Below are positions 1 to 28,951 of a stretch of 28,951 nucleotides of DNA, one piece after another; within the stretch, counting starts at the first letter, position 1; each line of letters starts with the position of its first letter. The stretch is from a virus. A program made the translations under genes and the position numbers. The stretch lies in the IMG/VR virus record IMGVR_UViG_3300005300_000028; one strand, written 5' to 3'. Under the pieces are notes generated by a model that saw only the letters and a list, made by a program, of their open reading frames with translations, had not been told where the DNA came from and ran no database searches.

Positions 1-1
1 G

Positions 2-223
2 GTCAGCAAGCCTGTATTCTGTGTGTTTACGGCTTTTGTAAACTATCTTAACGTAACCTTTCTCAACAAGCTTCCTGATTTTGTGTGCTGGAATGTTAAC
101 CTTGTACCATTCCCACGACGGTTCAAGGTCTATGTTGTGTTGTCTGTAGAATTCTCTTTTCTTCGGGAACTCACGGTCTTCATATTCTAAAATCTTTTTC
201 AACAGCTCAATTTCTTCGTTCAT
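2..223 (-). CDS. Partial ORF running off the left edge; winged-helix-like N-terminus (MNEEIELLKKILEYED...WEWYKVNIPAHKIRKLVEKGYVKIVYKSRKHTEYRLAD)
   Basis: ATG at 223 behind a GAGGTGA RBS, open to the window edge; helix plus beta-wing pattern. Not in the ORF track. Confidence 0.55.
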   Translation of the reverse strand, partial: MNEEIELLKKILEYEDREFPKKREFYRQHNIDLEPSWEWYKVNIPAHKIRKLVEKGYVKIVYKSRKHTEYRLAD

Positions 224-227
224 AACA

Positions 228-839
228 TCACCTCAGTATTGATGAACATAATCTTTTAACTTTAGCGAGTTTGTCAACTTCTTTTCTAAAGTTTCTAACA
301 TTAATTTCGAAAATTTCTATCGTTTTCATGTCTTTTGCCTTGACGCTTTTACCCCAAGAAAGCCAGATTTTCCCATACTTTCCACTGTAGGTCTCAGGAA
401 TTGTCGTGTCAAACCCATCGAACGCAAAAAGCACATATGGGTTATTTTCTCTCCAGAATCCAAGATACCATCGCTTTTTGTGTTTAAAATTCGATATAAA
501 CCAGTCCAAACTGTAATCTCTAAACTGTCTGCGGTGTGGAAATCCTATCCAGTCGAATTGCTCAGCAATCTCTTTCTCTTTCTTTTTGTGTAAGGGAAAT
601 ATCCATTCGACATGGGGGTACTGTTCTTTTAACATCAAAGCATTTTCATATTGGTAGTCAGGAGCGATTGCAAATTTTACGTCGTATTTCTCGATACACT
701 TGATTAGGTAATTTACCTGTGCCTTCCTGTCTTTAACGTAGTGGTTGTCAATAAACTCAGGAAAAGACATAAATCCATATTTGTTAATGATTTCTCTTTC
801 TTTAACTGTAAAACATATACATGGTAATGTTGCTATCAT
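228..839 (-). CDS. Hypothetical protein with tRNA-guanine-transglycosylase (TGT/DpdA)-like C-terminal motifs
   Basis: KRWYLGFW...FDGFDTTIPETYSGKYGKIW resembles the TGT barrel pattern kprylmG...vDmFDsv.Pt..a..G; FAIAPD motif upstream. The ORF is solid; the function is tentative. Confidence 0.4.
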   Translation of the reverse strand: MIATLPCICFTVKEREIINKYGFMSFPEFIDNHYVKDRKAQVNYLIKCIEKYDVKFAIAPDYQYENALMLKEQYPHVEWIFPLHKKKEKEIAEQFDWIGFPHRRQFRDYSLDWFISNFKHKKRWYLGFWRENNPYVLFAFDGFDTTIPETYSGKYGKIWLSWGKSVKAKDMKTIEIFEINVRNFRKEVDKLAKVKRLCSSILR

Positions 840-1042
840 ACATTACCTCTCCCCCACTTTATTTTATCCCAGATTCGTTCGTGGATATAATAGATAACCA
901 CGCTTCCCATTAGATACAGCACGATAACCTCGATGCTTTTCTCAACACTTTCTGTTGCCCAGTAAGCAATCATAAATGCCACAGCAGTTACCCAGATTCG
1001 GTAAGACACAGCTTTAACAAGGCTTCGCTTCCTCGACTCCAT
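836..1042 (-). CDS. DUF2061-family small membrane protein
   Basis: ES-RKRSLVKAVSYR...YYIHERIWDKIKWG matches the DUF2061 consensus (RS.xKa.sWR...YY.HER.W..i.wG). Likely ATG at 1042 with a GGAGG RBS; the track start at 1096 is too long. Confidence 0.8.
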   Translation of the reverse strand: MESRKRSLVKAVSYRIWVTAVAFMIAYWATESVEKSIEVIVLYLMGSVVIYYIHERIWDKIKWGRGNV

Positions 1043-1325
1043 AAGCCAACCTCCATACTGCACATATTTTCTTTTTCCTTGCCAACCGTTTCTCAACCAT
1101 TCCTCTGTTCTCCAGAATCGACAACCAGTATCTTATTGTAGACCTGTCAAACCCCGACACTTCTTCAAGTTCAGAAAGTGTATACCATTCGGAATCTAAG
1201 CTTTCTAAGAACTTTCTGATTTTCCTAAACATGTGTTTACTGCGGTAATCAAGCGTATCTTCGCATCTGTAACAAACTACTGATTCTGATGTTGTTTCGT
1301 TTTTACCACATAAGATACACATCAT
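1014..1325 (-). CDS. Zn-finger plus winged-helix (ArsR/MarR-like) DNA-binding protein
   Basis: CxxC...CxxC at the N-terminus, then TLSELEEVSGFDRSTIRYWLSILENRGMV helix-turn-helix and wing. Confidence 0.65.
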   Translation of the reverse strand: MMCILCGKNETTSESVVCYRCEDTLDYRSKHMFRKIRKFLESLDSEWYTLSELEEVSGFDRSTIRYWLSILENRGMVEKRLARKKKICAVWRLAYGVEEAKPC

Positions 1326-2088
1326 AACCAGCACCCATCAAGATAAATCCAACCAAAATGAGCAATCTGACTCCGTAACGAACTAAAGCCTCTATATGCT
1401 GTTTCATGAACACTGACAACAGTATCAAGATGATAGCGACAGCGAAAACTGTCTGTTTTACTTGTATTAACATCAGAAAAGACAAGACACCGAGAACAAA
1501 GACTGTTATGCTCAGAATTAGTGAATCAACTAATTGAGGGAATGTTAATACTCCTGTCCTTTTGTCAGCTTCAAGGTCTTGAACCTGAACCATTATGTTG
1601 TGGGCGACAGACAGTAGACCAAAAGCGAGTGGAAACGTTAAATCAGTTAAACCTGTGCTCATGTAGCCAGCAATAAAGTATGAGAGACCCAAGCAAGTGT
1701 TACCGAATACTGCTCTATCCCCAAGAACGTTGTATCCTATACTTGTCATGTAGCCTATAAGACCAACAATCAGATACATTGTATCGTATAAGGATAACCA
1801 GAGCAGCGATAAATACGATACTATGAAGAAAGTAAACGCAATCAGTTTTGCGTGAGAAACAGGTACTTTCCCACTTGGCAATGGTTTCCAAGGCTTGTTT
1901 ATTTTGTCCTGTCTTATGTCACAGATTTCGTTAATCACCGTGAACGACGCATTCCCGAATCCAACAGCTAAAAGAATTAACAAGCTTTCGAAACTTCCCC
2001 AAAGTCCGCTTTTGGTTAATAAAGCCCAAGAAGCTATGAAACCCAGTAGAAATAATGGTGGTCTGATTAACTTAATGTAACTCATCAT
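1303..2088 (-). CDS. UbiA-family prenyltransferase, DGGGP-synthase-like
   Basis: N-terminal YIKLIRP; first Asp-rich motif NEICDIRQDKINKPWKPLPSG; second motif QDLEADKRTGVLTFP; about 8 hydrophobic TM segments. Likely start 2088 (GGAGG RBS). Confidence 0.85.
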   Translation of the reverse strand: MMSYIKLIRPPLFLLGFIASWALLTKSGLWGSFESLLILLAVGFGNASFTVINEICDIRQDKINKPWKPLPSGKVPVSHAKLIAFTFFIVSYLSLLWLSLYDTMYLIVGLIGYMTSIGYNVLGDRAVFGNTCLGLSYFIAGYMSTGLTDLTFPLAFGLLSVAHNIMVQVQDLEADKRTGVLTFPQLVDSLILSITVFVLGVLSFLMLIQVKQTVFAVAIILILLSVFMKQHIEALVRYGVRLLILVGFILMGAGYDVYLMW

Positions 2089-3083
2089 TTTCTTAGCCTC
2101 CACATCAGTTTTAGACCTTTCCAGACTGAAGCATCAAGGTTTCGCATATTTGCCACCTTGATAACATCTCTGACCTTGAACAAAGCCTTAAACCAGCTCT
2201 CGTTCAGTGTTTCCACGAAATCGTACTGCGTTATGACCCATGAAGTCTCTTTCCAGACCAAATCAGAGTAGATGTCTATTATTAAGTCTATGTCGTCTGC
2301 ACCGTACTCTATGGCTTCATGAAGACATTTAGCGGTTTCAAGAGCAAGGGTGTTTCCTTCACCAAACGCAGAGACAAATCCACCTGCCTCACCAATACCA
2401 ACTATGTTAATGCCGTATATTTGCTTAAAATACGATACAGTGTAGTCCCAGATGATTGGAGACTTGCATGCACATTCTATGTCGTTGAACTTGATTTCGT
2501 ATGTTTTGTTAAGCTGACCAATCAAGAAATTAACCTGTTCTTGTGTAAATCCACCAGCACCAATGTGCCATTCGTCTTTGCTTAAAGGAAATGCCCATGC
2601 ATAGCCGTATGGCTTTGCGTAGATGTAAATACAGTCAGAATCAAGTGTTGTAACCTTAACTCTGTATTGTTTAGTTACAAGATACTTTATATCAACACCA
2701 CGCAGCAGTGCTCTGCTGTGCCCTGTTGCATCAACAATCAAATCTCCTGAGTAGTTGTTTGGAACCTCATAAACAACGTCTAACGATTTTCTCATGTCGT
2801 TTATGAACCTTGGCTTGTCAAAGATAACAACATCCCTGATTTTGAAATCAATTCCGTTTACAATAGCTTCTTTAGGTCTCATTAGAACGTAGCTATCTGA
2901 ATCAACGTCAATCAAATTGCAGAGCTTTTTGACCTTGCTGTAGTTAGCCCAGCCAAATGCACATGGTGAAGGACACTTGCTGTTCTTGTATTTCTCGTAA
3001 ATTTTGTAGTTGTGTTCCGAGCGTTCAAGTAAACACGCTAAATAACATCCAGCCATTCCGGCTCCAAATATCTCTATCTTCAT
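2085..3083 (-). CDS. Geranylgeranyl-reductase-family FAD oxidoreductase
   Basis: GAGMAG Rossmann motif, conserved PC(AFG) cysteine, exact GGR signature PxxYxWxFP (PYGYAWAFP), and GEAGGFVSAFGEG resembling the GDAAG...GEG motif. Likely start 3083 (MKIEIFGAG). Confidence 0.8.
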   Translation of the reverse strand: MKIEIFGAGMAGCYLACLLERSEHNYKIYEKYKNSKCPSPCAFGWANYSKVKKLCNLIDVDSDSYVLMRPKEAIVNGIDFKIRDVVIFDKPRFINDMRKSLDVVYEVPNNYSGDLIVDATGHSRALLRGVDIKYLVTKQYRVKVTTLDSDCIYIYAKPYGYAWAFPLSKDEWHIGAGGFTQEQVNFLIGQLNKTYEIKFNDIECACKSPIIWDYTVSYFKQIYGINIVGIGEAGGFVSAFGEGNTLALETAKCLHEAIEYGADDIDLIIDIYSDLVWKETSWVITQYDFVETLNESWFKALFKVRDVIKVANMRNLDASVWKGLKLMWRLRK

Positions 3084-3090
3084 AACACCA

Positions 3091-3969
3091 CTACTCAAAA
3101 GCTCTTTCTCCAAAATAAATCTCCCAGAAGTCATTAAAGTACCTGTTAATCAACCTTCTTAGCTTCATTATGTTGATACTCCCCTTTGTATTTTTCTTTG
3201 CTATTGAATTAAGACGTATTACGTAGTATTCCGTGCTTTCCTGTGCACGCTCCGTTACTATTTCTGAAACTTTATAATCGTACTCGTAGTCTGGTTCTGG
3301 ATGCTCACGTCCGTGTTCATAGTCTACTAACCAGCAGAAGTCAAGAGTTAGTGGAGAGTTATACCACAGTATTCTTTGGGGATAGTTATTCATAACTAAT
3401 AAATCAAAAGGTTCGCACATCTGATATACTTTCTCAAAAAGTTCGCAGGCACATGGAATTGCTAACGCATCTGTTACTTTACGTATATCAATTTCCACTT
3501 TAATACCGAGCTCTTTACATTTTTCTCTTAGTAAGACAACTTCCGCTAAACCAAGGTCTTCTCGTGTTCTAAGGTAAATTATAACCTTATCTATACTGTC
3601 AACTGTTACTGGATTTGTAGAATAAAACTCACTTTCCCATGGCATCATTGTGTCATCCCAAAAAATACGTCCATTAGGTGAAGCCCATGTTCCATGTTTA
3701 CTAATTTGTACGAAAGCTCTCAGGTAGTCAAGGTAATAGAACAATTCCTTCTTAAAAACGATTGATGTTGTAACGTTATAAGAAAAAGTGGTTAGTACAG
3801 TTTTATCAGTTGCACACACTCTACTTGAGTCAGATAACTGAGGAAGCCAAGCACCATCTTGTAATATAAATATAGCTGTCTCTGGTTTTGTGAACTTATG
3901 GATAGCATCAGATGAGAACTCTCTGCTCCAAACCTTATAATATTTGCTAAGCTCGTCAATGAAATTCAC
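3091..3969 (-). CDS. Hypothetical protein, 292 aa
   Basis: Long ORF co-oriented and abutting its neighbours; no motif recognised. Confidence 0.7.
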   Translation of the reverse strand: MNFIDELSKYYKVWSREFSSDAIHKFTKPETAIFILQDGAWLPQLSDSSRVCATDKTVLTTFSYNVTTSIVFKKELFYYLDYLRAFVQISKHGTWASPNGRIFWDDTMMPWESEFYSTNPVTVDSIDKVIIYLRTREDLGLAEVVLLREKCKELGIKVEIDIRKVTDALAIPCACELFEKVYQMCEPFDLLVMNNYPQRILWYNSPLTLDFCWLVDYEHGREHPEPDYEYDYKVSEIVTERAQESTEYYVIRLNSIAKKNTKGSINIMKLRRLINRYFNDFWEIYFGERAFE

Positions 3970-4142
3970 CTAATCCACCTCCACTTAACGTATTCTTCAA
4001 TGACTCTGTCGAGTCTATCAAGAGGTGCTGATGAAAACTTCAGGTATCGCATTACCTCGTCGACGTCGTCTTCAGTTGGATTTATACCTAAGCTTCTAAG
4101 TTTACTTCTCACTCTATTTTTAACGTATTCGATTGTATACAT
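3966..4142 (-). CDS. Small hypothetical protein, 58 aa (MYTIEYVKNRVRSKLRSLGINPTEDDVDEVMRYLKFSSAPLDRLDRVIEEYVKWRWIR), missed by the ORF track
   Basis: GGAGGTGA RBS 6 nt before the ATG at 4142; stop overlaps the next GTG start (GTGA); exactly fills the gap. Confidence 0.65.
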   Translation of the reverse strand: MYTIEYVKNRVRSKLRSLGINPTEDDVDEVMRYLKFSSAPLDRLDRVIEEYVKWRWIR

Positions 4143-4148
4143 AACTCA

Positions 4149-4352
4149 TCACCTCCTTACCCAACCCCAATCTAACAACTCAACATCCCGCTCATACTCA
4201 ACCTTAACCTCGGAACTCCCGCACTTCGGGCAGAACTTTGCCGTGTCATCCATAAAGTAGAACTCTGTCTTGCAGTTGTTGCATGTGTATGTTACTAACC
4301 CAACTATGTAATCTATCAACCTTTCCCTCGCTTCATCAAGACTTTCACACAT
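4149..4352 (-). CDS. Small Zn-ribbon protein
   Basis: CNNC...CPKC motif. Confidence 0.65.
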   Translation of the reverse strand: MCESLDEARERLIDYIVGLVTYTCNNCKTEFYFMDDTAKFCPKCGSSEVKVEYERDVELLDWGWVRR

Positions 4353-4366
4353 TTAAACCACCCCCC

Positions 4367-4606
4367 CTAACTTAATCTAACAAGCTTCATCTTTTTTAAA
4401 TAATTTTTGAACGGTTCCGATTTAGATATTTCGTCAATATCGTTTTTTGTTACTTCCGATATGACCGATAAGTAGTTTTTAGCCACCTCTGGTACTAAGT
4501 TATAGTATATACATCTCCGTGGAACGTTAGGAGCAAATATCTCTATATCCTTAATTGTGCACCTGTTATCGCTTAACCATACACAGTTTACGCACCTGAC
4601 CATCAT
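4367..4606 (-). CDS. Small Cys-rich hypothetical protein
   Basis: CVNC...C...C pattern; operon position. Confidence 0.6.
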   Translation of the reverse strand: MMVRCVNCVWLSDNRCTIKDIEIFAPNVPRRCIYYNLVPEVAKNYLSVISEVTKNDIDEISKSEPFKNYLKKMKLVRLS

Positions 4607-4749
4607 ATTAGTTCCTTTATTGATTCTACAAACTTTATTAGCACTTTTTTCACGTCATCAACACTCTGAACGTTTATGATTTCGTTCTCTATCTCTTCGA
4701 TGAGTCTTTTAACTTTTTTGCGTTTGTTCAAGTCATCAAGCAACTTCAT
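4603..4749 (-). CDS. Small helical hypothetical protein, 48 aa (MKLLDDLNKRKKVKRLIEEIENEIINVQSVDDVKKVLIKFVESIKELI), missed by the ORF track
   Basis: GGAGGTG RBS upstream; TGA overlaps the ATG of the next gene; fills the gap. Confidence 0.55.
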   Translation of the reverse strand: MKLLDDLNKRKKVKRLIEEIENEIINVQSVDDVKKVLIKFVESIKELI

Positions 4750-5911
4750 CTTTCGCCACCTCCAAAATTTCGTCTTTCATGTGCCTCCACATCTCCTGAA
4801 GGAAGCTCAAAGCTCTTGTTGTTCCCGTTGAACCAAGGATTTCGATTTCACCCATCAAGTATGCCGTTTCAAGGTCTAACTCGTCTTTCGCAAGCCTGAA
4901 CAACGTGTCAACGTCTGTCATTATGGTTAAGTTTACTGCCTTAGGTTCTTTCAGAACAATAAGTTTACCGTCTGTTAATTTCAGGTAAACCTGAGTCACT
5001 ATGTCTCCACCGCTGTGAACAATGAATTCAATCACGTTTCCACCAAATCCGCTATCTGTCAGTTTTTTCAGGTTTACTGATTTGTTCAGCTTAATTATTG
5101 TCTTTGTTACAACCTTCACGATGTTCTTCTTGAACGAATCAGACACCCTCTTCATTATTCTGTCAAGGATACTGCTACCGACTGGTTTTGACTCATCTAT
5201 GCGAGCAACGACTTCATGCATGATTGGTTCGACTTCTTCAGGAATTACTGGAACACCAGCTTGAATTATTTCAAAGATATCAGGGCTTAGCGGAATATCG
5301 CCAAGGAACGGAACGTTAAACTCTCTGCAAATCTCCTGAGTTTTTCCGTCGCCAAAGAACTTATACACCGAACCGTGTTCACACTTGAAATAAGCCATGT
5401 TGTTAATTACTCCGAGAACTGGAACGTTGTAATATTTCAAGATGCTGAGGATTCTCTTAAGGTCTCGCCAAGATGAAGGGATAGTAACGACAACAGCACC
5501 GACAATGGTTTGATAGTAAGCCTTTAAAACACCTCTGAACAAATCAGATGCTCCAGCAGGGCAATCTATTATCATTATCGCGTTCTTTAGGTTTACTCTC
5601 CACTCTGCAAACTGTAAAACATCAAGCAACATCTGAACGTAGCTGTCTCCCCGCATTGATACTGCTTTGTCTTTTGTTACTAAACCGAAACTGAAGAAGT
5701 CTAAGTTGTCAAGGTGAACAACCTCAATTCTGTTTGGCTCTATGCGGATTTCTTTGTCTATTTTCAGCATATCGGCAAGATTTGGACTGTCTACGTCTGC
5801 ATCAACCAGTATGGTGTCTCTACCCAGCTGGCTGAGATAGGTAGCAAGGAAAACTGACGTTGAAGACTTTCCTGTTCCTCCTTTAAGCGAAACAACCAGA
5901 ACGGTTTTCAT
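4736..5911 (-). CDS. Mrp/NBP35 (MinD/ParA superfamily) P-loop ATPase fused to a C-terminal SCP2-like lipid-binding domain
   Basis: Deviant Walker A KGGTGKS, DADVDSPN, IDCPAG, GVINNMAYFKCEHG...FG and FLGDIPL are all Mrp-like. The C-terminal ~110 aa with TIMTDVDTLFRLAKDELDLETAYLMGEIEILG resembles the SCP2 consensus (ti..d..tf..l..g.l....af..Gki.i.G). Confidence 0.75.
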   Translation of the reverse strand: MKTVLVVSLKGGTGKSSTSVFLATYLSQLGRDTILVDADVDSPNLADMLKIDKEIRIEPNRIEVVHLDNLDFFSFGLVTKDKAVSMRGDSYVQMLLDVLQFAEWRVNLKNAIMIIDCPAGASDLFRGVLKAYYQTIVGAVVVTIPSSWRDLKRILSILKYYNVPVLGVINNMAYFKCEHGSVYKFFGDGKTQEICREFNVPFLGDIPLSPDIFEIIQAGVPVIPEEVEPIMHEVVARIDESKPVGSSILDRIMKRVSDSFKKNIVKVVTKTIIKLNKSVNLKKLTDSGFGGNVIEFIVHSGGDIVTQVYLKLTDGKLIVLKEPKAVNLTIMTDVDTLFRLAKDELDLETAYLMGEIEILGSTGTTRALSFLQEMWRHMKDEILEVAKDEVA

Positions 5912-5921
5912 GTCTCACCTC

Positions 5922-6947
5922 CTACTCAACCAATCCTTCTTCCTCAAGTTCACGGACAATTTCTTCATCTGTTCTGCCCGAACCGCTTGGGACATGCTCT
6001 TCTTCGGTTTTGAGAATTCTCGGAGCTAAATATTTAACTAATGTTTGTCTGAACTTTTTGTTTTCAACAATGATGCGTTCGCCCAACGTCAGAATTTTAT
6101 CTCCCATTTCAGCAATTAAGCGTGCATAGTCGTCCTTCCAGCCCTCTGGTGAGATTGTTCTTACCCTTGACTCTGACATCATCTCAGCCATTTTACCAAT
6201 TTGACTTTCAAGTTTGTCAAGATGTCTTCTGAGGAATTCGTTTTCAACTTGAGCTCTGATTGCTTCTGGGTCTGGTTTACTTTTGATTTCGTGAATCAAC
6301 ATGTTGTAAAATTGCTGTTGCTGTTGCATCATCTGTTGCATTATAGTAAACATCAAAGAGAAAGTATTGCCATCATTGCTCGTGTTGACTGTAATTGGTA
6401 ATTGTGGATATGAATGAGAAATGAATGAATCATGACTTGGTACAAACGTTGATATTGACCTTTTGTAGTTTTCACGAACTTTGAATACTGCAGATACAAT
6501 CCAACTTATTGCATCATCATCAGCTTTTGGAAAATTCCTACGTAATGCTTTGAATAATTCTTGTGGATTCTCTTGTAATATTGGGTTATTTCTGAAAAAC
6601 ACATTGACAAACCATTCAGTTTTTGAACCTGAACCAATGCCCGGTGTTGCATCCATTTGAGTTTTTAGTGTTGTACACATCTCTTCAAGCATCTCCTCCT
6701 CTGGGGTAAGTAACCTATTTCTAACCGGTTCATGCTGTTGAACCCTGATTTTCTCTTCTTTATCTGGTGTTGATGATGTTGAATGGTATTTTCTGAAGTG
6801 TTTTGCTATCTGATTCATTTCGCCAATCTCTTCGCCGCAAAGTTTACAAACGTATACTCTTTGACCATCGGGTTTCTCAACAAGATAAGTTTTCCTCTGT
6901 TCAGATACTATTTTGTATTCGCCATTCTCTTCATCAATCGCCATCAT
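5922..6947 (-). CDS. C2H2 Zn-finger protein with a Q-rich coiled-coil region
   Basis: YVCKLCGEEIGEMNQIAKHFRKYH; MQQMMQQQQQF tract; helical C-terminus. Confidence 0.7.
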   Translation of the reverse strand: MMAIDEENGEYKIVSEQRKTYLVEKPDGQRVYVCKLCGEEIGEMNQIAKHFRKYHSTSSTPDKEEKIRVQQHEPVRNRLLTPEEEMLEEMCTTLKTQMDATPGIGSGSKTEWFVNVFFRNNPILQENPQELFKALRRNFPKADDDAISWIVSAVFKVRENYKRSISTFVPSHDSFISHSYPQLPITVNTSNDGNTFSLMFTIMQQMMQQQQQFYNMLIHEIKSKPDPEAIRAQVENEFLRRHLDKLESQIGKMAEMMSESRVRTISPEGWKDDYARLIAEMGDKILTLGERIIVENKKFRQTLVKYLAPRILKTEEEHVPSGSGRTDEEIVRELEEEGLVE

Positions 6948-6963
6948 ATCTTATTAGATATCA

Positions 6964-6985
6964 ATGTATATAGATTTATCCCTTC
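6964..6985 (-). promoter_or_regulatory. Putative TATA box for the leaderless ZnF/Mrp/lipid transcription unit
   Basis: Minus strand GGATAAATCTATATACA about 20-25 nt upstream of the ATG at 6947; no RBS before this gene. Confidence 0.3.
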
Positions 6986-7003
6986 AACGTGTTTTGAGAT
7001 GCA

Positions 7004-7488
7004 ACGACACCGCAATATTTATTAGCCGATTTTTATTGAGTATATTAATTAATACCAAAATCCAAAAAGTTGCTACCGACATTATACTACGACACTAAAA
7101 CCTAATTTTATAAATATACGGGATAAAAAAGATTATTGATTTTTTCTTGCAAAGAAAGAATTTAAAGGATTTTCTTTACTGCGACACTACGACACTACGA
7201 CACTGTGAAGATGTAGTTTATTTTTATCTAACATTCCAAATAGTAATAATACTACGACACTACATTATAATAGTGTCGTAGTTGACGTAGTATAGAAAAG
7301 AATTCTACAGCCTCTAATTTCGAAATAAATCCACCAAATTTTTTATCTTTAGATAATATAAAAATATCCAAAAGTGTCGTAGTATTTTCCAGCATAGAAC
7401 CACCTTCTACATATAATCATAGAACCTAAATATAAATTAACGTAATGTGAAAAAGATAAATCAACTATGACGGGCATGGTGTCGTAGT
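7004..7488. repeat. Dyad-symmetric array of ACTACGACACT repeats in an AT-rich non-coding region (putative origin, iterons or centromere)
   Basis: Forward copies at 7086, 7178 (variant), 7186, 7194 and 7251; reverse copies at 7272, 7373 and 7478 (10/11); partial ACGACAC at 7004. This is the only long intergenic region in the window. Confidence 0.85.
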
Positions 7489-7496
7489 TCAAAAAA

Positions 7497-8879
7497 TCAC
7501 CACAAATCTTTTAACAGCTTACCGTTCACCATAAATGCGTCTTTTCCGATTAAGTACTGTTCTGCTCTCTTCCTGTCTTCAAAGAAGACCATTCTCCACT
7601 TTGCTCCTCTGCCTACATACTCTTTCTCTCTGACACAGAAGATTTCTTCTTTGTCAAGCATTGAAGCCAGTATATCTCTCAGCTGTTCATTGTCTATCTT
7701 TAACTTCCTTGCCAGCTCTCTTCTGCTTATCACACCACCCGACAAGTTGATTATATGCTTTATCTTCTCCTCAATGTCGGACACGAGCTTTAACGGTTGT
7801 TTCTGTTTCGGTGTTGATATCTCAACAATCATATCAAGGATTCTGGCAACAACCCAATCAAAGTAAATCAAGGCCTTGTCGAAATACTCGATGTCGTTCA
7901 CGTGATATATCGGTTCTCCAGCAATTAGTATTGGACTTAACTTAGGGTCGGCAAGTGCTTCAAGAACAGTAAGTTTAAGCAAGTGTTCCCAGCTCGAATC
8001 AAGATAACCACCGTCTTTGTTCATATACTTTTGAACACACAGCTTGTGCAGTTCTTCTGCTCGCTCGTTTATTGCGTCTCTAACTTCTGTGTCAAGTATT
8101 ACGTCGATTTTGTAGTCTGGACCGAAATTCTCTATAAACTTGTGAGCATCTATCATTTTATCAGCAATTGCTTCGCCGATTTTGACCAACTCGTCGTATA
8201 CAGTCTGCATTTTCGTGTCAAGCGGTGGAAGATACTTTGTTAAGTCTTTTGCTGAGATATTAACGAAAAACGTTCTCCTCACAAGCCCCTGGCGGACATC
8301 GTATTCTGTTAAGTATAAATCAGGGTCTTGCATACCGCAAATCATTGTGAAATACAAGCCTTTTGGTATTTTCCTTACGTTCTTTTTCCCTTGTCGTTTA
8401 CTCAAAACTTGTTTATACGTTTCACCGTAGTAAAGCTTGCTCAACATCCCTCTTGCTCCAAACATGTAACGTTGACCTTCGCTTCTTTTCAGCCAAACAC
8501 CAAATTCGTCAGAAATCAGAACGAAATCCTTGATTTTACTGCTCATTTCTTCAATGTAGTCAGCCACACCCTCAATTGTGAATTCTTCAATAAACTTGTC
8601 TTCAACGTTGATATCAATGTTTAGCGTGTCGTAATATTTCTGCCAAGCGATTTCGTAAACTGTTCTGGCATAGTCTATCACTGTTGATTTCCTTGTCAAT
8701 CCTGCTGGTCCACAAAACACAACGAACAAGTTTGGACGTAGTGGTCTCCTGCTTTCGATAACCTGAAAAAATGGTCCAAGAGTTGCTGAAATCAACCAAT
8801 AAGCCGACCCTTTGATGATAACATCTGGAGCGTCGGTATGTTCTGAAACAATCTGAAGAAAATCATCTATCCAGTTCAT
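7497..8879 (-). CDS. DUF3987/YfjI-like AAA+ putative replicative helicase with a C-terminal winged helix
   Basis: Walker A-like GPAGLTRKST, Walker B LISDEFG, arginine-finger-like QGLVRR, and a C-terminal wHTH (ISRRELARKLKIDNEQLRDILASM). Likely start 8879 (GGTGA RBS). Confidence 0.6.
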   Translation of the reverse strand: MNWIDDFLQIVSEHTDAPDVIIKGSAYWLISATLGPFFQVIESRRPLRPNLFVVFCGPAGLTRKSTVIDYARTVYEIAWQKYYDTLNIDINVEDKFIEEFTIEGVADYIEEMSSKIKDFVLISDEFGVWLKRSEGQRYMFGARGMLSKLYYGETYKQVLSKRQGKKNVRKIPKGLYFTMICGMQDPDLYLTEYDVRQGLVRRTFFVNISAKDLTKYLPPLDTKMQTVYDELVKIGEAIADKMIDAHKFIENFGPDYKIDVILDTEVRDAINERAEELHKLCVQKYMNKDGGYLDSSWEHLLKLTVLEALADPKLSPILIAGEPIYHVNDIEYFDKALIYFDWVVARILDMIVEISTPKQKQPLKLVSDIEEKIKHIINLSGGVISRRELARKLKIDNEQLRDILASMLDKEEIFCVREKEYVGRGAKWRMVFFEDRKRAEQYLIGKDAFMVNGKLLKDLW

Positions 8880-9645
8880 TCTCAATCACCTTCTTCCGCT
8901 CCAAGTAGTAAGGATACTCAACTTCTGCTCTTGACTCAGATTTTGGCAATGCTTTCAGAAGTCTCGGGTTGTCATACAAGTTGGCCCTGCAAATCAGCTG
9001 AACAACGTCAAACAGCTTTTTGCCCTGATAGAACTTGTGGACATTGTCAATCAGATAATACCACATGGTACCGTTTGCAAACTCGAATTCTCGTTTCTTG
9101 AAAATGTTTTTCACCTGTTCAAATACGTTTGTTTCACTGTAAGGCATTGAACCAGTCGTTGCCGCAATTATACTCTGTCTGACATCATCGCAAACTCTGT
9201 CAAATTTTACGTTCCCGTAGTGTCTTCTTAGGAACTCTACGATTTCTTGTTTCTTTGGCGGATAAAATCTGATAACCTCGCATCTCCTTTGAATCCAGTC
9301 AGGAATCTTCCATAACTCGTTGGCTGTTAAAACAATCGGATTCTTGCTTATCTCGAAAAGCTTCTTAACATATCTGAAATCTTCGATACCGTCAGCTTCA
9401 TCAAGTAAGATAATGCGATTCTTGAATCCTTTCATCCTTGCCACATTGTAAAGATACTCGAAATCCTCTTTTTTCCTTTCATCACTTGCGTTGAATTCAA
9501 CAACATCCCAGCCAAGTTTTTCTGCCACACAGTATACTGAGTATGTTTTACCGATACCCGGCCGTCCTACAATCAAGACTGGCTTATTTATCCTTACGAG
9601 TTCTTCTATTCTTCTGAGCTGTTCTTGATTTCCGATGAATTCCAA
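8863..9645 (-). CDS. rfcL: Replication factor C large subunit-like clamp-loader ATPase (short form)
   Basis: GRPGIGKT, VVEFNASDER, ILLDEADG, PIVLTAN and RRC; TTG start with a GAGGTGA RBS. Confidence 0.75.
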   Translation of the reverse strand: MEFIGNQEQLRRIEELVRINKPVLIVGRPGIGKTYSVYCVAEKLGWDVVEFNASDERKKEDFEYLYNVARMKGFKNRIILLDEADGIEDFRYVKKLFEISKNPIVLTANELWKIPDWIQRRCEVIRFYPPKKQEIVEFLRRHYGNVKFDRVCDDVRQSIIAATTGSMPYSETNVFEQVKNIFKKREFEFANGTMWYYLIDNVHKFYQGKKLFDVVQLICRANLYDNPRLLKALPKSESRAEVEYPYYLERKKVIENELDR

Positions 9646-9986
9646 GGTCTCACCTCCAGAACCTCAACTAAAAACTTTGCAACCGCATCGGGACAGCTTG
9701 TTGCTCCATTCGGTCTTAGTTCTGGGTGTGGACATCTGATATGTTTTAGTGTATCGACAATGGCTTCTGGGTCAACACCAGACCTTAATGCAACCGAAAT
9801 AACTCTGCCAAGAGCTTCAGCCCAAGCCCTGATACACTCCCCGGGCTTGTCTGCTGTAATGAACACCTCAAGTGGTCTTTCGTCAAACGTAACGGTTATA
9901 TACAGCTTCTTTCCGCACATCAAGCCAAATTTCCCTGTTACATTCGGTAAAGACTTTGGTCTGAGTTTGGGTCTCACAAGCTCCAT
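9606..9986 (-). CDS. Stand-alone TSCPD domain (C-terminal domain of class II ribonucleotide reductase NrdJ)
   Basis: CGKKLYITV...PLEVFI...EALGRVISVALRSGVDPEAIVDTLKHIRC...TSCPDAVAK. Confidence 0.85.
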   Translation of the reverse strand: MELVRPKLRPKSLPNVTGKFGLMCGKKLYITVTFDERPLEVFITADKPGECIRAWAEALGRVISVALRSGVDPEAIVDTLKHIRCPHPELRPNGATSCPDAVAKFLVEVLEVRPWNSSEIKNSSEE

Positions 9987-10669
9987 AACGTTACCCCCTC
10001 CTCATCAAATTCACACCTAATCTGATATTCACACCAAGAACAGTGAACACCTTTGTTTTTAGGCAGATATCCCGTTTCAATCATCCGTTTCATGCGGTTA
10101 ATCTCTTCTTCAATTTCCGGTTCAAGCTTTTTCGGGATTTCTATCACTTTGTTATCTCTGAGATAAACGAATAATATGCGATTAACTTGATATCCTGCCT
10201 TTTCAAGCAAATAACGATATATATTGCCCTGTCTTATATCATCGAGCTTTAGATACAAGAATTTCCCCGTTTTCCAATCTATAATCGTATTGTTGCCGTA
10301 GAAATCAATAATTCCGCTTAAATGGTCTGTAATCTCAATTCTCTGCTCAACAAATTTCGGCAGATATTCTTCCCATGTGTTTAGTCTCTCTGCTTCAAAT
10401 TTAATGAAATTGTTTAGGATTTTCCTTGTCTGCTGGTCACTGCCAACCTCAACACTGACTCTATTAACTAAAGCCTTGATTTCGTCTACGCTCTTTGGCT
10501 TCCCCTGAAGCCTTGTAAAGTAAAGGTAAATGATGAAGTGAATCTTTTTGCCAAATTCCGCTTCAGGATGCTCTATTTTCAGTCCTTCAATCCCTTCGCT
10601 TAGCCAGTACCATCTCTTTGGGCATTGATAGAATAAGTTCAGCTCTGATGGACTGACCACGGGAGTCAC
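9974..10669 (-). CDS. Cas4/AddB-like PD-(D/E)xK exonuclease with a four-Cys Fe-S staple
   Basis: SPSELN..QCPKRW, GKKIH, GIID...IIDWKTG, QGNIY and CSWCEYQIRC. Confidence 0.8.
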   Translation of the reverse strand: MTPVVSPSELNLFYQCPKRWYWLSEGIEGLKIEHPEAEFGKKIHFIIYLYFTRLQGKPKSVDEIKALVNRVSVEVGSDQQTRKILNNFIKFEAERLNTWEEYLPKFVEQRIEITDHLSGIIDFYGNNTIIDWKTGKFLYLKLDDIRQGNIYRYLLEKAGYQVNRILFVYLRDNKVIEIPKKLEPEIEEEINRMKRMIETGYLPKNKGVHCSWCEYQIRCEFDEEGVTLWSL

Positions 10670-11601
10670 CCCGGAACGTGTTTAATGACCCAGCAGTAAG
10701 CTAAGAACCCGATAAGCTGAATCAATGGCGAAGCACCAACAGTACACCGATACTCGAACTCTGCAAGCTTCTCGTATAACTTAATCTTGATTTTCTCGTC
10801 TTCAAGTGTGTCAAGGAACCTGTAGATTTCGTTCACGATTGTGGTGTGGTCTTTGCCCGACATCAGGTAGGCGTCTTCAATTATCTTTTTTGCTTCAACG
10901 AAATTACCGTTCAGAGCCTGTTTTATAGCATTCCTGACCAGATTTAAATCAAGCTCAAGCATCACGCTCTCTTTGGTTATTGTCTTGTGGTTACTGATTA
11001 TTCGCTCCAGCAAGTTTATTGCATACCTCATATCGCCATTTGCTTGCTCAGCAATCATCATCAGTGCTCTCTTGACTTCTTCAGTCATTTCAACCTGAAT
11101 CCCTTCAGCCTTAATGATTTCTAAGATTCTTTTCAAAATCAACTTCTTGTCGATTGGCTTAAACACGAATCGAGCACATCTTGACTTGATTGGTGAAATC
11201 AGCTTGTATTCATAGTTACAGCTCAGAATAAACGTTGTCTCTCCCGATTTTTCCATTATTCGCCTTAAAGCGTGCTGTGCATCTTCAGTTAAAGCATCAG
11301 CTTCATCAAGAAAAACTATGCGTCTTCCTTTGCTCTGTGCCAGTCTCTTGATTTTATTTCTGACCACATCAATTCCTCTTTCATCGCTTGCATTCAGTTC
11401 AACAAAGTGGTTCTGCCATTCATCACCAAACAACTCTCTGGCTATACACATTGCAACAGTGGTTTTCCCTGTTCCCGCCTGACCCACGAACAGCAGATGT
11501 GGTAGCTCTCCTCTTCTAATCAGGTTCTTAATTGCGTTAATCACTTCGTCCTGTCCTACAACCTCATCAAGTGTTTTCGGTCTGTACTTCTCAACCAGCA
11601 T
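10666..11601 (-). CDS. rfcS: Replication factor C small subunit
   Basis: VEKYRPKTLDEVVGQ, GQAGTGKT, ELNASDERGIDVVR, DEADALT..AQHALRR and SRC; ATG at 11601 with a GGAGGTG RBS. Confidence 0.92.
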   Translation of the reverse strand: MLVEKYRPKTLDEVVGQDEVINAIKNLIRRGELPHLLFVGQAGTGKTTVAMCIARELFGDEWQNHFVELNASDERGIDVVRNKIKRLAQSKGRRIVFLDEADALTEDAQHALRRIMEKSGETTFILSCNYEYKLISPIKSRCARFVFKPIDKKLILKRILEIIKAEGIQVEMTEEVKRALMMIAEQANGDMRYAINLLERIISNHKTITKESVMLELDLNLVRNAIKQALNGNFVEAKKIIEDAYLMSGKDHTTIVNEIYRFLDTLEDEKIKIKLYEKLAEFEYRCTVGASPLIQLIGFLAYCWVIKHVPG

Positions 11602-11884
11602 ACTCAACACCTCCCACCTCAAATTCTTCCTCAGCCAGCACAATATACATTGTTACCATTGTCGCAACTATGACTGCAAGCTTAACTTCATCGTCAAGCT
11701 CGAAATCCTCAAACTTCTTGTAATAATCGCAGAGATGTATCTCGTACTTCTGATTGACTATAACATCAACCAGAAGACTAAATACAGTCTCCATTGTTAG
11801 CCGACACACTGACTCTAAATCCAATTTGTCCGTAATCTCGTCTACTTTTTTTAACCGTCTCGAACATCCCTCACAAAATATCAC
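11591..11884 (-). CDS. Hypothetical protein (CxxC near the N-terminus)
   Basis: Operon-embedded ORF with an RBS; no family recognised. Confidence 0.6.
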   Translation of the reverse strand: MIFCEGCSRRLKKVDEITDKLDLESVCRLTMETVFSLLVDVIVNQKYEIHLCDYYKKFEDFELDDEVKLAVIVATMVTMYIVLAEEEFEVGGVEYAG

Positions 11885-11898
11885 GAAACCACCTCCGT

Positions 11899-12558
11899 TT
11901 ATTTTTTACCCAATTCAGTTCTCAACAAACCGTAAATCCGTTTTGCTGTTTTCTCTCCAATACCTTCAACTTGCATCAGCTCACTTATACTGGCATTTAC
12001 AACCTTCTGAATGCTTCCAAAGTGATTTAACAATCTCTCAGCTCTCACTTCACTGATTCCCGGTAGCATAGAGAGAATCCTGATTGCCACGTCTTTATCT
12101 GTGTCGGCTTTGCGTTTTGCAAATCTCGGAAGCCTCGGTTCATTGTTTTCAACTTTCTCGTTCAAGTGTTTTAAAAATAAAGCTGTGTCATACGGTGAAC
12201 TCAACATAACCAAGTTTATAACTCCCTGTGCCCCATCAGGAGCCCGCTTATACAATGCACCAGCCAGAGAACTGATATACTGCTCTTTCTTGATGTTTCT
12301 GAACATTAAAATCTCGTCAATGTAACCTTCAACAACCAGAACCGACAGTGGATAGTTGTAGCTGAGATGATAAAGCTGAGTATGAAGCCTCCCTGATATC
12401 AAGCTGTTCACGTAATCGTTTATTTCCTTGCGTTCAATACAGACATCTCCAACTAAGTAATCGCCAACTTCAAGTACTTTGACCTCTAACGTGACATCCA
12501 TCTTTTCGAGTAACTGATAAACTTTGCTTTTTGTTTCTCTCTCATCAACAACTATCAT
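11899..12558 (-). CDS. xpf: Short XPF/ERCC4 structure-specific endonuclease with tandem HhH (no helicase domain)
   Basis: VDERE, LEVGDY, IERK..DYVNS..GRL..Q and VVEG; HhH motifs LPGISEVRAERLL and VEGIGEKTA. Confidence 0.88.
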   Translation of the reverse strand: MIVVDERETKSKVYQLLEKMDVTLEVKVLEVGDYLVGDVCIERKEINDYVNSLISGRLHTQLYHLSYNYPLSVLVVEGYIDEILMFRNIKKEQYISSLAGALYKRAPDGAQGVINLVMLSSPYDTALFLKHLNEKVENNEPRLPRFAKRKADTDKDVAIRILSMLPGISEVRAERLLNHFGSIQKVVNASISELMQVEGIGEKTAKRIYGLLRTELGKK

Positions 12559-12562
12559 AAAA

Positions 12563-14413
12563 TCACCTCAGCCTGAACAAACCACGACCCTCAATCTCGT
12601 TCCAACTGATATTGGCAATCTCGAGCAATTTCTCAACTTTGCTTCTCACAACAACTTCAATCATCTTGTCATAGTCTATGATGATTTCTGGGAGCTTCAT
12701 GTCGTCAGTAAAGGCTATAACGTCGGTTTTGGGATAGCCTTTGACTCCCTTAACGTATAGAACCTTGATTTTGTCTCCTTTATCAAATCTTGTCCCGAGA
12801 TAGCGATTGCTGTACATTGCGGCTCTGATATGATAAGGTATTCCGCTGTTCACACCGTAAGAAGCCAAGCTTTTCTGAATTCCAATATTTACAGCCAAGT
12901 CAGAAGGCGATACTCTATCATCTCTGATTTTCTTAACGATATCACGTAGGTAGTTTATTATTTCGTCTCGTTTTCCATCCAGAATCATTTCAATGACTTT
13001 TAGCTGAATGTCTTTCGTTATCTCTGCCGAATCCGTTCTTCTGATTTCAAGACCTTTTACATCTATGTAATTCGCTTCTCTGCCTTTCTCCCACACGACA
13101 CGACCGGCATACCTCTTTTTGGTTTCAGGAAGCAATATAATCGGATTAAACACTTTTTCAAATTCCATCTTGAAATAATGTTCTTTGCCAATCAGTTCAT
13201 CAAAGCTTTTTGTTACTTCTTTAGCCAACTGTTCCCCAGTCTTTACACATTCCTCTAAACTGTACTCATCAGGAAGCTTAACGAAAATGCTGTCTGTATC
13301 CCCGTAAACAACCTGAAAACCTCTTTCTTCAAATTGTTTCTTAGCCCACAGTAATCCTTCCCTTGCTTTCTGTGTTACAAGTTCTGCGTTGTCTTTATCG
13401 TATATTCTGCTCCGTTCGTAGCCAATGTAACCGTAAACAGCGTTCAGAAGTTCTTTAGTTACTTGTCGCATATTATACACTTCTTGATACTTATCAGAAC
13501 CGGGTTCGAGTTTTTTCAGTTCTTCATCGAACCTGTTACGCTGTTCGGTGATGAATTTAACCATATCAAGAACCAGACCACAACCGTCTGGAGAAATCTC
13601 GAATGTTAGTAGTATGCTCGGGTAGTATTTACTCATGTCAAAGACAAGAACGTTTTTGTGAAGTCCACCAACTGGGTCAAACACTATCGCTCCTTGATAC
13701 CATTCTCCCGTTGCTTCACGTTTACTTGGAAGCACTACATTTCGTTCTTTAGCCAATCTGAGCAACACTATATCGAGCAGAACCGAAAAATAGAAGCAGT
13801 CGTTTATGTCAGGAGCACCAACGTATTCTTTGAGCGTTATGTAGAAGTCAATGATTTTGTGTTTGTCTTCAATGAGTTTCAGCAGTTCTACATCGTGTTT
13901 GTTGTAAAATATGATTTGTTCAGGGTCATTCTGATACAAGTGCGGTATATCTACTGCTAAAATCGTTTTTCCGTCAAAACCTTCTTTTACGGCAACATAG
14001 CTTAAACTCTTGCTTCTCGGCTTGAATATCCTCGAGTAAGCTGTCATTAGGTCAAAGATTTGAACGTCGGCAAAAACGTCTTTCATGTTGAACTGTTTCA
14101 TCCTGTTTCGCAGATAATTAACGTCAAAATCAACGTTCCAGCCAACGATTAGGTCAGGGTCAAGAATCTTGAGTATTCTGGCAAAAGTGTTCAGCATTTC
14201 AAGTTCGCTTGAGTGGTACAGAATTATGTGGTTATCGATAATTTTGCTTGATTTTGTGTATTTGCTGTGATAAAAAAGAGTTATGTATTTGTCTTCATAG
14301 TTGTCATAGTTGTCGTAAATCGTGATGCTGATTACTGGTTGTTCGGCTTTCTCAGGGGTTGGAAATCTTGTTCCGTCGTGAAGAACCTCGATATCAAGGA
14401 AACACGTTCTCAT
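12563..14413 (-). CDS. polB: Family B DNA polymerase (exonuclease and polymerase domains; N-terminal domain missing)
   Basis: ExoI DIE, ExoII WNVDFD, ExoIII YNKHD; motif A DMSKYYPS, motif B KELLNAVYGY, motif C YGDTDS, and KKRYAG. Confidence 0.95.
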   Translation of the reverse strand: MRTCFLDIEVLHDGTRFPTPEKAEQPVISITIYDNYDNYEDKYITLFYHSKYTKSSKIIDNHIILYHSSELEMLNTFARILKILDPDLIVGWNVDFDVNYLRNRMKQFNMKDVFADVQIFDLMTAYSRIFKPRSKSLSYVAVKEGFDGKTILAVDIPHLYQNDPEQIIFYNKHDVELLKLIEDKHKIIDFYITLKEYVGAPDINDCFYFSVLLDIVLLRLAKERNVVLPSKREATGEWYQGAIVFDPVGGLHKNVLVFDMSKYYPSILLTFEISPDGCGLVLDMVKFITEQRNRFDEELKKLEPGSDKYQEVYNMRQVTKELLNAVYGYIGYERSRIYDKDNAELVTQKAREGLLWAKKQFEERGFQVVYGDTDSIFVKLPDEYSLEECVKTGEQLAKEVTKSFDELIGKEHYFKMEFEKVFNPIILLPETKKRYAGRVVWEKGREANYIDVKGLEIRRTDSAEITKDIQLKVIEMILDGKRDEIINYLRDIVKKIRDDRVSPSDLAVNIGIQKSLASYGVNSGIPYHIRAAMYSNRYLGTRFDKGDKIKVLYVKGVKGYPKTDVIAFTDDMKLPEIIIDYDKMIEVVVRSKVEKLLEIANISWNEIEGRGLFRLR

Positions 14414-14444
14414 AGTTCGCTCCCTCCAGTATAGTCACTGTCTC

Positions 14445-14762
14445 TTAACTTAGTTCAATCCAGTTAGTGAGTCTCTCTAATAGCTCGTTGTGGAGTATTT
14501 TCATCAATGTGAAGGTGTGCACTAAGAATTCGAGTTCGTATTCAGTAGTTTCTGAAAGTGGTAGTTTCACCGGTTTTGTTTTATATACTACTTTGTGTGT
14601 GTTGCTGTCGTCGTCGAATCTGTACTCTATACTACCGTATCTGAACTTGACCTCGACCTCCTCAGAGATTTTCTCTACTGGGTCTCTAATTCTCTCAAAC
14701 AGCTCGTTTATTTCCTTAACAAGTTCTGCTTTCTCCACCTTCACCACCTCCGGCATACACAT
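14445..14762 (-). CDS. Hypothetical protein between the two PolB parts
   Basis: ORF with a GGAGGTG RBS near its start; the true start may be a GTG slightly downstream. Confidence 0.65.
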   Translation of the reverse strand: MCMPEVVKVEKAELVKEINELFERIRDPVEKISEEVEVKFRYGSIEYRFDDDSNTHKVVYKTKPVKLPLSETTEYELEFLVHTFTLMKILHNELLERLTNWIELS

Positions 14763-14880
14763 ATTTCTTACTCCTTACTTTCCACAACCACCTAACACCA
14801 CATTCGCAGTGGTGAACATGACTTCCATTAGGATTTAACGGTAAAGGGATATCTTTACCGCAACGACAAACCCACGTCAT
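14716..14880 (-). CDS. Small Cys/His-rich protein, 54 aa (MTWVCRCGKDIPLPLNPNGSHVHHCECGVRWLWK...), missed by the ORF track
   Basis: ATG overlaps the TGA of the upstream gene (ATGA); CxC...HHCxC pattern. Confidence 0.55.
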   Translation of the reverse strand: MTWVCRCGKDIPLPLNPNGSHVHHCECGVRWLWKVRSKKYVYAGGGEGGESRTC

Positions 14881-15233
14881 ACTGGTCTTACCCCTTTCCA
14901 GCTATTACTTCCATCCCACTCAAACCAAGCCCTGATTCCCGTGTCTATCAAGAATCTAACAACATAGGGAATGTCGGCTTCGTAATCATCGGGATTTCTG
15001 AGCTTAGGCACATTCCCGGGATGGTCTACGTAGATTTTGTAGACCTCTTCGCCTTTGTTTGTCTTGAATCCTTTCTCAACCTTCACTACGTGCTCAGAGT
15101 CAGGGATTGTCTTGCTGTAGTAATACGGATAGAAGTCTTCAATTACTATTCTGTGCTTTTTCCCTTGTTCATCTCTCGCAAATAAGATTATCTTCCGTCC
15201 ATCCGCCTTGATATTAACCAACTTCAACCTCAT
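14877..15233 (-). CDS. Free-standing N-terminal (uracil-recognition) domain of archaeal PolB
   Basis: DFYPYYY, DHPGNVPKLR and YEADIPYVVRFLIDTGI match the archaeal PolB NTD motifs (F.PYFY, HP..VP..R, EyDIPF..RyLID). Confidence 0.8.
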   Translation of the reverse strand: MRLKLVNIKADGRKIILFARDEQGKKHRIVIEDFYPYYYSKTIPDSEHVVKVEKGFKTNKGEEVYKIYVDHPGNVPKLRNPDDYEADIPYVVRFLIDTGIRAWFEWDGSNSWKGVRPV

Positions 15234-16228
15234 CACCAATCACACTCCTTTCCGAGACAGTAACCTAATGACCGTAATTTTCTACAGCTGTAAGGCTTTA
15301 AACAACCATTATAAACCTTCTGTGCAAGGTGATTAACGTGATATCTCGTTATTTTCTCGTTAAAGTCAACCCAACCAAGCTGTTTGTAAATTTCAACAAT
15401 CTCATCAACCGTAAAGCCATGTAGCAAATCAATAGTTGCCGCAGTCCTGATTTCGTGTGGTGGCTCTTCTTGGATTATTTGCTTGTAAAGACAAGGTCGC
15501 AAAACAAGCTTTAGCAATCTATTGTCTACATACTTTGATGTAGAGCTTTCAGATTGGACAGTCTGCGGTGTTAAGGCAAAATCGTAATAAGCATCCGTTG
15601 TTTCGAACTGGTCTACCGTTATAGTGCGTTTTATCTGATATTCGTACTCGTGGGGCTCTTTTATGTGGTTTAAAAACTCATCAAGACTCATATAGCTGAA
15701 ATCAGGTGGTAAATACGTGCAGTAGGTTTTACATTCAATTCTCATCGTGTTCGGGATTCTTGTCATTCGTCTCAAATCGCCAATAACCCTTGTGTCGAAA
15801 ATAGACCGTTTATAACCGTTTTTCTCAACATAGAACTTCCCTTCATCTATAATCGTAAACGCAACTTTCCTTATTGTTGCGATTGCCTCATCAAGTTGTT
15901 TAAACCGTTTAGGCTTAAACAAAACGTAGAAATGAAAACCTTTCTTGCCAGAAGCGACGGGAACACAGCTTAAGTTAAGTTCTTCAGTTACAAACTCATA
16001 AAATCGCCAAGCAGTTTTGATATCGAGATAATCAAGGTCAAAGAAGATTTTATCAATGCGATAACTTAAATCATAAACAGACACAAAACAGTCCCGAATC
16101 CCGTTATTTTGATTTACAAACCTCAAAAACTCCTGATAACCTCTAATAACCTTTCTATATGGGTTCCCAACCTCTCTAAAAAATGGAGAAAATAAAACTC
16201 TTATCATCTCTGACCCTCTTGCGTTCAT
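15233..16228 (-). CDS. Archaeo-eukaryotic primase: PriS catalytic domain fused to a PriL-CTD-like Cys domain
   Basis: FFDLD (DxD), SGKKGFH and D..RMTRIPNT; C-terminal RPC...PPHEIR...DFNEKITRYHV...YSC..L..LGYC. Confidence 0.8.
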   Translation of the reverse strand: MNARGSEMIRVLFSPFFREVGNPYRKVIRGYQEFLRFVNQNNGIRDCFVSVYDLSYRIDKIFFDLDYLDIKTAWRFYEFVTEELNLSCVPVASGKKGFHFYVLFKPKRFKQLDEAIATIRKVAFTIIDEGKFYVEKNGYKRSIFDTRVIGDLRRMTRIPNTMRIECKTYCTYLPPDFSYMSLDEFLNHIKEPHEYEYQIKRTITVDQFETTDAYYDFALTPQTVQSESSTSKYVDNRLLKLVLRPCLYKQIIQEEPPHEIRTAATIDLLHGFTVDEIVEIYKQLGWVDFNEKITRYHVNHLAQKVYNGCLKPYSCRKLRSLGYCLGKECDW

Positions 16229-16959
16229 GCTATCGTTGCAGTTATGTAAGCTACGTCTCCGTATTCAAACCTTGCGTAAATGTAAACTGCGTTTTCACAT
16301 GCACCAATCACGAACGGCGGTTTAATCAGTGACAGTATTTTGTCGAGATAGTTCCCGTTGACCCTTACTTTTAGTTCATCGCTTGCATTACTGATGTATT
16401 CAGCTAACCCGAGTTCAGGTATTCCAAAGTTCTTCTTGAAGCTTGTGATTTCGTCTTCGATACCGATGCTGAATTTGTTGTTGCTGAAGCTAAGTACCAC
16501 ATCGCTATCGAACTTTGGCAGTTCTGCGAGGACTGTTACTTTGTGCGTTGGCTTTAGTTCATTGACTGTTGGAACTAAGACGTCCTCAAATTCGAACCCA
16601 ACTGGGATATTGACGTCCACATATGGCAGAATATCGGTGAATGTTGTCACGTTATCAAGGTCTGTTACGTAAATCTTTTCTCCATCTGTTCTAACTGAAA
16701 GCTCTGACCCAAAGCTCTGAAGTTTTCCGAGCAAGTTAATTGGTGAGTAAATGAATGACCCCGGTTCAACCACATTGTTGATACCGGCTCTGACACACGA
16801 AACAATTGTGAATCCCGGGTCGACGCCTTCCATTATCAGTTTGTTGTTGTCCACTGTCACTCTAAGTGTGTCTATTATTCCCTTCCCCTTAGTTTTCGTT
16901 ATACACCCAAACTTAAACAAACTCGCCAACAAATCCCTCTCAATCAAGAACTCCACCAT
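16225..16959 (-). CDS. PCNA-like sliding clamp (divergent)
   Basis: 244 aa, beta-rich two-domain pattern; LIMEGVDPG resembles PCNA l...amDp; NGNYLDKIL resembles y.ldyL..i; lies in the RFC/PolB/primase operon. Confidence 0.6.
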   Translation of the reverse strand: MVEFLIERDLLASLFKFGCITKTKGKGIIDTLRVTVDNNKLIMEGVDPGFTIVSCVRAGINNVVEPGSFIYSPINLLGKLQSFGSELSVRTDGEKIYVTDLDNVTTFTDILPYVDVNIPVGFEFEDVLVPTVNELKPTHKVTVLAELPKFDSDVVLSFSNNKFSIGIEDEITSFKKNFGIPELGLAEYISNASDELKVRVNGNYLDKILSLIKPPFVIGACENAVYIYARFEYGDVAYITATIA

Positions 16960-17892
16960 TTAATCACCTCCGCTTGCTTTTACTAACTCGTCATAACAAT
17001 ACTTCTCAGTTATATCAACCCTAATCCCGTTTTTGAACGGTAGAATCGGTGATTTGTTGCTCTCAACGATTGCAAAGATTTTCATTGTCCCTTCTTTGTC
17101 GAATTTCCGCTCAATCTTGATAACCGTGTCTGTTTCCTGAAGAACAATGTCTATCCACTTTGGAATTTCCTCACGGTCTACTACTTCGCCGTCAACGATT
17201 TTAATGTCATACTCACCGGGATAAAGTGTATAGATGACTCCTTTCTTTGCTATACTGGTTGCAAGGTTGTGAATTTGCCTCAGATACATTTTGCGTTCTT
17301 TCCAGAGGTTCCTGTTGGCTATTCCCTGAAATGGCATTAAACCATTCCTTGCTCTCATTACCATCTCACAGATTTCATGGAGAACATCCGTGCAGTCAAT
17401 GACAACCCAGTCTGGTTGCATGTTCCTGATAACCTTGTCAAGTAGGACGTTCACGTATCTGAAGCTTATTTCAGCACTTTTCACTTTTGCTTCAGGACTA
17501 CTTTCGTCATAGTATTTCTTACCGTCCCAGACGTGAATGTCTCTGTCTCTGTATCGCTGGAGTTTAACGGGAGTTGTTTTTCTGTCAAAGCTAACCACAC
17601 AAATCCGCCCGGGAAAACTCAGAGCCGCATCTGTTTTCCCGTGTCCCTTGTGACCGTAAATGGTCACTACCGTGCTTCGTGGTTCTTGTTCTTCGCTGAA
17701 ATCAAATTCTTCTTCATCGAGTTTTACCTTGATTGGTTCTGGCTTTGGTTCTGGCTTAGGTTCTGGTTTCTGTTCTGGTTTAGATTCAGGCTTGGGCTCC
17801 GGTTTCGATTCTGGTTTCGATTCTGGTTTAGGTTCTGGTTTTGGTTTAGTCTCTAACCCAAACTCCTTAAAAATATCATCAAGTTCACTCAT
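16960..17892 (-). CDS. Sak4/AAA_24-like RecA-fold ATPase with an N-terminal Pro-Glu-Lys linker
   Basis: TIYGHKGHGKT Walker A and VVIDC Walker B; adjacent to a putative SSB. Confidence 0.6.
   Translation of the reverse strand: MSELDDIFKEFGLETKPKPEPKPESKPESKPEPKPESKPEQKPEPKPEPKPEPIKVKLDEEEFDFSEEQEPRSTVVTIYGHKGHGKTDAALSFPGRICVVSFDRKTTPVKLQRYRDRDIHVWDGKKYYDESSPEAKVKSAEISFRYVNVLLDKVIRNMQPDWVVIDCTDVLHEICEMVMRARNGLMPFQGIANRNLWKERKMYLRQIHNLATSIAKKGVIYTLYPGEYDIKIVDGEVVDREEIPKWIDIVLQETDTVIKIERKFDKEGTMKIFAIVESNKSPILPFKNGIRVDITEKYCYDELVKASGGD
17735..17848 (-). repeat. 12-bp-period coding tandem repeat encoding (KPEP/KPES)n
   Basis: About 9 imperfect units of GGTTCTGG(C/T)TT(A/T/C). Confidence 0.85.
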
Positions 17893-18724
17893 CTGGTTTC
17901 ACCTCCTCAATTTCTCTTGCGAACTCGGGCAGAATCAAATACGCATTCATGAACGGCAGTCCGTTTTTGTCAACTCTAACATCACCGTAGAACAAGCACT
18001 CACTGTCCACATCCCATCTTGCCATCACTGGATTACACCAAACTGTCAGACCGGGTGACACCACTGTCCCATCAGGTAAGACAACCTCTTCGTATTCTAC
18101 TGACTCATCCCACACCGTGTAGACTGCAATCCTTCCGTCTCTGCTTGTTGTTCTTCTGGTTATTATTGCTTTTACACATCGCCAATCAGTTGAATCAATG
18201 AACCCTGTGCTTGTTACTGTGCTTTTCCTGCTTGCAATCTCTGATATGCTGACTTTTGGCACTTTCTCAAGCAACTTTGTCGGTTCAATCTCAAGCGGTT
18301 TCCTGTTATCCCATTTTGTTCTGGGGTCTGTTTGCAGAACATTTGATGTTTCCTCAAGCTTCACTGAATACAGCATGAACAGGTCAACAAATTCCCAGAT
18401 TTTGGCATATCTGTCACGACACAGAATTCTCTGAATTCCACTTCTACCTTTTACAAAAGTAAATAGAACGCTTGAGTCTCCGTTCTTGTTCAACGGACTG
18501 AAGCCTATTGGGATTATTTCGAATGTCTTGAGCGGTGGTCTTGTCGCCACTCTGCTTGTCAATATCTTCAGTGACTGCTCAAATCTGATTTCCTCAGGTA
18601 GACTTTGAATCCATGAATCTGTGTAGATTTCCATGAAGTATTCAGTTAAGTCTTCAACTGTGTAGCCTTTTCTCTGAGCAAGTTCCGTTATTTTCGACTT
18701 TACAAAATCTGGTAACTCCATCAA
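17885..18724 (-). CDS. Putative OB-fold single-stranded DNA-binding protein
   Basis: Helical N-terminus followed by two beta-rich segments with aromatic residues (VYTVWD, LTVWC, CLFYGDV); position next to the Sak4-like gene. Inferred. Confidence 0.45.
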   Translation of the reverse strand: MMELPDFVKSKITELAQRKGYTVEDLTEYFMEIYTDSWIQSLPEEIRFEQSLKILTSRVATRPPLKTFEIIPIGFSPLNKNGDSSVLFTFVKGRSGIQRILCRDRYAKIWEFVDLFMLYSVKLEETSNVLQTDPRTKWDNRKPLEIEPTKLLEKVPKVSISEIASRKSTVTSTGFIDSTDWRCVKAIITRRTTSRDGRIAVYTVWDESVEYEEVVLPDGTVVSPGLTVWCNPVMARWDVDSECLFYGDVRVDKNGLPFMNAYLILPEFAREIEEVKPDE

Positions 18725-18921
18725 ACCACCTCAAGAACAATCTTCTGGTTCTCTGTTATGTAAACTTTGAAAGTTACTTCTTTCGTGGTTTTTCCTTCTC
18801 TGACCTTGTCTTTCATTGTCTCAAAGAATTCGTGAGGCAAACTGATAAGCCATCTCCCACCCCAGTATTTCGCTGTTCTCTCTCCAAAACTAATCACCAC
18901 CTTCTCGTTTATCTCGTTCAT
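18721..18921 (-). CDS. Small AbrB/MazE-like (swapped-hairpin) protein
   Basis: YWGGRWLISLPHEFFE resembles the AbrB g...i.lP.e pattern. Confidence 0.45.
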   Translation of the reverse strand: MNEINEKVVISFGERTAKYWGGRWLISLPHEFFETMKDKVREGKTTKEVTFKVYITENQKIVLEVV

Positions 18922-18933
18922 TTCACCACCTCC

Positions 18934-19083
18934 TCAACCACTCGTTAAAGTTCTGTAGAGTGCCTCATTTTCTTCCTCAAGTTCCTTCACACATTCCTTC
19001 AGTTTCTTCACTACTTCCTCAAGTTCCTCTATCTTTTTCCTCAACATGTCGTTTTCTTCCTTCAACCTTGCCAAATTCTCCAT
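18934..19083 (-). CDS. Small coiled-coil protein, 49 aa (MENLARLKEENDMLRKKIEELEEVVKKLKECVKELEEENEALYRTLTSG), missed by the ORF track
   Basis: GAGGTGAG RBS, heptad pattern, fills the gap. Confidence 0.65.
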   Translation of the reverse strand: MENLARLKEENDMLRKKIEELEEVVKKLKECVKELEEENEALYRTLTSG

Positions 19084-19096
19084 TTCTCTCACCTCT

Positions 19097-19585
19097 TCAT
19101 TCTATTACTTTAAGCGTCGTACCTAACACAAATTGTTCAGCCAAATCGAGTTCACCAAAAGAAATCGCAAGCTGTCTAAGCAGTTCAATCTGCTTTTTGA
19201 TAGTTCTGCGTTCACTGATTTTAGTGGTTTCATTGTATTTTCGCTTTAAGTCGTTGAACTGAAGCTTAAGTTGAAACCTAACTTTGCTTTTCAGTGTTTC
19301 ATCACTGCTCGGTGCGTATTCAAGAATATAGATGTCGTTTCTGACGTTCAGTTCGTTAAAAAGTTTAGTATAATGTTCAACGAGTCTCTTTGCCCTGTCA
19401 TATTGCTTTGCCGGAAGAACGTAGACCGAATAGTTTATCCTTGTGCCCATGCTTTTGAGTTCATTGACGAAATTGTTAATTAGTCTGTTCCATTTTGTAA
19501 CCAGTGCTCTTTCGCTTTGGCTGACCAGTTCAAGTGGTGGCGGTCTCTGGATGTCGTACACTATACTAAAATACTTCCCCATCAT
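19097..19585 (-). CDS. Hypothetical protein with a Cas2/PaaX/ChrB-N-like ferredoxin-fold N-terminus and a helical C-terminus
   Basis: IVYDI...GTRINYSVYVLP motifs; likely start 19585. Confidence 0.5.
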   Translation of the reverse strand: MMGKYFSIVYDIQRPPPLELVSQSERALVTKWNRLINNFVNELKSMGTRINYSVYVLPAKQYDRAKRLVEHYTKLFNELNVRNDIYILEYAPSSDETLKSKVRFQLKLQFNDLKRKYNETTKISERRTIKKQIELLRQLAISFGELDLAEQFVLGTTLKVIE

Positions 19586-19605
19586 CTTCTCACCTCCTCC
19601 AAATT

Positions 19606-19995
19606 TCACAACGATTCGGTTACCATCTCGACCTTCAAGATTTGTTTAAACTCTTTAAACCTCAAGTGGCGAGTCATACCAACTGCTTCAAGTATTACAT
19701 CGCTGTCAGGATTGTATTCTGAGCAAAATTCGCCTTTGCAGTTCTGATGAATCGCTTCCATCTCTGCCCAGATCCACACGATGTCTCTGTACTGTGCTAA
19801 TGCTGCAATCATCGATAGCGGCAGCACCACAACAGCATACTGAGCACCAGCCGACTTAATGTCGTAATACACTTCTCTGACGTCTCTGAATGTTTTACTG
19901 ATTTGTATTACTTCTACGTCGTCACCAAGCTTCTTTTTCAATTCGTTGAGTTGAGCCGGTAACGGTTTATGTCTACTAACCCATGCAACTTTCAT
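19606..19995 (-). CDS. Small alpha/beta (Rossmann-like) protein with an N-terminal SRH motif
   Basis: MKVAWVSRHKPLPAQLNEL...AVVVLPLS; family not securely identified. Confidence 0.6.
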   Translation of the reverse strand: MKVAWVSRHKPLPAQLNELKKKLGDDVEVIQISKTFRDVREVYYDIKSAGAQYAVVVLPLSMIAALAQYRDIVWIWAEMEAIHQNCKGEFCSEYNPDSDVILEAVGMTRHLRFKEFKQILKVEMVTESL

Positions 19996-20174
19996 AACAA
20001 CACCACCACCTTGAAACGAATACCACGATTATCTAGTTCCTCAACTAAAGCGTCATGAAAATGAAATATCACACACCTCCGGTCACCGTCAAAATATCCC
20101 TCGTATTCTCTAACCAAATCGATAATTTCTGACAGAGGACACGCTGAATAACGAACTATAACAAAAGCTTTCAT
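19992..20174 (-). CDS. Small hypothetical protein
   Basis: ATGA overlap and GGTGA RBS. Confidence 0.55.
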   Translation of the reverse strand: MKAFVIVRYSACPLSEIIDLVREYEGYFDGDRRCVIFHFHDALVEELDNRGIRFKVVVLL

Positions 20175-20180
20175 CTTTTC

Positions 20181-22130
20181 TCACCTCACTATTTTGTTAA
20201 TCACGAGATTAAACAACCGTTTCGGCAATTGTTCTATATCCACCACTTCTTCCCACGTCCATTCAGGACCGAACACTCGTCTCATGATTGTCTCTGAAAC
20301 TTCTACATCAATGAACAGCGTGTACACATTAATCCCTGACCTTCTTGCTCTTTCTATTGCTTCTCTTGTCCACTCAAAGAGTATATCGCTCGGATAGCGT
20401 CCGTTTTCAGGTGCCCCATCTGTTATCAGTACAATCATTTTTCTCTGTGCCGTTGATTTGTTAAGCAAGTTTACTGCATAATGAACTGCCGCCCATGTTG
20501 GTGTATAGTTATCTGGAAAAACACTGCAAATCTCCTCTACAGTTTTTAGTTCTCTCAAGTACACTGGATTACCTCCTTTCTCGCAACTGAACGCTATGAC
20601 TCTCATGCTCACGTTTTTGACTTTCTGTAACGCTAAGAACAGCGTTGCACACGCAGACGATGCTATACTGATTTTATCTCCTTCCATTGAACTGCTTGCA
20701 TCAAGAAGAATTACGATATCAAATCCTGTATCTATTTCTTCATTTTCGAATGGGAGTCCGTTTTTGGTTACTTTGTGTTTTATAGTTTCATCGATATCGA
20801 AGTCTAACCCAGTGATGTCGTTGTCAACTCTCATTTTGTTCTTAATTTTGTTAAGTACTTTCGCAATTCTGTCAGCTAAGACAGTATCTGGTTTCGAGTG
20901 TGGCCGAGAGTAGAATTGAATATCGCTACTTGTTCTTACAAATATGTTCTTTTTCTCAAAGTTATTAGGATTTATACTTTTGATTTTCTTCAGTTTCTTC
21001 TCAATTTCTTTCAACATCTTTAGCCCTTCAAGTTCGGCTTCTCCCAAAATCTCTTTGACGGGTTTCTCGAATATACTTTCGTCAATGTCGTTATGATTTG
21101 TAATACTTTCATATTCAGTTTTAGGTAATGATTTGACGCTATCAGGTAAAATAGATTCGAGTTCTTTAGAATCGATATACTCTGACAGCTTTTTTTCTGT
21201 TACTTCTTCTTGGTTCTCTTCCCCTGTCTCTTCTTTTTCTTGATTCTCCTTTTCTGTCTCTTCTTCTTCTTGGTTCTTTTCTCCTGTTCCTTGGTTATTC
21301 TCTCCTCTTTCTTCTTTCTCTCCTGTCTCTTCTTGTTCATCCCTTTGACGTTTTCCATGTTCATTTCCTCTTTCGCTCCCTTGTTCATTTTTAGTGTCTT
21401 CTTCTTGTCCTCCCTCACGCTCTCTTATTTCTTTCGTCACTGTTACTCTTATTTCACTTACTTCTTCTACTTCATCTTGCGTGTCTGATTCACTTCCAAC
21501 TACGACATATACATTACGTTTAAAGTACTTCTCAAGGAGTTTCAATGTCTCCACAGTTGCTACAATACTTGCCTTCCATGACTTCCCCTCGACAGTTTTT
21601 AGTATTTTCAAGAACTCTCTGCAAACCTCCTTGAGCTCTGGGTCACTGATTTCGTTCAAAACATCTGGGTCGCAACGGACAGCATTTAGAATGTCAACTA
21701 TGTGGTCACTGATTATCAGGTCTTTTGCAACAGCCTTTAGTTGCTCTTCTCTGACAACCTTAGAACCACGGTAGAACTTGTTCCACATCCAGTCTACTCG
21801 GTAGTCCTCGATGATATTTAAGAGGTATCTGATGATAATAGATAAGTATGTGTAAGATTCCACGTTTATCTCTTTTCTAATTATGTCTACTGCCTTATCC
21901 ATGTCAGGAGTTTTAAAAACCACATGAGAAATCTCGTGTTCGAACCTCCTATAGTAAAATTTCCAAGGTTCATTACTGTACCTTGGCATTAGAATCTCTG
22001 CACTCTTCTCTTTAATTTCTACTGCAGGTCTATCTACGTCGGTAAACTTTAGCGATACGTATTTTCCACTCAAATGCTCAAAAATTTTCTTTGTCTTGTG
22101 TAAAACTGACCTCTCTATTGACTTCATCAC
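20181..22130 (-). CDS. vWA-domain protein (CobT/NorD-like MoxR partner) with an N-terminal HExxH domain and an acidic linker
   Basis: FEHEISH...NIIEDYRVD, E-rich repeats (EETGEENQE), and MIDAS motifs DASSSM, TPT and ITDG. Confidence 0.85.
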   Translation of the reverse strand: MMKSIERSVLHKTKKIFEHLSGKYVSLKFTDVDRPAVEIKEKSAEILMPRYSNEPWKFYYRRFEHEISHVVFKTPDMDKAVDIIRKEINVESYTYLSIIIRYLLNIIEDYRVDWMWNKFYRGSKVVREEQLKAVAKDLIISDHIVDILNAVRCDPDVLNEISDPELKEVCREFLKILKTVEGKSWKASIVATVETLKLLEKYFKRNVYVVVGSESDTQDEVEEVSEIRVTVTKEIREREGGQEEDTKNEQGSERGNEHGKRQRDEQEETGEKEERGENNQGTGEKNQEEEETEKENQEKEETGEENQEEVTEKKLSEYIDSKELESILPDSVKSLPKTEYESITNHNDIDESIFEKPVKEILGEAELEGLKMLKEIEKKLKKIKSINPNNFEKKNIFVRTSSDIQFYSRPHSKPDTVLADRIAKVLNKIKNKMRVDNDITGLDFDIDETIKHKVTKNGLPFENEEIDTGFDIVILLDASSSMEGDKISIASSACATLFLALQKVKNVSMRVIAFSCEKGGNPVYLRELKTVEEICSVFPDNYTPTWAAVHYAVNLLNKSTAQRKMIVLITDGAPENGRYPSDILFEWTREAIERARRSGINVYTLFIDVEVSETIMRRVFGPEWTWEEVVDIEQLPKRLFNLVINKIVR

Positions 22131-23281
22131 TTCACCTCTACACCGAATATCGAGTAAATTCTTTGAGCAACTGTCTTCTTCTCGTTCTTATCTTCGTAGC
22201 GGTTGACAACCGTGTTCCTCAATGCCATTTTCAGTGCATTCATGTCATCAAGAACGCTTCTGTAGCTGTTGTAGACCTGAGCGAATATTGCTAAGTCTCT
22301 TGTACTCAAAGCATAACTGAGGTCACCTGCGGCATATCCATTTCTGGTTTCAATTGCCAGTGTGATTAACAACTTTCTCAGGTCTTGGTCGAGGTCACTG
22401 ATTTTCTCCAGAATTCTTGACTCCTCATCTTCTAACGGATAATCAATGTAAACTTCTGCAAATCTTGACCTCAAGTCCTCATTGAGTTCATGAACACCAC
22501 CGTAGTACGATGGGTTCATTGTACCGACTATCAAGAGTTTACAACCGTTTTCGAGTCTGTAAATCTTGCCAATCTCTGGTATGTAGACGTGTCTTCGCCA
22601 GTCCAATAGCTGATTGAGCACTTTCTGCATTTGTGGTGTCAGAGCATTAAGTTCCTCGAAAACGAGAATCGCTTTTCCGTACTGGTTCGCCACTGTGATT
22701 GCCACTGGCATTACTCCGAGCTCATATACAACCTCATCACCGACTAACAAGAACCTGCCTACCAAGTCCTGCCTCTTGGTGTTCTCTGAGCAATCGAATT
22801 GAATAATTGGTATGTTGTGCTTTGCGGCAAATGCGGCAATACTCAAGGTTTTTCCGACTCCTTTTGGACCGACAAGCAAGAGTGGAATTCCGCTCTCCAT
22901 GTGAGCTTTGAAAAGCTGTTCTTCGTAGTCTCGTGGTACGTATTCGGGAACACTCTTTGGTAGATAGTCTTCAGCTTTCACTGGTAGAATCTTGATTCCG
23001 TTACTGGCTTTTTCCTCTGGTCTTACGAAGTTGTTAATTGTTTTCTGAGGTATAGTTGCCTGAACCGGAAGTGCCATGTCTCTGTAAATTGTTACTGTTT
23101 TATTGGTTAGGCTCACTTCAACTTTGTACCCCATTTCCTTGAGTTTTTTCCCGACAGTTAGGAGGACGGTGTTGTCGTTTTCTTCCCTGTAGTTGTAGCC
23201 TCTAAATTGCTTGAGCAACTCACGACACTCACTCAACCCTAAAACAGTAACTTTTTCATCTACTAAGTTTTTCCATTCCAT
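22127..23281 (-). CDS. MoxR/CbbQ/NirQ-family AAA+ ATPase
   Basis: GPKGVGKT, DLVG, Walker B variant FEELN, and TMNPSYYGGVHELNEDLRSRF. Confidence 0.88.
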   Translation of the reverse strand: MEWKNLVDEKVTVLGLSECRELLKQFRGYNYREENDNTVLLTVGKKLKEMGYKVEVSLTNKTVTIYRDMALPVQATIPQKTINNFVRPEEKASNGIKILPVKAEDYLPKSVPEYVPRDYEEQLFKAHMESGIPLLLVGPKGVGKTLSIAAFAAKHNIPIIQFDCSENTKRQDLVGRFLLVGDEVVYELGVMPVAITVANQYGKAILVFEELNALTPQMQKVLNQLLDWRRHVYIPEIGKIYRLENGCKLLIVGTMNPSYYGGVHELNEDLRSRFAEVYIDYPLEDEESRILEKISDLDQDLRKLLITLAIETRNGYAAGDLSYALSTRDLAIFAQVYNSYRSVLDDMNALKMALRNTVVNRYEDKNEKKTVAQRIYSIFGVEVK

Positions 23282-23285
23282 TTTA

Positions 23286-23633
23286 TCACCTCCGCAAAAT
23301 TTTTTCTTTATTCTTTATCCTACTAATTGTGAACCATACCGCATTTGCAAATTCTTCAAAGTCCTTGAGGTTTACTGAAACTATACCGTCTTTTACTTGA
23401 AACACTATAACGTTGTTTTCCTCTGCCACATCCCTGAAAAACTCGATAATCTCCTTCGAAGAAGTGTTTTCAAGCTTTTTCCTGAAGTTTTTGACGTTTA
23501 AGGTACAAAAGTCAGACGGATATGCTTCAGAAAACACAGTTTTGTCATAAAGGTCAACATATACTATTACGCTACCGTTCTCTGTCCTGCAAATGAACCT
23601 CACCATTTCAATTTCCATTCTCGTCACCTCCAC
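23286..23633 (-). CDS. Hypothetical protein
   Basis: Co-oriented ORF with an RBS; no motif recognised. Confidence 0.6.
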   Translation of the reverse strand: MEVTRMEIEMVRFICRTENGSVIVYVDLYDKTVFSEAYPSDFCTLNVKNFRKKLENTSSKEIIEFFRDVAEENNVIVFQVKDGIVSVNLKDFEEFANAVWFTISRIKNKEKILRR

Positions 23634-23639
23634 AAAAAA
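23634..23639 (-). terminator. Oligo-T tract immediately after the AcrIII-1 fusion stop codon
   Basis: T6 on the minus strand; similar tracts at 26545-26550, 27696-27702 and 28277-28293 follow other stop codons. Confidence 0.35.
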
Positions 23640-24350
23640 TTAAATTTGCACTAAGAAGAATTTAAATTGCAACTGTTTCAGCTCTTCTTCTGACAACACT
23701 GTTCCTTCTGGAAGTCTCTGTAATAGCTGAAATACTATCAGCCTGTCGCCTTTCTTGAGCTTTATCTCTTTCCTCTCTGCTTTGACCTCAGTTCCGAGCA
23801 GTTGCGAAAGTATTTTCGCTGTTGACTCGTGTCCAATAGCACTCTCTACTTCTTCATTAGCGATGATTTGCTTCACCGTATCAACATCAACTACTTTGAT
23901 GCTTATTGTTGCTTCTTCTGTTTCGAGCATGTTCAAGCTGAACGCATTAGCAATGTATGTTTTGCTTGTTTTCTTGTTCTTCTCACGTTCAAAGATTTCA
24001 GCTATCTCTTTGATTGCTCTGATTCTATCTGATTTCGTGTCAAAACTTCCAACGTAGAGCTGTTCAATTTTCTCAGCTGTAACCCTAACCAAAGCGATTC
24101 CTGTCGATGGGTGCTTCGTTGAGCCACTCGCAAATGTTGCAACAACGAACGCCCCAACATGGACTTTGTCATCAATCCATGCTGGGTCTCCTGTCACCCG
24201 AAGAAATCTTCCTTCGAATGCAAACCCATTCTCCTTGCTTACATCGACACGTTCGAGCTCTTTTGCCCAAACTGTTCTTTTGGCCTTGCGTGGTCTCCCT
24301 AAATCAAGGTCTCCTTTCTCAAGTATTACTACATTTCCATCCACCAACAT
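23640..24350 (-). CDS. acrIII-1: Fusion protein: unknown ~129-aa N-terminal domain plus C-terminal DUF1874/AcrIII-1 ring nuclease (about 23640-23963)
   Basis: YIANAFSLNML, SAIGHESTA (catalytic His), ERKEIKL..GD and QRLPEG.VL match STIV B116/SIRV1 gp29. No internal ATG at the domain boundary; likely start 24350. Confidence 0.88.
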   Translation of the reverse strand: MLVDGNVVILEKGDLDLGRPRKAKRTVWAKELERVDVSKENGFAFEGRFLRVTGDPAWIDDKVHVGAFVVATFASGSTKHPSTGIALVRVTAEKIEQLYVGSFDTKSDRIRAIKEIAEIFEREKNKKTSKTYIANAFSLNMLETEEATISIKVVDVDTVKQIIANEEVESAIGHESTAKILSQLLGTEVKAERKEIKLKKGDRLIVFQLLQRLPEGTVLSEEELKQLQFKFFLVQI

Positions 24351-24351
24351 C

Positions 24352-24786
24352 TTACTCACCCCCTAAATAATAAAATGTAACAAAATACGAGTCATAAACT
24401 CTTGTTATCTTCATAGCCCATTTCAGATTCTCAACTCTGACTTCAAAAGTCTTGAATCCATCGTGAACCCCGTATTCTTTAACTGTGGTCTTGGCATCTT
24501 CGTTCACGATTAACTTGCTATCTGTGTTTCTGGTTTCGTCAGGTTCAACAAGATTGAACCTCCACTCGTTGTCAGCTCTGACATAGTCAATCCCCAACAT
24601 TCCGTCCTTTGCGTTCTCCTCAACAAGTCTCAGAAGTTTTTCTGCCTTCTCAAAGTCCATCTTTTTGACTCTCGGCATTCTTTTGAAGAAGTTACTAACT
24701 TCCCTATATGCTCTCTCTCTTCTCATCCTCACTTCTCTCCTGAAAGACTCCAACTCAAAACCAGTTTTTTCCATCCCTGTTTTCAT
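24352..24786 (-). CDS. Hypothetical protein, first gene behind a BRE-TATA promoter
   Basis: ATG at 24786 with a GAGGTGAG RBS. Confidence 0.65.
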   Translation of the reverse strand: MKTGMEKTGFELESFRREVRMRRERAYREVSNFFKRMPRVKKMDFEKAEKLLRLVEENAKDGMLGIDYVRADNEWRFNLVEPDETRNTDSKLIVNEDAKTTVKEYGVHDGFKTFEVRVENLKWAMKITRVYDSYFVTFYYLGGE

Positions 24787-24821
24787 CTTACTCACCTCAA
24801 CATAAGTTAAACCTCAAGGTA

Positions 24822-24853
24822 TATAAACCTTTCGGTTGTCAAAAAGGTTTATA
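24822..24853. promoter_or_regulatory. BRE-TATA promoter (minus strand CGAAAGGTTTATATA) paired with an inverted copy (plus strand AAAGGTTTATAAA)
   Basis: 11-bp inverted repeat TATAAACCTTT (24822-24832) / AAAGGTTTATA (24843-24853); same core as the repeats at 28886-28924. Confidence 0.7.
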
Positions 24854-26519
24854 AATTGGATAATAGAGTTCTTTGCACTTTCTTTTTACCTTTCTTCTTC
24901 TCGAGGTGCTCCATTTTATTTCTGTTGAACTCAGAAGAATACTCTCTTATCATGGACTCGTACTTCTTGGCGAACTTCCTTGCAATTTCGAAAGGTGCTG
25001 AAGATATATACTGAATCACTTGAGGATAAGTATCGAGCCTATATTCTGACTTCCTTTTTCCATTATTGACATATTCCTTTATTTTTTTGTCAAGCGAAGA
25101 CAGTAGCTCGACAAACGATAACTTAGGTTTTGGTTCTGGCTCATCACTTTTCTTGAACACGAACACGAAATCGTAAGGCATTGGGTCTTTCTGCTCTACA
25201 TGGAACGAAATTTTGTAGTTGTAAACCGGTTGACGTAATACGTCTACGTGTTTGAAACCGGCTCTCCTTAGTGCCAAGACGAAAGCCGCCATGACATTCA
25301 TGTCTCCAATGTTGAACGTCGATATAAGGTGACCTCCATGTTTCAACACTCTGAAACACTCTCTGAAAACCTGATATAGTCCGTCTTCATATTCTCTAAG
25401 CCCAATTCTTCTTGTGCTGTTGATAGAAATCTCTGTTTTTGGTGCAGACAGGCCAAGCCAGACTAAGTAGAAATCTGAGAGTTCGGCATACTGTATAATG
25501 TCGCCATAAGGTGGGTCTGTTATAACTGCGTCTACACTTTCATCAGGAATGAAAGATAAGTCTCTTGAGTCAGCTTGAACCACCATGTAACTTGCGTCTT
25601 TTTGCAACTGGCTGAAGTCAGAAGCCTCTTTGGCATAACTACCGATTTTACTGTTGGTGTATGTCTTGCCTCTGATTACTTTGTCTACTCTCCTGCAGAA
25701 AACTTCCCACAAGTTGTTCTCTGTATAGTCTTTAGCAACCCAGTATGTGTTGAGTGTCCAGTCCATTAATTTAGTTTCACCTCCTTTGAGATGTTTGGAC
25801 ATTTTTGAAGACCATTCGAGCATTGAACTGAATGTGAACATCATGAAATCCCTGATTTTGTCGTCTTGAATTTGTGTGATTGCGTCTCTGATATGACTTA
25901 ACATTATCAGACTCCTTGGACTTATAAGCTCATGGAAATATCTGAAACCTTTCTGAATTAGTCTGTTTGTCGTGTCTCCTTCCGGTATTTGAACAACAGG
26001 GTACCACTTAGGTGGAATGTCAGGAACTTTTTCGAACTCCTCTAAACCTGATTCAAGGAAAATCTTTGAGTTACAACTTTTACAGTATATAAAAGCTAAG
26101 AACGGTCTATCATCAGCCAAATATCTTCTGATGTACCTGACCATAGTATTAGAACCACACTCTGGGCATTTGGTTCCGTATAGTTCCCATGCGAGTGGCT
26201 CTAACTGAGTTTTTAGTTGGTTGAACACCTCCCGATATGCGTAAATGTTCAACGGTTCAACTTCTTTTTTCATAACCATGCACGCAAGAGGGTTCAGGTC
26301 AACAGCAACAACTTTCCTCCTCAGGATAAGACCTTCAATCAGTGTAGTACCACCGCCAGCAAATGGGTCTAAAATTATGTCTCCGGGTTCTGTGAACACT
26401 TGAATTATTTTACTGAACACTTTCCATGGCCTCCGAGCCCAGTACTTGTGCATAAAGTAGACAGGAGTATACGCTGTTGTCTCTAAAATACCTAACCCCA
26501 ACATATTACTAGTAACCAT
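24849..26519 (-). CDS. Amino (N6-A or N4-C) DNA methyltransferase with an internal Zn ribbon (COG1743-like)
   Basis: HKYWARRP, motif I DPFAGGGT, CPEC...CKSC and motif IV TDPPY. Likely start 26519 or 26504; the track extension to 26654 overlaps the upstream gene. Confidence 0.88.
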   Translation of the reverse strand: MVTSNMLGLGILETTAYTPVYFMHKYWARRPWKVFSKIIQVFTEPGDIILDPFAGGGTTLIEGLILRRKVVAVDLNPLACMVMKKEVEPLNIYAYREVFNQLKTQLEPLAWELYGTKCPECGSNTMVRYIRRYLADDRPFLAFIYCKSCNSKIFLESGLEEFEKVPDIPPKWYPVVQIPEGDTTNRLIQKGFRYFHELISPRSLIMLSHIRDAITQIQDDKIRDFMMFTFSSMLEWSSKMSKHLKGGETKLMDWTLNTYWVAKDYTENNLWEVFCRRVDKVIRGKTYTNSKIGSYAKEASDFSQLQKDASYMVVQADSRDLSFIPDESVDAVITDPPYGDIIQYAELSDFYLVWLGLSAPKTEISINSTRRIGLREYEDGLYQVFRECFRVLKHGGHLISTFNIGDMNVMAAFVLALRRAGFKHVDVLRQPVYNYKISFHVEQKDPMPYDFVFVFKKSDEPEPKPKLSFVELLSSLDKKIKEYVNNGKRKSEYRLDTYPQVIQYISSAPFEIARKFAKKYESMIREYSSEFNRNKMEHLEKKKGKKKVQRTLLSNL

Positions 26520-26559
26520 ATTACTACATAAAAACTTTTTGTAGAAAAAATGTAAAGAA

Positions 26560-26817
26560 TTACTTAAAGTAAATCCTCCACTGCACACCAAACAGCTCAA
26601 ACTCTGGTTTCCTGACCTCCAAGAACCATTGCATCGACAGTCTCCTGCCATCACTTGGTTTCAGTTTAAAAACGACTCTGTCTTCTGTCCTTTCAAGAAC
26701 TCTGTCTATCTCCATTCTCTCCCTTCTCAGCCTCCTTGATATTCCATAGATTGTCTCATCACTGACCCAATCAGGTAAGTTCATCAGTGCTAAAGACACA
26801 AAGTCAAAGTTTACCAT
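26560..26817 (-). CDS. Small hypothetical protein
   Basis: GAGGTG RBS before the ATG at 26817. Confidence 0.6.
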   Translation of the reverse strand: MVNFDFVSLALMNLPDWVSDETIYGISRRLRRERMEIDRVLERTEDRVVFKLKPSDGRRLSMQWFLEVRKPEFELFGVQWRIYFK

Positions 26818-26828
26818 GTTTTCCACCT

Positions 26829-27161
26829 CTACCCAAGGTTTAGCCATCTAATTATTGCCTCTTTGATTTTGTCGTCAAGTTCGTAAGGCATTCTGAAGCT
26901 TTCAGTCTCGTGAATCGCATAACTCTTTCCGTCCTTCGTGTAAATGTATAATGATACATAGCCCTTGTTTGACTCGTAGTATCGCATAACCGCTATTGTG
27001 CTGTCTGGTAAGTGGTAAACCGCTGGTTTCTTGGTCGTTGTCCCTATCTTCTCGATAGTTCCATCACTTTTTATAGCATAGACACCGAAACCAGAAGTCC
27101 GGGCACTCCACGCCCATTCATGGTAGCTGACTACCAACTTCCCGTTTTTCCACTCTACCAC
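26829..27161 (-). CDS. Small beta-rich hypothetical protein
   Basis: GGAGGTGA RBS before the GTG at 27161. Confidence 0.6.
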   Translation of the reverse strand: MVEWKNGKLVVSYHEWAWSARTSGFGVYAIKSDGTIEKIGTTTKKPAVYHLPDSTIAVMRYYESNKGYVSLYIYTKDGKSYAIHETESFRMPYELDDKIKEAIIRWLNLG

Positions 27162-27174
27162 CTTAATCACCTCC

Positions 27175-27672
27175 TTATTTGTTATTTCTCTTCTTCGCCA
27201 ACTTTGCGAATTTTGCAAGTGTTTTAGCTCCTTGAATTGCGGTTTTCCTTTGAATCTGTACATTGTATAATGTTATCTCCAAACCATTCCTACAGTAGAC
27301 TAAAGCAACATTTACAGCGTCTTTATAGATTCTTAGCTCAATGAACAAATGTGCAACATTTGTTAGCATTGACAATATCGTTACTCTCTCGTCTTTTATA
27401 ATCTCTTCCACGTAAACCATCTCTCCAACTTCTGTTTCGTCAAAAAGTCCGTCGAAGATGTCCCTCAGAAAATCCTCAAGTTCAGCGGCAACAGTATAAA
27501 ATCCTTCATTGAGAAAAGCCATCAATCTGTACCCTGTCGGTATAAGCACTCTCTTAAGATACTGATAGTCTCCAATGCCTTCTCTCTTAACCACATAACT
27601 GACATTCTCCGCCAGTTCCTCCCTGTTAAGCCATTCCACATATTGCCTGAATCTTTCCCGTATTTCCTCCAT
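27175..27672 (-). CDS. Hypothetical protein
   Basis: GGTGAGGAGA-ATG at 27672. Confidence 0.65.
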   Translation of the reverse strand: MEEIRERFRQYVEWLNREELAENVSYVVKREGIGDYQYLKRVLIPTGYRLMAFLNEGFYTVAAELEDFLRDIFDGLFDETEVGEMVYVEEIIKDERVTILSMLTNVAHLFIELRIYKDAVNVALVYCRNGLEITLYNVQIQRKTAIQGAKTLAKFAKLAKKRNNK

Positions 27673-27702
27673 TCTCCTCACCCCCCTATATATATAAAAA
27701 AA

Positions 27703-28044
27703 TTACATTACTTCACCAACAACAGGTTCGACCACCAAAAACTTGTACGGTAGCTGTTTCAACTCCTCTTCTGTCAGGATTTTCCCCTCAGGAAGCCTTT
27801 GCATAAGTTGGAAGACAATGAGTTTGTCGCCGTACTCTATCTTCACCTCAGTTCTGTTCATTGGAACCTCAACTCCAAGCAACTGGCTTAACAACTTTGC
27901 TGTGGCCTCATGACCAACGGCACTCACGAACCCTTTAGATATCATCCTCTTTATCCACTTAATGTCCTCTGGATATATCAAAATCAATTCTCTCTCATGC
28001 CTCAGCATATTTAAGCTAAATGAATTAGAGATGTACACTGTCAT
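27703..28044 (-). CDS. acrIII-1: Stand-alone DUF1874/AcrIII-1 ring nuclease (anti-CRISPR, type III)
   Basis: YISNSFSLNML, SAVGHEATA, NRTEVKI..GD and QRLPEGKIL; ATG at 28044 with a GGAGGTGAGGAGA RBS. Confidence 0.92.
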   Translation of the reverse strand: MTVYISNSFSLNMLRHERELILIYPEDIKWIKRMISKGFVSAVGHEATAKLLSQLLGVEVPMNRTEVKIEYGDKLIVFQLMQRLPEGKILTEEELKQLPYKFLVVEPVVGEVM

Positions 28045-28049
28045 TCTCC

Positions 28050-28259
28050 TCACCTCCTCCCCGCAAGACAGTAAAACAGTTCGTCAATCTCTTTTACAAG
28101 TTCTTGATAACACTCCGACATGTCAGACTCTGACAGTTCTTTAAGGTCTCTTCTTATTTGTTCAAGTCTCTTTATAAGTTCTGTTAGCTCTTCAATTCTT
28201 CTTCTGGCTATGTATATTTTTTCGTCAATTCTTCTCTCAATCAGCCATGCCAAGTACAT
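28050..28259 (-). CDS. Small coiled-coil hypothetical protein
   Basis: Heptad pattern and GGTGAG RBS. Confidence 0.6.
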   Translation of the reverse strand: MYLAWLIERRIDEKIYIARRRIEELTELIKRLEQIRRDLKELSESDMSECYQELVKEIDELFYCLAGRR

Positions 28260-28294
28260 AATCTTCTCACCCCCACAAAAAAGACAAAAAAAAG

Positions 28295-28852
28295 TTAAAG
28301 ATATGTCAATTCGATTAGACCTCTCTCTGCTAACTTTTCAATAAGCTCCCTGAATTTGTATGATTTACCTCTGCGTTCAGGATATAGCGAATAATAGGCT
28401 TCCTTAACGGAATCGAAGACATTGTCCACGTTTTGTAGCCCCATTTTTGTCCCGAGTTCTGTGGTTTTCACCTTAACCTTAAATCCGAATCTCTTGTTCT
28501 CTGTTTTCTCTGTTTTCTCTGTCTTTCTTTCCGATTTTGGCATAATGCCAAAAAGCGGAATTCCAAGTTCACTCTGGATTTTTTCAATGTTACTCCTTAA
28601 GGCCATATTGTACTCTCTTCTCTGTAAAACCAAAGAGTGTTTTTTGTCCTCAAGTTCTTTCAATTGAGCCCTGAGCTCAACGATTCTCTTTTCGACACTC
28701 TCAATCTCTGTCTCAACCTTTTTCAGTTCTACGCTTAACTTCTTTATCTTCTCAAAAACCTCTACAATCTCAGTACCGGCGCCTGCAGGCTCAAATCCGT
28801 TCTTTTTGGCGCCGGATTCCTGAACTGCGTTTTCAACTTTTTCCATTCCCAT
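28295..28852 (-). CDS. Coiled-coil protein with a basic C-terminal domain; first gene behind the tandem promoters
   Basis: Long heptad repeat and a KTEKTEKTE repeat; ATG at 28852 after GAGGTGA. Confidence 0.65.
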   Translation of the reverse strand: MGMEKVENAVQESGAKKNGFEPAGAGTEIVEVFEKIKKLSVELKKVETEIESVEKRIVELRAQLKELEDKKHSLVLQRREYNMALRSNIEKIQSELGIPLFGIMPKSERKTEKTEKTENKRFGFKVKVKTTELGTKMGLQNVDNVFDSVKEAYYSLYPERRGKSYKFRELIEKLAERGLIELTYL

Positions 28853-28885
28853 TTTTTTCACCTCACTATTAAGTCAACGTCTCGA

Positions 28886-28947
28886 TTTATAAACCTTTCG
28901 CTTAAACTTTTTATAAACCTTTCGGTTTAAATTTTTATAAAATTTTC
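28886..28947 (-). promoter_or_regulatory. Tandem 24-bp-spaced BRE-TATA boxes (minus strand CGAAAGGTTTATAAA)
   Basis: TTTATAAACCTTTCG at 28886-28900 and 28910-28924; degenerate third copy TTTATAAAATTTTC at 28934-28947. Confidence 0.75.
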
Positions 28948-28951
28948 AAAT

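Follow-up and report, generated by a model that had tools for sequence, protein, structure and literature searches.

A UbiA-family prenyltransferase gene and a gene for a flavin reductase of the geranylgeranyl reductase (GGR) superfamily form a real and coupled pair in a 28,951-nucleotide stretch of DNA from hot-spring metagenomes (IMG/VR record IMGVR_UViG_3300005300_000028; this whole stretch is called the window), and the pair is probably a working two-step isoprenoid module of a roughly 50-kb integrating mobile element of hot-spring archaea. Archaeal viruses and plasmids have been thought to use host lipids unchanged or through selective uptake. In the papers searched, we found no report of an archaeal virus or plasmid with enzymes for both prenyl transfer and prenyl saturation. 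The genes are a conserved and co-inherited core of a group of elements from hot-spring and hydrothermal environments, rather than an isolated passenger. An active module would mean that mobile elements change the isoprenoids in the membranes or quinone pools of archaea, with a bearing on lipid biomarkers, virion membrane formation and host physiology during infection. Activity would also set apart two UbiA clades that lack characterised members and probably have a new acceptor in each case, and would provide the prenyl reductase AF0648 of Archaeoglobus fulgidus, so far isolated, with a family having four invariant cysteines and with a testable partner.

Arrangement and inheritance of the gene pair

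Positions of the two genes, their motifs and their neighbours are listed in Table 1. Both genes are encoded on the minus strand, and their overlap can be read directly from the sequence. For the reductase we used the start at 3083 (MKIEIFGAG), which has GGTG a few bases upstream; a longer ORF from 3134 is unsupported, since nearly all homologues have the same beginning at the 3083 position. Both genes are under purifying selection (compared with a 92%-identical relative, the reductase gene has a dN/dS of 0.15 and the transferase gene one of 0.30), and sequence composition is flat across the pair, without a break.

Table 1. Location of the gene pair, its motifs and related features (positions in the window, except for the last row)
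Feature	Position	Strand	Basis or remark
Short GGR-superfamily FAD reductase, 332 aa, AF0648-like family	2085..3083	-	Profile, fold, A. fulgidus homologue
GxGxxG dinucleotide (FAD) binding motif GAGMAG	3048..3065	-	Sequence
First invariant Cys pair CPSPC	2961..2975	-	C37 and C41 invariant in 26 sequences; CxC in cellular homologues
PxxYxWxFP-x8-GxG, GGR substrate-cavity signature	2553..2612	-	PYGYAWAFP, 8 residues, GAG; aligns to GYWWYFP of SaGGR
Second invariant Cys pair CxC	2466..2474	-	C204 and C206 invariant; SaGGR without Cys there (alignment)
GEAGG...GEGN, counterpart of the GD(A/S)G...G FAD motif	2352..2393	-	Alignment
ATGA stop/start overlap	2085..2088	-	Reductase TGA 2087-2085 over transferase ATG 2088-2086; couples both genes
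UbiA-family intramembrane prenyltransferase, 261 aa, UbiA-1 clade	1303..2088	-	Pfam UbiA, E 1.9e-22
UbiA motif 1 NEICDIRQD, NxxxDxxxD (predicted Mg2+/diphosphate site)	1906..1932	-	Aligned to MjDGGGPS
UbiA motif 2 variant Y-x5-R	1714..1734	-	Y119 invariant, R125 nearly invariant
UbiA motif 3 QVQDLEAD, QxxDxxxD	1564..1587	-	Invariant Gln in place of the first acidic residue of DGGGPS
Small winged-helix (TrmB/ArsR-like) protein	1014..1334	-	Between UbiA-1 and DUF2061; Pfam TrmB 2.6e-5
DUF2061 small membrane protein	836..1096	-	Shortly downstream of UbiA-1; Pfam 4e-10
292-aa ORF without family match, poorly conserved	3091..3969	-	Ends 8 nt before the reductase start
ParA/Mrp (NUBPL) P-loop ATPase with C-terminal SCP2 lipid-binding domain	4736..5911	-	ParA 3.8e-44, SCP2 9.5e-7
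UbiA-2 in locus L161	12819-13622	-	Pfam 5.8e-22

The overlap, both Asp-rich UbiA motifs and the exact GGR signature had been claimed by an earlier, sequence-only reading of the window, and all of them are present as described; an invariant Cys is also present in the region expected for the conserved Cys that this reading named. Its statement that GGGP synthase (GGGPS) and CarS are absent agrees with the scans: a domain of either kind was found neither in the scanned ORFs of the window (most of those of at least 100 aa) nor among the precomputed Pfam calls of a 51-kb relative, Ga0065719_106590. The element also showed no gene for a polyprenyl diphosphate synthase, so the prenyl donor must be supplied by the host.

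About 12 distinct related loci (designated by L numbers) have the two genes next to or close to each other, usually with DUF2061 and the ParA/Mrp-SCP2 ATPase alongside. Besides the window, the two genes are adjacent or within a few kb of each other in L006/L161, L005, L007-L010, L002/L003, L011, L012/L164, L060, L159 (= L074), L160 and L019; gene order varies across these loci, and identity ranges from 98% down to about 35%. DUF2061 adjoins UbiA-1 in L002, L003, L005-L009, L011, L012/L164 and L060. The ATPase lies upstream of the pair in a synteny common to L001, L002, L003, L006 and L164, and ATPases of about 31% identity are encoded close to UbiA genes in L015, L163 and L019. The 292-aa ORF is in the same transcription unit as the reductase and its counterpart in L006 is 43% identical, while the winged-helix protein, with a TrmB score just under the cut-off, is conserved in close relatives only.

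A divergent second UbiA paralogue, UbiA-2, is encoded elsewhere on elements (L161, L152, L160, L013 and L015/L017). The more distant loci L015 and L163 have UbiA-1, UbiA-2 and the ParA/Mrp ATPase, to which L015 adds a canonical GGR_cat reductase; in the available DNA of L013, L020, L021, L163 and L167, all with UbiA-1, the family reductase was not found. Since a coupled prenyltransferase and reductase travel together on many elements, a saturated isoprenoid membrane compound is probably made or altered.

Families of the reductase and the transferase

Sequence comparison assigns the reductase to a family of short proteins, with A. fulgidus AF0648 among its members, rather than to the lipid GGRs. 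The family profile finds the solved GGRs first (SaGGR at 2e-8 and TaGGR at 1e-6, the next fold class following at 2.8e-5), and the structural model (pLDDT 90.5) has TaGGR 3OZ2 and SaGGR 4OPU and 3ATQ as its best Foldseek matches (E from 4e-17 to 1e-15, TM by query 0.70-0.74). Although lipid GGRs are the top fold and profile matches and their cavity signature is kept, the element reductase is only 14-16% identical to them, is about 60-120 residues shorter and has two extra invariant pairs of the CxC type. It is below the curated GGR cut-offs (GGR_cat, 19.6 against 27 bits, 8.7e-4; TIGR02032, 39.8 against 158.8, 4e-10) and obtains 18.1 bits from the DGGGPL-reductase model NF041080, for which the cut-off is 580. 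With the HMM of its own family, members score 340-490 bits and a canonical GGR_cat protein 25 bits. The window reductase carries the full PxxYxWxFPx7-8GxG, of which YxWxFP and GxG are invariant family-wide and the first Pro is not. C41, in C-A-F/W-G, is invariant and, judged by its region in the sequence, may be the counterpart of Cys47, the conserved flavin-adjacent Cys of the solved GGRs.

AF0648 and the element reductase have in common a short length (about 310-345 aa in the family), GxGxxG, GYAWAFP-x8-GxG, GEGN and the four invariant Cys. They differ in setting, since AF0648 is an Archaeoglobi gene placed between icd and an AbpE-like gene without a UbiA gene nearby, whereas the element reductase is coupled with UbiA. 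In a 2,178,400-bp one-contig genome, which we take to be that of A. fulgidus DSM 4304 with icd as AF0647, the sole member of the reductase family is found at 582,788-583,717, directly after icd; it has 312 aa, and its Tyr150 lies within GYAWAFP, agreeing with Tyr150 of the published AF_0648 model (review PMC10821996). The window reductase is 35% identical to this icd-adjacent Archaeoglobus homologue over 334 aa (E 9e-50), and the sequence data support its identification as AF0648. The menaquinone-specific prenyl reductase AF0648 of A. fulgidus was reportedly described by Hemmi et al. in 2005, in J Bacteriol 187:1937.

The cellular clade of the reductase covers Archaeoglobi, Alkanophaga, Bathyarchaeia and Nitrososphaeria, groups among which saturated-menaquinone producers occur. 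In a tree with 66 cellular rows, the element reductases are the sister clade of the cellular ones (92% support), set apart by a branch of 0.88 (99% support), and are not nested within the AF0648 clade. Because of this sister position on a long branch, the specificity of AF0648 need not extend to the element reductases.

The transferase scores 80 bits with Pfam UbiA (cut-off 34), and its model (pLDDT 90.6) has about nine long helices, corresponding to the UbiA fold, with AfUbiA 4TQ3 and MjDGGGPS 7BPU and 6M31 as the best Foldseek matches (2.6e-7 to 1e-6, TM about 0.65-0.7). The closest solved protein is MjDGGGPS 6M31 (2e-12). In common with the DGGGP synthases (DGGGPS; 6M31/7BPU, and 4TQ3), UbiA-1 has the 9-helix fold, motif 1, the DxxxD of motif 3 and the INKPxxPLPSG signature, in the form INKPxKPLPSG. 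Motif 1 aligns to N62, D66 and D70 of MjDGGGPS, and the corresponding N53, D57 and D61 are invariant in UbiA-1. For motif 2, Y119-x5-R125 of UbiA-1 stands against Y125-x5-K130 of MjDGGGPS in a loop alignment with a 3-residue length difference, and Arg replaces the Lys. In motif 3, D183 and D187 are retained as D171 and D175, whereas D180 is replaced by Q168 in all 11 UbiA-1 sequences. The motif residues N62, D66-x3-D70 and D180 of MjDGGGPS have been defined, and the Ala mutant of D180 is inactive (PMC9385802).

The top three NCBIfam models of the transferase are all of DGGGPS type, namely NF009523 followed by NF009521 and NF009522, and the scores are below the cut-offs for each of them (69.5 against 269, 55 against 296 and 47 against 353 bits). 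NF009523 is the Archaeoglobi DGGGPS model, with which L146 and L147 reach 320 and 292 bits; genuine DGGGPS references give 262-495 bits, the highest being the Thermococcus DGGGPS. ChlG models come next with 46.6 bits, far below their cut-off. The transferase is not of MqnP, MenA or UbiA type either, with 40 bits from TIGR01475 (cut-off 181) and no match to MqnP.

In quick maximum-likelihood trees with SH-aLRT support only, UbiA-1 and UbiA-2 are each a clade of their own (100% and 98% support). Metagenomic DGGGPS-like proteins cluster with the DGGGPS references and without UbiA-1 (93% support; a 97% split in a larger tree), and the MqnP-like references are a separate clade (99%). In one tree UbiA-1 stands next to the DGGGPS clade, but support for this deeper order is just 44%. 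The UbiA-1 family is small and distinct: a search of 1.84 billion representatives gave 51 clusters at E<=1e-30. In the phylogenetic check proposed with the sequence-only reading, UbiA-1 fell outside DGGGPS and also outside the MqnP-like references, and the reductase came out as sister to the AF0648 clade.

Proposed pathway and alternative readings

The analysis shows how the two genes are built, the superfamilies and folds to which they belong, their conservation and joint inheritance, and that they lie on an element; the prenyl donor and acceptor, the source of electrons and any gain for the element are what we infer. Judging from its family, UbiA-1 would ionise a polyprenyl diphosphate of the host, most likely C20 geranylgeranyl diphosphate, at its Mg2+-binding Asp motifs and move the prenyl chain onto a membrane-resident acceptor. 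By homology with AF0648 and GGRs, the soluble FAD enzyme would then saturate the double bonds of the chain, with electrons coming probably from a low-potential donor, as for AF0648, rather than from NAD(P)H. Conserved synteny suggests that the SCP2 domain of the adjoining ATPase may hold or present the lipid, and that DUF2061 and the second UbiA paralogue may add further steps. As an idea, the four invariant Cys of the reductase might receive an Fe-S cluster from the Mrp-like ATPase. The same logic is known from ChlG/ChlP and DGGGPS/GGR, in which a UbiA-family enzyme adds a C20 chain that is then saturated by a flavoenzyme of the GGR family; the element has no phototrophy context, and its likeness to ChlG/ChlP is an analogy of mechanism only.

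Several points speak against such a working module. The two halves point to different known substrates, the transferase being nearest to DGGGPS and the reductase nearest to a menaquinone-specific enzyme; the element reductases are a long-branch sister of the AF0648 clade; some UbiA-1 loci showed no family reductase in the available DNA; and the prenyl donor has to come from the host. For the acceptor, a distinct compound of the element's own is our tentative choice, since neither of the two element UbiA clades joins any reference clade. A quinone-like aromatic head is a somewhat weaker candidate and GGGP (the archaeol core) a slightly weaker one again, the rest being left to something else.

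The module may instead prenylate an aromatic head and saturate its tail, and so make or modify an electron carrier of the host membrane that resembles menaquinone or another quinone; we consider this doubtful. A saturated prenylated quinone-like product had been offered as an alternative in the sequence-only reading, and its reductase half has gained from the finding that the nearest characterised relative, AF0648, is the menaquinone-specific prenyl reductase by which A. fulgidus obtains partly saturated menaquinone side chains (PMC10821996). The distribution of the cellular clade fits the same view, but the element reductases are only its long-branch sister. On the transferase side, neither UbiA-1 nor UbiA-2 is of MqnP, MenA or UbiA type. 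Also against this reading, the 51-kb element showed no further gene of a quinone pathway, be it for a methyltransferase or for Mqn or Men enzymes. The SCP2-domain protein adjoining the pair is reminiscent of UbiJ, whose SCP2 domain holds ubiquinone intermediates. As with UbiJ/SCP2-type proteins, SCP2 is encoded beside polyprenyl-acting enzymes; the element SCP2 differs in its fusion to a ParA/Mrp P-loop ATPase.

We regard as unlikely the original proposal that a DGGGP synthase forming the second ether bond on host GGGP works together with a DGGGPL reductase to give, or to give more of, a saturated archaeol-type membrane lipid, for example for a virion membrane. The closest solved relative, the order of the NCBIfam models, the INKPxKPLPSG signature and the one tree with an adjoining DGGGPS clade agree with this proposal on the transferase side, and the full cavity signature and GGR-like fold do so for the reductase. 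Against it stand the sub-threshold scores of the transferase, its position outside the DGGGPS clade and the invariant Gln at the site of D180; UbiA-1 also differs from DGGGPS in being borne on mobile elements together with a second UbiA paralogue. The reductase falls far short of the DGGGPL-reductase cut-off and of the length of lipid GGRs, and its family includes a menaquinone-specific enzyme. Neither the naming of the UbiA protein as DGGGP synthase nor that of the reductase as a lipid GGR is supported.

A self-contained lipid route appears improbable. In such a route, a small polar backbone would receive one isoprenoid chain from each of UbiA-2, replacing the unrelated GGGPS of cells, and UbiA-1, acting as the second step; the reductase would then saturate both chains, and the SCP2-ATPase would transport the resulting lipid. 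If true, the element would specify an ether lipid of its own, to be used in a virion membrane or to remodel the host envelope, and this would be the first known case of an archaeal virus or plasmid with a pathway for lipid-core biosynthesis.

The carrier element

The pair is inside the mobile element and outside host flank. The window encodes PolB, RFC, primase, ERCC4, a Cas4-like nuclease and two STIV B116-like (DUF1874) proteins, and the pair is embedded in this co-directional set of replication and anti-CRISPR genes. Element genes of the same orientation are found on both sides, with the replisome upstream and, in the relative, an AAA ATPase, an S8 protease and an integrase downstream. The gene order of Ga0065719_106590 closes on the far end of the window, and this 51-kb relative, in which the element is complete, has a tyrosine integrase and is without cellular housekeeping genes. 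That the pair is host chromosome beside an integrated element, or a decaying host fragment of recent capture without a role in the element, is very hard to believe: integration does occur, since an integrase is present on the relative, and UbiA-1-like genes are also on a 2.2-Mb contig, but more than 10 divergent elements carry the pair in their interior, both families form element-specific clades, and the frames are intact, under purifying selection and without a compositional break. The flanking chromosome that the sequence-only reading had allowed for is thereby set aside.

The carrier is a roughly 50-kb integrating archaeal mobile element, either a virus or a plasmid. The designation "virus-like" is unproven because no Pfam or PHROG match to a capsid, portal, terminase or other virion hallmark was obtained in the window or the whole 51-kb relative, and PHROGs gave nothing structural for 20 uncharacterised proteins of the two; a divergent capsid could escape recognition. 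IMG/VR scans with the reductase, the reductase alignment and the UbiA alignment gave no relatives of either protein, and tblastn found no match for either protein in INPHARED phages or for the reductase in PLSDB plasmids. Together with the literature search, these results agree with the earlier remark that such a pair was not known to have been described among viral auxiliary genes.

An identification as an ANME-1 spindle virus (Itzamnaviridae-like), prompted by the enzymatic arm with PolB or ThyX, is unsupported given the hot-spring source; prenyl or lipid genes are unmentioned in the ANME-1 virome paper. The 320- and 322-aa neighbours are not paralogues, and no phage match was found for the 320-aa protein. 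Atlas look-alikes of two uncharacterised proteins score below 0.9 and are leads only. The same holds for a beta-helix-like Atlas model of low confidence and for a 483-aa protein, the N-terminal stretch of which resembles a phage tailspike (49% over 45 aa, E 4e-4).

Layout and conservation of the gene pair

All sizeable ORFs of the window are carried by the minus strand, and the GC content is flat across it (0.35-0.43). A reductase gene and a UbiA-family prenyltransferase gene (UbiA-1) form the pair studied here; coordinates are collected in the table below. Because the TGA of the former occupies 2087-2085 and the ATG of the latter 2088-2086, the ATGA overlap claimed by the sequence-only reading is real and can be read directly from the sequence. 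The reductase start at 3083 is the N-terminal position in nearly all homologues, and GGTG is found a few bases 5' of it. The other motifs noticed earlier were also recovered, namely both Asp-rich motifs of the transferase (NEICDIRQD, motif 1, and QVQDLEAD, motif 3) and, in the reductase, the entire cavity signature of geranylgeranyl reductases (GGR), PYGYAWAFP-x8-GAG, with the invariant Cys in CPSPC; GAGMAG and GEAGG...GEGN are additional reductase motifs. The observation of a coupled UbiA and GGR-type pair is confirmed. Against a 92%-identical relative, dN/dS was 0.15 for the reductase and 0.30 for the transferase.

Coordinates of features in the window and in related loci (L-handles) fetched for comparison
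Feature	Locus	Position	Strand	Remarks
UbiA-1 gene	window	1303..2088	-	261 aa; downstream member; end at 1303
ATGA stop/start overlap	window	2085..2088	-
Reductase gene	window	2085..3083	-	332 aa; upstream member; best start reads MKIEIFGAG...
Four Cys of reductase	window	2961-2975, 2466-2474		two CxC or CxxxC pairs
ParA/Mrp (NUBPL) ATPase	window	4736-5911	-	fused to C-terminal SCP2 lipid-binding domain
Cas2-like ORF	window	19097-19609	-	170 aa; borderline, PF09827 5.8e-5, at cut-off
MoxR-type AAA ATPase and VWA protein	window	20181-23281	-	pair kept in 51-kb relative
STIV B116-like (DUF1874)	window	23640-24359	-	Pfam 3.9e-28; fused to unknown N-terminal domain of ~130 aa
STIV B116-like (DUF1874)	window	27703-28053	-	Pfam 4.9e-27
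CBM96 protein	L161	11906-12829		close to 483-aa protein
UbiA-2	L161	12819-13622	-	Pfam 5.8e-22; ~12 kb from pair
483-aa protein	L162	8357-9808
QueD, QueE, GTP cyclohydrolase I, TGT-like gene	L002	1-4482
dUTPase and ThyX	L159	970-2869
icd/reductase/AbpE_bact trio	L004	6766-9642
icd/reductase/AbpE_bact trio	L168	2497-5422
Second reductase-family paralogue	L158	5001-5951

All fetched loci were scanned with HMMs of the two families, whose members are rare and mostly unnamed. The reductase gene adjoins, or lies within a few kb of, a gene for UbiA-1 or its divergent paralogue UbiA-2 in the window and in the following loci: L006/L161 (the 51-kb relative described below), L005, L007-L010, L011, L012/L164, L019, L060 (a contig in an Aerophobetes bin), L160 (with an integrase), L002/L003 (a 17.5-kb contig in a Thermoplasmata MAG bin, with 7-deazaguanine genes) and L159 (apparently the same as L074, with which it agrees in family scores and in its PolB/ERCC4 matches; this 40-kb element encodes ThyX, dUTPase and PolB and was placed in the bin of a Thermococcus MAG). 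Since the order of the genes differs between loci and identities go down to about 35-40%, long-standing co-inheritance of the pair is indicated. DUF2061 lies downstream of UbiA-1 in most of these loci, and the ParA/Mrp ATPase gene lies upstream of the pair in many related loci; L015, L163 and L019 have ATPases about 31% identical to that of the window in the vicinity of UbiA genes. UbiA-2 is present also in L152, L160, L013 and L015/L017, and its counterpart for this window would lie beyond the window's end. We consider it likely that the pair is an element-owned, coupled module for prenyl transfer and chain saturation, in which, judging from synteny, the SCP2 domain may offer the lipid to the reductase, a soluble enzyme.

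The element carrying the pair

Upstream of the pair and in the same orientation is a replication and counter-defence gene set consisting of a family B polymerase, an RFC-like clamp loader, primase-like proteins, ERCC4 and Cas4-like nucleases, a Sak4-like ATPase, the MoxR-VWA pair, a DNA methylase and two STIV B116-like (DUF1874) genes, which we take to belong to the AcrIII-1 ring-nuclease anti-CRISPR family. Neither a CRISPR array nor another cas gene was found near the Cas2-like ORF. Locus L164 has a MoxR/DUF2201 version of the MoxR-VWA pair. In L002, the QueD, QueE, GTP cyclohydrolase I and TGT-like genes directly precede the polymerase, which suggests 7-deazaguanine DNA modification on that element; in L159, the dUTPase and ThyX genes lie beside the polymerase and the reductase-UbiA pair.

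The JGI contig Ga0065719_106590 (51,092 bp; the 51-kb relative, loci L006, L161 and L162) matches the window at 86-92% identity in most of the aligned stretches, falling to about 74% in the MoxR-VWA region. Beyond window position 1, it adds an AAA ATPase, an S8 protease, the UbiA-2 gene, the CBM96 protein, the 483-aa protein, a tyrosine integrase and about 30 ORFs with no family match. Past the integrase, B116-like, MoxR, VWA and Cas2-like genes follow, matching the far end of the window, and no cellular housekeeping genes were found on this contig. Since the gene order closes on itself and such genes are absent, the pair lies inside an integrating element roughly 50 kb long and is not flanking host chromosome, the alternative that had been kept in view earlier.

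The sequence-only reading had also looked to a capsid or terminase on the same contig as a sign of a virus; capsid, portal and terminase genes were found nowhere on the element, in the window or the 51-kb relative, by Pfam or PHROGs. IMG/VR has no relative of either protein of the pair. The polymerase is nearest to those of haloarchaeal tailed viruses, but at just 28% identity. Two leads emerged, both from the 483-aa protein: a short N-terminal stretch that it shares with phage tailspike or hypothetical proteins (49%, E 4e-4, across 45 aa) and a beta-helix-like Atlas model of low confidence. Both this protein and the CBM96 protein might bind receptors as part of a virion. We have left "virus-like" open and therefore use the name "mobile element". 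The window stretch occurs in sequencing runs labelled hot springs metagenome.

Text searches for UbiA, prenyltransferases or geranylgeranyl reductase in archaeal viruses gave nothing relevant, and the ANME-1 virome paper does not mention prenyl or lipid genes. INPHARED phages gave no match for either protein, and PLSDB plasmids none for the reductase, the one protein compared.

The reductase and its cellular relatives

Curated models match the reductase weakly (GGR_cat, 19.6 bits vs 27; TIGR02032, 39.8 vs 158.8). The profile of its family ranks solved GGRs first (SaGGR of S. acidocaldarius, 2e-8; TaGGR of T. acidophilum, 1e-6; next class, 2.8e-5), and the top Foldseek matches of its AlphaFold model (pLDDT 90.5) are TaGGR (3OZ2) and SaGGR (E 4e-17, TM 0.74). 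Homologues sharing some 35% identity are widespread among Archaeoglobi and are present also in Alkanophaga, Bathyarchaeia and Nitrososphaeria; none of these cellular genes adjoins a UbiA-1-like gene. In the family tree, the element reductases form one clade (92%), which is sister to the full set of 66 cellular rows across a long branch (0.88, 99%). The gene is not a recent capture.

In Archaeoglobi (28 loci), the reductase gene like AF0648 of A. fulgidus invariably lies between icd and an AbpE-like (AbpE_bact, PF27030) gene; ends within this trio often overlap. A one-contig genome of 2,178,400 bp, which we take to be A. fulgidus DSM 4304, has a single family member (E<=1e-20) at 582,788-583,717, directly after icd, presumably AF0647, and this 312-aa protein has Tyr150 in GYAWAFP. 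The icd neighbour, the length, Tyr150 and the presumed genome and gene identities together strongly identify the icd-adjacent cellular homologue as AF0648. According to the review PMC10821996, the AF_0648 model has two cavities with Tyr150 between them, and AF_0648 is the enzyme of Hemmi et al. 2005, a menaquinone-specific prenyl reductase. The four Cys of the element reductase are invariant across the AF0648-like family and missing from solved GGRs; a metal, Fe-S or redox-active site may be formed by them. A second paralogue is present in many Archaeoglobi in other surroundings, between a small conserved ORF on its upstream side and TldD/PmbA on its downstream side; it may or may not be AF_1637 of PMC10821996.

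The transferase and its possible acceptor

UbiA-1 of the window matches Pfam UbiA with E 1.9e-22 (80 bits vs a cut-off of 34). Its family is small (51 clusters at E<=1e-30 among 1.84 billion representatives) and is separated by a score gap from ordinary UbiA proteins. The closest solved relative is DGGGP synthase (DGGGPS) of M. jannaschii (MjDGGGPS, 2e-12), and the best fold matches of its model (pLDDT 90.6) are AfUbiA (4TQ3) and MjDGGGPS (7BPU/6M31). Three DGGGPS-type NCBIfam models rank first, yet with 47-70 bits against cut-offs of 269-353, whereas a genuine Thermococcus DGGGPS gives 495 bits and Archaeoglobi enzymes 292-320 on NF009523. Compared with the residues given for MjDGGGPS in PMC9385802, UbiA-1 retains N62, D66, D70, D183 and D187, but has Y-x5-R for Y-x5-K in motif 2 and an invariant Gln for D180, whose mutation cripples MjDGGGPS (PMC9385802). 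Motif 3, D-x2-D-x3-D, is complete in UbiA-2 and incomplete in UbiA-1.

In two quick ML trees, UbiA-1 (100%), UbiA-2 (98%), MqnP-like proteins (99%), heme O synthases (100%) and DGGGPS references with metagenomic DGGGPS-like proteins (93%) are separate clades, whose branching order neither tree settles; UbiA-1 falls outside both the DGGGPS and the MqnP-like clades. Since UbiA enzymes group by acceptor (PMC9385802), we infer from this separation that neither GGGP nor the menaquinone precursor would be the acceptor of UbiA-1 or UbiA-2. Our leading guess, a tentative one, is an acceptor of the module's own. The quinone-like product with a saturated prenyl chain, the second proposal of the sequence-only reading, is favoured by the tie of the reductase to AF0648 and appears doubtful, as neither UbiA-1 nor UbiA-2 is MenA- or MqnP-like and other quinone genes are absent from the element. 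Its first proposal, a DGGGPS with a lipid GGR, is improbable, having failed several membership tests: the DGGGPS-model and TIGR02032 scores, the separate UbiA-1 clade and the D180 replacement.

Two more distant loci, L015 and L163 (on a 2.2-Mb contig), have UbiA-1, UbiA-2, a third UbiA and a ParA/Mrp ATPase together, and L015 additionally has a canonical GGR_cat reductase.

What the first reader, a model, noticed from the sequence alone, without database searches (positions are those of the whole stretch)
4736..7488. Repeat array, Zn-finger protein and ParA-superfamily ATPase: candidate membrane-anchored partition or tethering system
Seen: the order repeat array, C2H2 Zn-finger/coiled-coil protein, deviant-Walker-A ATPase-SCP2 mirrors the centromere/adaptor/ATPase layout of type I partition cassettes, and the same unit continues into lipid-enzyme genes. 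Inference: the ZnF protein binds ACTACGACACT, and the ATPase links the genome to a membrane via SCP2, possibly one remodelled by GGR/UbiA. This would be a new segregation or replication-compartment system. Caveat: the ATPase looks more Mrp-like than ParA-like.
Basis: inference. Interest (0 to 1): 0.7.

Follow-up and report, generated by a model that had tools for sequence, protein, structure and literature searches.

The report
Replication-origin repeats beside an orphan ATPase pair
On a mobile element of hot-spring archaea, a real array of short repeats most likely marks the replication origin, while the two genes beside it (a zinc-finger protein and a lipid-domain ATPase) form a separate, conserved and unstudied pair that does not fit a classical plasmid-partition system.

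Summary
All three features exist. The array holds 8 exact or near-exact and 2 degenerate copies of ACTACGACAC at 7001-7488. The copies are dyad-symmetric, lie in AT-rich DNA and are selectively conserved: 93% identity against 68% for the spacers in a relative.

The zinc-finger (ZnF) gene and the ATPase-SCP2 gene are a tightly coupled pair. They are adjacent in all four related loci where this can be seen, down to 32-49% identity, including a Thermococcus contig.

The trio is not conserved. The array occurs only in the two close relatives that also keep the DUF3987-like helicase next to it. It is absent in three more distant loci.

The ATPase belongs to the Mrp/NBP35 lineage by sequence and by fold, not to ParA. 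The ZnF protein is acidic and has no known centromere-binder fold.

My reading is two units. One is an iteron-type origin serving the helicase-led replisome. The other is a new gene pair built on an Mrp-derived, lipid-binding ATPase, whose role is unproven and is probably handling of isoprenoid lipid or membrane.

The partition or tether idea survives only as a minority rival. Which protein reads the repeats is unresolved.

The same scan had already flagged the array as a probable origin.

The parts
7001..7488 (.). Iteron array with ten sites of ACTACGACAC or its complement. On the + strand the forward copies are at 7001 (degenerate), 7086, 7178, 7186, 7194 and 7251. The reverse copies are at 7273, 7282 (degenerate), 7374 and 7479. 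Spacings are about 57-105 bp, and there is a triple at 8-bp period (7178-7203).
   Evidence: In window versus L001, iteron columns are 92.6% identical against 68.4% for the other intergenic columns (Fisher p = 2e-7). Site positions are conserved in L001 and L002, and L002 shows concerted sequence change.
7251..7282 (.). Central perfect palindrome: two 12-nt iteron arms with an 8-nt spacer. It is the dyad centre of the array and also scores as terminator-like on the minus strand.
   Evidence: (I10).
7497..8885 (-). DUF3987-like putative replicative helicase with a basic C-terminal winged-helix domain (residues about 382-441, roughly 7563-7742).
   Evidence: PHROG primase-helicase families. PF13148 (DUF3987) is matched by 4 of 10 family members. 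TFIIE-alpha-like winged helix at 0.0035. The C-terminal 93 aa have pI 9.1.
6948..7000 (-). Probable promoter region of the ZnF-ATPase operon. A TATA-like AAATCTATATA lies about 25-35 nt before the ATG, and TATATA is conserved in L001 and L002.
   Evidence: Read from the sequence and the alignment. This is an inference; no archaeal promoter tool was available.
5922..6947 (-). ZnF protein, 341 aa. It has a beta-hairpin plus a single C2H2 finger (12-55), a five-helix domain (80-166, pLDDT above 90), a Q-rich coiled coil (194-312) and a conserved acidic C-terminal helix (326-341).
4736..5911 (-). Mrp/NBP35-lineage deviant-Walker-A ATPase (residues 1-245) fused to an SCP2-like domain (about 280-385). 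C177 is invariant. The second ligand position is His here and Cys in the other clades.
4367..4606 (-). Small basic four-Cys protein (CxxC-x7-C-x15-C). It is also conserved directly downstream of the pair in the Thermococcus locus L010.

Best explanation
The finding joins two separable units.

(1) The repeat array is a cis-acting, protein-bound iteron array, most likely the replication origin of the element. It sits at the end of the replisome operon, directly beside a DUF3987-type helicase. That helicase's basic C-terminal winged helix is the leading candidate reader of the repeats. This is inferred by analogy with the winged-helix domains that have been proposed to recognise origins in primase-helicases of mobile elements.

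(2) The ZnF gene and the ATPase-SCP2 gene form a translationally coupled operon that travels as a pair on archaeal mobile elements, with or without the array. The ATPase descends from Mrp/NBP35 Fe-S carriers and presumably works as an ATP-dependent dimer switch. Its SCP2 domain would hold a hydrophobic isoprenoid or lipid ligand. The ZnF/coiled-coil protein would be its partner or regulator, perhaps through the conserved acidic tail.

Shown here: the repeats are real and under selection; the pair is conserved; the ATPase belongs to the Mrp/NBP35 lineage. Inferred: origin function, which protein binds the repeats, and every step of the ATPase mechanism.
For: Array:
- It is far above chance, AT-rich and dyad-symmetric.
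- The iterons are conserved far more than the spacers.
- In L002 the inner repeats and the outer inverted pair changed in concert, as expected for sites read by a protein.
- The array is present in 2 of 2 loci with the adjacent helicase (L001, L002) and in 0 of 3 without it (L003, L004, L010).
- In L010 a weak DUF3987-like gene (hhalign E = 8.6e-4, probability only 24%) has its own cluster of five short repeats upstream, away from the ZnF-ATPase pair.
- DUF3987 has been predicted to be a helicase of mobile-element replication (PMC5862659).

Pair:
- The two genes are adjacent in 4 of 4 informative loci, with gaps of 10 bp or less or overlaps.
- Family members share longest-contig lengths of 25293, 21167, 29855 and 3491 bp, which suggests, without proving, that they sit on the same contigs.

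ATPase lineage.

SCP2 domain: above the Pfam cut-off here, and recorded for most relatives.

Lipid genes: UbiA and GGR-like genes lie next to the pair in two lineages, in different gene orders.
Against: - No replication data exist. GC skew is uninformative because every gene is on one strand.
- The helicase's putative recognition helix is identical in L002 although the iterons changed. Only the preceding helix differs. The finger's -1 and +2 positions do differ in L002. The single available covariation case therefore does not favour the helicase over the ZnF protein.
- L003 has four TAAAAGTW copies, and L010 a 12-nt palindrome, upstream of the ZnF gene. The ZnF protein may therefore bind its own upstream DNA.
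- L010 lacks UbiA and GGR within 10 kb.
- The Cys motif is lost in some members of the wider family, so the chemistry of the ATPase is unclear.
- The three negative loci are the most distant relatives.
Confidence: 0.5

Rival explanations
1. The array is a centromere, the ZnF/coiled-coil protein is the centromere-binding adaptor, and the Mrp-derived ATPase is a ParA/MinD-like motor. The SCP2 domain would provide membrane attachment, giving a membrane-based partition or tethering system.
For: - The ATPase has a deviant Walker A motif with the signature lysine.
- The layout is cis repeats, then adaptor, then ATPase, on a mobile element, and no other ParA-like gene is in the window.
- The finger's recognition positions vary across the family. 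They change at -1 and +2 exactly in the relative with altered iterons, and are unchanged in L001, which has the same iterons.
- A coiled coil fits a multivalent DNA binder, and sites about 100 bp apart fit a wrapped complex.
Against: - The ATPase is of Mrp/NBP35 lineage, and the ParA profile matches only the P-loop.
- The array does not travel with the pair in L003, L004 or L010.
- The ZnF protein is acidic (pI 5.0-5.5), and its finger domain has a net charge from -2 to +6.
- Known SCP2 domains are soluble lipid carriers, not membrane anchors (established knowledge).
- No ParB or ribbon-helix-helix fold or family was found. The fold searches were inconclusive.
Confidence: 0.2
2. The ATPase keeps the ancestral Mrp/NBP35 job as a metal or Fe-S cluster carrier. 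It would serve client proteins of the element, for example the neighbouring four-Cys protein or an electron donor for the GGR-like reductase. The ZnF protein would act as co-chaperone, as HypA does with ATPase-type HypB.
For: - C177 is invariant in 19 sequences, and the second ligand is Cys or His. One member has the canonical CPKC motif.
- The best sequence and fold matches are ApbC, Cfd1, AF_226 and HypB in the HypAB complex.
- A four-Cys protein is conserved just downstream in the window and in L010.
Against: - Scores are far below the ApbC and MrpORP equivalog cut-offs.
- The motif is CxC or CxH rather than CxxC. It is lost outright in several members of the wider family that keep the SCP2-like tail.
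- This model does not explain the SCP2 fusion.
- The ZnF protein is unlike HypA.
Confidence: 0.12
3. The ZnF protein is simply a transcription regulator of its own operon. In this model the array is a composite of origin, terminator and operator, and the ATPase has no mechanistic link to the DNA sites.
For: - Short repeats or a palindrome lie just upstream of the ZnF gene in L003 and L010.
- The central palindrome scores as terminator-like.
- C2H2 proteins are common in archaeal viruses (established knowledge).
Against: - Strict pairing and translational coupling with the ATPase in every informative locus suggests a joint function.
- The large conserved helical and coiled-coil parts are not needed for a simple repressor.
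Confidence: 0.1

Closest known systems
Iteron-type replication origins read by a winged-helix domain of a primase or helicase initiator. Examples: phage P4 alpha protein with its ori/crr repeats (from my own knowledge), and the winged-helix domain proposed to recognise the origin in PolpTN2 primases (PMC5862659).
   Same: Clustered short repeats in both orientations, AT-rich spacers, position next to the replicative helicase gene, and a basic C-terminal winged helix on that helicase.
   Different: Binding and initiation are untested. The array lies downstream of the helicase gene and upstream of the ZnF operon. The helicase family (DUF3987) has not been characterised experimentally.
Type I partition cassettes (ParA/ParB/parS) and the archaeal pNOB8 AspA-ParB-ParA and SegAB systems.
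   Same: A deviant-Walker-A ATPase, an adjacent gene for a putative nucleic-acid-binding oligomeric protein, and cis repeats upstream. The order of sites, adaptor and ATPase recalls pNOB8.
   Different: The ATPase is in the Mrp/NBP35 clade, not the ParA clade. The partner has a C2H2 finger and is acidic, with no ParB HTH, ribbon-helix-helix or AspA-type winged helix detected. The repeats are not conserved with the pair. The ATPase carries an SCP2 domain.
Mrp/NBP35/ApbC Fe-S carriers, and the Thermococcus ATPase-type HypB with HypA.
   Same: The best sequence and fold matches are to these proteins. The first Cys of the bridging motif is conserved. A zinc-binding partner gene is adjacent, as with HypA and HypB.
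   Different: The motif is CxC or CxH instead of CxxC. The C-terminal SCP2 domain replaces the DUF59 or DUF971 domains seen in cellular Mrp proteins. The protein is encoded on mobile elements. Scores are below the equivalog cut-offs.
SCP2-domain lipid carriers UbiJ and UbiT of ubiquinone biosynthesis, and the hydrophobic-cargo ATPase Get3 (both from my own knowledge).
   Same: An SCP2 domain occurs next to a UbiA-family prenyltransferase and a prenyl reductase. The ATPase belongs to the same broad P-loop class as Get3, has a Cys site at the dimer interface and has a coiled-coil partner.
   Different: This is analogy only. No sequence relationship to UbiJ, UbiT or Get3 was shown here. ArsA/Get3 profiles match only the P-loop.

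Membership tests
ParA-type partition ATPase (type I par) | Matches ParA-clade profiles over the full length | tested here: not met
   NF041546 ParA_partition scores 28.6 bits against a cut-off of 180 and covers only residues 4-41. MrpORP scores 128.6 bits and ApbC 93.4 bits over residues 2-238. No ParA or Soj chain appears at E <= 1e-3 by sequence. By fold, Soj and SegA rank below Cfd1, ApbC, HypB and MinD.
ParA-type partition ATPase (type I par) | Deviant Walker A motif KGGxxGK[ST] with the signature lysine | tested here: met
   SLKGGTGKSS, with K10 and K15 invariant in 19 sequences. The motif is shared by MinD, Mrp, NifH and Get3, so it does not discriminate.
Type I partition cassette | Centromere-binding partner with a ParB-HTH or ribbon-helix-helix fold | tested here: inconclusive
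   No Pfam, NCBIfam or PHROG family matches beyond a single weak C2H2 finger. Fold searches give only a Nab2-N/PWI-like bundle (Z = 7.4, rmsd 3.2, 81 aligned) and a match to an archaeal ribosomal C2H2 protein (Z = 5.5).
Type I partition cassette | Cis repeats (centromere) conserved next to the operon in relatives | tested here: not met
   The array is present in L001 and L002, which are close relatives that also keep the helicase. It is absent upstream of the ZnF gene in L003, L004 and L010. L003 has only 4 TAAAAGTW copies, and L010 has one 12-nt palindrome.
Type I partition cassette | Stabilises an unstable replicon | not testable with these tools
   This needs a plasmid-stability assay in an archaeal host.
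Mrp/NBP35/ApbC ATPases | PF10609 match above the gathering score | tested here: met
   151.4 bits against a cut-off of 27.1, over residues 2-238.
Mrp/NBP35/ApbC ATPases | CxxC cluster-bridging motif after the NM(A/S)xF strand | tested here: inconclusive
   C177 is invariant. The window has C-E-H, most relatives have C-E-C and one has CPKC. In the wider family some members keep CPxC and some have no Cys.
Mrp/NBP35/ApbC ATPases | Reaches an NCBIfam equivalog cut-off (ApbC or MrpORP) | tested here: not met
   128.6 bits against 450, and 93.4 bits against 348. The protein is a divergent offshoot, not an ortholog.
SCP2 domain | PF02036 match above the gathering score | tested here: met
   29.5 bits against 21.3, over residues 289-371. 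The domain is recorded for most relatives. The model shows an alpha/beta domain with pLDDT 73-84. Atlas look-alikes are SCP2 clusters at low scores and count as a lead only. The domain was not fold-searched on its own.
Iteron-type replication origin | Clustered short repeats, AT-rich DNA, position next to the initiator or helicase gene, repeats under selection | tested here: met
Iteron-type replication origin | Replication starts there, or the initiator binds the repeats | not testable with these tools
   GC skew is uninformative.
DUF3987 helicases | PF13148 match | tested here: inconclusive
   The window protein itself has no PF13148 hit. Four of 10 family members do (best 3.5e-7). PHROG primase-helicase families match residues 4-235 at 2e-5.

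The most novel reading that the evidence does not exclude
An ATPase derived from Mrp/NBP35, which holds a lipid through its SCP2 domain, and a zinc-finger/coiled-coil adaptor together form a previously unknown machine for DNA positioning or membrane tethering on archaeal mobile elements. It would be a third ATPase lineage, besides ParA and MinD, recruited for segregation or for building a replication compartment, with the finger reading the ACTACGACAC repeats.
Probability: 0.13. Interest if true: 0.8.

Novelty: new variant of a known kind. Interest (0 to 1): 0.45.

Why it matters
If the array is the origin, it gives a defined origin-and-helicase pair for the uncharacterised DUF3987 helicase family. 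That makes origin recognition by this family directly testable.

The ZnF plus Mrp/SCP2 pair is a conserved module with no annotated function, found on mobile elements of several archaeal lineages: hot-spring metagenomes, a contig from a Thermococcus MAG, and a protein that NCBI labels Thermoplasmata. About 16 representatives of 50%-identity clusters match the ZnF family over essentially its whole length.

The pair shows an Fe-S-carrier ATPase scaffold being re-used with a lipid-binding domain. Working out its role would bear on how archaeal viruses or plasmids handle isoprenoid membranes. In the minority reading, it would bear on how they segregate.

Tried and rejected
The long contigs that carry more distant ZnF, ATPase and helicase homologues (25-61 kb) could not be fetched. 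Synteny therefore rests on five loci.
- IMG/VR scans found no relatives of the ZnF protein or the helicase. The scan with the ATPase gave only P-loop fragments.
- A genome-contig scan with the ZnF alignment found nothing. The scan with the ATPase alignment gave one true relative, L010.
- The ZnF protein has no match in the phage or plasmid collections.
- Fold searches of the ZnF model against PDB and BFVD gave no match at E <= 0.001, and the wide VIA search gave only middling helical matches.
- Pfam scans of distant ZnF-family members gave no informative co-domains.
- The Rfam search of the array gave only sub-threshold chance hits.
- The sigma-70 promoter scan was at chance level and does not apply to archaea.
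So there is no depth, end or variant information.
- Literature searches for an SCP2 plus Mrp, NBP35 or MinD fusion in archaea or viruses found nothing relevant.
- Covariation of the iteron sequence with the finger or with the winged helix rests on a single informative case (L002) and is ambiguous.
- A CRISPR-like or RNA-gene reading of the array was rejected. The units are only 10-13 nt long, their spacing is irregular and they occur in both orientations.
Full report
**Context**

Every sizeable gene in the window is on the minus strand. The genes encode an archaeal-style replisome: family-B polymerase, RFC-like clamp loaders, an AEP primase, XPF/ERCC4, a Cas4-like nuclease and a DUF3987-like ATPase. 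The window also has MoxR/VWA genes, a domain resembling STIV B116, a DNA methyltransferase, UbiA and a weak GGR-like match. No whole genome is held for the window. The stretch occurs in hot-spring metagenome runs. It is therefore a virus-like or plasmid-like archaeal mobile element.

- ACTACGACAC with up to 1 mismatch gives 10 matches against 1.2 expected, and 0 of 100 shuffles reach that number. Eight lie in 7086-7488.
- With two degenerate copies the array spans 7001-7488.
- Forward copies lie on one side and reverse copies on the other side of a perfect 12-nt palindrome at 7251-7282. There is also a triple at 8-bp period.
- The region has 26-31% GC against about 40% in the flanks. It matches no Rfam family.

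**The repeats are functional sites**

The intergenic region aligns with two relatives, and the iteron positions are conserved in both.
- Against L001, iteron columns are 92.6% identical and the other intergenic columns 68.4% (Fisher p = 2e-7).
- In L002 the inner repeats have become ACTA[CT]GATAC. The outer inverted pair has become ACTGCGTTAC and GTAACGCAGT. This concerted change is what is expected of sites read by one protein.

**The two proteins**

*ZnF protein (P0002).*
- It has one C2H2-type finger. C34, C37 and H50 are invariant, and the fourth ligand is His or Cys.
- It has a very confident five-helix domain (residues 80-166), a Q-rich coiled coil and a conserved acidic C-terminal helix.
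- It has no Pfam, PHROG or NCBIfam family beyond the finger.
- No fold match is convincing. The best are a Nab2-N/PWI-like bundle at Z = 7.4 and a match of the finger to an archaeal ribosome-bound C2H2 protein.
- It is acidic (pI 5.0-5.5). The finger domain has a net charge from -2 to +6 across the family, and the tail from -6 to -10.
- About 16 representatives of 50%-identity clusters match it at E <= 1e-30, almost all over essentially the whole length. More distant proteins share only the N-terminal and central parts.

*ATPase (P0001).*
- It matches PF10609 at 3.8e-44 and SCP2 above its cut-off.
- It matches MrpORP at 3.5e-37 and ApbC at 1.3e-26, MinD at about 1e-11, and ParA_partition at 9e-7 over the P-loop only.
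- Its closest solved sequences are ApbC, AF_226, Cfd1 and ATPase-type HypB.
- The folds rank the same way, with MinD and then McdA, Soj and SegA behind.
- C177, which aligns with the first Cys of the ApbC CxxC motif, is invariant in 19 relatives. The next ligand position is His in the window clade and Cys elsewhere.
- In a wider set that keeps an SCP2-like tail, the motif is canonical CPxC in some members and absent in others.

**Synteny**

| Locus | Identity to the window proteins | Upstream of the ZnF gene | ZnF and ATPase adjacent? |
|---|---|---|---|
| L001 | helicase 93%, ZnF 75%, ATPase 96% | helicase, then the same array | yes |
| L002 | helicase C-terminus 78%, ZnF 72% | helicase, an extra 80-aa ORF, then the changed array | yes (ATPase cut at the contig end) |
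| L003 | ZnF 38%, ATPase 42% | divergent subtilase and a 352-bp AT-rich gap; no ACTACGACAC array | yes; UbiA, a homologue of window 836-1096 and a GGR-like gene follow |
| L004 | ZnF 32% (N-terminal 135 aa) | an AAA-lid protein and a 66-bp gap | cannot be seen (contig ends) |
| L010 | ZnF 32%, ATPase 49% | divergent integrase and a 286-bp gap with one palindrome | yes (4-bp overlap); a homologue of the four-Cys protein follows; no UbiA or GGR within 10 kb |

- ZnF and ATPase are adjacent in 4 of 4 informative loci.
- The array is present in 2 of 2 loci with the adjacent helicase and in 0 of 3 without it.
- In L010 a 453-aa protein aligns weakly with the DUF3987-like family through the Walker A, DE and RRF motifs (hhalign E = 8.6e-4, probability 24%). 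Five CATTCTT[AG][CA] copies lie within 74 bp upstream of it.
- ZnF, ATPase and helicase family members report identical longest-contig lengths (for example 25293 bp for all three).

**Who reads the repeats?**

This is unresolved.
- For the helicase: adjacency, a basic C-terminal winged helix, and precedent for such domains recognising origins. DUF3987 is also predicted to be a helicase of mobile-element replication (PMC5862659).
- For the ZnF protein: the finger's contact positions (-1, 2, 3 and 6, which are E43, N45, Q46 and K49) vary across the family. They are unchanged in L001, which has the same iteron. They are D and S at -1 and +2 in L002, which has the changed iteron.
- The helicase's putative recognition helix is identical in all three loci, and only the preceding helix differs in L002.
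- One informative case cannot decide the question.
- L003 has four TAAAAGTW copies in its upstream gap, out of nine in the whole locus. The ZnF protein may therefore have its own operator.

**Interpretation**

The evidence best fits two units.
- The first is an iteron-type origin tied to the helicase-led replisome. I put this at roughly 0.55.
- The second is a separate, conserved ZnF plus Mrp/SCP2 operon.

The ATPase fails ParA membership but could still work like a ParA or MinD switch. That lowers the claim 'it is a par system' more than the claim 'it works like one'.

My favoured role for the pair is ATP-gated handling of an isoprenoid or lipid ligand, or docking to a membrane, with the ZnF protein as partner. 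This rests on the universal SCP2 fusion and on the UbiA and GGR-like neighbours seen in two lineages. It is inference, and it is weakened by L010.

The rivals are:
- a retained metal or Fe-S chaperone role (about 0.12);
- a plain autoregulator (about 0.1).

**Novelty**

The array is an ordinary kind of element. The gene pair is a new architecture within a known ATPase superfamily, with an unannotated partner family. The same scan had already noted the array as a probable origin and the ATPase as an Mrp/NBP35-SCP2 fusion. I checked both claims here.

Noticed in passing
window 4367-4606 (minus strand); L010 11311-11583: A small basic protein with four conserved Cys (CxxC-x7-C-x15-C) follows the ZnF-ATPase pair in both the window and the Thermococcus locus (35% identity). 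It has no family match. It could be a third member of the module, or a metal or Fe-S client.
   Followed up: partly
L010 5690-5810 and 6071-7432: Five CATTCTT[AG][CA] copies lie within 74 bp, with other short repeats nearby, about 270 bp upstream of a 453-aa protein. That protein aligns weakly with the DUF3987-like helicase family. This may be the origin and helicase unit of that element, placed apart from the ZnF-ATPase pair.
   Followed up: partly
L003 8341-9651 (minus strand); L010 3401-4705 (minus strand): A subtilisin-like protease gene lies upstream of the ZnF-ATPase pair on the opposite strand in both distant loci. It is directly divergent in L003 and about 4 kb away in L010.
   Followed up: no
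L002 257-499: An extra 80-aa ORF with no family match sits between the helicase gene and the array in L002. It is absent from the window and from L001.
   Followed up: no
window 5922-6947 versus L001 3381-4403: The ZnF protein is only 75% identical between the window and L001, while the flanking helicase and ATPase are 93% and 96% identical. The differences are concentrated in the two disordered linkers.
   Followed up: partly
proteins P0051-P0060 (no loci held): A wider family of 400-416-aa Mrp-like ATPases has a related C-terminal domain. Members keep a canonical CPxC motif, have a variant of it, or lack the Cys altogether, which suggests repeated loss of the metal site.
   Followed up: partly
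window 3091-3969 (minus strand): A 292-aa ORF lies between the ATPase region and the GGR-like gene and overlaps the start of the GGR-like gene. It has no Pfam, PHROG or NCBIfam match.
   Followed up: no

Follow-up and report, generated by a model that had tools for sequence, protein, structure and literature searches.

A family B DNA polymerase divided between two genes

We found that an uncultivated archaeal virus or plasmid, represented by a 28,951-nt stretch of DNA that we call the window (IMG/VR record IMGVR_UViG_3300005300_000028), probably builds its replicative DNA polymerase, an enzyme of family B, from two subunits, the split lying at the linker between the N-terminal domain (NTD) and the exonuclease (Exo) domain. 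The polymerase (PolB) is of an archaeal-type lineage. The earlier note had described a 616-aa PolB that starts at ExoI and an NTD encoded about 460 bp upstream of it with two small ORFs in between, and this arrangement was confirmed, with all of these genes on the minus strand:

12563–14413, minus: PolB core, 616 aa, with Exo I–III, a second NTD segment (residues ~188–231), palm, fingers and thumb
14421–14427, minus: Shine-Dalgarno-like motif GGAGGGA, read from the sequence, 7 nt upstream of the PolB ATG (14413)
14445–14762, minus: orf105, an ORFan known only from the window and one relative (L010)
14716–14880, minus: orf54, a small CxC...CxC zinc-ribbon protein with a conserved KIRSKKYVYAG tail
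14877–15239, minus: NTD gene, 120 aa from TTG 15239 or, likelier, 118 aa from ATG 15233
15233–16228, minus: archaeo-eukaryotic primase-like gene, directly upstream of the NTD gene

The larger subunit covered the Pfam family DNA_pol_B in full (E 8e-49), while its match to DNA_pol_B_exo1 (E 1e-17) extended only from profile position 67 on. Its N terminus, MRTCFLDIEV, is ExoI, with the start six residues ahead of the motif, and the NTD that a family B polymerase carries on the same polypeptide is here a separate ORF 460 bp upstream. All three exonuclease motifs were invariant in our alignment (A2), namely FLDIE (D7, E9), NVDFD (N93, F96, D97) and YNKHD (Y170, D174). Polymerase motifs A, B and C and the KKRY motif were likewise intact, with invariant residues D259, Y264 and P265 in motif A (DxxSLYPS), K320, N324 and G328 in motif B (KxxxNSxYG), D372, T373 and D374 in motif C (YGDTDS) and K432 to Y435 in KKRY. 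The GGAGGGA motif suggests that this subunit has its own translation initiation. When we scanned IMG/VR with the core, only distant PolBs were recovered (25–31% identity), and a scan of genome contigs gave only distant homologues from archaeal MAGs (at most 37% identity), with no pointer to a host.

The smaller ORF is the N-terminal domain of a family B DNA polymerase and nothing else, matching residues ~8–126 of the KOD, Tgo and 9°N PolBs (phmmer E 4e-5). In a Foldseek search its AF2 model (pLDDT 97.7) matched solved B-family polymerases at their N-terminal domains (E 1e-5, TMq 0.55–0.73). The likelier start codon, ATG 15233, overlaps the primase stop codon by one base (TGATG), and the primase–NTD gene neighbourhood is kept in relatives. 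One IMG/VR match to the NTD (L001) was spurious, consisting of a KLVNIKADG word within a structural protein.

Predicted assembly of the two subunits

Complex modelling of the NTD with the core, which the earlier note had proposed, predicted that the NTD docks on the core with an ipSAE of 0.89 in all three runs, compared with 0.00 for the best control; of 80 solved complexes 58 attain our ipSAE mark, as do 2 of 110 mismatched pairs. The runs had at least 97% of their contacts in common and the partner pLDDT was 92, though the score may reflect memory of single-chain PolB structures in the training data. The predicted interface on the core consists of residues 196–231, the retained second NTD segment, which align to KOD/Tgo residues ~335–371.

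We propose that the small subunit of 118–120 aa supplies the first NTD segment and the 616-aa subunit the exonuclease, the second NTD segment and the polymerase domains. The two would be translated separately, with NTD initiation coupled to termination of the primase and core initiation served by the GGAGGGA ribosome-binding site, and would associate non-covalently, with the small subunit packing onto core residues ~196–231 to rebuild the canonical fold. Neither an intein nor an intron would take part. The break in the linker ahead of ExoI would go back to a single event in the common ancestor of one clade of metagenomic elements, which have retained it.

Uracil read-ahead pocket

Uracil recognition is general among archaeal PolBs, its hallmarks being a stall about 4 nt before dU in the template and tight binding to U-containing ssDNA, and the roles of the pocket residues are known in Pfu numbering (PMC2241895). 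The earlier note had called the pocket of the detached NTD apparently intact, and the motifs that it quoted, FYPYYY, HPGNVPKLR and YEADIPY, are all present. The pocket base, P36/Y37, corresponds to P38/Y39 in the window and is invariant in nine of nine NTD family members. The wall at 90–97 reads P74 G75 N76 V77 P78 K79 L80 R81, of which H73, P74, G75 and R81 (the ends of 89–97) are invariant in the nine members and the position of V93 is V in eight and I in one. The second wall (111–116) is E87 A88 D89 I90 P91 Y92, and the R119/D123 hydrogen-bond network is represented by R95/D99; both are invariant in the family. The description thus held for the base, for both walls including the V93 equivalent and for R119/D123, but not for the aromatic lid Y7, whose place in the alignment is taken by N9 in the window and by N, H or K across the family, nor for the loop between the walls, which is 8 residues shorter than that of KOD. 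An aromatic lid may be supplied from elsewhere.

Because the small subunit retains most of the archaeal pocket, we lean slightly towards a holoenzyme that would still stall before uracil or hypoxanthine in the template. Sequence conservation is not in itself enough to establish read-ahead, because uracil goes unrecognised by eukaryotic Pol delta and epsilon even though these retain the PY base, the walls and R119/D123 (PMC2241895). A less probable but still credible alternative is that the NTD is required as a structural subunit, giving the template-strand channel its shape and the exonuclease domain its stability, but has lost uracil sensing and kept the 'pocket' residues for folding and for the interface. 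The missing Y7 lid and the shortened loop fit this alternative, as do the similar residues of the non-recognising Pol delta and epsilon (PMC2241895), and the invariant residues 83–91, 93–94 and 97–99 lie in the predicted core interface, so their conservation could be structural. However, the V93 equivalent and the walls are nearer to the Pfu/KOD consensus than their eukaryotic counterparts are (HPGNVPKLR versus HPQDVPAIR; YEADIPY versus YEYDIPF), and the lineage is archaeal-type, in which uracil recognition is the general rule (PMC2241895).

The earlier note had further proposed that separation could make read-ahead an option, or tunable through stoichiometry; the core would then act with or without the NTD according to expression level or infection stage. 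In keeping with this, the two genes have separate translation starts, and in relatives numerous genes separate them over 5 to >6 kb, so that the amounts of the two proteins could differ: the distance from NTD to core is 0.46 kb in the window and L010, 5.2 kb in L009, 5.6 kb in L022 and >6 kb in L013, L014 and L019. Such optional or tunable read-ahead is nevertheless unlikely. The dN/dS of the NTD is only ~0.02–0.03 (0.010/0.466 against L009; 0.025/0.780 against L011), and purifying selection is stronger on it than on the N-terminal 266 codons of the core (dN/dS 0.02 versus 0.07; 0.037/0.557 for those codons). All readable related loci contain a stand-alone NTD gene, and a second lineage, NTD-less by the PolB tree, also appears to retain a stand-alone NTD on the same contig. 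Judging from the complex model, a core without its partner would expose the hydrophobic face of its second NTD segment. The stronger purifying selection and the presence of the gene in every readable related locus instead suggest that the NTD is a constant subunit.

The split in related elements

The earlier note had asked for relatives to be checked for misassembly, and these showed the split to be genuine and conserved. A protein search with the NTD returned eight stand-alone homologues of 119–139 aa, and 14 metagenome loci on independent contigs carried it at 46–98% identity, the closest being L010, the 98%-identical twin of the window. Gene context was read from the loci of the metagenome scan, and in every locus with enough readable downstream DNA the NTD ORF stops before any Exo domain. 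The nine closest PolB cores (42–100% identity) are all NTD-less, 614–652 aa long and start at ExoI. Members of a fused sister clade are ~730–773 aa long and have at most 40% identity to the window core; compared with these fused homologues, the break falls in the linker following ...SWKxVKPV. On a FastTree phylogeny of 93 PolBs, the nine sequences of the window's group formed a clade together with three further NTD-less forms (SH-like 96), and the sister group consisted of 29 fused forms; as this tree was built with FastTree only and has no outgroup, a single origin of the split refers to one side of a branch. At least two lineages are separate on the PolB tree, and NTD-like proteins of 127–147 aa that stand alone number in the dozens.

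That misassembly, a frameshifted pseudogene or a sequencing error broke a normal single gene has nothing in its favour beyond the a priori possibility that attends any metagenome contig, and it is extremely improbable given that the same architecture recurs in independent JGI, ENA, Logan and GenBank assemblies at 46–98% identity, that intact genes fill the 460 bp to >6 kb between the halves, that purifying selection is strong and that the core has its own ribosome-binding site and start codon.

Splicing of the halves was also considered. No split-intein halves were found: the NTD ends in ...SWKGVRPV and the core begins at ExoI with no extra sequence, and neither ORF had a Hint or intein Pfam match. 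PolB homology accounts for both ORFs fully, leaving no room for intein halves. Searches of Rfam (E ≤ 1) revealed no intron or ribozyme between the halves, a lone chance-level sRNA match falling inside PolB.

Comparison with known split polymerases

The split PolBs of Methanobacteriales and Nanoarchaeum equitans are broken within the polymerase domain. As in the window, an archaeal-type PolB is made from two genes whose products must assemble, and in N. equitans these genes are also non-adjacent. In these enzymes (Kelman et al. 1999; Choi et al. 2006; reviewed in PMC4104785) the breaks are associated with an intein that was inserted into or excised from the PolB3 gene (PMC4104785). N. equitans joins its halves by a split intein, whereas the polymerase of the window is interrupted at the NTD/Exo linker, lacks intein parts and has a small piece of just ~120 aa. 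The DNA polymerase of PhiKZ and other chimalliviruses (gp82 + gp50; PMC13648687) is likewise a viral B-family enzyme of two stably associated subunits from separate genes, an association that in our case is predicted. In PhiKZ the site of the split is within an insertion in the palm domain, and the N-terminal subunit comprises NTD, Exo and part of the palm (PMC13648687), in contrast to the NTD alone that is detached here. Single-chain archaeal PolBs (Pfu, Tgo, KOD, 9°N and that of P. calidifontis, 5MDN) share the fold and motifs of both parts, as well as the pocket base, walls and R119/D123 network of the NTD; they differ in that their residues ~1–130 are not a separate polypeptide, in the presence of the lid Tyr7 and in an inter-wall loop 8 residues longer.

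We found no description of a natural PolB split at the NTD/Exo boundary in the open-access papers that we searched, and the natural B-family splits found there (Methanobacteriales, N. equitans, PhiKZ) are all described as intein-linked or as located within a palm-domain insertion. A clean NTD/Exo break would allow the contribution of the NTD, be it read-ahead sensing of deaminated bases, template-strand guidance or stability, to be asked by adding or omitting one subunit. The same question is relevant to engineered PCR enzymes, whose pocket is routinely disabled.

A variable slot between the polymerase halves

The DNA between the two halves differs greatly among relatives:

14406–14742, minus: variable slot between the polymerase halves, 337 bp in place of 5,072 bp in L009

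Both flanks have ~89% nucleotide identity between the window and L009, in which the slot holds a cassette of DUF2284, thymidylate-synthase-like, two radical SAM and DUF1599 genes. The slots of L009, L013, L014, L019 and L022 include thymidylate-synthase-like genes (L009, L013, L014 and L019) and, in several loci, PLP-dependent and radical SAM genes. A 5-hmdU DNA kinase, 5-HMUDK (PF18723, E 8e-54), was recognised in L022 only, and no aGPT-Pplase/AADT homologue was recognised in the cassettes of the relatives. None of the cassette genes of thymidine-hypermodification type is present in the window.

The two ORFs between the halves had been put forward in the earlier note as possible polymerase accessory subunits, which our comparisons did not bear out. 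orf105 occurs only in the window and L010, where it occupies the cassette slot of L009, and it had no Pfam match at E < 0.01 (one chance-level match to ComGG, E 0.044) and none in PHROG or Atlas. We also considered it as a diverged cassette gene, but it does not resemble the DUF1599 genes found ahead of the core in L009 and L022. Nothing ties orf54 to the polymerase in the loci compared. It is conserved, although the protein database yielded only one other called homologue, and in L013 it lies ~4.5 kb upstream of the NTD gene; in the window its start overlaps the NTD stop (ATGA) and its final ~8 codons extend into non-homologous DNA beyond the junction at 14743.

We suggest that the slot is a hot spot for gene cassettes, with most relatives carrying a cassette of thymidine-hypermodification type that the single ORFan orf105 has replaced in the window's lineage. 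It is tempting but doubtful that detachment of the NTD sensor is tied to genome chemistry, the split having been created by and maintained around a thymidine-hypermodification island as an adaptive, recurrent architecture and not a neutral accident. If this were true, the free-standing sensor would check templates for unmodified uracil during replication of 5-hmdU-derived DNA and could be exchanged or tuned as base chemistry changes. The gene types in the relatives' slot resemble those of the thymidine hypermodification clusters of phages SP10, PhiW-14, ViI and M6 (PMC5889632, PMC8989533), from which the cassette differs in residing in archaeal-type elements, in including DUF2284 and in being missing from the window. 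Gene sets of this type, hitherto described for bacterial viruses, appear to circulate in archaeal-type mobile elements beside the replicase.

Architecture of the two-gene polymerase

The window polymerase is a genuine two-gene B-family DNA polymerase (PolB), in which the N-terminal domain (NTD) is detached, strongly conserved and kept across a clade. Every gene of the polymerase region on the 28,951-base contig is encoded on the minus strand.

Genes of the polymerase region
16228-15233, minus: primase-like gene, first in 5' to 3' order
15239-14877, minus: NTD, 120-aa ORF, likely start at ATG 15233
14880-14716, minus: orf54, small zinc-ribbon ORF of 54 aa
14762-14445, minus: orf105, 105 aa, between orf54 and PolB
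14413-12563, minus: PolB core, 616 aa, begins at ExoI
after PolB in minus-strand order, minus: ERCC4-HhH nuclease and RFC small-subunit homologue
upstream: PCNA-like and AAA_24 ATPase genes

The 616-aa protein opens with MRTCFLDIEV, which is ExoI. Pfam DNA_pol_B_exo1 is matched from profile position 67 only and DNA_pol_B in full, and all of its Exo and Pol motifs are invariant across the core family alignment. The 120-aa NTD ORF had no Pfam match; it aligned with residues about 8-126 of the KOD, Tgo and 9°N polymerases (E 4e-5), and its AF2 model (pLDDT 97.7) matched only B-family polymerase N-terminal domains in the PDB. In the raw sequence, the primase stop and the NTD ATG share one base (TGATG), the NTD stop overlaps the orf54 start as ATGA, and a GGAGGGA motif stands 7 nt ahead of the core ATG. 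Together, these ORFs, motifs, homology matches, model and translation signals confirm the earlier note's observation of a core starting at ExoI with a separate NTD gene upstream.

Conservation of the split among relatives

Misassembly, the concern attached to that observation, does not account for the split, as stand-alone NTDs and NTD-less cores recur in independent assemblies. In a protein search, eight stand-alone NTD homologues of 119-139 aa turned up in JGI, ENA and Logan assemblies (52-96% identity), and a metagenome scan mapped with tblastn returned 23 loci. In 14 of these, at 46-98% NTD identity, every NTD ORF with readable downstream DNA stops at the same boundary, and wherever upstream sequence was covered a primase gene lies just upstream of the NTD gene or within about 1 kb of it. 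The distance from NTD to core is 0.46 kb in the window and in its near-identical twin L010, 5.2 kb in L009 and 5.6 kb in L022, and the core starts beyond the 6 kb covered past the NTD gene in L013, L014 and L019. The contigs of the 618-aa core P0013 and of L019 have the same recorded length, 61,086 bases. Loci L023-L029, at 35-38% NTD identity, encode an ordinary fused PolB with both parts in a single frame. A genome scan returned no close relative.

The nine nearest database cores (42-100% identity) are 614-652 aa long with the N-terminus at ExoI, and nearly all full-length PolB matches at or below 40% identity include the NTD and measure about 730-770 aa or more; the break falls in the linker following the conserved ...SWKxVKPV. 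In a FastTree phylogeny of 93 PolBs, the window's nine grouped with the NTD-less P0034, P0039 and P0042, whose N-terminus is likewise at ExoI, in a single clade (SH-like 96) whose sister group comprises 29 fused proteins. A further NTD-less pair, P0096 and P0108 (650 aa), also starts at ExoI and branches apart from this clade; since the contig recorded for the stand-alone NTD P0188 (134 aa) has exactly the length of that for P0096, 18,019 bases, these proteins suggest that the architecture had a second origin. Many NTD-like proteins of 127-147 aa with the same end boundary also came from a profile search of 1.84 billion representatives, read as proteins only.

Substitution rates (window versus relative) were as follows:
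NTD, L009: dN 0.010, dS 0.466
NTD, L011: dN 0.025, dS 0.780
core, first 266 codons, L009: dN 0.037, dS 0.557
orf54, L009: dN 0.169, dS 1.17

The NTD is thus a working gene, under constraint at least equal to that on the comparable stretch of the core (its first 266 codons).

Natural split PolBs are already known, and the detached-NTD form is a further variant. Those of Methanobacteriales and N. equitans are intein-linked (PMC4104785), and those of PhiKZ-like phages are split inside the palm insertion (PMC13648687), whereas the window split lies at the NTD/Exo linker, a break for which we found no description in the open-access literature. An intein was rejected here because PolB homology accounts for all of both ORFs, and an Rfam search detected no intron.

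Predicted assembly of the two subunits

Complex modelling, proposed in the earlier note, docked the NTD on the core, and all three runs gave ipSAE 0.89 (best control 0.00). For comparison, 58 of 80 solved complexes reach the mark, as do 2 of 110 mismatched pairs. At least 97% of contacts were common to the runs, and partner pLDDT was 92. The predicted interface on the core comprises residues 196-231 and patches 85-88, 116-118, 276-280 and 336-337. By alignment (query 188 to chain 327, query 212 to chain 352), 196-231 corresponds to about 335-371 of KOD/Tgo, which we take to be the second, non-contiguous NTD segment of the Tgo structure, so in the model the small subunit would complete a domain whose remaining part stays in the core. 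The prediction supports binding of the NTD to the core, though the pass may reflect likeness to single-chain PolB structures already solved.

The uracil pocket

The Pfu pocket has a Y7 lid, a P36/Y37 base, walls at 90-97 and 111-116 with V93 as key residue, and an R119/D123 hydrogen-bond network (PMC2241895). Equivalents set by HMMER and family alignments are P38/Y39 for the base, H73-R81 (HPGNVPKLR) and E87-Y92 (EADIPY) for the walls, and R95 and D99 for the network; V77 takes the place of V93, a position that holds V or I in the family. The earlier description of the pocket as apparently intact stands for base, both walls and network, which are invariant or nearly so in the NTD family, but not for the lid, where the Y7 position is N/H/K, nor for the inter-wall loop, where 8 residues are missing relative to KOD. 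Judged from these residues, uracil read-ahead by the two-gene PolB is a putative function, plausible to probable rather than established, because much of the same pattern survives in Pol delta and epsilon, which do not recognise uracil (PMC2241895). The idea that separation makes read-ahead optional or tunable is not supported.

The slot between the halves

The most interesting by-product of the comparison is that relatives repeatedly place a thymidine-hypermodification-type cassette exactly between the PolB halves. DNA comparison, with about 89% identity on both flanks, revealed that window 14742-14406 stands in for L009 521-5592, a 5,072-bp stretch encoding DUF2284, a short thymidylate-synthase-like protein, an unknown 383-aa protein, two radical SAM/SPASM enzymes and a DUF1599/phrog_1485 protein. 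The same cassette type follows the NTD gene in L012, L013, L014, L019 and L022, with a DegT-type PLP enzyme in L019 and L022 and a 5-hmdU DNA kinase in L022 (PF18723, E 8e-54).

Cassette positions
L009:525-5588
L022:5031-10574
L019:6447-12360
L014:4052-8668
L013:6383-7549 and 11159-11806
L012:6479-7585

This gene set resembles the phage thymidine hypermodification toolkit (PMC8989533), and in the literature found such pathways are reported for bacterial viruses only; no hypermodification genes were detected in the window. Both the deepest relatives (L022, at 46% NTD identity) and two close ones, L009 and L012, carry the cassette, which is most simply explained if it was there first and was later lost in the window lineage. 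The post-NTD slot behaves as a cargo hot spot.

The earlier suggestion that the intervening ORFs are polymerase accessory subunits is not supported, because orf105 is restricted, the slot is replaced and orf54 shows no tie to the polymerase. We found no credible family for orf105 (one chance-level ComGG match in Pfam, none in PHROGs or Atlas), and among the loci its one relative is in L010, the 98%-identical twin. orf54 is a genuine gene for a conserved zinc-ribbon protein of about 45 aa with an invariant CxC...CxC and a KIRSKKYVYAG tail, without family assignment; it lies mostly between the NTD gene and DUF2284, with another position in L013, and no link to the polymerase appeared among the loci compared. 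In the window, orf54 shares 47 nt with orf105, and its frame continues for 8 codons inside the non-homologous replacement DNA.

Other genes

The L013 slot also carries IS110-like transposase, HNH endonuclease and serine-resolvase genes (7811-8707, 9043-9366, 10495-11142), and the L011 slot a RAMP-superfamily (RAMP-like) gene (6801-7655). Downstream of the RFC small-subunit homologue, we detected a divergent second RFC/AAA+ gene (window 8863-9645, minus; L010:11598-12128), possibly the large clamp-loader subunit. Elsewhere, the window encodes a stand-alone TSCPD domain (9606-9986), a Cas4-like PD-(D/E)xK nuclease (9974-10669), a MoxR AAA+ and VWA pair (20181-23281), a 601-aa DNA methyltransferase (24849-26654) and two STIV B116-like (DUF1874) domains (23640-24359 and 27703-28053, minus), one with a fused N-terminal extension.

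Follow-up and report, generated by a model that had tools for sequence, protein, structure and literature searches.

A predicted AcrIII-1 ring nuclease of a hot-spring archaeal virus or mobile element is fused in frame to an autonomous module from a mostly viral protein family

In a 28,951-nucleotide stretch of DNA from a virus record (referred to here as the window), we found a gene that joins an AcrIII-1 (DUF1874) ring-nuclease domain with an intact active site to an additional in-frame N-terminal domain of no named family, as the initial annotation of this sequence had proposed. Among viral ring nucleases, AcrIII-1 is the best known, and it has been described as a minimal stand-alone dimer. 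What is new here is that a viral ring nuclease is joined to a domain from a fairly widespread but previously undescribed family of viral proteins, whose confidently predicted fold had no match in the structure libraries searched; the enzyme half itself is ordinary. With moderate confidence, we favor a reading in which the protein is a composite of a ring nuclease and an autonomous N-terminal module, with two copies of the module on each dimer that would provide a second function or tether the nuclease.

The fused gene, like all genes of the window, is on the minus strand, where the open reading frame call and its translation gave a single open frame at 23640..24359, corresponding to 239 codons if read from a GTG. 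The true start is likely the ATG at 24350 rather than the GTG at 24359, since five close relatives from a collection of 5.8 billion proteins are each 236 residues long and begin with MLVDG or MIVDG at the Met equivalent to this ATG, and since an SD-like GGGGGTGA lies 5 nt 5' of it, next to the TAA at 24352-24354 that ends the upstream gene. The whole fused gene would then span 23640..24350 on the minus strand, with 236 codons followed by a TAA stop at 23640-23642, which agrees with the coordinates given in the initial annotation, and the 236-residue numbering is used below unless stated otherwise. The translation start region GGTGAGTAAGATG (24348..24360, minus strand) contains in order the SD-like GGTGA, the TAA of the upstream gene, and the ATG. 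A 13-mer identical to this region recurs at the start of the upstream gene (24784-24796).

Upon inspection of the junction sequence, neither an in-frame start codon nor a GGAGG-like site was detected between the N-domain and strand beta-1 of the AcrIII-1 domain, in agreement with the initial description of a continuous frame lacking an ATG or ribosome-binding site at this position. The first in-frame TTG and ATG past the junction both fall within the conserved NAFSLNML motif of the AcrIII-1 domain.

Residues 129-236 (23643..23966, minus strand) matched the PF08960 model (STIV_B116-like, DUF1874) with an E value of 3.9e-28 and a score of 98 bits, relative to a curated cutoff of 26 bits, over model positions 2-100 of 101. 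The same residues matched phrog_5063 (E = 3.7e-35) and the sequences of several solved structures, including AFV3-109 (E = 1.2e-19), SIRV1 gp29 (2x4i, E = 7.5e-18; 6scf, E = 2e-16), and STIV B116 (E = 1.1e-15), with a weak match to a Csx1-Crn2 fusion (E = 5e-5). SIRV1 gp29 is known to cleave cA4, with H47 acting as the general acid and R85, R66, N8, S11, T50, and Q81 contacting cA4 (10.1101/778746). We aligned the C-terminal 108 residues, which are 41% identical to SIRV1 gp29, with the gp29 sequence from NC_004087 as the reference. In this alignment, gp29 residues N8, S11, N13, H47, S49, and T50 are kept as N135, S138, N140, H174, S176, and T177, and residues R66, I69, Q81, R85, E88, and L92 are kept as R193, I196, Q208, R212, E215, and L219. 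Every catalytic or cA4-contacting residue named for AcrIII-1 (10.1101/778746) is thus present in the fused domain, and the earlier assertion that equivalents of gp29 H47, R66, R85, and E88 are retained holds for H174, R193, R212, and E215. The codon of the catalytic His174 is at 23829-23831 on the minus strand. By all sequence criteria tested, the C-terminal half of the protein is a member of the AcrIII-1/DUF1874 family, and homology to the biochemistry of this family (10.1101/778746) leads us to expect that the fused protein would cleave cA4.

The fusion recurs beyond the window. Seven metagenomic variants keep it, with N-domain identities of 66 to 96%, and one of these is frameshifted in its contig. 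The fused architecture was found in the five proteins P0002-P0006, with N-domain identities of 73 to 96%, and on six contigs (L109-L114) from three hot-spring metagenomes that include a further variant at 70% identity. The frameshifted variant is 66% identical and comes from a short Great Boiling Spring contig (L042) that encodes both domains with a +1 shift within the linker, which is most likely a sequencing error. At least two backbones carry the fused gene. One (L036 and L037) resembles the window; MoxR and VWA genes lie downstream of the fused gene there, and an integrase gene lies upstream. Another (L038) encodes a Prim-Pol/D5 replication protein. A stop codon or frameshift hidden between the two domains, which the initial annotation had kept in view, is excluded because independently assembled contigs at 66 to 96% identity share the same continuous frame.

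Pairwise Nei-Gojobori estimates, with dS ranging from 0.4 to saturation, gave dN/dS values of 0.05 to 0.15 for the whole fused gene, 0.10 to 0.13 for the N-terminal core, and 0.07 to 0.17 for the AcrIII-1 domain. The helix that links the two halves is nearly invariant, and no other segment of the fused variants is as well conserved; it is the same in the window and L036 and has three non-synonymous differences from L038. The low dN/dS in both halves, together with this near-invariant linker helix, indicates that both are under purifying selection and function as one polypeptide. Considering these values and the independent contigs, we rejected the possibility that the fusion is a sequencing or assembly artifact.

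The N-terminal domain consists of a beta-rich core (residues 1-102; 24045..24350, minus strand) followed by a predicted long alpha-helix (residues 106-128; 23967..24035, minus strand; residues 109-131 of the model in the 239-residue numbering). This helix leads straight into strand beta-1 of the AcrIII-1 domain, in the position where stand-alone relatives have a variable tail instead. An AlphaFold2 model of the N-domain built from the family alignment reached a pLDDT of 94 and a pTM of 0.87, with ten short strands and then the helix, consistent with the initial view of a beta-rich domain; an unaided single-sequence fold of the whole protein had a pLDDT of 35 and was unusable. The domain had also been called basic, and this part of the description stands only in a mild form: the window core has a pI of 8.3 and a net charge of +1, and the helix has a net charge of +3. 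The charge of the core is not consistent across the family, with pI values from 4.7 to 10.1 and a median of 8.0.

The motifs of the core are LGRPRK, WAKELERVDVSKENGFAFEGRFL, and GSTKHP. Those quoted in the initial annotation are present and correspond to the most conserved positions in an alignment of what proved to be a real family, with the consensus L-G-x-x-R-K; W-A-K-x-L-x-x-V-D-x-x-K-x-N-G-[YF]-A-F-E-G-x-[FW]; G-S-[WT]-[KR]-[HY]-P. G42, A44, and G76 are invariant in this alignment, and W28, K30, F45, G47, and S77 are each kept in at least 90% of members. The window N-domain conforms to the family core, with W28, K30, N41-G42-[YF]-A-F-x-G47, and G76-S77 in place and the core aligned over its full length. 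Most conserved positions hold Gly, aromatic, or Ala residues, and K22, K30, D36, K39, N41, S77, and K79 are conserved in addition. One third of the family has Tyr or Asn in place of the His of GSTKHP (His80), and an enzymatic role for this motif was rejected on that ground. Overall, the conserved residues fit a binding module better than an enzyme.

Foldseek searches with the N-domain model against the PDB and BFVD returned nothing at an E value of ≤0.001, and the ESM Atlas gave no usable match for the N-domain or its relative P0011. A match of the family profile to the sequence of a 'lipoprotein' in the PDB (7RAG; E = 0.0015 over 59 residues) was dismissed as chance, as fold searches did not confirm it. 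Pfam, PHROG, and PADLOC models likewise gave no family match to the N-domain and 38 relatives, producing only scattered coiled-coil hits that came from the tails.

Searching with the N-domain by itself revealed stand-alone homologs. HMMER with residues 1-132 against 1.84 billion cluster representatives yielded 46 proteins at an E value of ≤0.001, with the best family E value down to 1.7e-39. Outside the fused clade, the family is mostly stand-alone and 130 to 190 residues long, and the nearest stand-alone member (P0007) is 159 residues long and 62% identical. Residues 1-128 align with the other members (P0007-P0050, which share WAK, NGYAFEG, and GSWKHP motifs) over the whole core. In these members, the core is followed by short helical, coiled-coil, or basic tails or is embedded in proteins of 600 to 1,100 residues, and an AcrIII-1 end occurs only in the hot-spring clade. 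Tails diverge after the helix; many are short and helical, with patterns that by eye read ..L..L...YG.E.V...L..L or ..LIAELRRRGY.., while others form coiled coils and two are very basic (net charges of +24 and +25). The long members have 339, 603, 623, 798, and 1,095 residues. P0051 carries two copies of the domain, and the end of P0039 looks, by eye, like an excisionase-type HTH. No Pfam domain was detected in the longer members P0008, P0028, P0030, P0031, P0035, P0037, P0039, and P0051. P0035 was the only protein recovered when we looked for fused forms of greater length.

The contigs that carry the family come from archaeal and bacterial viruses and differ widely in kind. IMG/VR contains 31 N-domain loci, and JGI metagenomes contain 57, with the fusion in only 6 hot-spring contigs. 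Among 185,579 species genomes, the family motif occurred in three (a Methanobacteriaceae MAG, a Thiohalocapsa MAG, and Nocardia), and the full-length fused protein had no match in this set. A tblastn search of 50,697 deposited phages with the N-domain, P0040, and P0043 gave a single marginal match, to Microcystis phage Mvi-JY20 (E = 5e-4). Judged by its alignment with these relatives and by their distribution, the segment comprising residues 1-128 is a member of an independent, autonomous family with variable tails, which is the result that the separate search for stand-alone homologs had been proposed to establish.

Across the family, the N-domain rarely occurs together with a ring nuclease. 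DUF1874 was co-encoded in one of 29 N-domain virus records (L012), as a separate gene 1.3 kb away. Csx3 was found in none of the 29, a weak negative result because the same search found nothing in any control genome. Conversely, none of 60 IMG/VR DUF1874 loci contained the N-domain, which makes a fusion of this kind unusual; almost all of these DUF1874 proteins are stand-alone and 105 to 130 residues long, and a handful have possible other extensions of 55 to 120 residues.

In virus contigs, the neighbors of the N-domain gene are small open reading frames. We scanned 120 proteins of at least 110 residues encoded within four genes of a homolog at the 31 loci, and the annotated ones included N6_N4_Mtase (three), C5 DNA_methylase (two), and NlpC/P60 (three) proteins, SNF2/ResIII helicases, and parts of terminases. 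DNA methylases were therefore the commonest annotated neighbors. An all-against-all BLASTP comparison across the IMG/VR loci revealed no recurring neighbor family.

Within the window, the fused gene follows an N6/N4 DNA methyltransferase gene (24849-26654, minus strand), a putative BRE/TATA-like site AAAGGTTTATATA at about 24812-24826 on the minus strand, and an orphan gene of 144 codons from its ATG (24352..24786, minus strand). The BRE/TATA-like site lies between the methyltransferase and orphan genes, so that the orphan, which belongs to no known family, is the first gene after it. A 98% identical copy of this orphan precedes the fused gene in L036. A T-run separates the fused gene from a downstream orphan of 110 residues from its ATG (23286..23618, minus strand), which we call orf115 after its family and for which we found no match in Pfam, the PDB, or PADLOC. 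Farther downstream are genes for a MoxR-type AAA+ protein (22127-23281) and a VWA protein (20181-22130), both on the minus strand.

The orf115 family recurs beside the N-domain in other elements. In L109, L111, L114, and L038 it follows the fused gene either immediately or at a short distance, and in a different archaeal element (L043) it is directly upstream of the gene for P0027, a stand-alone N-domain homolog that is 39% identical. L036 lacks the family, and no relative was found in IMG/VR. We regard orf115 as a lead to a possible partner of the N-domain.

Elsewhere, the window carries genes for PolB, RFC, a primase, an XPF-like and a Cas4-like nuclease, a ParA/Mrp ATPase, and a UbiA/GGR pair. 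The nearest relatives of the PolB are those of haloarchaeal tailed viruses, with an identity of only 28%. The window contains no cas10, csm, or cmr gene. This gene content, and the integrase that adjoins the fused gene in L036, place the fused gene on a virus or mobile element outside any type III CRISPR locus. The carrier is a virus or mobile element of hot-spring archaea.

A second AcrIII-1 gene, which is stand-alone (27703..28044, minus strand; PF08960, E = 4.9e-27), lies 3.4 kb upstream of the fused gene. Its product shares 57% identity with the fused domain and keeps the active site except that the residue equivalent to S49 is Ala. When 43 DUF1874 domains were placed in a maximum-likelihood tree, those of the fused proteins grouped in a single clade (support, 100/96), which was sister to this stand-alone copy and its 82% identical relative L048, with moderate support (94/76). 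Fused and stand-alone copies were both inside an archaeal-virus clade that includes SIRV proteins (97/91). The simplest history suggested by the tree is that the element group's own acrIII-1 was duplicated or exchanged and that the copy replaced the variable tail of an N-domain gene.

A homodimer prediction for the fused protein, made with a composite alignment, scored 0.64, relative to 0.00 for the best of three controls. Of 30 proteins whose solved structures are pairs of one chain, 20 reached this mark, as did 1 of 23 whose structures are single chains. Runs shared at least 96% of contacts, with a partner pLDDT of at least 86. All confident contacts in the model are in the AcrIII-1 domain (residues 136-153, 206, 208, 232, and 234), and the predicted interface is the same as that of SIRV1 gp29, STIV B116, and AFV3-109. 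The model did not place the N-domains in the interface, and it was not confident about contacts made by them. The dimer check suggested at the outset thus supports predicted homodimerization through the AcrIII-1 domain, although AcrIII-1 dimers have already been solved and this pass may reflect likeness only.

The fused protein has the cA4-contacting and catalytic residues, the predicted dimer interface, the carriage on archaeal mobile elements, and the placement in an archaeal-virus clade in common with known AcrIII-1 proteins. Unlike SIRV1 gp29 (2X4I, 6SCF), STIV B116 (2J85), and AFV3-109 (2J6B), which are stand-alone and about 105 to 125 residues long, it adds a folded N-module of 128 residues. 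A second point of comparison is Csx1-Crn2 of Marinitoga (8Y6Z, 8Y7F, and 8Y7G), in which DUF1874 is likewise at the C-terminal end of a longer protein. Marinitoga Csx1-Crn2 is said to have been described by Samolygo and colleagues in 2020 as a self-limiting RNase. The partner domain in Csx1-Crn2 is a cellular CARF-HEPN effector in a CRISPR locus, whereas the partner in the window protein is without CARF or HEPN and is on a mobile element. Neither CARF nor HEPN was matched by Pfam in the fused protein, and the sole PADLOC CARF3 hit was marginal (E = 0.0026, residues 104-154). Because it lacks a CARF or HEPN domain, the fused protein is, by its domain content, not a fusion of the Csx1-Crn2 type. 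The only DUF1874 fusion that we found in the literature is the cellular Csx1-Crn2 (10.1101/778746; 10.1101/2024.09.24.614671).

We propose that residues 129-236 would dimerize through their own domain, bind cA4 at the interface, and cleave it to A2>P. The resulting loss of cA4 would switch off the cA4-activated (CARF) effectors of type III CRISPR systems. Residues 1-128 would form an autonomous small fold with a beta-rich core and a long helix, drawn from an unstudied and mostly viral family. Elsewhere, this core carries interchangeable tails that are short and helical, coiled coil, very basic, HTH-like, or very large regions of unknown nature, and in one hot-spring lineage a copy of acrIII-1 from the element group itself would have taken the place of this tail. 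The dimer would display two N-modules outside the interface. These modules most likely bind a macromolecule of the host or the virus, or else a ligand that is anionic, and would add a function unrelated to cA4 or tether the nuclease; they are unlikely to be needed for catalysis.

The role in binding is suggested by the distribution of the family and the conservation of its residues: the N-module would be a binding module independent of cA4, since most of its relatives occur with no ring nuclease and the residues it conserves are largely structural, plus a few basic or polar ones. Use of the fused protein against CRISPR is suggested by homology. The role of AcrIII-1 as an anti-CRISPR protein in native infection is itself disputed, with SIRV2 gp37 showing middle or late expression and no Acr effect in infection and binding a host lysine methyltransferase (10.1101/2023.01.10.523387).

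The initial annotation had suggested that the extra domain could target the enzyme to the Cas10 complex or to nucleic acid, or could add a second anti-defense activity, and any of these may apply. One alternative, which overlaps with this composite reading, is that the N-domain is a second anti-defense activity, acting for example as an inhibitor of another defense system or as a sponge for another nucleotide signal, so that the fusion would be a two-in-one protein. The fused gene is in a run of small orphans together with two acrIII-1 genes and the N6/N4 DNA methyltransferase gene, the stand-alone relatives are also found among small open reading frames with DNA methylases as their commonest annotated neighbors, and K22, K30, K39, N41, S77, and K79 could line an anion-binding site. 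As a specific claim, we nonetheless consider this proposal rather unlikely. 

A further alternative is that the N-domain docks the nuclease on the Cas10 complex or on a cA4-activated CARF effector, so that cA4 would be degraded at its site of production or use. Such targeting would be consistent with selection that keeps the fusion in both of its parts, with the division of labor suggested by a free AcrIII-1 in the same element, and with two N-modules that, in the model, are free of the dimer interface and available for binding. However, a module dedicated to type III systems should track ring nucleases more often than the N-domain does, with 28 of 29 N-domain virus records lacking DUF1874 and none containing Csx3, and the family is found in very different phage-like contigs with many unrelated tails. 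The 28 of 29 records without AcrIII-1 and the many different C-terminal tails argue against a role dedicated to cA4 or Cas10 and favor an independent function or a general tether, and we consider docking of this kind improbable. It is highly improbable that the N-domain has no target of its own and instead modulates heat stability, higher-order oligomers, or gating of the cA4 site, as the coiled-coil tails of several stand-alone relatives (suggesting that oligomeric state matters) and the conservation of the linker helix above all other segments of the fused variants might imply, because the family is widespread without an attached enzyme, the predicted dimer forms through AcrIII-1 alone, and free AcrIII-1 of hyperthermophile viruses functions without such a domain (10.1101/778746).

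Selection on the fusion shows that viruses also build AcrIII-1 into composite proteins rather than using it only as a free enzyme. For an unstudied family with no Pfam entry and almost no presence in cultured phages, the fusion supplies the first hint at function, and guilt by association with a ring nuclease makes this N-domain family an accessible target for biochemistry. The presence of free and fused AcrIII-1 in one element offers a natural comparison that bears on the dispute over native anti-CRISPR function. A broader and speculative idea, to which we give only a small chance, is that the N-domain family is a new widespread viral module for counter-defense or host takeover, serving as a binder or sponge of nucleotide signals or as an inhibitor of a conserved host factor, with the AcrIII-1 fusion and orf115 marking an anti-signaling toolkit. 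If this counter-defense reading is true, the stand-alone clusters from viruses of archaea and bacteria, about 50 in number, would all be unrecognized anti-defense genes.

The fused gene and the gene before it share a 13-mer at their starts on the minus strand, GGTGAGTAAGATG (24348-24360 and 24784-24796), which comprises a Shine-Dalgarno-like GGTGA, a spacer and the ATG and is identical in both copies. An AT-rich, TATA-like tract also precedes each ATG by approximately 29 to 33 nt. Together, these sequence features suggest that each of these two consecutive genes may have its own promoter and a short leader. The second gene upstream, also on the minus strand, encodes a 601-aa N6/N4 DNA methyltransferase (24849-26654). 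Its two methylase halves flank an insert that contains a zinc ribbon of the TFIIS type (residues 162-196). After the fused gene, and in the same direction, lie genes for an AAA+ ATPase of the MoxR type and for a VWA protein of 649 aa (20181-23281, minus strand). The VWA protein has a long insert that is acidic and rich in Glu and Lys. The ATPase-VWA pair is kept in the related element L036 (9018-12204), with identities of 73% and 66%.

A second AcrIII-1 gene of the element, encoding a stand-alone protein (27703-28044, minus strand), shares 57% identity with the fused AcrIII-1 domain and 82% with a relative on the IMG/VR contig L048, which comes from one of the same hot-spring samples. The stand-alone protein has Ala at the position of S49 in SIRV1 gp29. 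A 170-aa ORF on the minus strand (19097-19609) matched Cas2 (PF09827) at 23.6 bits, just under the cut-off of 23.8, and a faint Cas2 match was recorded for the gene at the corresponding position in L036 (13681-14160). Besides this borderline ORF and a Cas4-like PD-(D/E)XK nuclease (9974-10669), no cas genes were in view in the mobile element.

The N-domain also occurred in other architectures. Very large metagenomic proteins of 603 to 1095 aa (P0030, P0031, P0035, and P0037) contain an embedded N-domain, and P0051 carries two in tandem. Linkers in the large proteins are acidic and Pro-rich, and no Pfam domains were matched in them. In a short Great Boiling Spring contig (L042, JGI sample 2058419004), the fusion is otherwise the same, but its linker helix contains a +1 frameshift (approximately 897-935). 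A naturally split form of the fusion is possible, but we read this frameshift as a sequencing error.

Downstream of the fused gene is a 110-aa orphan gene, orf115 (23286-23618, minus strand), that recurs alongside the N-domain and matched nothing in Pfam, PDB, PADLOC, or IMG/VR. In five contexts, orf115 lies 3' of the fusion: the window and contigs L038 (10375-10713), L109 (1539-1934), L111 (2468-2863), and L114 (877-1362). A further copy occurs in L043 (7570-7908), an unrelated archaeal element, where it directly precedes a stand-alone N-domain homologue. The orf115 product may be a partner of the N-domain.

Follow-up and report, generated by a model that had tools for sequence, protein, structure and literature searches.

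A virus-like element of a hot-spring archaeon (IMG/VR record IMGVR_UViG_3300005300_000028; the whole stretch of 28,951 nt analysed here is called the window) carries two divergent genes of the AcrIII-1/DUF1874 family, one coding for a stand-alone protein and the other for the same domain fused to an additional N-terminal domain. Judging from their sequences, these are probably two functional cA4 ring nucleases that were drawn from different sources, and would thus be xenologues, not duplicates. The presence of two divergent AcrIII-1 genes on one element is rare, but varies a theme already known among anti-CRISPRs. Of 50,697 deposited records of phages and archaeal viruses, the 60 that match the family each do so at a single place, and no second two-copy case was found among about 75 other loci that we examined. 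One IMG/VR contig (3300013099_000018) looked like a two-copy virus (L054 and L055), and was discarded because the two positions are mirror-symmetric about the contig centre, which points to a palindromic assembly artefact.

The stand-alone gene lies at 27703..28044 on the minus strand and codes for 113 aa from an ATG at 28044, the start indicated both by its orthologues, which begin with MTVY, and by the database call; the frame extends to 116 aa (27703-28053, minus strand) if read from an in-frame GTG at 28053. The protein matches Pfam PF08960 (STIV_B116-like) over positions 1-100 of the 101 of the profile (E 4.9e-27, 94.5 bits, for a cut-off of 26 bits) and phrog_5063 (E 5.5e-32), and its matches to solved members of the family in PDB range from 5.8e-21 to 2.9e-15 (AFV3-109, 5.8e-21; SIRV1 ORF114, 2e-17). 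Aligned with SIRV1 gp29, it keeps all the catalytic and cA4-contact residues except S49, which is an alanine, and its H48 falls on the catalytic general acid H47. An alanine at this position is also found in the solved AFV3-109, and the nearest orthologues of the stand-alone copy have a serine. These orthologues share 65-86% identity with it, and their clade has a conserved extra C-terminal tail, V-x-G-E-V-M, which the fused clade does not have.

The fused gene (23640..24350, minus strand) codes in one continuous frame for 236 aa from an ATG at 24350, where its orthologues also start, within a longer frame of 239 aa that begins at a GTG (23640-24359, minus strand). Its DUF1874 domain occupies 23643..23960 on the same strand, about residues 134-239 of the 239-aa frame, and matches PF08960 over profile positions 2-100 of 101 (residues 135-233, E 3.9e-28, 98 bits). 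Every active-site and cA4-contact residue of gp29 is kept, S49 included, and H177 aligns with the catalytic H47. Five orthologues of 236 aa have the same architecture at 78-94% identity; a search of IMG/VR with peptide patterns found no fused protein. The AlphaFold2 model of the full-length protein (pLDDT 89, pTM 0.61) was matched by Foldseek to 6scf (E 7e-11), 2x4i (TM 0.90) and 2j85 (rmsd 1.9 A), so that the DUF1874 fold is given by the model for the fused copy, and by the sequence match to solved members for the stand-alone one.

The two copies are identical at 60 of 105 aligned residues (57%, E 6e-40, BLASTP), in good agreement with the 55% or so estimated by eye in the original prediction, which had also stated correctly that both keep the active-site residues. 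In the numbering of SIRV1 gp29, the residues common to both are N8, S11, N13, H47, T50, R66, Q81, R85 (the lid arginine), E88 and L92; the sole contact change is S49A in the stand-alone copy, and the catalytic histidine column (H47) is invariant in two alignments of the family. By these residues, both copies look catalytically competent. The ratio dN/dS is 0.05-0.18 across both lineages (0.05-0.15 for the fused one), also when the N- and C-terminal domains are taken separately, indicating purifying selection; as this was measured between lineages, either copy could be a recent neutral passenger in the genome of the window.

The remainder of the fused protein is a domain of about 127 aa, rich in beta strands and with a single long helix at its C-terminus (23970..24350, minus strand; pLDDT 94.3 in the AlphaFold2 model), which belongs to an unnamed family. 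It has no match in Pfam, PHROG or the PDB sequences, ten of its relatives, the long multidomain ones included, have no Pfam match either, a Foldseek search of PDB and BFVD gave nothing below E 0.3, and the protein atlas gave no usable match. The N-terminal domain of AcrIF24 was considered as a fold match and rejected, as the best Z over the VIA set was 4.5 with 62 residues aligned, which is at noise level. An exhaustive search identified 46 relatives, mostly stand-alone proteins of 130-190 aa in mobile-element contexts, both archaeal and bacterial (a Methanobacteriaceae prophage-like region, and Bathyarchaeota, Thermotogae and Bacillota contigs). A natural in-frame variant of the fused gene has the domain deleted (P0022/L036). 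These relatives, the deletion variant and the model metrics together argue for a modular domain, and the pTM of 0.61 of the full-length model, with a high pLDDT for each domain, suggests that it is flexibly tethered.

The window has the gene content of a mobile element, with PolB, RFC, XPF, a Cas4-like protein, a MoxR-VWA pair and an orphan methyltransferase, and its relatives carry integrases. No near-identical DNA was found among phage records, and neither the window nor the related loci have tRNA genes. The Cas4-like PD-(D/E)XK nuclease (9974-10669; PF01930, E 4.2e-7) is of the virus type and, with a Cas2-like ORF of 170 aa, is the only Cas-family match given by Pfam and PADLOC in most of the larger ORFs. 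The same searches, covering most but not all of the larger ORFs, revealed no Cas10, Csm/Cmr or CARF genes in the window; the two genes thus lack the setting of Crn2, in or beside a type III CRISPR-cas locus. A comparison by tblastn of the window ORFs with the related contigs L001-L004 delimited an accessory block of about 4 kb (24849..28861, minus strand) that is specific to the window. It contains an orphan N6/N4 DNA methyltransferase, matched by Pfam and PADLOC, ORFs of 95, 144 (a 110-aa product in the database call) and 168 aa, the stand-alone AcrIII-1 gene, and ORFs of 69 and 188 aa. The sister contigs L001-L003, though otherwise syntenic, lack the block and have an integrase region in its place.

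One may consider that the assembler joined genes of two co-occurring related viruses at a common segment. A short node with loose ends at about 26925-26999 has a depth of about 100 in run X2, against about 11.5 on either side, showing that this segment is common to another, more abundant element, and the window-specific block begins at a promoter common to related elements. However, contig L102, which comes from another JGI sample, crosses this node and matches the window from 26560 to 27784 at 99.7%, the stretch 24229-26876 is reproduced without mismatch by a Logan contig of run X2, the depth in run X2 is equal along the whole stretch (9.5-11.8), and the ORF across the node is intact. Between them, the two contigs connect the stand-alone gene, at its 3' end, with the fused gene, at its 5' end; this supports the physical linkage of both genes, and a chimera is highly improbable. 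Joints between the two genes seen in runs X3-X5 (23844/27948 and 27890/23811, with 34-nt sides and 85% likeness) were not retained as recombination, and are attributed to a third DUF1874 variant that maps piecemeal onto both genes.

The original prediction spoke of paralogues and left duplication and independent capture to be separated by a phylogeny, and it is the capture of two lineages that the tree and the synteny retrieve. The maximum likelihood tree is built on about 109 columns and has a long branch for the SIRV1/STIV pair. In it, the nine stand-alone rows (support 99/95) and the seven fused rows (96/92) each form a monophyletic clade, and the fused clade joins P0114, P0045, P0009, P0126 and SIRV1/STIV (96/86), leaving the stand-alone clade outside. 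As each copy sits in its own clade, and has closer relatives elsewhere (78-94% for the fused copy, 65-86% for the stand-alone one) than the 57% that separates the two, they are not duplicates within the genome. A DNA alignment of the two copies contains no long identical tracts, and a recent duplication is ruled out by the tree, the synteny and this absence taken together.

The window and L001-L003 share their gene order from the 147-aa gene (98% identity) onwards in the downstream direction, and in these contigs the fused gene is the only AcrIII-1 copy within +/-10 kb (in L002, 20 kb of 51 kb). The fused copy is thus the resident one, and an 83%-identical copy is found in L004, a different element of primase/D5 type. 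The stand-alone copy, lying in the window-specific block, appears to have been acquired; an 82%-identical copy is found in an IMG/VR contig (G001) with a PolB only 31% identical to that of the window and without a fused copy. Around the orthologues of the stand-alone copy (G001/L008 and L094-L101), the gene order is an ORF of about 145 aa, DUF1874, a small ORF, an AAA_5 ATPase and an HExxH-VWA protein, and this order recurs in three divergent hot-spring lineages (the window with L001-L003, G001 with L094-L098, and L099-L101). BLASTP gives no alignment between the MoxR proteins of the window and G001, and of their VWA partners only the HExxH segment aligns, weakly (E 0.007); the neighbourhood is therefore best described as a common order of like families, for which orthology is unproven. 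No MoxR association was found at the other IMG/VR DUF1874 loci.

One may thus propose that the fused gene is the resident copy of the virus lineage, at a conserved position upstream of the MoxR-VWA pair, and that a flexibly tethered domain was added to it in frame, its source being an unnamed family of mobile-element proteins. The stand-alone gene would have come with, or into, the accessory block that also brought the orphan methyltransferase, its orthologues filling the equivalent position before MoxR in a distantly related hot-spring virus lineage.

The original prediction placed the genes in separate promoter units, each followed by an oligo-T tract, and this organisation is borne out. The 12-mer GAAAGGTTTATA, combining BRE and TATA, occurs exactly at only three places in the window, all on the minus strand: at 24822..24833, heading the fused-gene unit, and at 28888-28899 and 28912-28923, as tandem cores of the stand-alone unit (28888..28923), which has a weaker third core at 28936-28947. 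The fused-gene unit consists of the 147-aa ORF, the fused gene, a 115-aa ORF, the MoxR-type AAA+ ATPase (22127-23281, minus strand; Pfam AAA_5, 1.7e-17, and CbbQ_C) and the HExxH/VWA protein (20181-22130, minus strand; Pfam VWA, 2.6e-11), and an inverted near-copy of the core lies beside its promoter at 24842-24853 on the plus strand. In L001-L003 an exact copy of this promoter precedes the orthologous 143-aa gene, and in L036 it lies directly upstream of the variant with the N-terminal domain deleted. The stand-alone unit consists of ORFs of 188 and 69 aa and the stand-alone gene. The stop codons are directly followed by a T7 run for the stand-alone gene (27696..27702, minus strand), a candidate archaeal terminator or attenuator, and by a T6 run for the fused gene (23634..23639, minus strand), these being two of only 11 runs of at least six T that the window has on its coding strand. 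A difference in timing, also envisaged in the original prediction, finds no support at the promoter level: as the operons are headed by an identical core, both genes are probably made in the same temporal class. The true levels of expression may differ, since the fused gene comes second in its unit and the stand-alone gene third, so that neither directly follows its promoter, and since promoter A is separated from the stand-alone gene by a T8/T6 tract.

If both genes act as the family does, each protein would dimerise in the usual way, hold cA4 at the interface between the subunits and cleave it, independently of metal, to linear A2>P with the conserved histidine as general acid, and this would turn off the cA4-activated CARF effectors of the host. 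The most likely benefit of carrying two genes would be a larger or more robust cA4 clearance, through dosage or as a back-up, and the N-terminal domain would add an extra function to the resident copy, for example a binding partner, a localisation or a second target. The separate transcription units and the orphan DNA methyltransferase in the region fit a counter-defence role. The original prediction took the two copies to imply a host under strong type III CRISPR pressure, which may be so. The chemistry of a ring nuclease need not entail an anti-CRISPR role: the SIRV2 homologue of AcrIII-1 has no such action when driven by its native middle/late promoter, and serves another purpose (bioRxiv 10.1101/2023.01.10.523387). 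A main role other than anti-CRISPR, for one or both copies, either linked to the chaperone-like MoxR-VWA pair or by moonlighting protein binding, in the way that SIRV2 gp37 inhibits a host lysine methyltransferase, would have a published precedent (bioRxiv 10.1101/2023.01.10.523387; PMC11065993), and the recurrent gene order around MoxR-VWA would speak for it. We nevertheless consider it unlikely, because the cA4-binding and catalytic residues are strictly conserved in both copies and clades, which one would hardly expect if cA4 were not cleaved, the stand-alone copy of the window is intact away from the MoxR neighbourhood, and the association with MoxR is missing at other IMG/VR DUF1874 loci.

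Nor is a subfunctionalised pair, be it an asymmetric dimer, assembled through the DUF1874 domains and with a single N-terminal arm, or a free diffusible enzyme beside a tethered, targeted one, a probable outcome. The DUF1874 family is obligately dimeric and builds a composite cA4 site (Athukoralage et al., bioRxiv 10.1101/778746), the domains of the two copies share 57% identity and the same ligand-contact residues and are seemingly co-expressed from identical promoter cores, and the N-terminal domain is apparently flexibly tethered; yet close relatives carry one form only, presumably as homodimers, and lineages that evolved apart in different viruses would have met no selection for a hetero-interface. 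One might speculate further that the two enzymes are non-redundant and that the N-terminal domain is a counter-defence module of its own, binding a host defence or signalling protein or carrying a second enzyme activity, so that one free and one tethered cA4 nuclease, possibly as a single-arm heterodimer, act side by side; we hold this for doubtful, and if true, the unnamed family would be a new anti-defence family. The proposal that the copies split their specificity, one acting on cA4 and the other on cA3, cA6 or a CBASS signal, could draw on the 43% of positions at which they differ, on the C-terminal tail peculiar to the stand-alone clade and on the S49A contact difference. It is not supported and seems very unlikely, as 10 of the 11 ligand-contact or catalytic positions of gp29 are identical in both, the alanine also occurs in AFV3-109 and gives way to serine in the nearest orthologues, and no DUF1874 enzyme with another specificity is described in PMC8284326 or 10.1101/2024.09.24.614671.

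The preferred reading, two cA4 ring nucleases of separate origin, is closest to what is known of AcrIII-1 (SIRV1 gp29, 2x4i/6scf; STIV B116, 2j85; AFV3-109, 2j6b), with which the genes share the Pfam family, the predicted fold, the catalytic histidine and the cA4-contact residues, the single-domain stand-alone copy being also of the same size; like AcrIII-1, both are found on a hot-spring archaeal virus-like element. No viral ring nuclease is more widespread than AcrIII-1, whose anti-CRISPR action in natural infections is debated. The present case differs by having two divergent genes per element, one of which is extended at the N-terminus by a domain of about 127 aa that belongs to an unnamed family, and operons with a common strong-looking BRE/TATA core, whereas the gene of SIRV1/2 is in a middle-stage operon (PMC11065993). 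A DUF1874 domain at the C-terminus of a larger protein is also seen in the Csx1-Crn2 fusion of Marinitoga (PDB 8y6z/8y7f/8y7g), which is weakly matched by both copies (E 2e-6 by sequence) and by the fused model (E 1e-7). The partner there is a cellular CARF-HEPN effector in a CRISPR locus, forming a self-limiting RNase (Samolygo et al. 2020, PMC7293037). Here, in contrast, the partner is encoded on a mobile element and is an unrelated beta-rich domain, and neither CARF nor HEPN is present. Csx16 is a CRISPR-locus ring nuclease distantly related to DUF1874. The PADLOC model of Csx16 matches both proteins (E 1.9e-15 and 9.4e-22), but only in part (model positions 26-98 of 105) and with a score below that of the full-length PF08960, and Csx16, for which ring-nuclease activity has been shown (10.1101/2024.09.24.614671), is a protein of CRISPR loci. 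Several homologues of one Acr family per viral genome are known from AcrID1, of which SIRV2 carries 12 (PMC11065993); some copies are under a common anti-defence promoter, and the family diversifies in coding and regulatory sequence. AcrID1 is, however, an expansion of a Cas-binding protein within rudivirus genomes, whereas here an enzyme is present in two copies from separate lineages.

The two-copy state alone is a modest extension of known biology. It also provides a natural experiment, in which two divergent intact copies from different sources stand behind the same type of promoter, one of them tethered to an N-terminal domain. As the source environment is at about 77-85 C, the enzymes would be very thermostable cA4 nucleases. 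With sister genomes that have one copy or the other, and a variant with the N-terminal domain deleted, a comparison could reveal if the escape from type III signalling is limited by dose, by tethering or by a second activity, and could give the first functional handle on this unnamed domain family of mobile elements.

Two genes on the minus strand of the window encode a PF08960 (DUF1874/STIV_B116-like) domain, in agreement with the original prediction of two AcrIII-1 genes. One is a stand-alone gene (27703-28044(-)) of 113 aa from an ATG at which all its orthologues start; the other is a fused gene (23640-24350(-), 236 aa), whose DUF1874 domain corresponds to residues 134-238 of a 239-aa frame. 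The two domains share 57% identity over 105 residues (E 6e-40). The active site of the family has been defined from the cA4 complex of SIRV1 gp29 (bioRxiv 10.1101/778746), and alignment to this protein confirmed that the active-site residues are kept, N8, S11, N13, H47, T50, R66, Q81, R85, E88 and L92 being present in both copies. S49 of gp29 is replaced by Ala in the stand-alone copy, as it is in the solved AFV3-109, and is Ser in the nearest orthologues of that copy. Modelled in full by AF2, the fused protein has a pLDDT of 89, and its C-terminal half resembles 6scf (E 7e-11), 2x4i (TM 0.90) and STIV B116 (rmsd 1.9 A).

The window corresponds approximately to an entire 29-kb metagenomic contig (database records of 28,951 and 29,060 bp), with all sizeable genes on the minus strand. 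They encode a family-B DNA polymerase, an RFC-like clamp loader, an XPF/ERCC4 nuclease and a Cas4-like nuclease, together with a ParA/Mrp-SCP2 protein, UbiA and GGR-like lipid enzymes, a MoxR-type AAA+ ATPase with its VWA partner and an orphan N6/N4 DNA methyltransferase. Integrases are present in its relatives. All the sequencing runs that contain the stretch are labelled as hot-springs metagenome, and the JGI sample names of related contigs include GBSCECS85c and GBSSSed77C, which we take to denote Great Boiling Spring at temperatures of 77-85 C. We regard the window as a virus, or a mobile element resembling one, whose host is a hyperthermophile, probably an archaeon. A Cas2-like ORF of 170 aa (19097-19609; weak match, Pfam 5.8e-5, PADLOC 3.1e-5), 88% conserved in the three sister contigs (L001-L003), may be a virus-borne Cas2 homologue.

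That an assembly chimera joins the two genes is very improbable. The Logan contigs of one sequencing run (X2) include a short high-depth node with loose ends at ~26925-26999, and this segment is therefore shared with another element, one of higher abundance in the same spring, an observation in favour of a chimera. Against it, a contig from another JGI sample (L102) spans the node (window 26560-27784, 99.7% identity), an X2 contig matches window 24229-26876 with zero mismatches, and depth in X2 is uniform over the whole stretch (9.5-11.8). The overlapping pieces support the connection of the stand-alone gene 3' end to the fused gene 5' end in one molecule. The ~75-nt segment itself (26925-26999), inside a 110/144-aa ORF, has in X2 a depth ~10x that of its flanks and several alternative continuations; P0179-P0184 are homologues at 65-75% identity.

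Possession of two copies is rare. Of 50,697 phage and archaeal-virus records on deposit, 60 match (56 with the other query), each of them in a single place, and in a scan of +/-10 kb with a family HMM the window was the only one of 80 loci with a DUF1874 gene, 63 of them IMG/VR contigs, to have two such genes. One apparent two-copy virus, IMGVR_UViG_3300013099_000018 (L054/L055, 104,260 bp), was rejected: the same DUF1874 match occurs twice in opposite orientation, mirror-symmetric about the centre, and the double listing probably reflects palindromic, head-to-head misassembly. Cellular type III loci that are positive for a ring nuclease have more than one in just ~4% of cases (10.1101/2024.09.24.614671).

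The original prediction termed the two genes paralogues and proposed phylogeny to separate duplication from independent capture; the phylogeny decides for capture. In a maximum likelihood tree (59 sequences, 109 columns), each copy falls in its own clade, the stand-alone one with 9 rows (support 99/95) and the fused one with 7 (96/92), and the fused clade groups with P0114, P0045, P0009, P0126 and the SIRV1/STIV pair (96/86), leaving the stand-alone clade outside. The fused protein has five orthologues of 236 aa (78-94% identity) and the stand-alone protein its own series of 113-114 aa (65-86%). The sister contigs, collinear with the window from the 147-aa gene (98% identical) up to and including the replication genes, have within +/-10 kb the fused copy only; where they carry an integrase region, the window has a 4-kb block (24849-28861) that contains both the methyltransferase and the stand-alone gene. 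No long identical tracts between the copies were found in the DNA alignment. Tree, synteny and alignment together rule out a recent duplication within the window. A stand-alone copy 82% identical, and no fused copy, occurs in an IMG/VR contig (G001, 47 kb, CheckV 81% complete) whose PolB is just 31% identical to that of the window, and a fused copy 83% identical occurs in a different, primase/D5-type element (L004). Both genes thus circulate among unrelated elements of the habitat, and the window has one of each.

Purifying selection acts on both lineages. Nei-Gojobori dN/dS, with synonymous sites often saturated, is 0.11-0.18 for the stand-alone gene and 0.05-0.15 for the fused gene (N-terminal domain 0.06-0.12, C-terminal 0.07-0.17), so that selection maintains the two lineages as well as each half of the fusion.

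The BRE-plus-TATA core is an exact 12-mer, GAAAGGTTTATA, found at three minus-strand sites of the window, two of them in tandem at 28888-28923 and the third at 24822-24833 with an adjoining inverted near-copy. The tandem pair heads a unit running from a 188-aa ORF through a T8/T6 tract and a 69-aa ORF to the stand-alone gene, a T7 run and a 168-aa ORF onwards; the single copy, a unit of a 147-aa ORF, the fused gene, a T6 run, a 115-aa ORF, MoxR and VWA. Neither ring-nuclease gene is promoter-proximal; the stand-alone ATG lies 5 nt 3' of the preceding stop, and the fused gene start overlaps the preceding ORF. The predicted layout of separate promoter units, each copy followed by oligo-T, is right, because two of the 11 runs of T6 or longer on the coding strand abut the stop codons of these two genes. 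The proposed difference in timing has no support at the level of the promoters: the same core heads both units, which argues for like timing. The exact promoter also lies upstream of the orthologous unit in the sister contigs, and in L036, a Great Boiling Spring viral-fraction contig. Within the window, exact copies are confined to the heads of the two ring-nuclease units, at one as inverted sites (24822-24833 on the minus strand, 24842-24853 on the plus strand) and at the other as a tandem row of two or three with a spacing of 24 bp (28888-28947); these sites could form a common regulatory region, early or anti-defence, whose symmetry resembles that of an operator.

The ~127 residues preceding the DUF1874 domain of the fused protein (23970-24350(-)) match nothing in Pfam, PHROG or the PDB sequences. 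Exhaustive searching with phmmer gave 46 relatives, the majority stand-alone at 130-190 aa and a small number long and multidomain. They lie among small ORFs, a setting typical of mobile elements, and none of the 10 scanned has a Pfam domain. Conserved motifs are W-A-K, N-G-(Y/F)-A-F-x-G and G-S-x-x-H-P. The AF2 model (39 sequences, pLDDT 94.3) has ~10 strands and a long C-terminal helix, and had no match above noise in a structure-library search. The full-length fused model has a pTM of 0.61 yet high per-domain pLDDT, as expected if the two domains are on a flexible link. In L036 (1682-2100), the N-domain has been lost naturally by a deletion that preserves the frame: the 123-aa ring nuclease P0022, immediately following the same promoter, retains the first six codons and continues with the linker (MLVDGN joined to FEREKNKK). 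The N-domain is a module that the nuclease fold does not require.

One relative of the N-domain accompanies DUF932 and an HTH protein on a Bathyarchaeota contig. Another, stand-alone, lies on a Methanobacteriaceae MAG contig (L087, 1261-1722), ~2.5 kb from a pseudomurein-binding repeat/C39-like peptidase protein (4151-4819); such proteins typically serve methanobacterial viruses as lysis enzymes, and the region is therefore a probable prophage. Among neighbouring DUF1874 sequences, other architectures are those of P0009 (143 aa), with an N-terminal CxxC...CPxC zinc-ribbon extension, and P0008 (213 aa), with a helical C-terminal extension of ~100 aa. P0025 (100 aa, stand-alone clade), with T-N-E in place of the G-H-E motif and QQLLE in the lid Arg region, may be a relative that has lost catalysis or a copy in decay.

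A recurrent gene order, in G001/L008, L094-L098 and L099-L101, comprises a ~145-aa ORF, a stand-alone DUF1874 gene, a small ORF (TRAM in G001), an AAA_5 ATPase and a HExxH/DUF2201-VWA protein, and the fused gene has the same neighbour order. The ATPases are too divergent to be aligned by BLASTP, the VWA partners align at the HExxH segment only (E 0.007), and the association was not found at other IMG/VR DUF1874 loci. The two lineages are probably positionally equivalent, the stand-alone copy of the window having probably been displaced from the pre-ATPase position. The order, with its AAA_5/MoxR-like ATPase and HExxH (DUF2201_N-like)/VWA protein, is seen in three divergent hot-spring virus lineages (L008 365-3757; L094-L101; window 20181-24795).

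This neighbourhood, and the results on SIRV2 gp37, an AcrIII-1 homologue that inhibits a host lysine methyltransferase (bioRxiv 10.1101/2023.01.10.523387; PMC11065993), would fit a mainly non-CRISPR role of the proteins, which we consider unlikely given the strict conservation of all cA4 residues. A heterodimer, or a division of labour between the copies, is equally unlikely, and a split in specificity more improbable still. We favour, with moderate confidence, two active cA4 ring nucleases of separate origin that would be produced together, the benefit of two genes being dose or back-up, with the N-domain adding a function to the resident fused copy. The original prediction is thus confirmed as to what was seen and supported in part as to what it means. 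As leads, this N-domain and the naturally occurring genotypes with one copy, with two copies or with the deletion are the most useful.
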